Position numbers and translations under genes: made by a program | Shown here: positions 1 through 37,034 of the stretch, one piece after another | How the letters are laid out: each line of letters starts with the position of its first letter | Position numbering within the stretch: position 1 is the first letter of the stretch | The notes under the pieces: model-generated | The model's input: only the letters and a program-made list of their open reading frames with translations | What the model was told of the DNA's origin: nothing | The model's database searches: none | Assembly: GCA_028822955.1 (NCBI GenBank) | Contig: JAPKCL010000001.1 | Coordinates: 1 to 37,034, forward strand | From: Candidatus Poseidoniaceae archaeon | GTDB lineage: Archaea > Thermoplasmatota > Poseidoniia > Poseidoniales > Poseidoniaceae | Direction: 5' to 3' | Length of the DNA stretch: 37,034 nucleotides

Positions 1-31
1 AAAGGACATTCGTGAGTTATTGTTTACGAAT

Positions 32-3000
32 TCATTCGTTCGCCATTTCGCCTTCATGGGTCTGCGTGAGGTAGGTCACGAGCCCGAGTAAGGCTGCAGA
101 TGCAATTAATATGGCGAGTAATATTTCAACTGAGGCTCCTTGAACGATGACAATTCCTGCAATAATCCAACTCAGTACGAGGTCAAGAGCGCCGACGACT
201 CTCCAGGCTTTACGTAGCGTAAGAACCCCACTTACCCATGAAACCGTTGAACATAACAGGATGAACAGCACTGCGAACAAGAGGTTTGAATATCCAAATG
301 CTGAACCAATCAAGAGAATGTGCATTGCCCACAATGCTGCAGGAAGCCAAAGGCCTTGCCGTTGTTGGACAACCCATGCCGCGAAAAGAATGCTGACCAA
401 TCCGAGGCATGAAGCGATGAATCCGAGTGAGGGGAGCGCGATAATGTCTGAAAGCCATGCACTACTCGCCAAATATGCCATCGGTAACATCAGCCAGGCG
501 GCAAGAACAACTGCAGGTTGAGTCCACCAAACACCGCGGCGAGCCGACTGTATGATGGCTGCAAATGTTGCAGGACCAAAGGAGAGGAGCGCGACAAATA
601 ACAGCCATGCAGAACGGCCACCGGCCCCTCTGTGGTCACTCATATCGTGTTGGATACGTTTGCCTTCAACCCAATCAAATCCGAAGACTGCTGCGAGAAG
701 AAGAGCCTCAATAATGATCAGAGGGGCTGTCCAAGAGAGGGTTGAGAGGGTTGTAACAAATGGGTCAATATCGAACGGGATTGGAACTTCGCCTCCAATG
801 ACGACGCACAAGACTCGGTCTATGGCTGCAAGATAGATGACGCCCTCGAGAGCATTGGGGATTCTGAGTCCCAAATCATTTCGGCCAAGAAGTCCGATTC
901 CAGCTAACATCACAAGCCCTCCAAAGAAAACAAGCAGATGGGTTGCATCTCCGAGTACAACAACCGAATTTGAAGCCCGGCCTGCGACGTGAACCAAAAC
1001 AAGGCCCAACATGCCAAGAGCTATTGGAGCCTCTATTCCCATGATATCAGGCAACCTCAACCCAATTTGATTTGCACGGATTCGCGAAAGGCCGACAAAT
1101 AAGATCGAGATCATTACGCTGAATGAAAGAGCAAGGAGGGTGTTTCCAGAAACGAATGAAAGATATGAAGTTGCAAGAATCGTCGTTGAGAGGAAAAGAA
1201 GAACAATTGTTGGTTGATGGTGAATATCTCCAACATAGAGATCCATATCTCCTGAAGAACCTGAACGGCGTTGGCGTTTTCTCTGTTTTTCTACCAATGT
1301 TAACAATTCTGTATCGATTAGGCGTAGGTTGCTTGTTGGGGTCGAAGTGGTTTCTTCACCCTCTTGGGTGCCACCAAGTTGTAGAACTTCAGAATCTTCC
1401 ATCCCCGAGGATTCAAGGAATGTTTGGATACGTTCTTGTTTATCTTTTAGCCGCTGTATTCGGTTCTCCTTCTTGGTAAGTGCTCGTATACCTGAGCGGA
1501 ACTCACCCTGAACGGCAAGATATGCTCCCGAACCTACGAACGCTATAATTGAAGCCAAAACAACAACTTCAACCGCAATTGAACGTCCGGCTAAAGCCAT
1601 TGAAATGATCAGGGCCACTGCGGTCACAGCAGGCGGTAAAAGTTTCTCCAATGTGGCTGCTCGCAAAAGATACAACACCAATGCCACCAGTCCAATGAGC
1701 ATCAAAACCAAGAGGTTCGTTTCCTTGTCAAGCATATGCTCTGTACCGGTTAAAGGAACGGTTGTAAGGGGGTCCAAAGCAATCATAATGAAAAAAGCCG
1801 TAAGGAAACCCATCATCATCGTCAACAATTGTCCAGGAAGAGTTTCGAAGCGTTCGAGTTCGCTTTCTGTTGCACCTCCGGCGCGTCTGCGATCAGAGGA
1901 TTTCAACAAAATGGCCGAAGAAATCACCAAAGATAAGGCCCAAAACGAAGATTGACCATACGTCCATGAAAGTAAAAGAGCAAAAATACCCCAGAATGAC
2001 ATCAATGTTTGAGGTTTTCCAAGATGTCGTTCAAAGTACACCATCAGTGAATGGCCGATAAGCAAACTGCCGAGAATAATCACTACTCCATACATCGGTA
2101 ATGCGTTTGGGCGAACGATAGCCCAAGTGACGACGACGGAGAAAAGGAAACTCAAGTTCCATAACTTTGCTAAGCCTGAATCTCGAAGCCTTGCCCCGAC
2201 TTCAGAAAGTCCAACCAGTCGTGCTGCGAGGTTTAATCCAACTTCTCCATGGCGGAGATTGACCCAAATTTGCTGCACGACCAGCAGGCTCATCCACAGG
2301 AATAAATCAAATTCGTTTATTGAAATTGGAATGAAATCAGCAGAGATGAGGCGCGCATCAGCATCGGTTGCAAACAACAGGAGCCAAACCCAAGGACCCA
2401 AAACGGCCGTTCCTGCGATAGAAGGTGAAGACCGGTAAACTGCTAATCCAGAAAGGCCAATCCAAACGACTCCTTGGGTAACCAAAAGAATACGGGAGCC
2501 GTTGTTTGAATCTCCTGACGGAATGAGAAGGGTGAGTAAAAGAACGATTGCGAGGCCTCCAAGCCAGAGCACATGGTCGGAGACTGCAGTTTGATTTCGC
2601 AAAAGGGCTACGGCGGTGAACATGGCTGTAAAAACGGCATACAAACTGTACCCGTCCAAGTTCCACGGCAAGGTAATGCCAAGCACGCCCGAAGTATACA
2701 GCGAGAGGCCAATCAGAAGGAACGGTGCTGGGAAGATGATGTAAGGGGCTAATTTCCTCACATCTATGCCTCGAACTACAAGATATGACCCGCTGAATGC
2801 AGAGATGAGAAGCATCAGTTGTGCAAGCGCATAACCTGTTTCCAATCGGTGTGCTGTTATCGCCAATAACGCACCAATCATTCCAAGGCTTACAGAAACT
2901 GACCAAAGTGCAGGTTTACCAAGGCCCATTGCTTCAAATGCTTTGGAAAACCAATTGTCAGCCTGAACAAATTTAGCAGCAATAATAGCATTGGTTGCCG

Positions 3001-3943
3001 TCACACAGGTCATCAACAAGAAGAGTAACAATCCGTCTTCGAACGGGACAATTTCAAGGCCGAAGAGGGCCCAGTCGTCTGAAAGAGCGTGGATTCCAAC
3101 CCAGAGATAGGAAGAAGCAATACCAAGGCTTGCAAGATTTCCAGATTGACGATAAATGGCAAGGCCATGCATAAGTAGAGTGCCCAGACCAATCATCACT
3201 GCAACGCCTATTTCACCATAGTAAGCCCCTGCTGCGCTTCCAACCAACAAAAGAATAAGAGTAGCCTGAGCTGCAATCGCATCCTCATTATGACGTTGTG
3301 CTAGGAATATATTTAGTGAAACAATTCCAATAAGAGTCGTACCGAACATTTCGTTTGCTCCAAAAGAAAGACCGTCAAACCATCCCCAATGCCAAGCATC
3401 AATGGCAAGCCCATAGAAGAGTTTCATCGAGATGATCACCCAGGTCACGCCCAAAAGACGCATATTTGGATTTGGAATCCACCGCTCACCAAGGTAAAGG
3501 CCGAAAAGACCCATGGCTAAGAGCCCTAATCCGCTAGGGATTTCAGGAAGTACCGTTCCAACAATGGCTCCGATAGCCGACCATGTGAGTACCATCGCCA
3601 CCAAGAGCCCGAAACCCAGTCGCTTCTCACCGTGTATTGCAAGATCTGTGACACTGTCGATTTCTGACTTTTGAAAAACGGTGCCGTCAGATTGTACAGA
3701 ACCGGGGTTTTGATGCTCTTCTTTTCCCGAAGAAAACAACGATGTGATCTCACCAACAGCAATATCCTCTGGCTCTGATAAAGGCGTTTGGGTGATTTTC
3801 GGAGTATCCTCTTGGTCTTGTTTTACCATAAATGAATGAATATCTACGCCTTGAGCGCGCTGAAAATCACGTTTCCGAACGACTTCGTCTCTCGACTTAG
3901 AGGGAGTTTCTTCGGACGTGCCGCCGTTCGACCCTCCAGTCAT
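32..3943 (-). CDS. Giant polytopic integral membrane protein (1303 aa), function unknown
   Basis: Uninterrupted 3.9-kb ORF with an ATG start at 3943 preceded by GAGGCGGGTAAGG. It has a hydrophilic N-terminus of about 110 aa, then dozens of hydrophobic helix-length segments. A charged K/R/E/Q-rich linker (KKENRIQRLKDKQERIQ...EKQRKRQRRSG, about nt 1200-1500) interrupts them. I recognised no catalytic motif. Confidence 0.8.
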   Translation of the reverse strand: MTGGSNGGTSEETPSKSRDEVVRKRDFQRAQGVDIHSFMVKQDQEDTPKITQTPLSEPEDIAVGEITSLFSSGKEEHQNPGSVQSDGTVFQKSEIDSVTDLAIHGEKRLGFGLLVAMVLTWSAIGAIVGTVLPEIPSGLGLLAMGLFGLYLGERWIPNPNMRLLGVTWVIISMKLFYGLAIDAWHWGWFDGLSFGANEMFGTTLIGIVSLNIFLAQRHNEDAIAAQATLILLLVGSAAGAYYGEIGVAVMIGLGTLLMHGLAIYRQSGNLASLGIASSYLWVGIHALSDDWALFGLEIVPFEDGLLLFLLMTCVTATNAIIAAKFVQADNWFSKAFEAMGLGKPALWSVSVSLGMIGALLAITAHRLETGYALAQLMLLISAFSGSYLVVRGIDVRKLAPYIIFPAPFLLIGLSLYTSGVLGITLPWNLDGYSLYAVFTAMFTAVALLRNQTAVSDHVLWLGGLAIVLLLTLLIPSGDSNNGSRILLVTQGVVWIGLSGLAVYRSSPSIAGTAVLGPWVWLLLFATDADARLISADFIPISINEFDLFLWMSLLVVQQIWVNLRHGEVGLNLAARLVGLSEVGARLRDSGLAKLWNLSFLFSVVVTWAIVRPNALPMYGVVIILGSLLIGHSLMVYFERHLGKPQTLMSFWGIFALLLSWTYGQSSFWALSLVISSAILLKSSDRRRAGGATESELERFETLPGQLLTMMMGFLTAFFIMIALDPLTTVPLTGTEHMLDKETNLLVLMLIGLVALVLYLLRAATLEKLLPPAVTAVALIISMALAGRSIAVEVVVLASIIAFVGSGAYLAVQGEFRSGIRALTKKENRIQRLKDKQERIQTFLESSGMEDSEVLQLGGTQEGEETTSTPTSNLRLIDTELLTLVEKQRKRQRRSGSSGDMDLYVGDIHHQPTIVLLFLSTTILATSYLSFVSGNTLLALSFSVMISILFVGLSRIRANQIGLRLPDIMGIEAPIALGMLGLVLVHVAGRASNSVVVLGDATHLLVFFGGLVMLAGIGLLGRNDLGLRIPNALEGVIYLAAIDRVLCVVIGGEVPIPFDIDPFVTTLSTLSWTAPLIIIEALLLAAVFGFDWVEGKRIQHDMSDHRGAGGRSAWLLFVALLSFGPATFAAIIQSARRGVWWTQPAVVLAAWLMLPMAYLASSAWLSDIIALPSLGFIASCLGLVSILFAAWVVQQRQGLWLPAALWAMHILLIGSAFGYSNLLFAVLFILLCSTVSWVSGVLTLRKAWRVVGALDLVLSWIIAGIVIVQGASVEILLAILIASAALLGLVTYLTQTHEGEMANE

Positions 3944-4127
3944 GAAACCTTACCCGCCTCAAGTTGCCTTCAATGCTTTCGATGATTCGTGAATCCGGCT
4001 CCTCATTTCGAAGATGGGGGTTCTTTTCCGGGTTTAAAGCAATCAAGCCGCTATACATTGATTTCTAAGAATGAAGTTGGTATTCCGAGGGGGCATCCCG
4101 CCAAAAGGGACAAAGAGGGTCCGCGGA

Positions 4128-4135
4128 AGGAGGTG
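4128..4135 (+). promoter_or_regulatory. Shine-Dalgarno-like motif GGAGGTGG upstream of pckA
   Basis: GGAGGTGG ends 2 nt before the ATG at 4138. Similar GGAGG/GGTG motifs precede many genes in the window. Confidence 0.5.
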
Positions 4136-4137
4136 GC

Positions 4138-5739
4138 ATGGCGGCCACCCATGGGACTCCGACCGGAGACCTCAACGCGCACGGAATTACTCCCTCAGGA
4201 GAGGTGTATTGGAACCAAGATGCTCCAACCCTCATCGAATTAGCTGTTGCCCGAAAAGAAGGTGTGTTTAGTTCTCACCGAGCCTTGGTTACCGAGACGG
4301 GTGAACGTACAGGTCGCTCTCCTAACGACAAATTCATCGTCGATGAAGAAACCACTTCTGACGATGTAAACTGGGGCAATGTAAACATTTCAACTGATTT
4401 GGCAACTTTTACTAAAATGAGAGCGAAAGTTGCAGAATACCTTTCAGCACAAGACACGCTCTTTGTTCAAGACCTCTACTGCGGTGCGGACTTTAGTGAG
4501 GCTTTACCGATTCGAGTCATTAACCAAAATGCTTGGCATAATGCCTTTGCACGTAACATGTTCATTCGACCTGATGCTGAACGGTTGAGCACCCATTCTC
4601 CTGAATTCACCGTACTTCACGCGCCACATTTTGAAGCCAATGCTGAAGAAGATGGTTTGAATTCTCAATGTTTCGTCATCGTCAATTATGCTGCAAAAGA
4701 AGTCATCATTGGAGGCACTCGATACGCTGGAGAGATTAAAAAATCAATCTTTTCAGTGATGAATCTGATTCTCCCGAAGAAAGGAATCCTCCCAATGCAT
4801 TGTTCAGCGAACACCACTGGGGAAAACACCGCTATCTTCTTTGGACTGTCTGGAACAGGGAAAACAACCCTTTCCGCAGACCCGAATCGTGCTCTTATCG
4901 GCGATGATGAACATGGCTGGGGCGCAAATGGCGTATTCAATTTCGAAGGAGGATGTTATGCAAAACTCATCGACCTTAAGGAAGAAGATGAACCTGAAAT
5001 CTTCGGCACAACAAAGATGTTCGGAACGGTTCTTGAGAACATCGTAATGGATTCTGAAGGCGTTCCAGACTTTACTGACGTTAGCAAAACGCAAAACACA
5101 CGCGGCTCATATCCTATTGAATTCATTGAAAACCGGACCATGGATTCCAAAGGTGGACACCCACAAAATGTCATTTTCTTGACATGCGATGCTTTTGGAG
5201 TCTTACCGCCGATTTCTCGATTGACCCCTGAACAAGCCGCTTACCACTTTATTTCAGGCTATACTGCAAAGGTAGCCGGTACTGAAATTGGCGTCAAAGA
5301 ACCTCAAGCAACCTTCTCTGCTTGCTTTGGCGAACCATTTATGCCAATGCATCCAGGAGTATACGCTGATCTTCTCTCGAATAAAATGGAAGAACATGGT
5401 GCAAATGCTTGGCTCATCAACACCGGATGGTCCGGTGGCGCATACGGTGTCGGCAATCGAATGAAGATTCGTTACACTCGTGCTATGCTCAATGCAGCCA
5501 TGGATGGAAAATTAGACAATGTTGAATATGTCGTCGACCCGCGTTTTGGATTTGAAGTTCCCGTCGAATGTCCAAATGTTCCTGAAGAAATTCTCCAACC
5601 TCGAAACACTTGGAATAACCCTGAAGTTTTTGATGCGACTGCAGACAGACTCGCAGCAATGTTTAACGAAAACTTTGCTCGATACCAATCGGGTGTCTCT
5701 GCTGAAGTCAATGCTGCAGCACCGCAACCTCTCGCTTGA
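4138..5739 (+). CDS. pckA: Phosphoenolpyruvate carboxykinase (ATP-dependent)
   Basis: Kinase-1a P-loop FFGLSGTGKTTLS and the PEPCK-ATP signature LIGDDEHGW are present. The length (533 aa) is typical of the ATP-type family. Confidence 0.95.
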   Translation: MAATHGTPTGDLNAHGITPSGEVYWNQDAPTLIELAVARKEGVFSSHRALVTETGERTGRSPNDKFIVDEETTSDDVNWGNVNISTDLATFTKMRAKVAEYLSAQDTLFVQDLYCGADFSEALPIRVINQNAWHNAFARNMFIRPDAERLSTHSPEFTVLHAPHFEANAEEDGLNSQCFVIVNYAAKEVIIGGTRYAGEIKKSIFSVMNLILPKKGILPMHCSANTTGENTAIFFGLSGTGKTTLSADPNRALIGDDEHGWGANGVFNFEGGCYAKLIDLKEEDEPEIFGTTKMFGTVLENIVMDSEGVPDFTDVSKTQNTRGSYPIEFIENRTMDSKGGHPQNVIFLTCDAFGVLPPISRLTPEQAAYHFISGYTAKVAGTEIGVKEPQATFSACFGEPFMPMHPGVYADLLSNKMEEHGANAWLINTGWSGGAYGVGNRMKIRYTRAMLNAAMDGKLDNVEYVVDPRFGFEVPVECPNVPEEILQPRNTWNNPEVFDATADRLAAMFNENFARYQSGVSAEVNAAAPQPLA

Positions 5740-5742
5740 TTT

Positions 5743-6300
5743 TCAATCTCTTGTGATACTCTCCGTATCTACGACGGTACAAAACTCGCCATGTAAACTG
5801 GCGAGGGCTGTTTGGTGAATGATTTCTGCATCGAACATATCTCCATTTATTGAGGTGCGTGGGAACGTAGCACAGGCATCTCCAACCAACTTGACATCAA
5901 ATCCTAAATTACCTGCCATTCGAACACTGGTCGAGATACAATGATTCGTTGTAAGGCCTAAAACCGCCAGTTTCTGTACTCCTTTACTTTTGAGAAATTG
6001 TTCTAATTCTGTACCGATGAAACAACTGTTCACTCTTTTTACAAATTCTGTTTCATTGTTTTGAGGTACTGCCCAGTCAGAATATGCAAAACCTGGTTTT
6101 TGACGACCTAAGGGGCTACCATCCTCTGTTGAGGAATGCCGAACATGGATGATGTCTCGTTTCGAATTTCGCCAGTGATGAAGAATAGATTTCGCATTCA
6201 CTTCAAAATCAGGATTATTCCGTTCACCCCATTGAGGGTCTTCGAATCCTTTTTGGCAATCGATGAGAAGAAGTGTGCGCTCTGCAAAAGAATTGGACAT
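5743..6300 (-). CDS. Isochorismatase-family cysteine hydrolase
   Basis: LLLIDCQKGF (catalytic Asp region) and LGLTTNHCISTSVR (catalytic Cys) motifs are present. The ORF extends to an ATG at 6381. The ATG at 6300 is preceded by AGGAGAG at about 8 nt and gives the usual 185 aa or so, so I prefer it. The start is ambiguous. Confidence 0.8.
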   Translation of the reverse strand: MSNSFAERTLLLIDCQKGFEDPQWGERNNPDFEVNAKSILHHWRNSKRDIIHVRHSSTEDGSPLGRQKPGFAYSDWAVPQNNETEFVKRVNSCFIGTELEQFLKSKGVQKLAVLGLTTNHCISTSVRMAGNLGFDVKLVGDACATFPRTSINGDMFDAEIIHQTALASLHGEFCTVVDTESITRD

Positions 6301-6455
6301 TACTTCTATCTCTCCTGAAGTCGACTCATGGTGTTCGTTAATAATATGTGATGGGAACAGAAATGAAGGCGTGTAGGCCAAGTTGTGTCAGCATGTTCTA
6401 CGGAATTCGTTGATTTGAGTACCGATGAAGATACTGCATTGTTCTTAAGAAACCT

Positions 6456-7421
6456 ATGCATGAGAAATTTGTGGACCCGACAGATGAGCAAGCAGGAGCA
6501 TGGACAAAAGCCTTTGAAGCGGGAAAATTCATCCGCAAATCGAGCGAATTCCGTGACGTAATTGCATCCGGTGATGCCTTTGACACGGAAAGTCAACGCT
6601 ATCACCTCTACGTGTCTCATGCATGCCCGTGGGCGCACAGGACTCTCATCACATCCGTCCTGCTTGGACTTGAAGAACACATAACATTCGATGTTGTCGA
6701 CTGGCGCATGAATCGAAATGGTTCATGGTCATTTAATCCAGAAGAAGAAGGGGCTACTGCCGATACTGTCAACGGTGAAACCAGTCTGGAAGGAATCTAC
6801 AAGCGAGCATATCACGGTTGGGAAGAAAGCGGGAATATTGGAACTGTTCCCATTTTGTGGGACCGAAAACACAGCACTATTGTCAATAACGAAAGCCGAG
6901 AGATTGTTCGAATGTTCGACACACTCGCTCAATCAGGCCTCGGCAATGGGCGAACGTTGTGTCCTGCTGAACTCAAACCCGGAATTGACCAAATGATCGA
7001 TGCGAATTATGAAGCGGTCAACAACGGCGTATACAAGTCTGGATTCGCCCGAACTCAATCTGCATACGATGAAGCAGTCACTGCCTTATTCAATCGCCTT
7101 GATGAATTAGAATCTCACCTCGAAGGTCGAGAATGGTTAGTTGGAGACGGAAAAGGGCAACTCACTGAAGCAGATGTTTGCCTCTTCCCAACCTTAGCGC
7201 GCTTTGATTTGGTTTATGTGGTTCATTTCAAGTGCAATCTCCGCAGAATCATTGATTATCCTAATCTACAAGCATTTGTAGAACGAATGCTGAACCAACC
7301 AGGCGTGCGAGAAACCTGTCACTGGCACCATATCAAAGCACATTACTTCTGGTCACACGAGAGCCTCAACCCTTACCGAATCATTCCACTCGGTCCACTT
7401 GAAGGCGCACATACGAAGTGA
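6456..7421 (+). CDS. Xi-class glutathione S-transferase / glutathionyl-hydroquinone reductase (YqjG/ECM4-like)
   Basis: RYHLYVSHACPWAHRTL contains the CPWA(H/N)R active-site motif of Xi-class GSTs. The length (321 aa) fits, and there is a C-terminal helical GST-like domain. Confidence 0.8.
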   Translation: MHEKFVDPTDEQAGAWTKAFEAGKFIRKSSEFRDVIASGDAFDTESQRYHLYVSHACPWAHRTLITSVLLGLEEHITFDVVDWRMNRNGSWSFNPEEEGATADTVNGETSLEGIYKRAYHGWEESGNIGTVPILWDRKHSTIVNNESREIVRMFDTLAQSGLGNGRTLCPAELKPGIDQMIDANYEAVNNGVYKSGFARTQSAYDEAVTALFNRLDELESHLEGREWLVGDGKGQLTEADVCLFPTLARFDLVYVVHFKCNLRRIIDYPNLQAFVERMLNQPGVRETCHWHHIKAHYFWSHESLNPYRIIPLGPLEGAHTK

Positions 7422-7444
7422 GTGAGTGAATCTATTGAATGAAG

Positions 7445-8194
7445 TCAGTCTTGCTGAGGCTTCAATTTAACCATTTTAATTAATTTCATTATTCGTAAGA
7501 AAAAATAGCCAATGTCAAAACCTCCGAAGTTTGCATTGCCAGGCATCCGATGGTGTTCGGCATGATTCCCTTCACCCATCGTGAGCATTGCACTTGGTAG
7601 AAAATTACGAGCTTCAGTATTTGGGTCATCTCTAGAACCGATTAAATGAGATACGGAATTAATTGAGTCACCAATGTTGTAAAACAACACGGTAATGGCC
7701 CAACCAAGAGCAATGCCAAACCATCCAAGTTCAGCGTAGAAGAAAAAGAATGGTAGAAGATGGGACAATGCGAGGATGAAATTTACTGGCCTGCGACTCA
7801 TGAATTTCAACAATGGCAAGTCCAAATCCTTTGGTAACTTTTCTGGAAACTTTTTCCAAATGAAGGGGTCTATTATTGTGCGAATTGGGCCTGCTATAGC
7901 ATACAGTATGGCAACTACAGTGCTGCTTGTAGAAAGGTACCAGCCACAATGGGCATGCCAAAAGCCACCAAAATACGGAGAGTGTGGGTCGTCTGCCGTA
8001 TCCGTAGTTTTGTGATGGATGCGATGGTTCAGCGCCCATTGGATTGGTGGCCCAGCCGGTGTTCCAGCGTAAACCAAGAGGTACTTCAGTGCAGAATTGG
8101 ATTGAAACGAATTATGGGAAATCAGACGGTGAGTTCCAAGTGAAACACCAAGGCCAATGAAGACATACCAAATGATCAAAAAGCCGTACATCAT
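7445..8194 (-). CDS. Membrane fatty-acyl (Delta9-type, acyl-CoA/acyl-lipid) desaturase family protein
   Basis: All conserved His boxes of the stearoyl-CoA desaturase family are present: GTHRLISH, WALNHRIHHKTTDTADDPHSP, GFWHAHCGW, NSVSHLIG and GEGNHAEHHRMP. At 249 aa it is short, with a single hydrophobic segment before box 1. Its start overlaps the upstream stop (ATGA at 8191-8194). Confidence 0.85.
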   Translation of the reverse strand: MMYGFLIIWYVFIGLGVSLGTHRLISHNSFQSNSALKYLLVYAGTPAGPPIQWALNHRIHHKTTDTADDPHSPYFGGFWHAHCGWYLSTSSTVVAILYAIAGPIRTIIDPFIWKKFPEKLPKDLDLPLLKFMSRRPVNFILALSHLLPFFFFYAELGWFGIALGWAITVLFYNIGDSINSVSHLIGSRDDPNTEARNFLPSAMLTMGEGNHAEHHRMPGNANFGGFDIGYFFLRIMKLIKMVKLKPQQD

Positions 8195-9114
8195 CTATTC
8201 TTCAACCCTAATTTGGAACGCATTCTTTCAAGATGGGCATGAGCGTGTTCGACAAAAAAGCCGTGCATGAGGAAGCGATAAGAAAGTCCCGTTGGCCCAA
8301 CGAGAATCATTGGGAAGCGGTTGTGAGCAAGGTCTGCAAAGTTCGCAGCTCCGAGGATTTCGTCAATGCGCAAGCCGACTGAATGATCGAATTGAAACGA
8401 ATTGATAGCGGCCTCATATTCTTTAGCAGTCAGCCAAAAACAGAACGTGGTTTTGAATAATTCATGAGCAGTTTCAAAATCAAGAAATTGGGTCCATTTC
8501 TTTCGAGAAGGCGAATATTGGATATCGACTGGTGCCCAATTTGTCCATTGTAACTCCTCCTCGGCGATCGGCCAATTTTCGCCTTTCATTTCACCTAAAT
8601 CACGCATTGTCATCAAGACGCCTTGGTCGTGATGGACGAACGTCTGGACCATGAGGTCTCGAATGACTTTCGGGTAAATGAGGACAGGCTCAACACCTTC
8701 TTTTCCAGAATTATCAATCACGAAATTCAGCAGGTTACTCTCGGTTTGGAAATGACGAAGAATCAAAATGTTGGCTTCAGGACGGACAAAGTGTTTCATA
8801 AAAAAGCAAATCTGCCATTGAAGGAATCTATGTGCTCTCCATTGAATTGGCGACAGCCGTTTGAGATAATAGGTGATGTGAAGAGTAATGCTGAGGAGGA
8901 TTTTCAAGGTTGGTAAAATGACCACTCGTAATGGATTTTGTAAATCTTTGAGCCAGTATTCTTTTGCTTCCAAATCTAAAGGGAGGCTGTCATCGCCACC
9001 CAGTGCATCACTCAGAGATGCTGGCATTCTTCCATGATTCTTGGAGAGCGCTTTGGCAAGACGGCGTTGAGCACGTTGCTCTTTCCGGGATAATGTTAAT
9101 TCACTGGATGTCAT
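8191..9114 (-). CDS. Hypothetical protein (307 aa), operon partner of the desaturase and KAS III-like genes
   Basis: Long ORF with an ATG at 9114 overlapping the upstream gene by 14 nt, and a stop overlapping the desaturase start. It has one hydrophobic segment (LRVVILPTLKILLSITLHITYYL). I recognised no family motif. Confidence 0.7.
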   Translation of the reverse strand: MTSSELTLSRKEQRAQRRLAKALSKNHGRMPASLSDALGGDDSLPLDLEAKEYWLKDLQNPLRVVILPTLKILLSITLHITYYLKRLSPIQWRAHRFLQWQICFFMKHFVRPEANILILRHFQTESNLLNFVIDNSGKEGVEPVLIYPKVIRDLMVQTFVHHDQGVLMTMRDLGEMKGENWPIAEEELQWTNWAPVDIQYSPSRKKWTQFLDFETAHELFKTTFCFWLTAKEYEAAINSFQFDHSVGLRIDEILGAANFADLAHNRFPMILVGPTGLSYRFLMHGFFVEHAHAHLERMRSKLGLKNR

Positions 9115-9850
9115 ATTCTATTTCCTCCAATTGTAATCGATAAAGTCGAGCAACAACTTTCGAAGTCTTGACAATACTTTTAATTGCTTTTTCGTTAACA
9201 CAAACACTGTTCAATGTTGCATAAAAACGCTGCATGTGGTCGCTATCGTTTTCTCCATGATAGGTCATGAAGCGAGTAGAATCTTCGGACAGGCCAGTGA
9301 GTTCTTGAATTCGTTCAGCCCATGAATTCGCCATCTTTTCTCCGAGACCTTCGATGATCCACATTGCACCGAGTAAATCAATCGGGTTTGGACGAGAGGA
9401 GCGATGCATGAGGAAGCCATGTAAGGCTTCTGAACCAATATTGCGTTCCATATTGAGGATGTCTTCAAGCTGGCCCCCTGATGCAACATAATCTTTCTCA
9501 AGCATTTCGTAATCACGGTGCTCATCGACAGCATGGCTGATAATGGTTGAACGAATTTCGGAATGGTCTCGGTCAAAACTACTTGCAGTTCGTGTAATCC
9601 ATCGCGACCCTTCGATGACTTGTTGTCGAATATTTCTCAAAAATATTTGATGGTCTTCGACAGTATAGGTGCCTAAATCAATTCGACGAAGAAGAGGGAC
9701 TTTGGACAAATCTCGTTCAAAACCAAGCCAAACACGGAGTAATTGTTGGAGGCACACTTGGGCATGTGAGTTCAATACCACTCCTTCATGCTCCTTTTCT
9801 TGAGTTGGAGCGGAACCGCCGCCTTCGATTGGAATTTTACCATTATTCAT
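9101..9850 (-). CDS. Heme-oxygenase-like (Haem_oxygenase_2 / iron-containing redox enzyme family) putative diiron protein
   Basis: The sequence looks all-helical, with carboxylate/His clusters spaced as in heme-oxygenase-like diiron oxidases and TenA/PqqC-like folds: HAVDEHRDYE, WIIEGLGEKM and YHGENDSDHMQRF. The family assignment is by pattern only. The start overlaps the KAS III stop (ATGA at 9847-9850). Confidence 0.55.
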   Translation of the reverse strand: MNNGKIPIEGGGSAPTQEKEHEGVVLNSHAQVCLQQLLRVWLGFERDLSKVPLLRRIDLGTYTVEDHQIFLRNIRQQVIEGSRWITRTASSFDRDHSEIRSTIISHAVDEHRDYEMLEKDYVASGGQLEDILNMERNIGSEALHGFLMHRSSRPNPIDLLGAMWIIEGLGEKMANSWAERIQELTGLSEDSTRFMTYHGENDSDHMQRFYATLNSVCVNEKAIKSIVKTSKVVARLYRLQLEEIEYDIQ

Positions 9851-10983
9851 TCACTCACCACCGTTAATTGCAGATAGGTCGTATTGAAACGCCCACTTTC
9901 TGGAACAAAACAGAGGACTCTGTCCCCTTCTTTCACCGTTACTTCCTCTGTGCGTAAGAATTCATCAAGCATAATGAAGAGTGATGCTGAACCAGTGTTG
10001 CCACGTGTGTAGAGGTTTGTCCACCACTTTTCTTCAGGTATTCCAGCGCCGGCCGTATCAAGCATTTCGAGAATTTTATTTCTAAAGTGGTGGCTTGAGT
10101 AATGGCACAAGAAGTGGTCGACTTCGCTGGGCTTACTCACGCCTTCTTCGACGAGGCGAAGATACCCATCGACGCCCATTCGCATGAGGTTATCGAGGAG
10201 ACGAACGTCTTGGCGAAGAAGGAGAGCGCCGTCTTGTTCTGCTTCTGCATAGGTGTCATAATCTTGCCAAGTTCGAGTGTCTTCAGGGCGTCCTGCAGAA
10301 CCGACACTCATGCAGGTAGGGAGGGCGTGGGCGTGTGAAAAGCCCCGAATCCAATCAATCCGTAAACTGAAACCTTTGGGGGCTGGTTTGTTTTGTAACA
10401 AGAGTGCTCCGGCGCCATCAGAAAGCATCCATCGGAGGAATTCAGTGCTGAAGTCAATGCGTTTCGCAGCAAAGGTCGAGGTGGTCGCAGCCTCATAACG
10501 TTGCTTTTTGAGAAGTCGGCTGGCTAATTCACTGGAGACAACAAGGGCTGCTTCATGCTCTTCAAGACGCAAACTGTTCCAAGCTGCCTTCAGTGCCATA
10601 ATCGATGAAGAACAAATTCCATGCGTCGTAAGGATTTCTATTTCAGGTAGTTCCAATTCCGCTTGTACCATACTCGCCATTCCCGGGGCAGGGAGGTCAC
10701 CTTGCGTCGAAGCGACGGCCAACATGCCTATCTTCTCTCGGTGGACGAAACCGCGGTCAAGGCATTGTTCTGCAGCATTTGTTGCCATTTCGGTATTGCT
10801 GTGTGTTGTTTGTTGTTGTTCATCAATTGCATAATGGCGCGTTTCAATTTTGTTCGCTTTTTGAATTTGGACGCGAAGAGAAGAAGGTTTGCCATGAACG
10901 GCGCCAAGTACGTTTTCGACCTGGTCAACTGAAATTGCTGGGCCTGGTAAAAAGGAACCTGTACTGGTGATGTAAACCGTCAT
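9847..10983 (-). CDS. 3-oxoacyl-ACP synthase III (FabH/KAS III)-like condensing enzyme, thiolase superfamily
   Basis: A Cys-His-Asn triad sits in the expected context: THGIC(124)SSS, FLCH(294)YSS and YTRGN(329)TGSAS. The 378-aa length is FabH-like. The start overlaps the upstream stop (ATGA at 10980-10983). Confidence 0.85.
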   Translation of the reverse strand: MTVYITSTGSFLPGPAISVDQVENVLGAVHGKPSSLRVQIQKANKIETRHYAIDEQQQTTHSNTEMATNAAEQCLDRGFVHREKIGMLAVASTQGDLPAPGMASMVQAELELPEIEILTTHGICSSSIMALKAAWNSLRLEEHEAALVVSSELASRLLKKQRYEAATTSTFAAKRIDFSTEFLRWMLSDGAGALLLQNKPAPKGFSLRIDWIRGFSHAHALPTCMSVGSAGRPEDTRTWQDYDTYAEAEQDGALLLRQDVRLLDNLMRMGVDGYLRLVEEGVSKPSEVDHFLCHYSSHHFRNKILEMLDTAGAGIPEEKWWTNLYTRGNTGSASLFIMLDEFLRTEEVTVKEGDRVLCFVPESGRFNTTYLQLTVVSE

Positions 10984-11555
10984 TTAATCGCCTCTTTGGC
11001 AAGATTTCTTTCATATGTCCAGCAACGCCACCATTCTTGAGCATAGGGGCCAACCACTAAGATCGACATTGAAGTGATGTAGAATACTGCGTAATTTCCA
11101 GTTGCGCCCAAAGGCTCTTGGCGCCATTGCAAAGAAAAACCACCGGCCCAATTGAAGCCAATCAAATCGAGGAAAACTTCCCACTTTCGAACAATTATCA
11201 AGAGTATAAGGAAGAACGGCAAGGTGGCTAAATAATTATGAGCGTGAACTTCCCAGATGCTTATTTCTCTTTTACCAGTCGTGAAATGAACATCATAGTG
11301 CGCGATGAATTCATGCGCAATTAGTGCTGCAAAGCAAAGAATAAGAATCAATACATTGACTTCAAAAACAAGAGAAAGGACCAATGGAAGGCCAATTTGA
11401 GCACCCATGAGGCAATGGATATTTGCTTCACGTAATCCGGAAGTGGATTCGATACTGGTCTGTTTATGGCACCACCAATCAAGTATACTGGCAATGCCCC
11501 AAAGTGGCAAGAGGACATAGAGAATTATGTTTAACACCAGAGTTGCTTCGTCCAT
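10980..11555 (-). CDS. His-rich small integral membrane protein (191 aa), first gene of the operon
   Basis: About five hydrophobic segments. His clusters lie at predicted membrane boundaries: WWCHKQ, IAHEFIAHYDVH and EVHAHNY. The ATG at 11555 is preceded by GTAGGGGAA. Confidence 0.7.
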   Translation of the reverse strand: MDEATLVLNIILYVLLPLWGIASILDWWCHKQTSIESTSGLREANIHCLMGAQIGLPLVLSLVFEVNVLILILCFAALIAHEFIAHYDVHFTTGKREISIWEVHAHNYLATLPFFLILLIIVRKWEVFLDLIGFNWAGGFSLQWRQEPLGATGNYAVFYITSMSILVVGPYAQEWWRCWTYERNLAKEAIK

Positions 11556-11648
11556 AGCGATTCCCCTACATTACCTTCTAATGCTCATTTGATAAAAAGA
11601 CAGTTCCGGACAAAACAACATTCGCGATAATTTTGAGACCCCCAGGAA

Positions 11649-14600
11649 TCAAAGGAAATCGGAAAGTGAAAGTTGTTTGGCTCGGTCGTTGTTAAACAAC
11701 GAATCTGCGCTATCGGACAACCATTCGACATTTTGCTTGGTATAGCTATCGACGCCATACTTCGCCATCACGTGCTTGGTGACCTTGATGTATTTGCGAA
11801 CTGCGCCTTCTGAAACAGTAAGTGCGAGATTGCCCCCGCATAATCCGCCTTCAGATTTTGCTACGCCAACACTGGTAAGTCCTCTGCCTGATTCTTTCTT
11901 TGGCTGGATGCAGTTTCCTGCTACAGGCATACGACGATACGAGTGAGCGCATTTGAGACAGCGGATTTTTTGACGACCATATGCATTCAAATTACCCCGC
12001 AAATCAGGCAAAAAGTGAGAGCGGACAACACTTGATGCTACGGTTCGAACATCGACGCCCCGAAGACGGTGCCCCAAATCTAATTGTCCATTCATCTTGT
12101 CAATCATAGTATCCAGAGTTTTGTACGCTGAAAGAGCGGGGCCTTGGTCAAGAGCGTAACAGTCATGGGTGTATCCATAGCCACGCACTGCAGCAACGGA
12201 GCCAAGTCGGCGTTCGACAAAGTCCATTCGTTCAGCACATTCTTTTGGATGGGGTTGCGAGAGGGTGATCTCATAGAAATCCCGGCTGTAAAACCAACCT
12301 GAGTCGACGTTAAGAGCCTCTTTGTCAACTTCAGTTGGATTCAGTCTCGTCGTCAAAACGAGCGGTGCGTCCATCAGACCGCCCCGATTGGCTGGCAAGA
12401 TTTCCCGGCTAAAATTGAGTAAACCGTCCATTAAGAGCATGATGGCGTCTTCATCGCCGTCACAATTTCTTCGTTTAGCGGCATGGAAGAGCGGGTGTGC
12501 ATATCCACCTGAACAATCGGCCCAACCAATGATTCGGCTCAATACGCCACCGGATGTGTGAGGGGCTAAAGCGCAGATTAAATGCCCGACTAAATCATCA
12601 GCGGTATTGACATTGTAATACGGTTCCATTCCGTAATAACGAACTAAAAGTTCATCGATAAATTGAGCGGTACGAACGAAGAAGTCACAGGCATTTTTAC
12701 TGACGATGAAATCTTGAGGGAATATTTCGAGCATCTGCTCGTCGTCTTGAAGTTGGTTTCCTTCACAATCAGTGGCATACCCAAGTGTTTGAAGGGTCCG
12801 CCAAGAGACTCCAATTTCTCGTGGGGTGAAATGGGTGATGGGCACATCGCTCATATCGAATCGTACCGTTCCATCACGGAAAACTGGCAGTTGGTGTTTC
12901 GCTCTCAGTAAGCCTTTTTCAATGGCTTCCGGCGTTTGGTCTTTACTTGCGATTTGTTTCATGCATTTGACTTGACGCGGAATCCTATCAAGGCCTAACC
13001 GTATGCGGGCATCCTCGATCATCGTATCCAAACGAACCGTCTGAATTTCACCTCGGCGGCGTCTTTTTGTGTTGCCGGATTCGCGCATTTTGGTACGGCC
13101 ACCGCACGTGTTACCAGCCAGTTCAACTCCATCAGCGTCGACATTTCGATGATGGCAGAGAATGAAAGGCGATTCTTTGCCGCATTCCTTACAAATTCGC
13201 CGGCCCATTTGTACGCGAATGCTTTGTTTCGCAGCAGCATTAGCCAATAATCTTTGATTGCCGCCATTCAAATCAATCGGGAAAAGAGCGTGGGTCATAG
13301 GGTTCATGACCCGCGGAGCAGCCTTTTCTGGGCGCCCCATTCGGCAGCCGATTCGGACCGGTGCAGCGTGTTCCCAGCGTAAATTTGAGATTTTTCGAAC
13401 CTGTAACATAATTCCATCGACATCGTGGTCGTCTTCATGAATTTGTGCAGCAAGATACAGTTGGGGGTCTGCTGGCCCGGGGTCGGGTACTTGGGCTGCA
13501 GCTTGTCTGCCAACTTCATCTGTATCGGCGATTCCAAGTCCACGCTGCCGAGCACTTGTTTCAGCAGCGATTCGGACGGTTGCACGTGCTTGGCGAAGTT
13601 CTTCGAGTCTTTGACGCTCCTCAGTAAGGGTGACTTGGCATTGGTGTAATTGGTCGATTCGTTCTGTGAAGCGAGTTCTGGCATCGACTATGCAGAGAGG
13701 TTTTTCATCTTCATCGCTGAACCCAAAGCCTTCGAGTAATGCTGGCCAACCAGATGTGATCACGAGGTCATCGCCATCGTGATGATGGCGTAGCCCCAAA
13801 ATCATTGCAGCACCTTTGGCCAGTCCGTGTTGAATATACGCCCAAGCCTCAGGTAACTCTTTGGTGAAAATCGGCTTGATTGGTTGTAATTCCAAACCTG
13901 GAATTTCGAACTTTTCTAAATCCTCAAGTGTTTCGGGCCTTAACAAATCCATTGTCGCTGGAGTCCAGTTCTTCACGCCACCACGGATTCGGAGTTGCCT
14001 CTTTTCCGGAAGGGGCATGGCCTGAAGGTTTTCTTCAATATCGAGAAGGGGGGTGTTTGATGTCCCGAATGGTTCGATAGTTGCTTGTTCTAGCACTTCT
14101 AAAACAGAAGGTACCCATTCAATCGGCAGGTCGAGGAACCATGGATTGTGGGGAGCTGGAATAGAAGTCTTGAATCGTAGAGAAACTGCTTTACTTTGTT
14201 CCCAGTTAACCGAACAAGCCGCCAAGAATACATGCCATTTCCGACGGACGTGGAATTGTTGATCGGGATCTTCTGCATCTTCGGGGTGGATTCCGGGTGT
14301 GCCGTTTGGGAACGATGAGCGGGGTTGTTCAATGAGTTTCGAGAATTCAGAAACTGCTGCATCGGAATTTAATTCTTCAAGTAAATCACTTGCCCACCAG
14401 TCATTCGAATAACCCGCAGGGACCAAATTTTTGTTATTCTCCATAAATTCGCCATAACCAATTACAAGTTCTCCATTATCCCATACAGAGCATACTTTCG
14501 AGGCGATTGCTGTGTAACTTTTGGCATCATCAAGGCGAAGGAAACGGCCGTCTCGTAAAACAACCCAAGGGCCGTCAGTATCGTCAGATGGAGTGATGGC

Positions 14601-15770
14601 ACACGCCTTACCTGGGCGTTCGATTTTCATCTGTGTCCCGATGGTGATGAAGTCATCCATTGCCAACATCGAGGCGGTGTTGGTTGAGGCTGCTGCTAAT
14701 CCCGAGGGTCGGGCGCGGCCGTAACGTAAACGGAAACCGCCGGGTTGAAGGGGTGCGCCAAAAACAGGTCTTCCGGCAATAATGTCTTTCATAAATTTGG
14801 TAATCGTCGGAACCTTACGGGACTTAAATCGGGGACCGTCGCCGTGGTCGTCATCGGATTTACCTTTCGAGGCAAACTTTGAGATGAAGTCCCAGCCAGG
14901 AACATTAAGTCGTTCAGTATGCTTCTGAATCTTCGGTGCTTTCAGGCACATCCCTTCCCCGATGACAAGCAAAACACCTCCGCGAATCCGTGCTTCGTCG
15001 ATATTACGGACTCGCCCGTAACCCGAACATTCTATTTTCTCTGTTGATTCTCCGTTAATCATCACGGGACAGGCTCGAACAATTTCCTCGATTTCTTCCG
15101 GCGATGGGCGGTATTGCAAATTACCTCTATACAATCCAAATTCTTCTTTGACTCGCTCGACTTCTGGGTCAGTGGGTTGGTAATGGCCGATGTTGAGGTC
15201 TCTGCGTATCATGTCAGCAATCAAGACTGCGAGTGCTTGAGCCGTTCCACCTGCTGCCCGAATTGGTCCAGCAAAATGCACAGATACGAATTGGGAACCG
15301 TCGATGTTGTTGAGAAGGCGCACTTCACTGATACCTTCTAACGGCGCTACAAGAACGGCCTCTGTCAAGACTGCCAAACCAACTCGAAGTCCAACGTCGA
15401 TGGCGGTGATTAAATCGTGACCTTGTTCTCGGAATCCGCGCGCCACACTTTGGGCCATCATGATTGAAGTTGATTCTCTGTCGTGTTCTGCCAAGAGTTT
15501 TCGAATATCTTCTGCCACTTCATAACCATCTAAGTATTCCACGAGAAGTTTTTCAGTCCGGCCGGCAAGGTCTGCAGCCCTTGGAATTTCCACATACTCT
15601 TTGTGATCATAGCCGAGTTTTCTTGCCTTCTCAGCGACAATATATGCTTTATCTGCATGCTCGTCAAGCCACTGCTGATATGATTCCATTTCAGCCTCGA
15701 GTCGTTCGATGTCGAGACCAAGTAGAGGGTTATGCCCTCGTTTTTGGCCCGTTTCATCCGATGGAGGCAT
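11649..15770 (-). CDS. polC: DNA polymerase II (PolD) large subunit DP2
   Basis: 1373-aa ORF with the conserved DP2 N-terminus (VEIPRAADLAGRTEKL, LEGISEV), the catalytic-core RMGRPEKA motif, and Cys clusters (CKECGKESPFILCHH, CLKCAHSYRRMPVAGNC). Confidence 0.95.
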   Translation of the reverse strand: MPPSDETGQKRGHNPLLGLDIERLEAEMESYQQWLDEHADKAYIVAEKARKLGYDHKEYVEIPRAADLAGRTEKLLVEYLDGYEVAEDIRKLLAEHDRESTSIMMAQSVARGFREQGHDLITAIDVGLRVGLAVLTEAVLVAPLEGISEVRLLNNIDGSQFVSVHFAGPIRAAGGTAQALAVLIADMIRRDLNIGHYQPTDPEVERVKEEFGLYRGNLQYRPSPEEIEEIVRACPVMINGESTEKIECSGYGRVRNIDEARIRGGVLLVIGEGMCLKAPKIQKHTERLNVPGWDFISKFASKGKSDDDHGDGPRFKSRKVPTITKFMKDIIAGRPVFGAPLQPGGFRLRYGRARPSGLAAASTNTASMLAMDDFITIGTQMKIERPGKACAITPSDDTDGPWVVLRDGRFLRLDDAKSYTAIASKVCSVWDNGELVIGYGEFMENNKNLVPAGYSNDWWASDLLEELNSDAAVSEFSKLIEQPRSSFPNGTPGIHPEDAEDPDQQFHVRRKWHVFLAACSVNWEQSKAVSLRFKTSIPAPHNPWFLDLPIEWVPSVLEVLEQATIEPFGTSNTPLLDIEENLQAMPLPEKRQLRIRGGVKNWTPATMDLLRPETLEDLEKFEIPGLELQPIKPIFTKELPEAWAYIQHGLAKGAAMILGLRHHHDGDDLVITSGWPALLEGFGFSDEDEKPLCIVDARTRFTERIDQLHQCQVTLTEERQRLEELRQARATVRIAAETSARQRGLGIADTDEVGRQAAAQVPDPGPADPQLYLAAQIHEDDHDVDGIMLQVRKISNLRWEHAAPVRIGCRMGRPEKAAPRVMNPMTHALFPIDLNGGNQRLLANAAAKQSIRVQMGRRICKECGKESPFILCHHRNVDADGVELAGNTCGGRTKMRESGNTKRRRRGEIQTVRLDTMIEDARIRLGLDRIPRQVKCMKQIASKDQTPEAIEKGLLRAKHQLPVFRDGTVRFDMSDVPITHFTPREIGVSWRTLQTLGYATDCEGNQLQDDEQMLEIFPQDFIVSKNACDFFVRTAQFIDELLVRYYGMEPYYNVNTADDLVGHLICALAPHTSGGVLSRIIGWADCSGGYAHPLFHAAKRRNCDGDEDAIMLLMDGLLNFSREILPANRGGLMDAPLVLTTRLNPTEVDKEALNVDSGWFYSRDFYEITLSQPHPKECAERMDFVERRLGSVAAVRGYGYTHDCYALDQGPALSAYKTLDTMIDKMNGQLDLGHRLRGVDVRTVASSVVRSHFLPDLRGNLNAYGRQKIRCLKCAHSYRRMPVAGNCIQPKKESGRGLTSVGVAKSEGGLCGGNLALTVSEGAVRKYIKVTKHVMAKYGVDSYTKQNVEWLSDSADSLFNNDRAKQLSLSDFL

Positions 15771-15887
15771 GTTATTCCCTTACCTCTTGGGGGCGACCGT
15801 TTATGAGTGCCGCGTTCAAAACCCATGGCGGTAATTTTGCTGTAATGAGAGGTAAGGTTCATTGAGGCGAGGCAAAACCACGGTTTG

Positions 15888-16487
15888 ATGTCCGTCCACC
15901 CCAGTGTCCGCGCTCACCCCAGTTGGCCTCGTTTGGTCGAACTTGTACGTGATTTGGCTTTTATTGATGGAGGGAGTGATGATGCTTTCACATTAGCGAG
16001 TGGTCGGAATTCACGTTGGTTTTTTGATACAAAACCCGTCATGATGCACCCGGAGTCAACCCATCACCTCGGAGCCCTTTTTAATCTTCGAATGGATGAC
16101 TTAAAAGTTGATTTTGTCGGAGGATTGGAACTCGGAGCTGTGCCCCTAACGGCTATCGCCGTTGCAACCTCTTCCGCTGATACTCCACGACTCGGTTTTA
16201 TGGTTCGTAAAGAACCAAAGGGACGCGGTGGGCGTAAAACAAACAATCCCCCTGGCATTGAAGGCTCTTCACTCGAAGGTGGCGGAACCATTGTTGTTGT
16301 CGAAGATGTGACGACCACTGGCGGTTCTGCAATCAAAGCAGTTGAGCGCATACACCGCGACACTGAATGCAAAGTCGTAGCCGTCATCAGTATCGTTGAC
16401 AGAGAAGAAGGGGCTAAGGAAGCATTTGCAGCCGCAGGGATTCATTTTGAAAGCATCATGACTCGAAGTGATGTTGCCGGTCAATGA
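15888..16487 (+). CDS. pyrE: Orotate phosphoribosyltransferase
   Basis: PRPP-binding motif VVVEDVTTTGGSAIKAV, plus FTLASGRNSRWFFD. The ORF-track start at 15885 is TTG and the adjacent ATG at 15888 is more likely. Confidence 0.85.
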   Translation: MSVHPSVRAHPSWPRLVELVRDLAFIDGGSDDAFTLASGRNSRWFFDTKPVMMHPESTHHLGALFNLRMDDLKVDFVGGLELGAVPLTAIAVATSSADTPRLGFMVRKEPKGRGGRKTNNPPGIEGSSLEGGGTIVVVEDVTTTGGSAIKAVERIHRDTECKVVAVISIVDREEGAKEAFAAAGIHFESIMTRSDVAGQ

Positions 16488-16496
16488 GGCAGTGAC

Positions 16497-17792
16497 ATGG
16501 TTGAAATATTCAATCCAAAAACGGCTGTATCGGCTGGTTTGACAGAGTTTGCCCCTGACGCAACTGCAGCAGGAGAGTTAGTATTCTTTCATGCAAGTGA
16601 AGGAAAACCATTAGCAACTCCTTGGCAAGTGGCTTTAGCTCGTTCGAAACTCCTCAAACAACTGTCTCTCCCTGAAGGGTACATTTTGGATTGTGCTTGC
16701 GGAAGTGGCATCCAACTTGGCGCACACATGGCTCTTCTTCAACGGCCCGGCATCGGAGTCGAACTTGACGAAAAGCGTGCCCAAGCGAGCGCCGTTAATC
16801 TGCAGTCCATTGCCACATACCGCAATGAAATGGACTCTGAACGGATGCAAAAAACACGTATTCTGGCCGGCGACGGGCGTGACGGTGCTACGGTGTGCGC
16901 AGCAATGGCCGACCACCTCAAACTCGAACAATTTCCAAACATCGCTTTACTCCATTTGGACCCTGCCCGTCCACGAAACAGTCGGACGCACGGTCTTGAG
17001 GAAATGGAACCGCGGCTCGACGAGGTGTTCAAGGGCTGGGCACCGTATTTGACAGAAGGAGAGAACGGCCCCGCATTACTACTCGATCTATCTCCACGGC
17101 TTACGCATGACCAGCGTCTCGAAGTCGAAACAATGGTCGATGCTGCGTGGAAAGGGATTCGACGCACATGGGTTTGGACGTCTAGGGGACGAGGGCGGGT
17201 CGATAGGCTTGCAATATGGCTTGGCGGTGCTGCTACCGCAGGTGTTGCTCGTCGATTCGTTCGCATTCCGCCATCGATTACTGAAGAAGCACATGTGATT
17301 TCAGGAGGCATGCGGATTCATTCAGGCGATGGCTTGCCTACCCCAGTGCAGTCGCCACCAAGGCGTGGTGAGCGAGTCAGTATCCTCGATGCCGCCCTTG
17401 TCGAGAGTGGTCTTGCAGATGATTGGTTGAAAACAGTCACTAAATCCGAACACATATCCTGGAGTGTTGTAGAAGGGCGGCGCCCTCAAATCCATCACCA
17501 ACACCCTCTCCTACTCGAGGATTCAATGGACAGAATGTTGGTCCAAGCAACTGGGCGCGTGGTCGCTTTAGCCCGCATAAAACTCGATCTTAATACGGTC
17601 GATCAATTGGTCGAATTAGTTCTCGAGCATGACATAGCAAAAATGACTGTTCGCGTCCCACTCGCACCAGAGATTCAGCCAAAAATACAAGGTGCGATTG
17701 ACCGTCAACTTGCACGAAGGCACGGCCGGAGAGAGGCTTTTGTCGTCCAACAACCCGGAGATGAAATGCTCCTCATTTGTATTGCCGAATAA
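16497..17792 (+). CDS. Class I SAM-dependent methyltransferase with C-terminal extension (possibly THUMP-like)
   Basis: SAM-binding motif I ILDCACGSGIQLG and a downstream HLDPARP motif. The ATG lies 9 nt after the pyrE stop. The substrate cannot be determined from sequence. Confidence 0.65.
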   Translation: MVEIFNPKTAVSAGLTEFAPDATAAGELVFFHASEGKPLATPWQVALARSKLLKQLSLPEGYILDCACGSGIQLGAHMALLQRPGIGVELDEKRAQASAVNLQSIATYRNEMDSERMQKTRILAGDGRDGATVCAAMADHLKLEQFPNIALLHLDPARPRNSRTHGLEEMEPRLDEVFKGWAPYLTEGENGPALLLDLSPRLTHDQRLEVETMVDAAWKGIRRTWVWTSRGRGRVDRLAIWLGGAATAGVARRFVRIPPSITEEAHVISGGMRIHSGDGLPTPVQSPPRRGERVSILDAALVESGLADDWLKTVTKSEHISWSVVEGRRPQIHHQHPLLLEDSMDRMLVQATGRVVALARIKLDLNTVDQLVELVLEHDIAKMTVRVPLAPEIQPKIQGAIDRQLARRHGRREAFVVQQPGDEMLLICIAE

Positions 17793-17925
17793 TCAACATC
17801 TCAGTCACACCAAATCTCCCTAAAACGCTCGGAAATCAAGTGTTTTCGGTTCTCGGCACCGCGAAGATGTATCGCGGTCTTGATATAGGGGGGGTTAGTC
17901 GGGAAACTGCTTGACACTCTGTGTT

Positions 17926-17937
17926 AAGGAGAGGTGA
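17926..17937 (+). promoter_or_regulatory. Shine-Dalgarno region AAGGAGAGGTGA upstream of rps13
   Basis: The purine-rich GGAGAGGTGA ends 6 nt before the ATG at 17944. Confidence 0.55.
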
Positions 17938-17943
17938 AACACT

Positions 17944-18411
17944 ATGGCACGACAGAAGGAAGAAGATTTAGGAGAAGATTTCTCGTACATCTTGCGAATG
18001 GCTGATACCGATATGGATGGACTGAAAACCCTTGCAACAGCATTGACTGCTGTCCGAGGCGTTGGTCCACGAACCGCAATTCAAATTTGCAAGAACACTG
18101 GATTCGACCCTGCTTCACTCGCCGGCCACCTCTCGCCAGAAGAACAGGAATCTCTACGAATTGCAATTGAAGGCTATGCAGAAACCGTCCCTCTTTGGAT
18201 GCTCAACCGACAACGTGATATCGAAACCGGTGATGAATTGCATCTTACTGGGCAACAAGTCTATCTTACTCTTAAAGACGATATTGACCGACTTCGAACT
18301 ATGAAGTGCTACCGTGGTGTTCGCCACGCAAGCGGAAACAAAGTTCGTGGACAACGTGGCCGTTCAAATGGCCGTGGTGGACTCACCCTTGGTGTGAGCC
18401 GAAAGAAGTGA
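17944..18411 (+). CDS. rps13: 30S ribosomal protein S13 (uS13)
   Basis: Archaeal uS13 pattern: FSYILRMADTDMDG, LTAVRGVGPRTA, CYRGVRHASGNKVRGQRGRS. Confidence 0.95.
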   Translation: MARQKEEDLGEDFSYILRMADTDMDGLKTLATALTAVRGVGPRTAIQICKNTGFDPASLAGHLSPEEQESLRIAIEGYAETVPLWMLNRQRDIETGDELHLTGQQVYLTLKDDIDRLRTMKCYRGVRHASGNKVRGQRGRSNGRGGLTLGVSRKK

Positions 18412-18426
18412 TTGGAGGGATGATGT

Positions 18427-19089
18427 ATGGGAGAACCAAAGTTTGCACGACCTAAATTTGACACGCCTTCACATCCGTGGAAGGCTGCACGTATCGAAGA
18501 AGAACATAAAATTCAAGCCAATCATGGTTTGAAGAACATGAGAGAGATATGGAAGGCTAAGTCTCAACTTCGACGTCATCGACGCCAAGCAATGCGCTTG
18601 ATCGGTGTGGTCGACACAACAGAACCTCACGGAAAGCGCGAAATGGAAGACATGTTGCGCTCACTCCACAGCAAAGGATTGATTTCATCTGAAGCAACAC
18701 TCGACGATATCCTCTCCTTAGGTACTGAAGACATTCTCAACCGTCGACTCCAAGCTCAAGTGTACTACAAGGGCCTTGCAATCTCAATGAAGCAAGCCCG
18801 TCAGTTTGTCACCCACGGTAAGATTGTTATCGGAAACCAAAAGGTAACTATTCCTTCATACCCTCTTTCCCGAGACGAAGAAGAAAACCTCTCTTGGCAT
18901 CCAAGTTGCCCTTGGGTAGACAACTCTGAACACCCAATTCGAAAGGCTATTGACGGACGCGCATCTTCTGCTGAATACGGCGTTGAACAGGAAGAAGTTG
19001 ACCCTGAAGCAACTCAAGAGTTCGCAAAAGAAGTTGAAGTAGCTGCAGAAGAAGCACCTTCGGCAACAAAAGAAGGAGGTGACGAGTGA
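18427..19089 (+). CDS. rps4: 30S ribosomal protein S4 (uS4) with acidic C-terminal extension
   Basis: [19 protein letters not shown]-terminus and an S4 RNA-binding domain ([17 protein letters not shown]). TGGAGGGA lies upstream. The last 40 aa or so are E/A-rich. Confidence 0.95.
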
Positions 19090-19472
19090 TGACACGACGT
19101 GCAATAATCAACATTTTCAGTTCTTACAACAATATCCTCATGACTGCAACCGATTTAACTGGTGCAGAAACAATCACAACATGCTCCGGTGGACAAGTTG
19201 TCAAATCTTCCAAAGACAGTGGTGGCCAATTCGCTGCTACACGGGCTGCTGAAAAGATGGCTGATGAACTTAAAGACAAGGAATTCACACAACTGATCAT
19301 CAAGTATCGAGCACCTGGAGGCAACCGAGCCAATAATACTGGACCGGGCGCACAAGCTGCAATTCGTGCACTTACTCGTGCTGGAATGACAATCACTCGT
19401 ATCGAAGACGTGACGCCAATCGCTCACGATGGTACAAAGAAGAAGGGTGGCCGTCGTGGTCGCCGTGTTTGA
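19089..19472 (+). CDS. rps11: 30S ribosomal protein S11 (uS11)
   Basis: [28 protein letters not shown] and the basic tail GGRRGRRV. The ATG at 19089 overlaps the rps4 TGA. A GTG at 19086 is an alternative start. Confidence 0.93.
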
Positions 19473-19489
19473 TTTTTGAGGTGGAAAAA

Positions 19490-20422
19490 ATGAAAGTACA
19501 AATCGTTGATGGATGGCCAAGAGGCAATGCAATTCGTATTCTTTTGACAGAAACAGACGCTGCACAGGTGAATGCAATTCGCCGTGCACTTATTGCTGAT
19601 GTCCCAAAGTTGGCAATTGACAGCGTGAATTTCGATCAAGGAACTCATCAAGATAACAAAGGACAGGTTTTCGAATCTGTCAACGTTTTGCCTGACGAAA
19701 CAATCGCTCACCGATTGGCAATGATTCCAGTACCAACCTATCCAGGTGAAGGAATCTCTTTCCCTGAAGACTGTCCAACTTGCAAGGACATGGCTGAAGA
19801 ATCCAAGGGTTGTATGACCTGCCAAGTTCTCTACCACATCCGCAAAGAAGGTCCTTCAGAAGAATCTGATGAAGAATACCGTACAGTCTATGCAGGAGAC
19901 CTCACAACTATTTCTGACCAAATGTTTGACATTCGAGAAGAACACAAGCGAATTCCTTTGACAATTCTTTCAAAGGGCCAATACCTTGAATTTTATGCCT
20001 TTGCAACCCTCGGCCGTGGACGAGACCACGCTAAGTGGTCACCGGTTGCTGCTGTCGGATTCCGACAACATCATGTTGCAACCTTGAAAGATGCAAAGAA
20101 GGCTAAGGTTTTGTTTAACCTCGACCTCAAAACAACTGATGGAACTCAAATCGATGCGAAACTTTTCGGCAAAGACAAGAAATTGACAGACATCAATTAC
20201 ATTCTTGACCTTCAAAACGCCCTCAACCAAGTTGGCGAAGGTACAAACCGTGATGGTGACTTTGATAATGCAATCGTCATGGAACCTGTTGAAGGTGCAT
20301 ATGTATTCAATTACGAAACGGATGGAAGTCTTACTCCTGAGCAAGCTTTCAACGGAGCAATGAAAGAACTTCAAGGACGCTTTGAGAATTTGTCAAGCGA
20401 AATTGAGCGTGCATTCGCTTGA
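19490..20422 (+). CDS. rpoD: DNA-directed RNA polymerase subunit D (Rpo3)
   Basis: MKVQIV...AQVNAIRRALIADVPKLAIDSV is typical of the Rpo3/RpoA-like dimerisation domain. The ORF-track start at 19469 is TTG. The ATG at 19490 has GAGGTGG 5 nt upstream. The position after S13-S4-S11 is the conserved archaeal order. Confidence 0.9.
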   Translation: MKVQIVDGWPRGNAIRILLTETDAAQVNAIRRALIADVPKLAIDSVNFDQGTHQDNKGQVFESVNVLPDETIAHRLAMIPVPTYPGEGISFPEDCPTCKDMAEESKGCMTCQVLYHIRKEGPSEESDEEYRTVYAGDLTTISDQMFDIREEHKRIPLTILSKGQYLEFYAFATLGRGRDHAKWSPVAAVGFRQHHVATLKDAKKAKVLFNLDLKTTDGTQIDAKLFGKDKKLTDINYILDLQNALNQVGEGTNRDGDFDNAIVMEPVEGAYVFNYETDGSLTPEQAFNGAMKELQGRFENLSSEIERAFA

Positions 20423-20467
20423 TGAGAACATCCGAGGTTTGATAATGGACCATGTGGTCGTTAGGCT

Positions 20468-23400
20468 ATGCAGAATGCGCGACGAACGGCTATAAGCCTC
20501 ACTTTTCTTTTCATTTTTGCAGCAATGATACCAATGGTATCAGCACTAAATGAACCAAATGATTTTGAACAGAATTCATCGGAGAAATATCTCGAGACTC
20601 CTGTGGTGAATCAACCAACTAAAATTATATTTAAAGAACCGCAACAAAAAACTACAACCGGTGGTCGTGCTGCCTGTGTAGCACAGTCCGATGCTGGAAC
20701 ACCAGGTGATGCTGGAAGTGACGCCAATACATCTCGCAGTCTTGGAACAAATCCAAACAGCGGACAATCTGGCGTTCAAGGATGTGTTGATTCTACAGAT
20801 ACTGAAGATTGGTATGAAATTACTACAACCGCAGGAAAAGATGTTGATGTAGAATTAGTCGTTCCAAGCGGCATGGATTTCGATCTGTACCTCATGGATT
20901 CATCCGGCACAATTGTTGATTATTCAGAATCCGTAACTGCCTTGGAAAAAGTAAGTACTTCTGGAACCTCACTTTCGAGCAATGCTGGAACTTTTTACAT
21001 CGAAGTTCTCGTCTACAGCGGCGATGGACAATATTCACTTCGCACTTGGACCAATAATACGCCGCCTCGCCCGGACCTTATCCTTTCATCCATCGTTGAA
21101 CCAAGTTCAGGCCAACCCGGTTCCACAGTCAACGTCGAATATGTTGTTGAAAACATTTACAACACCACCTCAGATGCCTTTGAAGTACAATTTGTTCTCT
21201 CAACCGACCAAACCTATGATTTTAATGACGAGTTAATCGATACTTCACAAGCTGAAGCGGCATTAGCTGAAAATACCAGTCGGACAACAACGACTCAGGT
21301 TCTTCTTCCATCAAATCTCGCCAATGGCACCTATTACTGGCTACTGTTTGTTGACGGATATGATAATGTAACAGAAAACAATGAATCGAATAATTTCCTT
21401 GCCTCAACTGGCGTTATGCTCGTTGGTGATTCTTGTGACGACCTCCATCCAAATGGACAGGATGATGCCGGCCTTGGCGCTGATGCCCCACAAGACGAAG
21501 CGAATGCCTCAACTCCAATGGGAACCAATGTTACCGCATCTTACACTGGATGTATCGATGGAATTGATGGGAATGATGTCTTTTCTTTCAATGTCCCTGC
21601 AAACCACACCCTTGATGCCACGCTCATCCTCAATGAATCCGTTGCCGTCTACATTGAATTAGTCGATGGAAACCTTGGATTCATAGATTACGCGTATTCC
21701 TTTGGAACCACTGAAGGCTCTGTCTCAACATTTGGTACTTCATATGACGGCGTAGGTGGAACATATTACGTCAATCTCTCTCGCTCAGGGACAGGAGTTG
21801 ATTGGAGCTTAGACATATGGACAAACTATTCAACCCCAGCACCGAACTTAGTCATTGATAACATCACTGCGCCTCTTATTGCAAGTGCTGGAAACAGCAT
21901 TACTCTCGATGTTGAAGTCAACAATACTGGAACCCAACTGGCTCCTGCATCCTTGCTCACTGCATGGCTTTCAGTTGAGGGTACTCTTGCAGACCATGAT
22001 ATCGAAATCGGCAACATGAGTGTTCCAGCCTTAGACATCAATGAAAGCGGACTTTTCCAATTCACACTCGTGATTCCTTCAAACACGCCCGGAGGCAACT
22101 ATTCCATTATCGCAATGATTGATTCTGATGAACAAATTGACGAAAAGAGCGAATCGGACAACACTGCTGAATCCTTTGAATTGATTCTGATAGACAGTAA
22201 AGCAACTTCATGTCCAACTCAGGATGATGCTATGTCTGGCGGAGATGCTGGTGAGGATGAGGCGACTGCGCTTTACTTAGGGATGGATATCTCTACCACA
22301 ATCTATGCTTGTGTTCACAAAGATATCGATGATGACGATTGGTTTGAAATTGAAGTATCACCTGGCCTTAATTTGACCGTAACACTCGTTAATTCAGCAG
22401 ACCAAGATGCTGACGTCTACCTCCATGATGACCAAGGAGTATGGTTTGAACGAGGATTCCTCGGTGGATCTTCTGATGAAACGGTGAGTACTGCTGACAG
22501 TACGGGATTTTCGGGAACGGGTGGCACTTTCTTTATCAGCGTTCAGAGTTGGTCCAGTTTAGGTATTTACACACTGATTATCGAAACTGAAGGCGTGGAC
22601 TCGGATTCGTTTAATTGCGGACAACAGGATGACCTCGGAATAGGAGAAGACGCTCCTGCTGGAAACGGTATCGACATTGGACAAAACCCAACAACTTCCG
22701 GTGAAGGTTGTTTCAGTGGCTTCGATGAATCTGATGTCTTTTCTTTCACTGTAAACGACGGTAAGAATTTCCAGATTGAATTTACAGCAGACTCTGCACT
22801 CGCCTTCACTGCTACCCTTACTGATGTGAGTGGGAATGTAATCGCCTATGCTGACAATGCAAGCTATGGAACTGTTTTCACTTCTTTTGGAACGGAATTC
22901 GAGGGCAAGACGAAGGATTACGTTCTGGTCATTGATTCAAATGGCGGCGCTGGTTTCTACAACCTCTCGATTGAAGGACTCGATTCGGCTCCGGCTGATA
23001 TTGCAATATCTTCTCTTGTCTGTCCGACGGACCACACTTCAGGTTCTGAAGTTCAAATTACATGGGAATTGGTAAGTCTGCGAGGAAATGCCAATGCCGC
23101 TACTATTACCCTTTACCTTGACCTTATTGATTTGGATGGAGAGGAAATAGGCCGGATTGCGGTGCAAACTATTACCGTAAGTGGAGAATACAACACTACA
23201 TTTGGCTCGGGTGGCGAATCCTATACTACGCTTGAAGAAAGGGTATCGGGGATCTACAATTGCCGACTCACCATTGATGTCGATAATGTTTTGATGGAAT
23301 CCAACGAATCCAATAACCAGGCAATCGGCACACCGTTCTTTATTCAGAATGAAGAGGAACTATGGGCAAATGACGTTGACCGTGACGGATTCAATACAAC

Positions 23401-24187
23401 TGATTCTGGCGATGGGATTGTTGATGATTGTCCAACAACCTATGGCGATTCTACCATCGACCGAGTTGGATGTGCTGACCTTGATGGCGATGGAGTCTCT
23501 AATTTGAATGACTTATGGCCTTTCGAACCAAGTCAATCGCTTGATACCGATGGAGATTCTTATGGCGACAACCCTGAAGGACTCGACGGAGATGCTTGTC
23601 CTGAAGTCGCTGGAGTGGCAAATGGGGATGGCGGCGATGGTTGCCCAGCTATCGATACTGATGCTGATAATGATGGCGTTGAGGATATCAATGACCAATG
23701 CCCAGAAACTCCTGAAGGGACTGTTGTTGGAATCGACGGTTGCGAGACTGATGATGGCCAAACAAATCAAGATGAGAACTCAACTGTTGACACCAATGTG
23801 ACTCTTGGCAGCAATGTTACTGATGGCGGTGAGGACAATACAAATCCAAATGAAGATGGAGGCGATGATACAACTGATGGCGCTCAATCAAATTCGGAAA
23901 TCTTTGGAATGGATACGGTAACAATCGGAATCATAGCAGGGGCAATTGTAATTATTCTCTTCTCACTGGTATTAATCGTCCGTGGACGAGGAGGAAACAG
24001 CGGTGAAGATAAGTTGTTTGAACAACAACAGATGGCTTATGCTTCTATCACGGGATTACCTGCTGCAGACCCGTCTATCACGCCTGAGCAACTGGCCTAT
24101 GAACAGCAATTACTCGCTGCAGGATACCCTGCGGATTATGCTCGAACATATGCAGATCAACACTTCCGCCCATGGTTGAAAGTTTGA
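20468..24187 (+). CDS. Large modular cell-surface protein with signal peptide, PPC-like and CARDB-like domains, TSP3-like Ca-binding repeats and a C-terminal TM anchor
   Basis: N-terminal signal-like segment LTFLFIFAAMIPMVSA. Four pre-peptidase-C-terminal-like modules, each opening with C..QDDAG.G.DA and containing D(W/V)(Y/F)(E/S)(I/F). Three CARDB-like modules ending in E(N/K/S)(N/S)ESNN or ESDN. D-x-D-x-D-G repeats. TM segment VTIGIIAGAIVIILFSLVLIV followed by a short cytoplasmic tail. Many N-x-S/T sequons. Confidence 0.85.
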   Translation: MQNARRTAISLTFLFIFAAMIPMVSALNEPNDFEQNSSEKYLETPVVNQPTKIIFKEPQQKTTTGGRAACVAQSDAGTPGDAGSDANTSRSLGTNPNSGQSGVQGCVDSTDTEDWYEITTTAGKDVDVELVVPSGMDFDLYLMDSSGTIVDYSESVTALEKVSTSGTSLSSNAGTFYIEVLVYSGDGQYSLRTWTNNTPPRPDLILSSIVEPSSGQPGSTVNVEYVVENIYNTTSDAFEVQFVLSTDQTYDFNDELIDTSQAEAALAENTSRTTTTQVLLPSNLANGTYYWLLFVDGYDNVTENNESNNFLASTGVMLVGDSCDDLHPNGQDDAGLGADAPQDEANASTPMGTNVTASYTGCIDGIDGNDVFSFNVPANHTLDATLILNESVAVYIELVDGNLGFIDYAYSFGTTEGSVSTFGTSYDGVGGTYYVNLSRSGTGVDWSLDIWTNYSTPAPNLVIDNITAPLIASAGNSITLDVEVNNTGTQLAPASLLTAWLSVEGTLADHDIEIGNMSVPALDINESGLFQFTLVIPSNTPGGNYSIIAMIDSDEQIDEKSESDNTAESFELILIDSKATSCPTQDDAMSGGDAGEDEATALYLGMDISTTIYACVHKDIDDDDWFEIEVSPGLNLTVTLVNSADQDADVYLHDDQGVWFERGFLGGSSDETVSTADSTGFSGTGGTFFISVQSWSSLGIYTLIIETEGVDSDSFNCGQQDDLGIGEDAPAGNGIDIGQNPTTSGEGCFSGFDESDVFSFTVNDGKNFQIEFTADSALAFTATLTDVSGNVIAYADNASYGTVFTSFGTEFEGKTKDYVLVIDSNGGAGFYNLSIEGLDSAPADIAISSLVCPTDHTSGSEVQITWELVSLRGNANAATITLYLDLIDLDGEEIGRIAVQTITVSGEYNTTFGSGGESYTTLEERVSGIYNCRLTIDVDNVLMESNESNNQAIGTPFFIQNEEELWANDVDRDGFNTTDSGDGIVDDCPTTYGDSTIDRVGCADLDGDGVSNLNDLWPFEPSQSLDTDGDSYGDNPEGLDGDACPEVAGVANGDGGDGCPAIDTDADNDGVEDINDQCPETPEGTVVGIDGCETDDGQTNQDENSTVDTNVTLGSNVTDGGEDNTNPNEDGGDDTTDGAQSNSEIFGMDTVTIGIIAGAIVIILFSLVLIVRGRGGNSGEDKLFEQQQMAYASITGLPAADPSITPEQLAYEQQLLAAGYPADYARTYADQHFRPWLKV
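23366..23743 (+). repeat. Thrombospondin type-3-like aspartate-rich calcium-binding repeats (protein-level tandem repeats)
   Basis: Recurrent D-x-D-x-D-G-x-x-D with flanking Cys: DVDRDGFNTTD..DDCP, DLDGDGVSNLND, DTDGDSYGDNPEGLDGDACP, DTDADNDGVEDINDQCP. Confidence 0.7.
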
Positions 24188-24220
24188 CTTTTCGAAAAGA
24201 AAAGAAAGTGAAGAAGGCGA

Positions 24221-24733
24221 ATGCTCTTGACCTTCCGATGCCTGGCAATGTCCATGCAAGCCCTTATGGAAACCAGCGCAGGTAACATTACCATCGAACT
24301 CTACGACGAAAAAGCACCCGACACCGTAGCGAATTTCGCTAAATTGGTCGAGGCTGGGCATTACGACGGCCTTCACTTCCATCGTGTAATTGAGAACTTC
24401 ATGATTCAAGGCGGTTGCCCCCATTCACGCGACCCCTCTGATCGACGAGCTGGCCAAGGAGGCCCAGGCTGGAAAATCCCTTGTGAATCTTCAGCATTGA
24501 ATCTCAAGCACAGCAAGCCCGGAGTCTTTTCCATGGCAAATGCTGGAAAGAACACGGGCGGATCACAATTTTTCCTCACCACCATTGCCACACCATGGCT
24601 CGATGGAAACCACGCTGTCTTTGGCGAGGTTAGCGAAGGAATGGATGTTGTCAAAGCAATCGAAATGTGTGATAAACTCCCTGGAGACCGCCCGAGCACT
24701 CCGCAACAAATTATTCGTGTTACAATTCAGTAA
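24221..24733 (+). CDS. Peptidyl-prolyl cis-trans isomerase, cyclophilin type
   Basis: FHRVIENFMIQGG, NTGGSQFFLTT and WLDGNHAVFGEV cyclophilin motifs. In-frame ATGs at 24248, 24254 and 24266 are alternative starts. Confidence 0.9.
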   Translation: MLLTFRCLAMSMQALMETSAGNITIELYDEKAPDTVANFAKLVEAGHYDGLHFHRVIENFMIQGGCPHSRDPSDRRAGQGGPGWKIPCESSALNLKHSKPGVFSMANAGKNTGGSQFFLTTIATPWLDGNHAVFGEVSEGMDVVKAIEMCDKLPGDRPSTPQQIIRVTIQ

Positions 24734-24957
24734 TCAGTATGGGAATGAAAAGTGCTTTACCACCGCAGTAGTTCATTTAGTTCTACCAAGTAGTACTTTA
24801 ACTCGTAGTGGGTAGTCTTTAACCTAGAACGCATAAAAGCCCCATATCCGTATGTCATTCGGACTGCTGCGTCATAATTTAAACATATTCTCAGAGAAGA
24901 TGTTCGCAGTGGGGTCTCTGTGCGAACTGTGAAGAAGTTCAGCCCCAAGGGCAGTAC

Positions 24958-26358
24958 ATGGCCGATGTTCGTATCGAAGCCGACACCATGGGTGAACTTG
25001 AAGTTCCTGCTGACAAGTATTATGGGTGCCAAACCGCCCGTTCTCTGATTAATTTCGACATTGGAGACGATACAATGCCTGTAGGCGTTATTCGTGCTTT
25101 TGGAATCCTCAAACAAGCTGCTGCAAAAACAAATGTTGCTCTAAAACAACTCGACCCCGTTGTTGGCGACCTCATTATTGCTGCATCACAAGAGGTTTTA
25201 GATAATTGTCTCGATGAACATTTTCCACTTCGCGTTTGGCAAACTGGAAGTGGAACACAGTCCAATATGAATTCAAATGAAGTCATTGCAAATCGGGCCA
25301 TTGAACTGGCTGGAGGCGTAATGGGCTCCAAAACACCCGTCCATCCTAACGATCATGTCAATCGGGCACAATCTTCGAACGACACGTTTCCAACCGCAAT
25401 GCATATTTCTGCGGCAGAGGCAATTACACACAACTTACTGCCAAGTGTTCGCGCTCTACGCAATGCATTAGCAGCAAAAGCCGATGCCTGGAAAGACATC
25501 GTCAAAATTGGCCGTACCCATTTGATGGATGCTGTGCCGCTCACACTTGGTCAAGAAGCATCGGGATGGGTTGCTCAACTCGATGCTGACCTGCGACGAA
25601 TTGATTTTGCTCTCGATGATTTATTCGAATTAGCACTTGGCGGAACTGCTGTCGGCACTGGCCTCAATACGCATCCATTATTTGCTCAAATGGTAGCAGA
25701 TGAAATCGCTAATATTACCGGGTTATCGTTCTGCTCGGCTGAAAATAAATTCGCTCAACTTGCTGCACATGATGCGGTAGTGGCTGCTTCAGGCGCTCTC
25801 AATACCCTTGCAGTTTCTTTAATGAAAATTGCAAATGATGTGCGATGGTTGGGCTCTGGCCCCCGATGTGGTTTTGGTGAGTTATCGCTGCCAGCCAACG
25901 AACCTGGCTCTTCAATCATGCCTGGTAAGGTCAATCCAACCCAAGCAGAAGCATTGACCATGGTGTGTTGCCAAGTGATGGGCAATAACGTAGCGATTAC
26001 CGTTGGAGGCAGCCAAGGTAATTTCGAATTGAACGTCTTCAAACCGATGATGATTCATAATCTCCTCCACTCAATTCGATTACTCACTGATTCATGCACT
26101 GCGTTTAGGACAAAATGCGTAGAAGGTTTGGAACCTGTCGAGGAGAACATTGCAGCACATCTTGAGAATTCATTGATGTTAGTCACTGCACTCAACAATC
26201 ATATCGGCTATGACAAAGCCGCAAAGATTGCAAAGAACGCTCATGAAAAGGGATTGACCTTGAGAGCGTCTGCTCTTGAATTAGAATACTTAACGAATGA
26301 AGAATTTGATGCTTGGGTCCGCCCCGAAGAAATGACTGGGCCACGTACGCCTGAATGA
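24958..26358 (+). CDS. fumC: Fumarate hydratase, class II
   Basis: Fumarate lyase signature [13 protein letters not shown], plus [12 protein letters not shown] and [10 protein letters not shown]. 466 aa. Confidence 0.95.
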
Positions 26359-26365
26359 GTCTCAG

Positions 26366-26641
26366 TTAACGAGAGCCTTCGACAAAGATGAAATTAACAA
26401 AGACTTGGAAAGCAAGAAACCAGCCCACTATCATCACAAAGATTGCTAAACCACCCGGTTCATTACCCGTAATCATGTCGTGTGCGATGATGAGGGCTGC
26501 CAATCCGAGTAAGAAAAAAACTCTGTAAATGATTTGAGTTAAAATTCGAGCCTTTGCTGACATTGTTCGCCATCCAGCGAATCCGAACCAACGTGCGACA
26601 AAACTTGCCTCTTGCTCTTTGTTTGTAAGACCTTGATCCAT
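26366..26641 (-). CDS. Small two-TM membrane protein (91 aa)
   Basis: The ATG at 26641 lies 2 nt after the stop of the RHH ORF. Two hydrophobic segments: VFFLLGLAALIIA and LAIFVMIVGWFLAFQVFVNFIF. Confidence 0.6.
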   Translation of the reverse strand: MDQGLTNKEQEASFVARWFGFAGWRTMSAKARILTQIIYRVFFLLGLAALIIAHDMITGNEPGGLAIFVMIVGWFLAFQVFVNFIFVEGSR

Positions 26642-26643
26642 AT

Positions 26644-26787
26644 TTATTCGCCTCGCTGTTCTATGATTGCTTTTCTGAGAAGAAACTCAATCTGGCCATT
26701 CACTGAACGCATGTCAGTCTCAGCCATGCGCCTTAACACCTCATGGAGTTCGGGGTCAATTCGCAGCAGTACCTTCTTTTTCGTCAC
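26644..26787 (-). CDS. Ribbon-helix-helix (Arc/MetJ-like) DNA-binding protein, 47 aa, not in the supplied ORF track
   Basis: Manual translation of the minus strand gives MTKKKVLLRIDPELHEVLRRMAETDMRSVNGQIEFLLRKAIIEQRGE. The GTG start at 26787 has AAGGGGTGA 6 nt upstream, and an in-frame TGA lies 3 codons upstream. A beta-strand (KVLLRI) is followed by two helices, with the RSVNxxI motif typical of Arc-family RHH proteins. Confidence 0.7.
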   Translation of the reverse strand: MTKKKVLLRIDPELHEVLRRMAETDMRSVNGQIEFLLRKAIIEQRGE

Positions 26788-26805
26788 AATCTTTCACCCC
26801 TTTCA

Positions 26806-27027
26806 TCAAAGAAAGATCTTAATTAATCCACTACCGATTTGAAAGATTCCCAGAACTACCATTATTATTTGAGTAAAATAATACGACTTAGTGGCATCTT
26901 CCTTTGACATCCAACCCTTGCCGCTCACATATACCCCTCCACGGGTAAAATTGTAAGCAGCGTAGCCAAACAAAAGCAGGGCTATCAGGAAACTGGGTAG
27001 AGACCAAAGAATGAGGTCTGTGTTCAT
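26806..27027 (-). CDS. Small two-TM membrane protein (73 aa)
   Basis: The ATG lies 9 nt downstream of the SPFH gene stop. Two hydrophobic segments: LPSFLIALLLFGYAAY and IIMVVLGIFQIGSGLI. Confidence 0.6.
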   Translation of the reverse strand: MNTDLILWSLPSFLIALLLFGYAAYNFTRGGVYVSGKGWMSKEDATKSYYFTQIIMVVLGIFQIGSGLIKIFL

Positions 27028-27036
27028 AAAAGCGCC

Positions 27037-27990
27037 TCACTGATACAAGGTGCCCGCGTTGACAATCGGCGTCGTATCTGTCTCTGAACAGAGTACAACG
27101 AGTAGGTTACTGACCATCGAGGCTTTTTTGTCTTCATCCAATACGATGATGTTCTTCGCACTGAGTTGCTCAAGGGCAAGTTCGACCATGCCAACTGCTC
27201 CTTTGACAATCTCTGTGCGTGCTGCAACAACTGCGCTTGCTTGCTGGCGACGAAGCATAGCCTGTGCGATCTCTTGGGAGTAAGCAAGGTGGCTAATACG
27301 TGCTTCAAGAACTTGAATTCCTGCTCGCTTTAGACGGGCTTCGATTGAAAGTTGTAGCTCTTGGGCAATCAGTTCTTGATGGCTCGAAAGTGCGATACCT
27401 CCCACATCCTTGTCTTCGATAATATCGTAAGGATATTTCGTTGCCATAGCGCGCAATGCTGCTTCACTTTGAATTTGGACATAATCACGGTAGTTGTCGA
27501 CTTCAAACAATGCTTCAGCGGTATCGACAACTTTCCAGACGACGACTGCGCCGATTTCAATTGGGTTTGCATTGACATCGTTAACCTTGAGTTTTGTAGA
27601 TTCAAAGTTGCGGATTCGAAGAGATATCTTCTGCTTTTCAAACAGCGGATTGAGGAGGTAATGGAAACCTTCATCGTCGACGGTTCCGGCATATTTGCCG
27701 AAAAATTGCAGTGCGACTCCTTCGTTAGGATTGACGATGAGATAACTGTTGAACATCATGAACCAAGCAAGACCGATGGTGATTTGAAGAAGAATTCCAA
27801 GGGCGAATCCGAATCCCCCGAACGCATAGAGGATGAAGGTGGCGAAGAAAAGAAGTGGCACTCCTAAGATGTGAATGCCGAGGCCGGCAAAACCGCTGAT
27901 GGTGGTTTTTTCTACATCCTTGAACATGATTTCATCCAATCTTGGCTCGGCAATTTTTTGTGATGGCGTTGCTTGCATGACTCTCTCCAT
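27037..27990 (-). CDS. SPFH/band-7 (stomatin/prohibitin-like) domain membrane protein
   Basis: N-terminal double hydrophobic region followed by an SPFH-like core ([46 protein letters not shown]). The C-terminal part is A/Q-rich and helical ([19 protein letters not shown]). Confidence 0.8.
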
Positions 27991-28071
27991 TCAATGCTAT
28001 CATAGTGATATCATAAAGATATCGTATAAATGAGGCCGTTCTGTTTAATATCTCGGCTGGGTGGACAATTT
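27991..28071. promoter_or_regulatory. Divergent AT-rich promoter region with clustered palindromes
   Basis: CTATCATAG (27997-28005), TGATATCA (28006-28013), GATATC (28018-28023), TATAAA-like GTATAAA (28024-28030), AATATC (28047-28052) and GGTGG (SD for the + gene, about 28060-28065). Confidence 0.4.
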
Positions 28072-28533
28072 ATGGCAAACAAGCCCGTTTTAATCGTTGG
28101 TGGAATCTGTATCGTACTCGCAATTGCATCTTTTGGTATTGCGGGGTCAAGTTGGTCAGATGCCACAGATGAGTTTGAAAACAGTGATGATATGGAGGCG
28201 TTCACAATAGGCCCAGATAACTCGTTTACCTACACATATACTGATGAAAATGGATTGGGTTCTAGTGGATTCCTAGGTACGCTTGGAGCCTGTTGCTGCG
28301 GACTCAGGGGCATCTTACTTCTCGTTGGGGCCTTGACTGGTGGAGCACCGAAACCTATGGTTGTGTACATACCGCAACAAGGAATGCAACAGCAAGGCAT
28401 GATGCCGCAACAACAAATGGGACAAATGCCAGTTCAACAGCCACAATATGCTGTCGGGACTGATATCGATTCCAGTAGTGTGGCGGATACCCCGGTCACT
28501 GTAGATGATTCAACATCGAGTGTCTGGGACTAA
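28072..28533 (+). CDS. Membrane protein with Q/M-rich low-complexity tail
   Basis: MANKPVLIVGGICIVLAIASFGIAG N-terminal anchor, a second TM (GILLLVGALTGG), then QQGMQQQGMMPQQQMGQMPVQQPQ. The ORF extends to an ATG at 28030, but the ATG at 28072 has a GGTGG SD, so I prefer it. Confidence 0.55.
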   Translation: MANKPVLIVGGICIVLAIASFGIAGSSWSDATDEFENSDDMEAFTIGPDNSFTYTYTDENGLGSSGFLGTLGACCCGLRGILLLVGALTGGAPKPMVVYIPQQGMQQQGMMPQQQMGQMPVQQPQYAVGTDIDSSSVADTPVTVDDSTSSVWD

Positions 28534-28543
28534 CTGTGGTGCA

Positions 28544-29614
28544 TCACCGGTCACGAAGCGCCCTGAGCTTATCTTGCAAGGCGGTTTTTCGCTCATCTTT
28601 CTTTTCGCTCTTGTGCCCGTGTTTCATGCGACGTTCAAACATAGAATGTTCCCATAGTCGGATTTCTCCATTTTCAAAACCGAGAGCCAAGCGAGTTGAA
28701 TCTGACGCAATCGATTCACAGCGAGGGCTCTGAGTCGAAACCAAAAGTTCCCCTGAATCGATGTTTCGAATCTCAATTACTCCTTGTGAGCCCGACCATC
28801 GGCCAACCCAGTGAGTTTGATGGCCCTGAAATGAAAAGCCTCCTGATTGGACGGCGACGGGGTCTCCAACTGCAGACCATGCTTCGACTTTGCCGTTTCT
28901 TGAAATGAGAGTACCGTCTTCCAATGCCGCCACATAGCCTTCGGAGGTTGCATAAAGAAGTTCGATGGCACTTTGTTCAGAAGAGATTACTTTGCCTTTC
29001 TGATTCGACACTGCGCCGTTGGCGTGGCCGAAAAGCATGTCAGAGGGGGTGGTTGAACCACAAGTGATCGGGGAATCGGTTTTGACGGCATTATGAGTGA
29101 TAACTCCTTGAGCGTCAAGAGCTGAAAAACCACATTTAGGCCGGCCCAATCCGAAATATAATTTTCCTTTGAATTCTTGAATGGTCCATGGCCGTTCATC
29201 CATTCGCTGAATCCAGTTCATCGTACCATCAAATGAAAAGTTCCAAACGGCTGATTCAAGAAAATCATTATGTTCAATATCGTAGACCGATGATACTGCA
29301 TACAAGTATTCCTCGAAGACATAGAGCGAATCTGCACTGCCCTCTAAGGCATGACTCCATCTCTGGGTGCCTGTTGCCGCTTCAAGACAAACGACATGGA
29401 GGCCAGCGGTTGCAAAGACTGAATCTCCGTGAATGGCAAGAACGGTGATTCTGTCCGGTAGTGTTGCCGTCCATACCAGCTCTCCTTCAGCATCCCAGTG
29501 TTTGAGGTTACCATTCCACCCTCCGGCGAAAATCCCTCCTTCTTGCTCAAGATGAACCGCAGAAACGGATTCGCCAAGAGACCGCGTCATCCATGCCGAG
29601 GCGAAGAGGTCCAT
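28544..29614 (-). CDS. PQQ-like/WD40-like beta-propeller repeat protein with basic C-terminal tail
   Basis: Repeated G-x-hydrophobic-x-A/L-x-D..G...W blades (GGWNGNLKHWDAEGELVW, VCLEAATGTQRW, FENGEIRLWE). No signal peptide. C-terminal tail KHGHKSEKKDERKTALQDKLRALRDR. Confidence 0.7.
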   Translation of the reverse strand: MDLFASAWMTRSLGESVSAVHLEQEGGIFAGGWNGNLKHWDAEGELVWTATLPDRITVLAIHGDSVFATAGLHVVCLEAATGTQRWSHALEGSADSLYVFEEYLYAVSSVYDIEHNDFLESAVWNFSFDGTMNWIQRMDERPWTIQEFKGKLYFGLGRPKCGFSALDAQGVITHNAVKTDSPITCGSTTPSDMLFGHANGAVSNQKGKVISSEQSAIELLYATSEGYVAALEDGTLISRNGKVEAWSAVGDPVAVQSGGFSFQGHQTHWVGRWSGSQGVIEIRNIDSGELLVSTQSPRCESIASDSTRLALGFENGEIRLWEHSMFERRMKHGHKSEKKDERKTALQDKLRALRDR

Positions 29615-29661
29615 GACGCCCTGTTGGGCTGAGCCCCCTTAAGTTGGATGGGGTGCATGGG

Positions 29662-30603
29662 TCACAATTGTCCATTTGAGGGGGTGTTCTCTCCCACCAT
29701 GATATGGCGTTTAGGCACGGCAAAGGTAAGGAGGAATGCGACGATTCCAAAGCAACATGCAGTGTAATAATGGCCCATTCCGAAAAACGAAAGTGATGCT
29801 GCCGTTCTTAGAATAGCGATTGAGCCGGTTTTCATTGCCCATAATGTGAATCCTGTAGCAATCAAAGCAAGGCCAATGAAAGCAAAACCGATGGTGATGT
29901 AAATGCTTGAAGCACCGGAATCCATCAGTGGATGGTCCATTTGTTCTGGCGTCATGTCAATGGTTCGTATCTCGCATTCATCGGCTCCATTCGTACAGGG
30001 CTGGGTAGCGAAATCTTCGGGTGAAGGGACTGTGAAATCGATGGTTGTGAAGCCAATTGGTTCAATCATTGCAGGTGGTGAGAGCAGCACTCGGTTGGAA
30101 TATACGTCGCGGTGCTCGTCACGCTCAACAATGATGTCAACACGTGTTAAACCGGGGTCAAGCCGTTCAAATTCAAATGAGCCATCGGCTTTTGTCAGAA
30201 TTTCTGTTGAATTCCAAATCCCATCATCGTCCCAAGAGAGGTAAAGAGTAGCGTTCTCTAAAGGCTGGTCTTCATGATCATAGACGACGCCTCGAAAAGT
30301 AGCTGTTTCATCTGGTGCTGTCAAAGAAAGACGATAGACGAATTCATCGGGCCGGACAAGACCAGCGTCTGGTGATGCATAATCGACTCCATTAAGGAAA
30401 CCAAGAAGGCAGATGAATAATAAAAATACGCCGATTGCTTGACCCATTGGATGCATGATTGGGTCGGGCATTGTGAGAATGGTTGTTGATGAGGCGAAGG
30501 TGAGTTCTCCTTTTGGCTCAGATAGCCCAGTTAATTCATCGATGTAATCGTCCGCTACGATAATTGGTTCGCTGGTAGAAGTGTCTCCTTCCAACTCGGC
30601 CAT
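29662..30603 (-). CDS. Membrane protein with extracytoplasmic carboxypeptidase-regulatory-like (Ig-like beta-sandwich) domain
   Basis: TM segment near residue 55 (AIGVFLLFICLLGF). Then FRGVVYDHEDQPLENATLYLSWDD...TKADGSFEFERLDPG, typical of CarboxypepD_reg-like folds. Three C-terminal TM segments follow. Confidence 0.6.
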   Translation of the reverse strand: MAELEGDTSTSEPIIVADDYIDELTGLSEPKGELTFASSTTILTMPDPIMHPMGQAIGVFLLFICLLGFLNGVDYASPDAGLVRPDEFVYRLSLTAPDETATFRGVVYDHEDQPLENATLYLSWDDDGIWNSTEILTKADGSFEFERLDPGLTRVDIIVERDEHRDVYSNRVLLSPPAMIEPIGFTTIDFTVPSPEDFATQPCTNGADECEIRTIDMTPEQMDHPLMDSGASSIYITIGFAFIGLALIATGFTLWAMKTGSIAILRTAASLSFFGMGHYYTACCFGIVAFLLTFAVPKRHIMVGENTPSNGQL

Positions 30604-30623
30604 GCTTTGCGTAGAACACCGTC

Positions 30624-32057
30624 CTACTTCACTTCAATGCGGTGTTTTGAGTGTGCGAGCAATCTTGCCAAAGCATGCTCATGTATCCAAACACGTAATT
30701 CCACGATACCATCGTCGTGATTGATGCGGCCTGCGACCAATCCAGCATCGTATACATCGGAAACTAAACCTTCTACTGCCCGGCCACCTTCTGCAGGAAC
30801 TGGGAGGAGAAACAAGTCCATAGGTGGGCCGAAAAGATGGAGAAGTATTGTATCCTTGAGTTCCTGCATACCTTCTCCAGAATGGGCTGAAATAAGGATT
30901 GGTTCAGGCAAACCGAGTGCGGCTACTGTTGCAATCCCTTCCTCTTTTTGGGCATCTGTAGCCTGGTCGCACTTGGTCAAAACGGTTACAACGTGGTTGA
31001 CTACGGACGTATCGACAGACTTCCATGGGAATTCTTCATCGATTTCTTCACCGTAAAAGCGAGTGAATACTTCGCTGCGTGAAGTGAACAATTTACGTTC
31101 TAATTCCTCGGGATTGTCACTTACATCTGCTAAAATAAGTAACAAATCGCTTTCCAAGGCTTCTGCTAATGTAGCGCGAAAGGCGTCGAGGGTCGTGCTT
31201 GGAAGGTGGTCGATGAAACCAATTGTGTCGGCTAAAAGAACCCGAGGACTGTCTTCCATCCTGCCGATTACCGTCTCTAAAGTCGAGAATAATTTATCCT
31301 TCACGAGCACTTCTTTACCCGAAAGAGAAAGAAAGAGGCTTGACTTTCCAGCATTGGTGTAGCCTGCTAAACCAACCGTCATAGCCCCGCCACGAGAACG
31401 TTGCTTTCTTCGCTCGGATTGAGCAACGGCATGTTTTTTCTGGCGTTTGCGTAGATGTGAAAGTTCTCGATTCATGTTATCGATGATCCCCTGTAATGCT
31501 GTGATACCGCCACCTCCATACCCCGCTCTTTCGCCCGTTGTTTCTTGATTTGCAAGTTCACGTAGAACGGTTCGGTCACTCTGCATACGCGCAATACGCA
31601 CTTGGGTTCTCGCTTCAAGTGAGGAGGCATGGGAAGTAAACAGGGAGAGTAACAAGCGTACTCGGTCCCAAACCTCCACCCCTACCGCTTCACTCACTCC
31701 GACTAATTGTCGAGGTGAAGCGTTGGTGTGTATCAGTACCAAATCGACATTTTGCCATGGATGATTTGGCAAGGTACGTGAAGTGAGTTCATCGGCGACA
31801 TCTTGTAACCGACCTTTTCCAAAATAACCTCGGGCATCGATATGCCCTGGTTGGTAAAGCGTTTCGACAATCGTAATGCCCATTGTACCTACTAAGGAGA
31901 TGAATTCCAAAGTGTCTTCATCTCCGCGAACCAAGAGTATTGCTTTCCGTCCTTCGTGGTTTGTTCGCGCCTCGCCAAGGTTGACACCCCCGGTTCCGGC
32001 AAGTACAGAAAACTCATCACCGCCCTTCGCCATGGTTCTGCGACGAGTCATCCTCAT
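30624..32057 (-). CDS. hflX: GTPase HflX
   Basis: G1 GLAGYTNAGKSSLF, G3 DTIGFI, G4 TKCD, and an HflX N-terminal domain with ERRKQRSR-type linker. M3 or M9 are possible alternative starts. Confidence 0.9.
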   Translation of the reverse strand: MRMTRRRTMAKGGDEFSVLAGTGGVNLGEARTNHEGRKAILLVRGDEDTLEFISLVGTMGITIVETLYQPGHIDARGYFGKGRLQDVADELTSRTLPNHPWQNVDLVLIHTNASPRQLVGVSEAVGVEVWDRVRLLLSLFTSHASSLEARTQVRIARMQSDRTVLRELANQETTGERAGYGGGGITALQGIIDNMNRELSHLRKRQKKHAVAQSERRKQRSRGGAMTVGLAGYTNAGKSSLFLSLSGKEVLVKDKLFSTLETVIGRMEDSPRVLLADTIGFIDHLPSTTLDAFRATLAEALESDLLLILADVSDNPEELERKLFTSRSEVFTRFYGEEIDEEFPWKSVDTSVVNHVVTVLTKCDQATDAQKEEGIATVAALGLPEPILISAHSGEGMQELKDTILLHLFGPPMDLFLLPVPAEGGRAVEGLVSDVYDAGLVAGRINHDDGIVELRVWIHEHALARLLAHSKHRIEVK

Positions 32058-32081
32058 AATAGCCCACCTCTACCAGTTGAC

Positions 32082-32303
32082 ATGAGCGAGTTGCATGAAG
32101 CAACAATTGAATGGACTGGAGAGGCTAAACTCGCTCCCCTTTTTCTTGTAGCCGCTCAGCAATCAAATTGCGAAGTAAGTTCACTTGAAAAAAGCGGTGA
32201 AGTTCATCTTACGGTGAAAATTCAACACTCAAGTCTGCAATCTTTACGGGATATAGTCGATGCTTTGCTGATCGATTTTGCAGATATTGAAGAAGCCGTT
32301 TAG
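32082..32303 (+). CDS. Small protein, possible KEOPS subunit Pcc1-like (73 aa)
   Basis: I used the internal ATG at 32082 of ORF 31956..32303, because the upstream part is antisense to hflX. The C-terminal pattern VHLTVKIQHSSLQSLRDIVDALLIDFADIEEAV resembles the Pcc1/CTAG motif (..I.A.D..ALR...NS.L......IE). This is pattern match only. Confidence 0.45.
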   Translation: MSELHEATIEWTGEAKLAPLFLVAAQQSNCEVSSLEKSGEVHLTVKIQHSSLQSLRDIVDALLIDFADIEEAV

Positions 32304-33079
32304 AGTTTCAAATCCAAGATGACTGGCGCATGGTCAGAAACATCAATGCCGCCTTGCCGTTCGATGCTGACATTTTCAACCAGCGCTGCTGCCGCTGCAT
32401 TGAGGAGGAAATAATCGATTCGCCAACCTCGATTCAGGGCTCGGGCTTGTCCACGGTTTGACCACCATGAATAGATTTTTTCTCCATCCCCTACATGCTC
32501 TCGAAACGCATCAGTCCATCCATCTGCAAGAAGATGGGTGAACCATTCTCGTTCATGTGGTAGAAATCCACTTGATTTTGCATTGCCTTTTGCGTTCCAA
32601 ATATCGTCTTCGGTATGAGCGACATTGAGGTCGCCGCAAACAATAACTGGTTGTTTCGAGGTGAGGTAAGGGGTAAGGAAAGTACGCCATTCAGCCATCC
32701 ATGCATCTTTGAATTCTTGTCGTTCTTGTTTGTTCGAACCACTTGGCAAATAGGTATTGATGCAAGTGAATCCTTGGTGCTCCGTTACTAAAATCCGCCC
32801 CTCAGTATCGCCTTTGTCAACGGTGCCATTCATGCCTGTTTCGATGCTCGTAAACTCGGAACGGGAAAGGGTGGCTACGCCCGAGTAGCCTTTCTTTTCA
32901 GCACAATGCAGATGGGTCTGGTAACCTTCTGGCCAATTCCAATCCTTTGGTAATTGTTCAGGGAGTGCGCGTACTTCTTGGAGCATGATGATGTCTGCAT
33001 CAAAGGCCTCAAAATAATCATCAATTCCTTTTCTGATTGCGGCACGGATGCCGTTGACGTTCCATGAAACGAAGCGCAT
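32300..33079 (-). CDS. xth: Exodeoxyribonuclease III / AP endonuclease
   Basis: MRFVSWNVNGIRAA, IIMLQEV, VCGDLNVAH and DVSDHAPV motifs. The ORF-track start at 33115 is TTG. The ATG at 33079 gives the canonical ExoIII N-terminus. Confidence 0.9.
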   Translation of the reverse strand: MRFVSWNVNGIRAAIRKGIDDYFEAFDADIIMLQEVRALPEQLPKDWNWPEGYQTHLHCAEKKGYSGVATLSRSEFTSIETGMNGTVDKGDTEGRILVTEHQGFTCINTYLPSGSNKQERQEFKDAWMAEWRTFLTPYLTSKQPVIVCGDLNVAHTEDDIWNAKGNAKSSGFLPHEREWFTHLLADGWTDAFREHVGDGEKIYSWWSNRGQARALNRGWRIDYFLLNAAAAALVENVSIERQGGIDVSDHAPVILDLKL

Positions 33080-33111
33080 AATCCGTCCATTGGTTGGAGG
33101 TGGATAAGTGT

Positions 33112-34254
33112 TCAAGGTTTGGCTGCTGTAATACTTCTACCCGCCAAGCGGCCCGATGAGATTGCTCCATCGGCCAATATGTGCTCTCCTTCGACCCAAG
33201 CTCCGGCAAAAAGCACACCGAGGTCGGCCATCGCTTGTTGGGGTATTCGAGAGGAGTCCGTATCGTGAACCGTGATTTTCGATTGTTCAGAATGATGAAC
33301 AATATGTTCTTGCCAGCCGCTGGCTCTCTTGTCAAGGAAAGATTTGAGCGAGGCGAGGCGTTCATCTGCTGAAGCATATCGTGTTTCACCCGGGTCTGTT
33401 TCAAGGCCTCCAATGGCGATGGCAGAAAGGTGACTGCCTTCACGCCCTAGTCGCGGTTGAATCGCTCGATAATCGAGAATAATACGCTGGTGGGGTGTAT
33501 CGATAACTGCGTGTTTTCCAGAAAGAGATTTTGAATCCAAGCCGACTTCAACGAAACTCGCCGTGATTCGTTCGAGGGATGAAAACAAATCTGTGGCCCG
33601 TTGTTCATCCAGTGTTCGAGTGATTTTTCGGGCAGCAGATGGGCCGCATGCTAGAACGATGACGTCGGTCTCGATTTCTCTACCGTCAGCAAGAGTCGCT
33701 TTACCTGGCTCAATTCGTTGTACTTCGGGGCCACATTCGATGAAGACGCCTACCTCATCCAATGCAGCAGCAAGCCGTCCAATCATTCCCGCCCAGCCTT
33801 CATTTGAAACCAGGAGGTGATTTTTTTGCAACCCTGTATATCGAAGGTCGCTCAGTCCACCCCCCCATGATGAAAGGAGTTTACACCCCTCTACTAGGGG
33901 CTCATCACTGTTTGCATCGCGTAAAATTCGTTTATTGGTCACTGAAGTTTTGATATCATCCAAGGGTCGAACGATTCCCTGCCCGATGATTTCGGTACGA
34001 TCGAGACGAAGCGGGGTCGCGGCGAGTTTGACTCGGCTTAATTTCCGAACAAGGTCGTGGAACGGACCTTTCTTGAGAAAAAGGTGGGGTCCAAATCCAA
34101 CTGGGAAATCATCAAGGTTCTGCGTTGTACCTCGACCGCCAATTCTCGAAGAGCGCTCAAGAACGACGACATGGTGGCCTGCTGTTGTTGCTTCGAGTGC
34201 ACAGGCGAGACCCGCTAGTCCGGCGCCAACCACCAAGACTCGCACCATGTCCAT
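33112..34254 (-). CDS. FAD/NAD(P)-dependent oxidoreductase (amine oxidase / phytoene desaturase-like family)
   Basis: Rossmann dinucleotide motif VLVVGAGLAGLACALE...VVVLERSSRIGGR and a C-terminal FAD motif LFAGAWV. GGAAGGAG lies 8 nt upstream of the ATG at 34254. The ORF track begins at a GTG at 34263. Confidence 0.75.
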   Translation of the reverse strand: MDMVRVLVVGAGLAGLACALEATTAGHHVVVLERSSRIGGRGTTQNLDDFPVGFGPHLFLKKGPFHDLVRKLSRVKLAATPLRLDRTEIIGQGIVRPLDDIKTSVTNKRILRDANSDEPLVEGCKLLSSWGGGLSDLRYTGLQKNHLLVSNEGWAGMIGRLAAALDEVGVFIECGPEVQRIEPGKATLADGREIETDVIVLACGPSAARKITRTLDEQRATDLFSSLERITASFVEVGLDSKSLSGKHAVIDTPHQRIILDYRAIQPRLGREGSHLSAIAIGGLETDPGETRYASADERLASLKSFLDKRASGWQEHIVHHSEQSKITVHDTDSSRIPQQAMADLGVLFAGAWVEGEHILADGAISSGRLAGRSITAAKP

Positions 34255-34351
34255 CGGTTGCACTCCTTCCCCATCAACCCATTCTTCTACACTTTTAGTG
34301 CGACATGTTCAAGGTTATTCGACCAGCACAGGAGAAAATACAGGTGAAGGT

Positions 34352-34951
34352 ATGGATGAACAACCACTCGTGATCGATGTCGTTGATAATGGCGGACAAT
34401 GGACTCACAGAGAGTGGAGAATGCTTCGCTACCTCAAGGTCGATACCAAGATTATCGAGAATACTACGCCAATTGAAGACGTACGCAAGGTCGATGGAGT
34501 CATTCTCTCGGGTGGGGCGGCAAGAGTTGGCCTGACCGGAGAACTTGGAAATTGCGGAGCCTATCTCAAACTTGATGTTCCCGTTCTCGGCATTTGCGCC
34601 GGTCATCAATTCATGGCCCGTTTTTACGGCGGAGATGCACGCGAGTCTCCTGAACCAGAGTTTGGAGCAATGCAAATCGAGTTACAAAATGAAGGTGGGG
34701 AAATATTTGCCAACACCGCCCCCTCTCAAACTGTTTGGGAGTCGCATAATGATGAAGTCCACGTTGTTCCTGAAGGTTTTTTCATTACTGCAAGCAGTCC
34801 TTCGTGCAAGGTTCAAGGCATGGAAAATGAAAAAGGAGACCGGTTTGGATTACAATTCCATCCCGAAGTTAACGATTCAGAATTTGGCAAGGAAATGTTT
34901 GAGAATTTCGTTGAAATTTGCCGTAAAGCAAAAAGTGCAAAGAGTGAATAG
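34352..34951 (+). CDS. guaA: GMP synthase (glutamine-hydrolysing) subunit A, class I glutamine amidotransferase
   Basis: VIDVVDNGGQWTHREWRMLRYL, catalytic LGICAGHQ and LQFHPEV. The stand-alone GATase of about 199 aa is typical of archaea. The ATG at 34352 is preceded by GGTGAAGG. The longer ORF-track start at 33935 lies antisense inside the FAD oxidoreductase gene. Confidence 0.9.
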   Translation: MDEQPLVIDVVDNGGQWTHREWRMLRYLKVDTKIIENTTPIEDVRKVDGVILSGGAARVGLTGELGNCGAYLKLDVPVLGICAGHQFMARFYGGDARESPEPEFGAMQIELQNEGGEIFANTAPSQTVWESHNDEVHVVPEGFFITASSPSCKVQGMENEKGDRFGLQFHPEVNDSEFGKEMFENFVEICRKAKSAKSE

Positions 34952-35018
34952 AAATATTCCAACGCCACGGATTTTGTCCGCCAATACCTTGATACCCTCG
35001 CAGGCATTCGGTTTTATC

Positions 35019-37034
35019 ATGGACACACGTAGTTTCATGCCGAGCCTGTTGATGACCGCTTTACTTCTTGCTGCAATTGCCCCACTTAGCAGTGTGGCTG
35101 CTGCCCCTGCTGAAGCCTCTGAATTTTACTATGGTGTAGAATACGATTGGACCAGTCTCGACTCTGACTTGACCAACTTCACAGGTCTTGACTTGCCTGA
35201 AATGCTCGGAGAAGTGATGGGTGCTGCAGATGATGCAGGCTTCAATTTAATCGTCGGTCAACTCCTCACAGGGTCTTCAAACGTTTATGTCCATCATACT
35301 GAAGACATCACGCCCCAAACGATCCAGAACCTTACGGGTGACGATGTTAGCGTTTGGAGCCGAACCGACGAAGTAACGCTTCGACACGGCGTTCTCTCCG
35401 ATGGACTGCTTATGACCGATTGGCTCCAAGCAGCCTCGTTCGGCGGCACTGACACTTCCTTTGACATCGATGCGTCAACTACGGGTGAACAAGTGCTCAC
35501 TGTTGACATGGCTTACACCGAATACCTCGACGATGATTACAATCTCGTTGGCGCTGATATGGCCTTTTCAATGTCCTTCTCAATTGCCAATGACATTTCG
35601 TTTGAGGCTTTGTTTGAAGGCGGCGGCGAAGAACTTCCAATCGATTTCGATACTGGAATTTCTGTGTCCTACGGCATCACAGAATCCGCAACTCAGTGGC
35701 GCCTTGGCTCACCAAGCCCAATCTATGTGTCAATGTCTGCAAACGACTACACCTCTTGGTACTGCTTGGATGAATGGGACCTTGACATGGGTGCAGAATC
35801 TGGTAACAATGCTGGCAAGGTCGTTGATTTGTGCGGCGTAATTTCTGGAACCTACACTGGTGCCCTCGACTACGCATTCTCACTTTCAGGAATTCCAACC
35901 GAGGACATCGGTTTAGATGCTGGTGAATTGGACATCGAACTCTCCGACTCGATCACTGAATCTGGGACGTTTGAAGAAGACATTGACGGCACAGAAATAG
36001 AGTTCTCATTGGGCGACGATCTCATTGTCGACCTTGGCGACGGAGCAGGCCTTACGACAACCGTCGCAGCCTGCGGAGATTGCCCTCCTGGCAACCCCCT
36101 CATGTTTCTCATGATGGGTGAAGTGATTGGAGGAGCAAGTGAATCCTTTGCGGAATCTGTTGCTGAAGATGTCGCAGACGAACTCAGCGACAGCCTGATG
36201 GATCTTTTCGGCGAGGGTGACCAGAACTCAGAAGACGATTACGACAATACTGAAAACCAATGGCAATGCGATAGCGGTGACCAATGGGTCTACGAATGGG
36301 AAGTCAATGACGGCTCTGAAGATTGCTATGATGGCTCCGATGAAGCGGACATGTTCGGCTCATGGAGTGGTTATAGTGACAACATCACCATGAACGCAGA
36401 CATCAACGCCGACCTTCTGATGTTTGTCGAGAATGGCTCCACGTTCACTTGCAATGATGGAACTATACTTTCTTGGAAGCTGGTCCGTGATTATTCGAAC
36501 GATTGCGCAAGCAACGAAGATGAAGATAGCGGCCATGCCGAGGGTGACATGTTCGTTTGTAATGATGGAACTGAGATTCTATGGGACCAGATCAACAACT
36601 ATCAAGCCGACTGTGCAACAGCAGAAGACGAAGGCGCAACTAGCCATTATGTGGTGGAAACCGTCCTCTTCGATGATACTGGAACGCCGCTCTCGCAGCA
36701 GCAGAGCACCCTGTGTGATGCAAATGGATGCGACACGAACATGGATTGGTTCTATGGTTCAGTTCACTTCAACACTCAAACAGCTTCACCAACCACTTAC
36801 GGCTCCCATGAATACTGCGTCAGTGGATCAGTCAAGGATTCATCCGACGGAACTGAAATCATGAGATTCACCGAAATGTGCAATAAAATGGAGTTGGGGC
36901 CAGACTTCGGCAACTTCTGGATTGATAATGGAAACATGGAGGTTGCCATTTCAATGGACGTTTATGACTGGTCAAAACAATACGACGATGTGACCATGTC
37001 CGTCTCCATCGTTGATGCGAACAGCAACCAGGTG
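35019..37034 (+). CDS. Secreted acidic protein, 3'-truncated by the window end (at least 672 aa)
   Basis: I translated this manually and found an open frame from the ATG at 35019 to the end of the window with no stop. It is not in the ORF track. It has a signal-like N-terminus MDTRSFMPSLLMTALLLAAIAPLSSVAAAPA, is very D/E-rich, and carries Cys-containing repeats near the 3' end. Confidence 0.8.
   Translation, partial: MDTRSFMPSLLMTALLLAAIAPLSSVAAAPAEASEFYYGVEYDWTSLDSDLTNFTGLDLPEMLGEVMGAADDAGFNLIVGQLLTGSSNVYVHHTEDITPQTIQNLTGDDVSVWSRTDEVTLRHGVLSDGLLMTDWLQAASFGGTDTSFDIDASTTGEQVLTVDMAYTEYLDDDYNLVGADMAFSMSFSIANDISFEALFEGGGEELPIDFDTGISVSYGITESATQWRLGSPSPIYVSMSANDYTSWYCLDEWDLDMGAESGNNAGKVVDLCGVISGTYTGALDYAFSLSGIPTEDIGLDAGELDIELSDSITESGTFEEDIDGTEIEFSLGDDLIVDLGDGAGLTTTVAACGDCPPGNPLMFLMMGEVIGGASESFAESVAEDVADELSDSLMDLFGEGDQNSEDDYDNTENQWQCDSGDQWVYEWEVNDGSEDCYDGSDEADMFGSWSGYSDNITMNADINADLLMFVENGSTFTCNDGTILSWKLVRDYSNDCASNEDEDSGHAEGDMFVCNDGTEILWDQINNYQADCATAEDEGATSHYVVETVLFDDTGTPLSQQQSTLCDANGCDTNMDWFYGSVHFNTQTASPTTYGSHEYCVSGSVKDSSDGTEIMRFTEMCNKMELGPDFGNFWIDNGNMEVAISMDVYDWSKQYDDVTMSVSIVDANSNQV
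36264..36635 (+). repeat. Three tandem LDL-receptor class A-like Cys/acidic repeats (protein level)
   Basis: QCDSGDQWVYEWEVNDGSEDCYDGSDEAD, TCNDGTILSWKLVRDYSNDCASNEDEDSG and VCNDGTEILWDQINNYQADCATAEDEGA. Shared pattern: C-(N/D)-(D/S)-G-x3-5-W-x5-6-(D/Y)-x2-DC-x3-5-(E/D)DE. Confidence 0.6.

Follow-up and report, generated by a model that had tools for sequence, protein, structure and literature searches.

Abundant ocean archaea carry a tightly packed lipid cassette, apparently borrowed from bacteria, that, judging by the protein families it encodes, probably links two fatty-acid chains to form a ring-shaped lipid, which several metal enzymes then oxidise. The cassette described here lies at positions 7,445 to 11,555, on the minus strand, of a 37,034-nucleotide stretch of DNA (the window) from a Candidatus Poseidoniaceae archaeon. 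In our judgement there is about an even chance that it belongs to a widespread class of DarA-less, DarB-type cassettes, reached the archaeon by horizontal transfer, and makes an oxidised lipid of the dialkyl-cyclohexanedione, resorcinol or (hydro)quinone type. The cassette is uncharacterised, is present in at least nine bacterial phyla, and merits experiment.

Gene layout and genomic context

The first gene of the cassette (10,980–11,555) encodes a 191-aa, His-rich integral membrane protein from an unnamed family, referred to here as TM191. It is followed by genes for a 378-aa StlD/DarB-type head-to-head condensing ketosynthase (KS) of the thiolase fold (9,847–10,983), a 249-aa heme-oxygenase-like (HO-like, HDO-type) putative dimetal oxidase (9,101–9,850), a 307-aa DUF6999 protein that is a putative metalloenzyme (8,191–9,114), and a short, 249-aa membrane desaturase of delta9 type that is an optional accessory (7,445–8,194). 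The five packed minus-strand reading frames reported in the initial annotation of this DNA are confirmed at the coordinates given there. Checking the junctions base by base confirmed ATGA stop/start overlaps between TM191 and the KS, the KS and the HO-like gene, and the DUF6999 and desaturase genes, and an overlap of 14 nt between the HO-like and DUF6999 genes. Across 54 complete Poseidoniaceae loci, the overlap is 4 nt between TM191 and the KS in 41, 4 nt between the KS and the HO-like gene in 45, and 14 nt between the HO-like and DUF6999 genes in 36; the remaining values are probably artefacts of scripted start-codon choice. The recurrence of identical overlaps across these loci indicates that they are not due to chance.

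The gene for PolD DP2, which the initial annotation had placed directly before the operon, ends 93 bp upstream of TM191, but the adjacency is incidental. It is missing from most related loci, and the cassette is therefore presumably transcribed independently. The intergenic region (11,556–11,648, minus strand) may hold a promoter of its own, and it contains a T5 run and a TTTTATC element ∼45 nt before the TM191 ATG, with GGGG 8 nt before the same codon. The contig itself is archaeal (Poseidoniaceae, Marine Group IIa), neither bacterial nor chimeric: it carries PolD and an S13-S4-RpoD cluster, its GC content is even along its length (0.43–0.52), and the flanking PolD is 84–97% identical among ∼25 related Poseidoniaceae contigs.

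The ketosynthase and its origin

The best NCBIfam model for the KS is NF005293, the StlD/DarB family (380.3 bits, E = 1e-113), although the score lies below the curated cut-off of 450 bits. The other cassette KSs are likewise under this cut-off, at 424–448 bits, and the present KS scores 326 bits with the DarB ‘exception’ model, whose cut-off is 550. In comparisons with the PDB, the enzyme is a full-length homologue of StlD (5gk0, residues 2–376, E = 1e-70), compared with E = 1e-9 for FabH. The earlier label of KAS III/FabH-like enzyme thus gives way to StlD/DarB, since FabH models reach only 61.6 bits (TIGR00747, cut-off 292) and 82.7 bits (NF006829, cut-off 249). HMG-CoA synthase, which had been named as a competing identity, is rejected at 22.3 bits (TIGR01835, cut-off 360) and 22.4 bits (NF003274, cut-off 244).

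The catalytic triad, already recognised as intact, aligns Cys124, His294 and Asn329 with Cys126, His302 and Asn337 of StlD. It is among 47 positions that do not vary across 89 cassette KSs and 81 genuine DarB/StlD sequences; the FLRWMLSDGAGA motif is likewise fully conserved in both groups. The two groups differ consistently at just 2 of 49 strongly conserved positions, which speaks for a shared cyclising chemistry. The enzyme is a StlD/DarB-type KS rather than a generic FabH, and conservation of its active site suggests that it would form a carboxy-cyclohexanedione.

Cassette KSs occupy their own branch of the KS tree, distant from StlD. Within it, the Poseidoniaceae are monophyletic (bootstrap 100) and nest in a clade of bacterial four-gene cassettes that itself has 100% support, where the surrounding bacterial KSs are mostly gammaproteobacterial. 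A KS phylogeny had been suggested as a check for horizontal transfer, and the nesting of the archaeal KS among bacterial ones indicates that Poseidoniaceae probably acquired it horizontally.

The partner proteins

The heme-oxygenase-like assignment of the third protein holds: it matches Pfam PF14518 (Haem_oxygenas_2) at 37.0 bits, above the cut-off of 28.9 (E = 4e-9), with only the C-terminal half (145–235) aligning, and its family profile matches PDB 3dde, which has an HO-like fold (E = 8e-13, residues 44–229). This nearest solved relative has no known function and was deposited under a TenA/Thi-4 label. That label is the sole link to TenA/thiaminase II, an identity that the initial annotation had set against its own and that is rejected here, as the TENA_THI-4 Pfam family is not matched at E ≤ 0.1. 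In HDOs the metal is bound by an E-H-E-H-(D/E)-H motif on three core helices, and UndA and similar HDOs carry out oxidative decarboxylation of fatty acids (PMC11363339). The invariant residues of the family studied here are E80, H106, E110, D113, E141, E167, H198, D202 and H205. At the level of sequence, E167 (a candidate for helix 2) and H198-x3-D202-x2-H205 (helix 3) fit the HDO motif; for helix 1, H106/E110 is the probable pair, with its two residues in the opposite order to the motif, and E80, D113 and E141 are extra invariants. By sequence, this set of His and carboxylate residues is consistent with the HDO motif. UndA structures were absent from the PDB sequence and profile search results for this protein at E ≤ 10.

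Two of the putative metal enzymes belong to families that nobody has studied. The 307-aa protein had been called an orphan; it is in fact a member of Pfam PF22523 (DUF6999), matching at 297.4 bits against a cut-off of 27 (E = 1e-88) over profile positions 5–275 of 275. The family is rare: a set of 1.84 billion representatives contains only 196 clusters of it (50% identity). Its invariant residues are R120, H121, N135, H162, D163, D212, D243, H284 and E289, and the His/Asp/Glu set among them points to a putative metalloenzyme. The protein is helical with one hydrophobic helix, and its AF2 model (pLDDT 88.3, pTM 0.85) has no PDB fold match (best E 0.7, TM ∼0.15); the DUF6999 profile showed no link to the HO-like or DarA profiles. 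TM191 has five hydrophobic segments and 7 His residues, in agreement with its first description as a His-rich protein with five transmembrane segments. It matches no Pfam or NCBIfam family, and its all-helical AF2 model (pLDDT 92.9) also lacks a PDB fold match (best E 0.9), so that the profile searches and structure predictions proposed earlier for these two proteins named DUF6999 but matched neither fold. TM191 has 279 homologues, including bacterial ones at ∼50% identity, and adjoins the KS in bacteria too. The bacterial homologues carry the wrong database name ‘diguanylate cyclase’. Invariant residues in the family are D26, W27, C29, H30, E43, H47, H81, H86, D88, R96, E102, H104, H106, E174, R177 and C178.

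The desaturase matches Pfam PF00487 (FA_desaturase) at 58.4 bits against 29.7, and all of its reported His boxes were located: HRLISH (22–27), HRIHH (57–61) and HAEHH (211–215), which by sequence are of the delta9 type. Its place as a member of the operon is only partly upheld. The same subfamily is embedded in seven bacterial cassettes (loci L116, L118, L124, L129, L134, L135 and L142; 163–197 bits), but in Poseidoniaceae it is present in only 12–17 of 57 loci; it is a recurrent but optional extra. The accessory genes of the cassettes all belong to membrane lipid-modifying diiron families or to PAP2.

Distribution of the cassette and exclusion of DarA

The four-gene core of TM191, KS, HO-like and DUF6999 genes is colinear in 54 of 55 KS-bearing Poseidoniaceae species. 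KS, HO-like and DUF6999 genes occur together in all 55 archaeal loci; in bacteria, where at least nine phyla are represented, they do so in 76 of 82 loci, and DUF6999 follows the KS/HO-like genes in 77 of the 82. One cyanobacterial locus (L123) has the KS and DUF6999 without the HO-like gene. In 53 bacterial loci the KS carries the HO-like protein as a C-terminal fusion; these fusions are found in Cyanobacteria, Bacteroidota, Paenibacillus, Acidobacteriota, Actinomycetota and Betaproteobacteria. The co-occurrence and the fusion bear out the functional linkage that had been read from the gene overlaps, and the proposed comparison across archaea and bacteria shows that the core is conserved and the desaturase dispensable. 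The combination, first described in an archaeal context, is not peculiar to archaea: it is a widespread bacterial cassette.

A DarA profile was built from 74 sequences and detects 77 of 80 dar/stl loci. At E ≤ 10 it matches no reading frame of the window and nothing in the 139 cassette loci. The HO-like, DUF6999 and TM191 families are in turn found in none of the 80 genuine dar/stl loci, and hhalign comparison of DarA with each of the three gave probabilities below 1%. DarA and the cassette partners are mutually exclusive at the level of the locus.

Proposed pathway and alternatives

In the explanation that we prefer, the archaeal KS would use 3-ketoacyl-CoA and 2-enoyl-CoA from beta-oxidation, genes for which occur widely in Poseidoniales and are strongly transcribed there (bioRxiv 10.1101/2020.09.16.299958). 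A Michael addition and a Claisen cyclisation, as in DarB/StlD, would couple the two head to head and give a 2,5-dialkyl-carboxy-cyclohexanedione. The HO-like dimetal oxidase may then act on this product with O2, most plausibly, by analogy, through UndA-like oxidative decarboxylation that would aromatise the ring to a dialkylresorcinol and so stand in for DarA. The DUF6999 protein and TM191, as putative metalloenzymes or redox partners, could carry out further tailoring of the ring or chains in the membrane, and the desaturase, where present, could place a double bond in an alkyl chain. The final lipid would thus be oxidised, amphiphilic and non-isoprenoid, of the dialkyl-cyclohexanedione, resorcinol or (hydro)quinone type. 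Several points count against this scheme: it leaves the strict co-occurrence of DUF6999 unexplained, the HDO role is drawn from chemical analogy for a protein with no detectable sequence similarity to UndA, and the cassette KSs score under the NF005293 cut-off (380–448 against 450 bits) on a branch far from StlD. Acyl condensation followed by oxidative tailoring, the core of the original hypothesis, is still the best reading, with the genes linked, the KS and HO-like protein fused in 53 bacterial loci, and the housekeeping identities ruled out.

A hydrocarbon or ketone pathway, which follows the UndA/UndB analogy of the initial annotation, is an unlikely alternative. Here a non-cyclising head-to-head Claisen condensation (OleA-like or pyrone-synthase-like) would give a 2-alkyl-3-keto acid, from which decarboxylation by the HO-like enzyme would yield a long-chain enone, ketone or olefin, and the membrane enzymes would desaturate or hydroxylate the chain. 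Oxidative decarboxylation is the reaction on lipids for which HDOs are best known (UndA; PMC11363339), and alkyl chains are the target of all the accessory enzymes. Passages in PMC10088813 place pyrone-forming KSs among the relatives of DarB, and others in PMC6836626 suspect a different reactivity in DarA-less DarB homologues. The pathway is set back by the departure of the cassette KS from genuine DarB/StlD at so few conserved positions, and neither OleB/C/D-like genes nor UndA- or UndB-like sequence similarity was detected.

A dione end product is less probable again. The KS product would be kept as a (carboxy-)cyclohexanedione without aromatisation, and the HO-like and DUF6999 proteins would oxidise it, by hydroxylation or in another way, to give, for example, triketone-like or hydroxy-cyclohexanedione signals. 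DarA is missing from all cassette loci, DarB alone releases cyclohexanediones (according to a passage in PMC6836626), and the 2023 review is, in the passage concerned, unsure whether products of DarA-less clusters hold cyclohexanedione moieties (PMC10088813). However, fusion of the KS to an O2-activating dimetal enzyme in most phyla goes unexplained unless that enzyme acts on the ring, and oxidative decarboxylation of a carboxy-cyclohexanedione would be expected to give the aromatic tautomer directly.

It is very improbable that the KS is a FabH initiating bacterial-type or ACP-independent fatty-acid synthesis, with the other genes modifying membrane fatty acids. The KS and FabH do have the thiolase fold and Cys-His-Asn triad in common, and Marine Group II archaea are often discussed as carriers of bacterial-like lipid genes. 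Against this stand the FabH scores (62–83 bits against cut-offs of 249–292, with 380 for StlD/DarB), the loss of elongation ability in the DarB clade described in a passage of PMC6836626, and the constant association of the KS with HO-like and DUF6999 genes. Genes for ACP, KR, DH and ER are likewise absent from the 37-kb window and none recurs near cassette loci, so the initial view that this is not a conventional FAS module stands. Chance packing of housekeeping genes (HMG-CoA synthase with TenA thiaminase) or a chimeric or bacterial contig, for which the depositors' label of 3dde and the binning of some public cassette-bearing contigs as bacteria could be cited, is effectively refuted by the profile scores, by PolD DP2, archaeal ribosomal genes and RpoD on one contig of even GC, by the closely matching PolD flanks of related contigs, and by gene order and overlaps kept in 54 archaeal loci.

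Comparison with known systems

The cassette shares two superfamilies with UndA and UndB, through its HO-like protein and desaturase, which makes lipid substrates and O2-dependent chemistry plausible. The parallel drawn in the initial annotation holds at this level and does not extend to sequence similarity with UndA; 3dde is the only PDB relative found for the HO-like protein. The desaturase has His boxes of the delta9 type and is only an optional part of the cassette. UndA and UndB each work alone, with free fatty acids as substrates and no coupled KS. FabH (KAS III) resembles the cassette KS in fold and triad, but the KS scores far below FabH cut-offs, has no FAS partner genes, and is related to DarB-type enzymes that passages in PMC6836626 describe as non-elongating.

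The closest relatives are the DarAB(C) and StlCDE systems for dialkylresorcinols and bacterial stilbenes. StlD/DarB condenses a 3-ketoacyl with a 2-enoyl thioester, head to head, to give a carboxy-cyclohexanedione, which DarA then aromatises with decarboxylation, as set out in passages of PMC6836626 and PMC10088813. The cassette KS is homologous to these enzymes over its full length, and like the brt cluster the cassette has no dedicated ACP. It differs in lacking DarA, in the separate clade and below-cut-off scores of its KS, and in having the HO-like protein (often KS-fused), DUF6999, and TM191 or FA_hydroxylase, a set seen in none of the dar/stl loci.

Very probably, the cassette belongs to the same family as the cyanobacterial DarA-less DarB homologues discussed in parts of PMC6836626 and PMC10088813, since it has members in Leptolyngbya, Microcoleus and JSC-12 that likewise combine a KS without DarA in small clusters. 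In the passages concerned, the 2019 and 2023 reviews describe these homologues only as orphans without an aromatase, with unknown products, and the former argues that they may differ in reactivity and perhaps do not make carboxy-cyclohexanediones (PMC6836626, Martins et al. 2019). Those passages are silent on the HO-like fusion, DUF6999, TM191, the spread across phyla and archaeal members, and it is these features that the present analysis adds to them.

Operon structure and genomic setting

The five minus-strand open reading frames of the initial annotation were found at the coordinates it claimed, encoding a 191-aa His-rich membrane protein (g1, 10980-11555), a 378-aa ketosynthase (KS; g2, 9847-10983), a 249-aa heme-oxygenase-like (HO-like) protein (g3, 9101-9850), a 307-aa protein (g4, 8191-9114) and a 249-aa desaturase (g5, 7445-8194). 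Read base by base, the junctions contain three ATGA stop/start overlaps and one 14-nt overlap, also as claimed, and the overlaps within g1-g4 are kept in most Poseidoniaceae loci. The order g1-g2-g3-g4 is colinear across all sufficiently long related loci. Conservation in related archaeal MAGs, which had been proposed as a check, was seen for the first four genes in a local HMM survey: genes for the KS, the HO-like protein and the DUF6999 family of g4 occur in 55 of 55 KS-holding Poseidoniaceae loci, and g1 in 54 of these.

The archaeal assignment of the window also holds, with genes for PolD DP2 and an S13-S4-RpoD cluster and close relatives in Candidatus Poseidoniaceae (Marine Group IIa). 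GC content is even throughout (0.43-0.52). Other genes encode PEPCK, fumarase and large CARDB surface proteins, among them a 1239-aa CARDB/TSP3/PPC protein (20468-24187), and there are two further large ORFs, one of 1303 aa without a Pfam match (32-3943, minus strand) and one of 431 aa without a Pfam or NCBIfam match (16497-17792, plus strand). PolD DP2 lies 93 bp upstream of the cassette; a linkage between them was rejected because the adjacency is confined to the approximately 25 closest loci. Tail-to-tail with g5 is a Xi-class GST/glutathionyl-hydroquinone reductase with a CPWA motif (6456-7421, plus strand; PDB matches to YqjG at 3e-73 and to 4uss, ‘glutathionyl hydroquinone reductase’, at 1e-68). 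Were the cassette to make a (hydro)quinone, this neighbour would be of special interest; it was rejected as a cassette member, since co-occurrence is limited to the four closest relatives.

A ketosynthase related to StlD and DarB

The g2 protein had been described as FabH-like, a description that gives way to a different assignment. Its best NCBIfam model is the StlD/DarB beta-ketosynthase (380 bits, E=1e-113), whereas FabH models reach 62-83 bits, and in the PDB it aligns end to end with crystallised Photorhabdus StlD (E=1e-70) compared with approximately 1e-9 for FabH structures. The g2 residues Cys124, His294 and Asn329 correspond to Cys126, His302 and Asn337 of StlD, numbered from the PDB alignment on the assumption of a 20-residue tag; this reproduces Cys126 and His302, which we take to be the positions in StlD. 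The cassette and dar/stl groups share 47 invariant KS positions and are consistently different at just two, G252/S258 and C293/P301, the latter adjoining the catalytic His. Judged from these alignments, the active site of the cassette KS is essentially unchanged relative to DarB/StlD. Cassette KSs score 380-448 bits against the NCBI family cut-off of 450 and form their own clade in the KS tree; the most fitting description of them is a DarB sister subfamily.

In the sections of two natural-product reviews that treat these enzymes (PMC6836626, PMC10088813), KSs of the DarB/StlD type have lost the ability to elongate and recruit precursors from primary metabolism, joining a beta-keto and an alpha,beta-unsaturated acyl thioester to give a carboxy-cyclohexanedione. 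The aromatase DarA/StlC then carries out a decarboxylating aromatisation of this intermediate to a dialkylresorcinol or stilbene. A conserved DarA of approximately 300 aa is encoded directly upstream in 77 of 80 genuine StlD/DarB loci, and none of the 80 contains an HO-like, DUF6999 or g1 homologue. Conversely, neither the window nor any of the cassette loci gives a match to the DarA profile, even with the threshold relaxed to E<=10. Since DarA loci lack the cassette partners and cassette loci lack DarA, the two partner sets are mutually exclusive. The possibility that DUF6999, the HO-like protein or g1 is itself a divergent DarA was rejected, with hhalign probabilities below 1%. By homology, the cassette is a predicted DarB-type head-to-head condensation pathway with a different, uncharacterised set of oxidative partners.

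Oxidative and membrane partners

The HO-like fold proposed for g3 was upheld, as the protein passes the Pfam threshold for PF14518, the HO-like ‘iron-containing redox enzyme’ family. Invariant residues in its family are E80, H106, E110, D113, E141, E167 and H198-x3-D202-x2-H205, a set consistent with the dimetal E-H-E-H-(D/E)-H motif given for HO-like dimetal oxidases (HDOs) in the relevant part of PMC11363339. Its nearest solved relative is 3dde, an uncharacterised protein of the HO-like fold.

Rather than the orphan it was taken for, g4 belongs to the Pfam family DUF6999 (PF22523, 297 bits). The family is small, with 196 clusters at 50% identity among 1.84 billion representatives, and nine residues are invariant within it (R120, H121, N135, H162, D163, D212, D243, H284 and E289). 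One hydrophobic helix is present, and the AF2 model is confident and all-helical (pLDDT 88, pTM 0.85). A PDB fold search with this model gave no significant match; weak matches to the HDOs PolF and BesC were disregarded (TM approximately 0.15), and DUF6999 as a divergent HDO was rejected at an hhalign probability of 0.3%. The g1 protein matches neither a Pfam nor an NCBIfam family. Five of its segments are hydrophobic and six of its His are invariant, as are acidic and Cys residues, and its predicted model (pLDDT 93) likewise has no significant match in a PDB fold search; a truncated FA_hydroxylase was rejected as its identity (hhalign probability 0.3%). Some g1 homologues, such as protein records P0401, P0407, P0426 and P0468, are named ‘diguanylate cyclase’ by NCBI, which looks like a propagated misannotation because these are 190-aa membrane proteins without a Pfam match on record. 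DUF6999 and g1 are thus two conserved families with invariant residues resembling metal sites, confident models and no structural relatives, and these predictions raise the possibility of new enzymology.

The short delta9-type desaturase g5 has all three His boxes, as first reported. Genes of the same type are embedded in cassettes of bacteria in seven cases, in many of them with KS-HO on one side and DUF6999 on the other. The bacterial context strongly supports the proposal that condensing and oxidative folds work together; the desaturase itself proves to be only an accessory, and the signature partners are the HO-like protein and DUF6999. Bacterial cassettes repeatedly contain PAP2 proteins and another type of desaturase as well. 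In a divergent Poseidoniaceae clade (loci L044-L055), the desaturase downstream of DUF6999 is just 37-48% identical to g5 and by bit score no closer to it than bacterial g5-like genes are (203 bits versus 196 bits, the latter for Verrucomicrobiota locus L142). These comparisons suggest separate acquisitions or fast divergence of an accessory gene.

Cassettes in bacteria

A genome-collection scan with the KS alignment gave at least 596 relatives, and the best 80 of these, with loci collected earlier, were classified by local HMMs. KS, HO-like and DUF6999 genes occur together in 76 of 82 bacterial loci, and three of the six exceptions are on contigs that end short. The KS and HO-like domains are fused in 53 of the 82. 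The neighbours of distant DUF6999 proteins in bacteria are the same as in the window. One protein of approximately 630 aa combines the KS and HO-like domains immediately before DUF6999 in Leptolyngbyaceae JSC-12 and in several metagenomic contigs, and in other loci the three genes are separate yet adjacent. A g1 homologue is present in 25 of 82 loci; in 17, FA_hydroxylase (PF04116) takes the equivalent upstream position, and the two are found together in none of the 82, so that one may be a non-homologous replacement of the other. Two loci (L066 and L067) share the TM-KS-HO-DUF6999 order of the window, and an Acidimicrobiia genome has a g1-containing cassette in rearranged order. A PAP2-family gene is fused once to FA_hydroxylase, and the recurrence of these two families (among loci L105-L143, upstream of KS-HO, and in L060, L077 and L142) hints that the cassette product is a membrane lipid.

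Hosts, as deposited, include Gamma- and Betaproteobacteria, Myxococcota, Bdellovibrionales, Cyanobacteria, Melainabacteria, Bacteroidota, Paenibacillus, Acidobacteriota, Acidimicrobiia and Verrucomicrobiota, with many cultured strains among them. Cyanobacterial cassettes recurrently have, just upstream of the fused KS-HO gene, a 160-169-aa protein without a Pfam family and with a conserved ‘RHDxMHVxTGY’ motif (5152-5751, minus strand, in L058; 5474-5980, plus strand, in L106; also in L093, L109 and L115), which may be a further lineage-specific partner. One cyanobacterial exception pairs KS and DUF6999 without an HO-like domain (L123, 2788-4933). In Paenibacillus rhizosphaerae (L140, 5983-8954) the KS stands alone beside an alpha/beta hydrolase, a neighbour on which its identity as a classical dar locus was rejected.

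Origin of the archaeal cassette

In a neighbour-joining tree of sampled KSs rooted on StlD, Poseidoniaceae, represented by seven sequences, come out as monophyletic (bootstrap 100) and sister to L066, a marine MAG contig labelled Myxococcales by bin assignment only (bootstrap 75). A clade with 100% support encloses them, made up of g1-containing four-gene cassettes from Gammaproteobacteria, Myxococcota and Melainabacteria. Since the family spans at least nine bacterial phyla and, within the sampling, a single family of archaea, parsimony favours its passage from bacteria into an ancestor of Poseidoniaceae. To judge from the uniform GC content and the 60-99% divergence between the archaeal copies, the acquisition is probably old. 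The archaeal setting stressed by the initial annotation is real, and apparent horizontal acquisition of a bacterial module makes it less exotic. Three contigs (L030, L045 and L048) that bear the names ‘Verrucomicrobiales bacterium’, ‘Salinimicrobium sp.’ and ‘uncultured bacterium’ have Poseidoniaceae-type cassettes with 75-79% protein identity to g4; they are probably archaeal and were placed in bacterial MAGs by mis-binning.

Proposed pathway and alternatives

We propose that g2 would join a 3-ketoacyl-CoA and a 2-enoyl-CoA, both beta-oxidation intermediates, into a carboxy-cyclohexanedione. In Poseidoniales, genes for beta-oxidation occur widely and are transcribed at high levels (bioRxiv 10.1101/2020.09.16.299958), and the use of such intermediates would explain why ACP, KR, DH and ER genes are not needed. 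The HO-like dimetal enzyme would act next on the carboxy-cyclohexanedione, as its fusion to the KS in most lineages suggests. By analogy with the oxidative decarboxylation described for UndA in part of PMC11363339, loss of CO2 and a neighbouring hydrogen could lead directly to the resorcinol tautomer, which is the task of DarA elsewhere. DUF6999 and g1, as membrane-associated putative metalloproteins, might contribute further hydroxylation or oxidation, or relay electrons, with FA_hydroxylase replacing g1 in other lineages, and g5 would desaturate a side chain. The general scheme, in which a DarB-type cyclic product is tailored by O2-dependent metalloenzymes, seems to us evenly balanced between right and wrong; the specific step in which an HDO replaces DarA, drawn by analogy, is rather unlikely. 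From the initial interpretation, this scheme retains oxidative tailoring of a condensation product by linked folds, and leaves behind the FabH type, the orphan g4 and the core desaturase.

Other outcomes of the same genes can be considered. Condensation without cyclisation, yielding ketones or olefins, would still draw on a KS beside an UndA-like fold and is set against an active site that appears conserved with the cyclising enzymes; we consider it distinctly unlikely. A pathway ending at the cyclohexanedione, with no aromatisation, would fit the absence of DarA, leaves the fixed HO-like partner to some other role, and is quite improbable. Primary fatty acid synthesis would be served by a condensing enzyme; in a subfamily related to KSs that have lost elongation it is highly improbable. 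A chance grouping or housekeeping genes, given the conservation of the block, can be dismissed as negligible.

Significance and relation to DarAB and StlCD

Marine Group IIa archaea are uncultured and globally abundant. The fixation of the cassette across at least 55 species-level genomes of this group has a bearing on the ‘lipid divide’. If these archaea made a cyclic lipid derived from fatty acids, it would be important both for archaeal membrane biology and for marine lipid biomarkers. We tentatively suggest that the cassette is an unrecognised, very widespread route to new oxidised dialkyl-aromatic (resorcinol-, hydroquinone- or quinone-like) membrane lipids in which a KS-tethered HO-like dimetal oxidase replaces DarA, a reading we hold to be possible and somewhat short of probable. 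If true, it would make DUF6999 and the His-rich membrane protein of 190 aa new types of metalloenzyme, and one of the most abundant groups of planktonic archaea would make fatty-acid-derived, non-isoprenoid lipids with machinery acquired from bacteria. Such lipids would provide a candidate biomarker, and the archaeal membrane in which they work would be a concrete example of lipid chemistry of the bacterial type. Interest in the cassette therefore lies in its wide occurrence as an orphan, its two unstudied families, its fixation in an abundant archaeal lineage and its accessibility to experiment in cultured bacteria.

No description of the cassette was found in the literature searched on its protein families and on MGII. 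DarA-less homologues of DarB are described in the reviews’ sections on them as widespread orphans with unknown products, and those sections make no mention of HO-like fusion or DUF6999 (PMC6836626, PMC10088813). The loci analysed here show that these homologues have fixed partners, an HO-like oxidase that is often fused and DUF6999, and the presence of the cassette in many cultured strains makes the question of the orphan product directly testable. Compared with DarAB and StlCD, the likeness lies in the KS, which is homologous over its full length with essentially the same active site, and the difference lies in its company: DarA in those systems, and in cassette loci the HO-like protein and DUF6999 instead.

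Follow-up and report, generated by a model that had tools for sequence, protein, structure and literature searches.

A candidate heme-oxygenase-like two-metal oxidase paired with a ring-forming ketosynthase in marine archaea and bacteria

HDO249 is a protein encoded in a 37,034-nucleotide stretch of DNA (the window) from a Candidatus Poseidoniaceae archaeon, and in all probability belongs to the heme-oxygenase-like two-metal oxidases (HDOs). In marine archaea and bacteria, its family is always found beside, or fused to, a ketosynthase of the type that builds rings from fatty chains. There, the HDO appears to stand in for the usual aromatising enzyme of a phenolic-lipid pathway. The best overall explanation is that the HDO is coexpressed with a StlD/DarB-type ketosynthase and acts on the product of that enzyme, for which our rough probability is 0.4. 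That the two proteins work in the same pathway is very likely.

The 249-aa open reading frame described in an earlier note on this DNA is real, running from ATG to stop, and lies on the minus strand, which that note did not give. The gene is part of a translationally coupled cassette that comprises TM191, the ketosynthase gene (KS378), HDO249, a DUF6999 gene and, as an accessory, a desaturase-like gene (Table 1). The ketosynthase stop overlaps the HDO249 start by 4 nt (ATGA), and the DUF6999 start overlaps the HDO249 stop by 14 nt. HDO249 had been placed between a condensing enzyme and a desaturase. The condensing enzyme does adjoin it, but the other neighbour is the DUF6999 gene, and the desaturase-like gene is found one gene further downstream. 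The GC content of the cassette (0.44–0.50) is similar to that of its flanks and thus offers no hint that the cassette was acquired recently. Neighbouring genes for a Xi-class GST and an isochorismatase were rejected as pathway members, being conserved in the closest relatives alone (loci L004–L008).

Table 1. Cassette genes and candidate ligand motifs of HDO249, in window coordinates.
Feature	Position	Strand	Basis
HDO249, candidate heme-oxygenase-like dimetal oxidase, 249 aa	9101-9850	-	ORF, PF14518, AF2, Foldseek
KS378, StlD/DarB-like KAS III ketosynthase	9847-10983	-	StlD 5gk0 match; NF005293 below cut-off
DUF6999 protein, 307 aa	8191-9114	-	PF22523 (297 bits)
TM191, His-rich small membrane protein, first gene of the operon	10980-11555	-	Conserved upstream of the ketosynthase
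DES249, short FA_desaturase-family His-box membrane protein, accessory fifth gene	7445-8194	-	PF00487 (58 bits)
HAVDEHRD, residues 106-113, end of core helix 1 and turn; candidates H106, E110, (H111), D113	9512-9535	-	Translation, conservation
WIIEGLGEKM, residues 164-173	9332-9361	-	Translation
E167 in WIIEGLGEKM, core helix 2 (159-185), candidate bridging carboxylate	9350-9352	-	Conservation, 3DDE alignment
HGENDSDH, residues 198-205, H198-x3-D202-x2-H205, core helix 3 (193-216)	9236-9259	-	Translation, conservation

The AF2 model of HDO249 is confident (pLDDT 91.4, pTM 0.86) and contains ten helices, which bears out the earlier expectation of an all-helical protein. In Pfam, the protein scores 37.0 bits against PF14518 (Haem_oxygenas_2, iron-containing redox enzyme), above the gathering threshold of 28.9, with a match that spans residues 145–235 only and corresponds to the C-terminal half of the model. 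Both the sequence search of the PDB (E = 1e-5 with the single sequence, 2.6e-15 with a profile) and Foldseek (TM 0.80/0.85, rmsd 2.1 Å) return 3DDE first, the structural-genomics protein Sden_3740 of Shewanella denitrificans. Second in Foldseek is dimetal-loaded CADD (TM 0.75/0.86, rmsd 2.4 Å), and these two rank above heme oxygenases, TenA and UndA, all with probability 1.00. UndA is only the 25th match (TM 0.68–0.70), phmmer finds no sequence similarity between it and HDO249, and SznF is absent from the top 50. These results support the assignment to heme-oxygenase-like diiron oxidases made in the earlier note, and an HDO fold with a dimetal site is highly likely. The depositors labelled 3DDE as TenA/THI-4, yet the same candidate ligands are found in its alignment with HDO249, despite an identity of only about 20%. 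A His, two Glu residues and an H-x3-D-x2-H motif align at the HDO249 positions; the Glu of 3DDE ‘YWAENVYG’ coincides with E167, and ‘HSKIDAKH’ with HGENDSDH. The two differ in that 3DDE has H87 where the HDO249 family has D113 or Y114. A literature search found no paper on 3DDE or Sden_3740.

Translation confirms that the three proposed ligand motifs lie where they had been reported, and they contain the co-conserved candidate ligands. Per-residue conservation was counted in an alignment of 41 family members (A2). In this alignment, H106 is conserved in 35/41 sequences, E110 in 37/41, H111 in 29/41, D113 in 39/41, E118 in 36/41 and E167 in 39/41, while the ligand set of HGENDSDH is retained in 34–35/41. 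Seven residues (H106, E110, D113, E167, H198, D202 and H205) are all present in 40 of the 66 representatives of 50%-identity clusters that cover the ligand region, and in divergent family members several drop out at the same time. This joint occurrence, and loss as a group, indicates that the motifs exceed chance, and the shared loss gives indirect support to a predicted convergence of the ligands on two metal sites. Judged by sequence, E167 would supply the carboxylate on core helix 2 that is a feature of HDOs, and the H-x3-D-x2-H of core helix 3 has the spacing of H311/D315/H318 in the HDO domain of the N-oxygenase SznF (PMC7848743). SznF also offers a parallel for E80, located on the auxiliary helix 64–90 of HDO249 and occupied by E or D in 33/41 sequences, which is reminiscent of SznF E189 (PMC7848743). 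SznF differs in acting on an amino-acid guanidine and in having additional domains.

The first core helix departs from the pattern. Characterised HDOs have an E-x(n)-H arrangement there; in HDO249, E110 is present, but no conserved His follows within 3–10 residues, and the conserved residues are instead H106 (i−4), H111, D113 and E118. Read from the alignment, the resulting H-x3-E-H-x-D arrangement is non-canonical. In UndA, the same helix carries E101-x2-H104, unlike the H106-x3-E110-x2-D113 of HDO249, whose helix 94–110 breaks at residues 111–112 in the model. This departure is one reason to consider that HDO249 could be a non-metal protein of the HO/TenA/PqqC fold, serving the ketosynthase as a scaffold, chaperone or cofactor-less oxidase and using its His, Asp and Glu residues to bind substrate. 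The deposited name of the top PDB match and the presence of TenA and heme oxygenases among the fold matches point the same way. We regard that possibility as improbable, since the PF01126 (heme oxygenase) score is 13.4 bits against a cut-off of 23, TENA_THI-4 gives no Pfam match at E ≤ 1, the H-x3-D-x2-H and Glu pattern is conserved and lost as a block, and the best characterised fold match is CADD with bound metals.

KS378, the adjoining ketosynthase, matches StlD over the full length (PDB 5gk0, E = 1e-70), and its C124, E152, H294 and the Asn of GNTGSAS align with the Cys, Glu, His and Asn of that enzyme. Its profile scores are 380 bits on NF005293 (cut-off 450) and 326 bits on NF053539 (cut-off 550). 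On NF053539, canonical DarB-like ketosynthases score 447–537 bits, and the two that were compared with NF005293 reach 568 and 622 bits. As KS378 falls under the curated StlD/DarB cut-offs, its product may be something other than a cyclohexanedione. The product of StlD/DarB enzymes is a cyclohexanedione acid for which an aromatase is required (PMC13748660).

The gene order TM191-ketosynthase-HDO-DUF6999 is identical in essentially all 80 genome loci, archaeal and bacterial, and the same order is found in Poseidoniaceae archaea, Gammaproteobacteria and Myxococcota. TM191 is conserved upstream of the ketosynthase in 78 loci and DUF6999 is co-conserved in 79. The desaturase-like gene accompanies them in 13 of the first 80 loci; in Myxococcota, it is found at 9 of the 19 loci. 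Ketosynthase-HDO fusions are common; they account for 16 of the 19 strong matches in Myxococcota and were confirmed in the DNA of loci L087–L091. The HDO family is found in at least 575 species-representative genomes and forms about 1,560 clusters at 90% identity. The fatty-acyl-derived substrate suggested in the earlier note fits this obligate pairing with a StlD/DarB-like ketosynthase.

The fusions also bear on the comparison with CADD (CT610 of Chlamydia trachomatis), an Fe:Mn HDO that acts as a self-sacrificial pABA synthase. HDO249 shares its HO-like helical bundle, and the matched CADD structures (8VAG/8VA9/1RCW) contain bound Mn/Mn or Fe/Mn. Since CADD is the closest characterised structure, HDO249 might be thought to sacrifice a tyrosine of its own in the same manner, turning it into an aromatic building block. 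That is scarcely credible. Identity is 15–16%, the TIGR04305 (CADD family) score is 14.2 bits against a curated cut-off of 200, and no equivalent of the CADD substrate Tyr27 is seen: the first helix of the HDO family has no conserved Tyr, but rather a conserved W41 and F44. Furthermore, CADD is a stand-alone protein, while HDO249 is coupled or fused to a ketosynthase, which argues for a diffusible lipid substrate.

The partners of StlD/DarB-like ketosynthases were surveyed in 20 gammaproteobacterial genomes. All 14 canonical ketosynthases have an adjacent DarA-like ORF (311 aa) and no adjacent HDO. Conversely, all six cassette-type ketosynthases have an HDO that is adjacent or fused, and a DarA-like gene is absent from those genomes. 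A split in which DarA or HDO is present, and never both, would arise by chance once in 38,760. The DarA-like gene is missing from cassette genomes G000, G026, G062 and G151–G153. The DarAB(C)/StlCDE systems for dialkylresorcinols and stilbenes are comparable in that KS378 is StlD-like, and an oxidative step would be expected to follow a ring-forming condensation of two chains. They differ in that the cassette contains neither a DarA/StlC-like aromatase nor a dedicated ACP (DarC/StlE), the ketosynthase being accompanied by the HDO, DUF6999 and the His-rich membrane protein. Within G000 (81% complete), the PP-binding domains are confined to ORFs of 1014 and 2044 aa.

In the proposed pathway, the ketosynthase would join a beta-ketoacyl and an enoyl or acyl thioester to give a 2,5-dialkyl-cyclohexane-1,3-dione carboxylic acid. 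The Fe/Fe (or Fe/Mn) site of the HDO would then take up this carboxylate and activate O2, abstracting the adjacent ring hydrogen and expelling CO2 in an oxidative decarboxylation of the UndA type. The result would be an aromatic dialkylresorcinol, with no need for a DarA/StlC aromatase. Oxidation or other tailoring of this phenolic lipid in the membrane would then fall to DUF6999, the His-rich membrane protein and the desaturase/hydroxylase-like proteins. Variant clusters lend support to this reading: in one of them, Coq4, of an oxidative ring decarboxylase family, takes the place of DUF6999, and others contain MMPL lipid exporters and a PapA-like acyltransferase. UndA of Pseudomonas, which has the superfamily fold, converts lauric acid to 1-undecene by oxidative decarboxylation of a carboxylate bound to Fe1, and the chemistry suggested for HDO249 would be analogous: beta-hydrogen abstraction and loss of CO2 to form a C=C bond (PMC7848743). 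The substrate of UndA is a linear fatty acid, while that proposed for HDO249 is a cyclic beta-diketo acid. The specific assignment of the HDO step as an aromatising oxidative decarboxylation is tentative, somewhat more so than the overall reading. Spontaneous decarboxylation of cyclohexanedione acids has been reported (PMC13748660), so no enzyme need catalyse an oxidative decarboxylation. Further points count against the main reading: DUF6999 is nearly as constantly linked and could have the aromatase role instead; CADD, the nearest characterised structural relative, performs quite different, self-sacrificial chemistry; and the low profile scores of KS378, the unusual first core helix and the low rank of UndA among the fold matches weigh in the same direction.

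If aromatisation were spontaneous or catalysed by DUF6999, the HDO could act afterwards as an oxygenase or hydroxylase of the ring or chain, for example by giving a dialkylresorcinol a hydroxyquinol- or quinone-type head group. The conserved E80, with its resemblance to the additional carboxylate of N-oxygenating HDOs, and the widespread co-conservation of DUF6999 are consistent with such a role, as are the ring-tailoring genes of variant clusters, namely Coq4, a FAD_binding_3 monooxygenase and methyltransferases. A role after aromatisation is nevertheless rather doubtful, because the constant and fused partner of the ketosynthase is the HDO and not DUF6999, which is missing in L087 and L088, and because the clean exclusion of DarA and HDO fits replacement of the aromatase.

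The HDO might also act upstream of the ketosynthase, desaturating an acyl chain or carrying out a UndA/BesC-like oxidative decarboxylation to provide one of the condensation substrates. UndA and BesC are desaturating HDOs of fatty and amino acids (PMC7848743). The fatty-acid substrate proposed earlier and the presence of UndA among the fold matches would agree with this. Enoyl and beta-ketoacyl thioesters are, however, ordinary intermediates of beta-oxidation and FAS, so no special enzyme is needed to supply them, and the absence of DarA exactly where the HDO occurs would be left unexplained. An upstream role is accordingly distinctly unlikely, and action on the ketosynthase product is preferred.

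The DUF6999 protein is predicted to be all-alpha (AF2 pLDDT 83) and has invariant His, Glu and Asp residues. It was rejected as a disguised known enzyme, with no sequence or fold match in the PDB (best fold E = 1.5), as a DarA homologue (hhalign probability 0.65%) and as a Coq4-like protein, for which the comparison was negative. In TM191, the invariant residues are H30, H47, H81, E82, H86, D88, E102, H104 and H106. Family-profile and PDB searches gave no match for TM191, and hhalign did not support a minimal FA_hydroxylase (probability 0.03%).

HDOs are a young superfamily in which nearly every characterised member has shown unusual chemistry. To our knowledge, no HDO has been described as a ketosynthase fusion or as acting on a ring of the polyketide type, and a literature search found no description of the cassette or of the proposed HDO chemistry. 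With three of its four proteins lacking an assigned function and a large family behind it, this four-gene marine cassette is a compact and directly testable target. Marine group II archaea, whose lipid biochemistry is debated, rank with the most abundant archaea of the plankton; the cassette records in them a bacterial-type pathway for fatty-acyl secondary lipids. As a more speculative and rather unlikely proposal, the HDO may be the founding member of a new class, a ring-aromatising oxidative decarboxylase coupled to a C–C-forming ketosynthase. Together with DUF6999 and TM191, it would then produce a redox-active dialkyl-benzenoid (quinol-like) membrane lipid of a kind not seen before, present in the abundant Poseidoniaceae of the ocean and across hundreds of bacterial species.

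The 249-aa heme-oxygenase-like dimetal oxidase candidate HDO249 is encoded by the third of five minus-strand ORFs with overlapping stops and starts, as established by ORF reading and translation. It follows genes for a His-rich small membrane protein (TM191) and a StlD/DarB-like KAS III ketosynthase (KS378), and precedes those for a 307-aa PF22523 protein (DUF6999) and a short FA_desaturase-family His-box membrane protein (DES249). The earlier note had placed it between a condensing enzyme and a desaturase, but its downstream neighbour is DUF6999. The gene upstream of the operon encodes the archaeal PolD large subunit, and a 93-nt gap (11556-11648) separates the PolD DP2 stop from the first operon gene. 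In this gap, CTTTTTATCAAA lies approximately 35 nt upstream of the operon's ATG and could be its archaeal TATA box. Just downstream of the operon are an isochorismatase-family gene (5743-6381, minus strand) and a Xi-class-like GST gene (GST_N_2/GST_C_2, CPWAHR motif; 6456-7421, plus strand). A glutathionyl-hydroquinone-reductase-type GST adjoining a putative phenolic-lipid operon is suggestive, but the GST (45-321) is shared only by the closest relatives (loci L004-L006 and L008).

Features of the operon and candidate ligand motifs of HDO249
Feature	Position (nt)	Residues	Strand	Description
TM191	10980-11555		minus	first of five overlapping ORFs
KS378	9847-10983		minus	second ORF; 4-nt overlap
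HDO249	9101-9850		minus	third ORF; 4-nt overlap; 249 aa, ATG to stop
DUF6999	8191-9114		minus	fourth ORF; 14-nt overlap
DES249	7445-8194		minus	fifth ORF; 4-nt overlap
HAVDEHRD	9512-9535	106-113	minus	translation
WIIEGLGEKM		164-173	minus	translation
HGENDSDH	9236-9259	198-205	minus	translation

The fold-level assignment of HDO249 is already known, as NCBI names its orthologs "iron-containing redox enzyme family protein". In Pfam searches, PF14518 (Haem_oxygenas_2, "iron-containing redox enzyme") matched residues 145-235 only (37 bits; gathering threshold 28.9), heme oxygenase PF01126 fell below threshold and no TenA-family model matched; on the CADD-family model TIGR04305, whose cut-off is 200 bits, HDO249 scored 14. 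The sole meaningful PDB sequence match is 3DDE (Sden_3740, "DUF with a heme-oxygenase-like fold"), with E-values of 1e-5 when HDO249 alone was the query and 2.6e-15 with a 41-sequence profile. The AF2 model built from the same 41-sequence alignment is confident (pLDDT 91.4, pTM 0.86) and has ten helices, in keeping with the all-helical protein that had been proposed; the Pfam and PDB matches likewise bear out the proposed superfamily. Foldseek against the PDB placed 3DDE on top (TM 0.80/0.85, rmsd 2.1 Å), followed by three CADD structures (TM 0.75/0.86, rmsd 2.4 Å), two of which contain Mn/Mn or Fe/Mn; HmuO/HO-1 and TenA ranked below CADD, and UndA was 25th.

All three ligand motifs read by the earlier note are present in the translation. 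The most conserved polar residues in the 41-sequence alignment are H106, E110, D113, E118, E167, H198, D202 and H205. Without E118, these form a heptad of candidate metal ligands that is intact in every aligned sequence at least 37% identical to HDO249, except one (P0132, with R at 198), while the most divergent members have several heptad positions altered together. The full heptad occurs in 40 of the 66 50%-identity cluster representatives that span residues 100-210. In the model, H198-x3-D202-x2-H205 sits on helix 193-216, with spacing identical to that of the SznF core-helix-3 ligands H311/D315/H318 (PMC7848743), and E167 lies on the long preceding helix. The first core helix is interrupted at 111-112, between its segments 94-110 and 113-123, as is described for SznF. 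Its residues differ from the canonical Glu-then-His; in the profile alignment with 3DDE, which is gapless, D113 lies opposite H87 and E110 opposite E84. HDO249 is likely to have a dimetal site. None of the candidate ligands is retained in a distant homologue (L093:1955-2671; 30% identity), whose gene neighbours (a methyltransferase, a CDP-alcohol phosphatidyltransferase, CTP_transf_1 and an acyltransferase) belong to phospholipid synthesis and not to a ketosynthase setting.

Over its full length KS378 can be aligned to the StlD crystal structure (E 1e-70), with the catalytic residues (Cys, His, Asn) and one Glu in register; it scores under the NCBI StlD/DarB cut-offs. A representative search of all databases recovered KS-HDO fusions 627-644 aa long, as well as a single KS-HDO-DUF6999 protein of 868 aa; the fusions were verified at the DNA level. 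Among Myxococcota, 16 of 19 strong HDO matches are part of open reading frames 599-750 aa long.

In canonical StlD/DarB systems, the DarA/StlC aromatase is required to convert the cyclohexanedione acid of the ketosynthase into a resorcinol, and is the ketosynthase's only conserved neighbour (PMC13748660). The DarB model was run on 400 gammaproteobacterial genomes, 20 of which had a strong match. All 14 matches scoring at least 447 bits have an adjacent flavodoxin-like ORF (~310 aa) and none an adjacent HDO, whereas all six scoring at most 387 bits have an HDO adjacent or fused and none a DarA-like gene, a partition with a chance probability of 1/38,760. The flavodoxin-like ORF is matched by no NCBIfam or Pfam model, and we take it as DarA by position and conservation. 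A DarA-like gene is absent from the genome of the window, two congeners and three bacterial cassette genomes, and DUF6999 is no homologue of it. The genome of the window, which is 81% complete, shows no stand-alone ACP; its only phosphopantetheine-binding domains are at C126:52-948 (L084, L085) and C46:3452-3658 (L086), with three tandem ACP domains in an open frame of >2044 aa and one more in a 1014-aa frame. This arrangement resembles a megasynthase, of the PUFA-synthase or PKS-like kind, in a marine group II archaeon. A literature search of a limited library found no description of HDO-ketosynthase coupling or fusion, of the exclusion between HDO and DarA, or of the whole cassette, all of which appear undescribed.

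On the best-supported reading, the ketosynthase would form a dialkyl-cyclohexanedione carboxylic acid, which HDO would aromatise with O2 at its dimetal site. The most economical route would be UndA-type oxidative decarboxylation, for which UndA provides a model (PMC7848743): the carboxylate would bind Fe1, a neighbouring hydrogen would be abstracted and CO2 lost, leaving a ring C=C. We give this specific step a probability of about 0.35. A hint in its favour comes from a variant cluster with a bona fide Coq4-family protein at the DUF6999 position (74.7 bits), as COQ4 is implicated in the oxidative decarboxylation of an aromatic carboxylate (PMC10680789). At L087:7881-8588 and L088:2659-3366, such a bacterial Coq4 homologue, here outside any ubiquinone context, comes directly after a KS-HDO fusion, and an MMPL transporter precedes it. 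Further hints are the MMPL exporters of lipids and the PapA-like acyltransferase of other variant clusters, which would suit a phenolic lipid that is exported or acylated. Against aromatisation by HDO, decarboxylation is reportedly spontaneous in DarAB assays (PMC13748660), DUF6999 could be the aromatase instead, and the ketosynthase product may be a different ring; that HDO acts in a later oxygenation of ring or chain is rather unlikely.

The AF2 model of DUF6999 is confidently all-alpha (pLDDT 83), and Foldseek recovered nothing significant for it from the PDB (best E 1.5, TM <0.2). Many of its His, Glu and Asp residues are invariant (H79, H95, E113, H121, E125, H162, D163, E214, H217, H284 and E289), and the modelled protein may represent a new metalloprotein fold. 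For the 191-aa TM191, Pfam, NCBIfam and the PDB yielded no relative, and no relationship to FA_hydroxylase was detectable; six His plus acidic residues are invariant (H30, H47, H81, E82, H86, D88, E102, H104 and H106). We infer only that both proteins look like further metalloproteins.

HDO relatives occur in at least 575 species-level genomes of the scanned collection. The order TM191-KS-HDO-DUF6999 is repeated essentially throughout the best 80 loci, apart from the rearranged L075 and some loci cut by contig ends, in Poseidoniaceae, Rheinheimera, Cellvibrionaceae, Woeseiaceae, Endozoicomonas, Pseudoalteromonas and Myxococcota. The fifth gene is of the FA_desaturase type seen in the window at 13 loci and encodes a different, 285-aa His-box protein at 23; Myxococcota have FA_desaturase-like and/or FA_hydroxylase proteins. 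The 285-aa membrane protein (L017:7811-8662 and 22 other Poseidoniaceae loci; His boxes HNHTH, HIGNHHRHKH and HTAHHE) replaces the desaturase-like gene in most Poseidoniaceae cassettes. At Rheinheimera loci L054, L059, L071 and L082, a predicted secreted protein of ~810 aa and/or a ~290-aa protein is encoded downstream of DUF6999.

By the names of its homologues, the window belongs to Poseidoniaceae, which are marine group IIa archaea. Three contigs with Poseidoniaceae-type cassettes, labelled "uncultured bacterium" (L023), Verrucomicrobiales (L027) and Salinimicrobium (L045), probably come from archaea and were mis-binned. In the KS+HDO tree, L023 and L027 group within the archaeal clade; L027 also has Poseidoniaceae-type neighbour genes, and L045 was too truncated to be placed. 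The GC content of the cassette already resembles that of its host. Within the order Poseidoniales the HDO gene has a patchy distribution, with 16 of 151 genomes carrying it, in one family and 4 of 22 genera, and the archaeal sequences form a single clade adjoining Myxococcota in the tree. This pattern is consistent with exchange of an accessory cassette across domains.

Follow-up and report, generated by a model that had tools for sequence, protein, structure and literature searches.

The minus strand of the window (the whole stretch of 37,034 nucleotides of Candidatus Poseidoniaceae DNA that was analysed) contains a 47-codon gene for a minimal ribbon-helix-helix (RHH) protein of the Arc/CopG type, predicted to bind DNA, and this gene is the conserved partner of an SPFH membrane-scaffold gene across Bacteria and Poseidoniales, which makes it more than a passenger in its operon. 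In many bacterial phyla, no fewer than 14, the SPFH gene, the RHH gene, and a candidate operator form a self-contained cassette. Our comparisons of sequences point to a cassette that probably represses itself, with the RHH protein as autorepressor, and that came to Poseidoniales by one transfer from bacteria. Little is understood, to our knowledge, of what SPFH scaffolds do in prokaryotes; a dedicated candidate repressor with a near-invariant, genome-unique operator offers a direct experimental handle on them and a simple means of searching for this SPFH subfamily. We found no description of the SPFH–RHH pairing or of its operator in the literature searched, which was the full text of a limited collection. 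The mechanism class, an RHH autorepressor, is ordinary; the RHH family and its tie to SPFH appear uncharacterised.

A conserved gene of 47 codons

The original prediction had placed an unlisted 47-residue reading frame on this strand, and our translation of it, MTKKKVLLRIDPELHEVLRRMAETDMRSVNGQIEFLLRKAIIEQRGE, was identical to the one reported then. Its GTG start, Shine-Dalgarno (SD) motif, in-frame upstream stop, and the 2 nt separating its TAA from the next ATG were all found where they had been described (Table 1), with the upstream TGA sitting within the SD-like motif. When 40 related genomes were searched in six frames, the RHH frame turned up in 15 of the 24 other genomes of the same genus and in none of the 16 that belong to other families of the order. 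Across 16 sequences, it was the sole frame of the six that was open in every relative, and within a 38-codon core of these sequences, the third codon position varied in 37 of 38 codons as against 9 of 38 for the second position. Nei-Gojobori proportions for the same core averaged 0.835 for pS, which is saturated, and 0.170 for pN. The position of the start is conserved among relatives while the codon used is ATG, GTG, or TTG depending on the genome, and motifs of the GGAGG/GGTGA type lie 5 to 10 nt upstream of it. We conclude that the 47-codon frame is a genuine, strongly conserved gene under purifying selection, and the check on conservation that had been proposed with the prediction came out in its favor, with the frame kept at the syntenic position in relatives.

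The same DNA also encodes a 76-aa frame on the plus strand (26612..26842), which is indeed present as first noted. Because this ORF is longer and appears in the supplied ORF list, it could be the real gene and the RHH frame a chance one. However, its antisense frame is interrupted by stops in 5 of the 16 relatives and has no Pfam match, whereas the minus-strand frame stays open in all of them, is under strong purifying selection, and is matched by RHH profiles. We give the chance-frame explanation practically no credence and rejected the 76-aa ORF as an antisense shadow of the RHH gene.

Table 1. Features of the RHH gene, its neighbors, and the candidate operator, in window coordinates
Feature	Position	Strand	Remarks
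SPFH/Band_7 membrane-scaffold gene	27037..27990	−	first gene of the predicted operon
TM73 gene	26806..27027	−	73-aa two-TM protein; between SPFH and RHH genes
RHH gene	26644..26787	−	47 aa; GTG start, TAA stop
GTG start codon, RHH gene	26787..26785	−	
In-frame TGA	26796..26794	−	2 codons 5' of the RHH GTG; caps the ORF
SD-like AAGGGGTGA	26802..26794	−	last base 6 nt before the RHH GTG
TAA stop, RHH gene	26646..26644	−	followed by 2 nt (AT), then the TM91 ATG at 26641
TM91 gene	26366..26641	−	91-aa membrane protein; 2 nt after the RHH stop; last gene, lineage-specific
Candidate RHH operator	27995..28024	−	three TGATATCA-like 8-mers at exact 11-bp spacing
Operator site 1	28024..28017	−	cGATATCt
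Operator site 2	28013..28006	−	TGATATCA
Operator site 3	28002..27995	−	TGATAGCA
Putative TATA-box-like element	28011..28017	−	TTTATGA; between and overlapping sites 1 and 2
Predicted RHH elements (residues)	strand 4-10, helix A 12-24, turn 25-28, helix B 29-45		

The exact 47-aa protein was absent from a collection of 15 billion proteins in which the TM91 and SPFH proteins of the same contig were present, and we infer from this that the RHH gene is uncalled in this assembly. The gene was therefore unlisted in a sense that goes beyond the 60-aa threshold of the ORF track, and a regulator gene is missing from the protein set of this genome. The accompanying expectation that annotation pipelines could easily miss such a gene holds for this assembly but not in general: many homologues are called elsewhere, those with 79 to 91% identity under the names "HicB family antitoxin" or "ParD family antitoxin." These names are misleading for the RHH protein, and they wrongly make orphan HicB/ParD antitoxins of the called homologues. 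For TM73, the only records of the exact protein come from JGI/ENA/Logan contigs no longer than 9.6 kb, and none from this 37-kb contig; TM73 may likewise be uncalled in this assembly, or called with a different start.

The arrangement of the genes suggests that SPFH, TM73, RHH, and TM91 are co-transcribed in this order, with RHH as the third gene; 9 nt separate SPFH from TM73 and 18 nt separate TM73 from RHH. The order SPFH–TM73–RHH was kept in every locus with enough flank, followed in the window's own clade by TM91 and then by the convergent fumC gene, which ends at 26358 in the window. TM73 is specific to this Poseidoniaceae lineage, and neither TM73 nor TM91 matched a Pfam or NCBIfam family. 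A sister subclade has, in the place of TM91, an unrelated membrane protein of 125 to 128 aa whose gene overlaps the RHH stop. This protein has C-terminal TM helices and no Pfam family (L007 1122..1499(−), L013 1640..2026(+)), and a convergent gene for a secreted protein of ∼315 aa follows it in place of fumC. Other genomes of marine group II have no gene between SPFH and RHH.

An SPFH gene accompanied by genes for small membrane proteins recalls the SPFH–NfeD operons (Escherichia coli QmcA–YbbJ and Pyrococcus horikoshii PH1511–PH1510). Unlike those operons, TM73 and TM91 have no NfeD-family match, and the conserved partner of the window's SPFH subfamily is a predicted DNA-binding protein. The SPFH protein itself had no match among PDB sequences at E ≤ 0.001. 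Translation of SPFH probably begins with the second ATG (MQATPSQ...), at 27978 and not at 27990; relatives begin with MQAAP, MQPAP, or MQAMP at the equivalent position, with an SD-like GGAGAG/GTGAG motif just upstream. A search of 26300..28150 for RNA families gave only a subthreshold snoRNA-like match (E = 0.55), and we rejected an RNA element on that basis; a defense system was likewise rejected, there being no PADLOC match for five neighboring proteins.

Fold and family of the RHH protein

An RHH profile search had been proposed with the original prediction, and two Pfam families passed their curated cut-offs with the single protein: ParD_like (27.6 bits against a cut-off of 23, over profile positions 4-34 of 73 only) and HicB (22 bits against 21). 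RHH_7, RHH_5, Arc, and FitA-like scored under their own cut-offs, Arc reaching 15.5 bits against 20.4. Among 84 members of the family, RHH_5 matched 77, ParD_like 57, HicB 49, and Arc 24, the last count being taken at E ≤ 0.01. A profile search of PDB sequences aligned the AE..RSVNxxI stretch of the protein with the same motif in P22 Arc. The family signature is LLR(I/L)DP...RS(V/L/I)N(G/A)QIEF, read as LLRIDP...RSVNGQIEF in the window protein; each of its columns is either invariant or kept in 90% or more of the 84 sequences, and R9, R27, S28, N30, I33, E34, and L37 are invariant throughout the family.

AlphaFold, given the 84-sequence alignment, returned a monomer-only prediction (pLDDT 94.5, pTM 0.71) that is extended over residues 1-11 and continues into the helix, turn, and helix delimited in Table 1. 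This run superseded one on a shallow alignment of 27 close sequences, which had given one long helix and no helix-turn-helix. The RHH domain takes up all 47 residues of the model, and bacterial relatives, at 50 to 70 aa, consist of the RHH core and a variable tail that is charged or proline-rich. The top Foldseek matches were all RHH proteins: Arc, the Rv0298 antitoxin, CopA_SO, CopG, and AmrZ; with so short a chain, their E-values were weak, at best 0.02. The Arc-type fold that had been read from the sequence agrees with this strand-helix-turn-helix model, for which Arc and CopG are the best structural matches.

P22 Arc (PF03869) is of the same size class (53 aa compared with 47) and has the same strand-helix-helix topology and an identical RSVNxxI motif at the turn and helix B; the structural match to it had a TM score of 0.77 to 0.80, an rmsd of 1 to 2 Å, and 26 to 30% identity. 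By alignment to Arc, K5, L7, and R9 would face the DNA, and V6, L8, and I10 would lie in the core. In contrast to Arc, the RHH gene is chromosomal and tied to an SPFH gene rather than part of a phage switch, and few of the family members (24/84) reach the Arc profile. CopG of pMV158, with 45 aa, is a bare RHH domain as the window protein is (TM 0.78 to 0.85), and the "CopG-like" RHH_5 is the family matched by most members. The two differ in what their operons encode, a membrane scaffold in the window and a replication initiator for CopG, and in distribution: CopG stays within a plasmid family, whereas the SPFH–RHH pair is kept across 14 bacterial phyla and Poseidoniales.

The SPFH partner and a candidate operator

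We scanned 185,579 species genomes with a pattern search and found RHH relatives encoded at no fewer than 594 loci. The best 80 of at least 594 were examined, and these came from Poseidoniales and many bacterial phyla. At 78 of these best 80 loci, an SPFH orthologue with 43 to 88% identity to the window's SPFH lies directly upstream on the same strand, in 14 bacterial phyla as well as in Poseidoniales, and the gap between the two genes at the best loci is usually −4 to +100 nt. No third conserved gene was found in the bacterial cassettes. In some Acidobacteriota (L049, L056, L057, L105), the cassette has a third gene specific to the lineage, which encodes a two-TM DUF3592 protein of ∼265 aa and overlaps or closely follows the RHH gene (−26 to −4 nt).

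The promoter region put forward in the original prediction (27991-28071) contains a conserved triple operator-like site. The minus strand upstream of SPFH reads cGATATCtttaTGATATCActaTGATAGCAttgaATGgagagagtcATG. Shuffling of the window gave 0.06 chance occurrences of the triple-site pattern, and the site is unique in the 1.79-Mb assembly. It was present in all 17 module-bearing Poseidoniaceae loci, amid spacers that are otherwise unconserved, and in none of the 4 SPFH-only loci, which have no RHH gene. Exact TGATATCA occurred 75 times in the 80 loci when 3.1 occurrences were expected; it was found at the SPFH 5' end in 65 of the 72 evaluable loci, with a one-mismatch version in 5 more. When whole bacterial genomes of 3.8 to 8.3 Mb were searched, a double site with up to 2 mismatches lay at the SPFH locus in 7 of 8; the 8 genomes together had a single extra double-site match, and the reversed control gave none.

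The logo of 58 bacterial loci reads TTGAC-N9-gATAtCaa.gTGATATCAt.t.GatatCA, and the sites would therefore cover the −35/−10 spacer, the −10-like TATCAT, and the start region. Conservation of the bacterial operator could partly reflect the −10 element that it overlaps. In the window's clade, the conserved TTTATGA resembles the TATA box of an archaeal promoter, placed about 25 nt 5' of 27990, near which SPFH transcription would begin. A sister Poseidoniaceae subclade has its TATA-like element, ATTATAAT, after site 3 and not between sites 1 and 2, so the repression geometry in archaea would not be uniform. On the opposite strand, a divergent gene for a Q/M-rich membrane protein (28030..28533(+)) probably starts at 28072 (MANKPVL) and not at 28030. 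Relatives share a conserved "ttgtttgccat" at this start, and a conserved TATA-like TTTAATAT at 28044..28051, about 21 to 28 nt upstream of it, has a spacing that suggests a leaderless or near-leaderless mRNA.

The profile matches raise the question of whether the RHH protein could be a type II antitoxin, ParD-like or HicB-like, with the small membrane protein TM91 as its toxin. Its best Pfam families are ParD_like and HicB, its homologues carry antitoxin names at NCBI, and a small hydrophobic protein encoded 2 nt after the RHH gene is a layout typical of antitoxin–toxin pairs. Type II antitoxins (ParD, HicB-type, FitA, CopA_SO, Rv0298) have this DNA-binding fold in common with it, and RHH domains from such antitoxins appear among its Foldseek matches. 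However, the neighbors SPFH, TM73, and TM91 matched no toxin family when compared with Pfam, NCBIfam, and PADLOC; TM91 is swapped for an unrelated protein in the sister subclade; and the bacterial cassettes have no conserved gene downstream of RHH. The 47-aa protein is a bare RHH domain that lacks both a toxin-binding, neutralizing C-terminal extension and the HicB N-terminal domain. The conserved partner is SPFH, upstream in 78/80 loci, and the candidate operator precedes SPFH and not the RHH gene. With no toxin partner, no neutralizing region, no conserved downstream gene, and an operator before SPFH, the antitoxin reading fails, and we consider it very unlikely.

Proposed autorepression and bacterial origin

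We propose that the RHH protein acts as an autorepressor of the SPFH cassette. RHH dimers would bind cooperatively to the three TGATATCA-like 8-mers, which are one helical turn (11 bp) apart; the bound sites would overlap both the TATA-like element and the stretch immediately 5' of the presumed SPFH transcription start, and the protein would in this way silence its own operon in a negative autoregulation. In bacteria, it is the −35/−10 spacer, the −10 box, and the transcription start that the same sites would cover. In Poseidoniales, the cassette would have kept the repressor and operator and gained lineage-specific genes for small membrane proteins. Arc and CopG both offer parallels. The Arc operator consists of subsites one helical turn apart, as does the candidate SPFH operator, except that the SPFH promoter has three sites and not two, centered on the perfect palindrome TGATATCA. 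CopG autorepresses copG–repB with several dimers that bind cooperatively across the promoter; the sequence and layout of its operator differ from those of the SPFH cassette.

The same conserved sites could be bound by an RHH protein that is an activator, or a dual regulator responding to a signal, instead of a simple autorepressor. In the one Poseidoniaceae subclade with the displaced element, the three sites lie just 5' of the TATA-like ATTATAAT, which is compatible with archaeal activation, and some RHH proteins both activate and repress, including AmrZ, which is among the fold matches. However, the geometry at the 58 bacterial loci, with sites over the −35/−10 spacer, −10 box, and start region, is one of classical occlusion, and so is that of the window's clade, where the sites overlap the TATA-like element. 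We regard activation or dual regulation as unlikely and favor repression.

A further and more speculative possibility, to which we attach little weight, is that the RHH protein goes beyond a homeostatic autorepressor and is the output of a portable sensor of membrane state. The SPFH scaffold, or small membrane proteins whose translation is coupled to that of RHH, would then titrate the repressor off the DNA upon membrane perturbation, in a parallel to PspA–PspF partner switching. If true, such a circuit could explain why the protein and operator are nearly frozen across 14 bacterial phyla and why they would function after a move to the archaeal transcription machinery.

The cassette itself appears to have come from bacteria. 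In a tree of 92 SPFH rows (IQ-TREE quick search), all Poseidoniales sequences formed one clade with an SH-aLRT of 100, nested in Gemmatimonadota with L097 as sister (support 97) and a support of 92 for the wider group. One Poseidoniales clade nested in this way indicates a single transfer of the cassette from a Gemmatimonadota-like bacterium, and the intermixing of bacterial phyla in the tree suggests that the cassette has often been transferred. The Poseidoniales copy would make a clean example of a bacterial repressor–operator pair kept after transfer to an archaeon, with the archaeal copy on a putative TATA-type promoter and the bacterial copies on a putative sigma-70 promoter.

RHH gene and operator may occur together because the whole cassette descended as a unit, and about two independent co-losses bear on this co-occurrence. 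Three SPFH-only genomes of the same genus group in a single subclade (SH-aLRT 99) that falls among module-bearing genomes, and G030 is a second, separate case; RHH and operator were therefore lost together at least twice. The solitary SPFH genes, without RHH gene and operator, lie in another genomic context (L026 in G001, L027 in G007, L030 in G014, and L036 in G030). At one further locus (L012/L037, G004:C7), the SPFH matches come in two pieces, residues 5-233 and 248-317, ∼400 nt apart, which could reflect either an insertion that interrupts SPFH or an artefact of the assembly.
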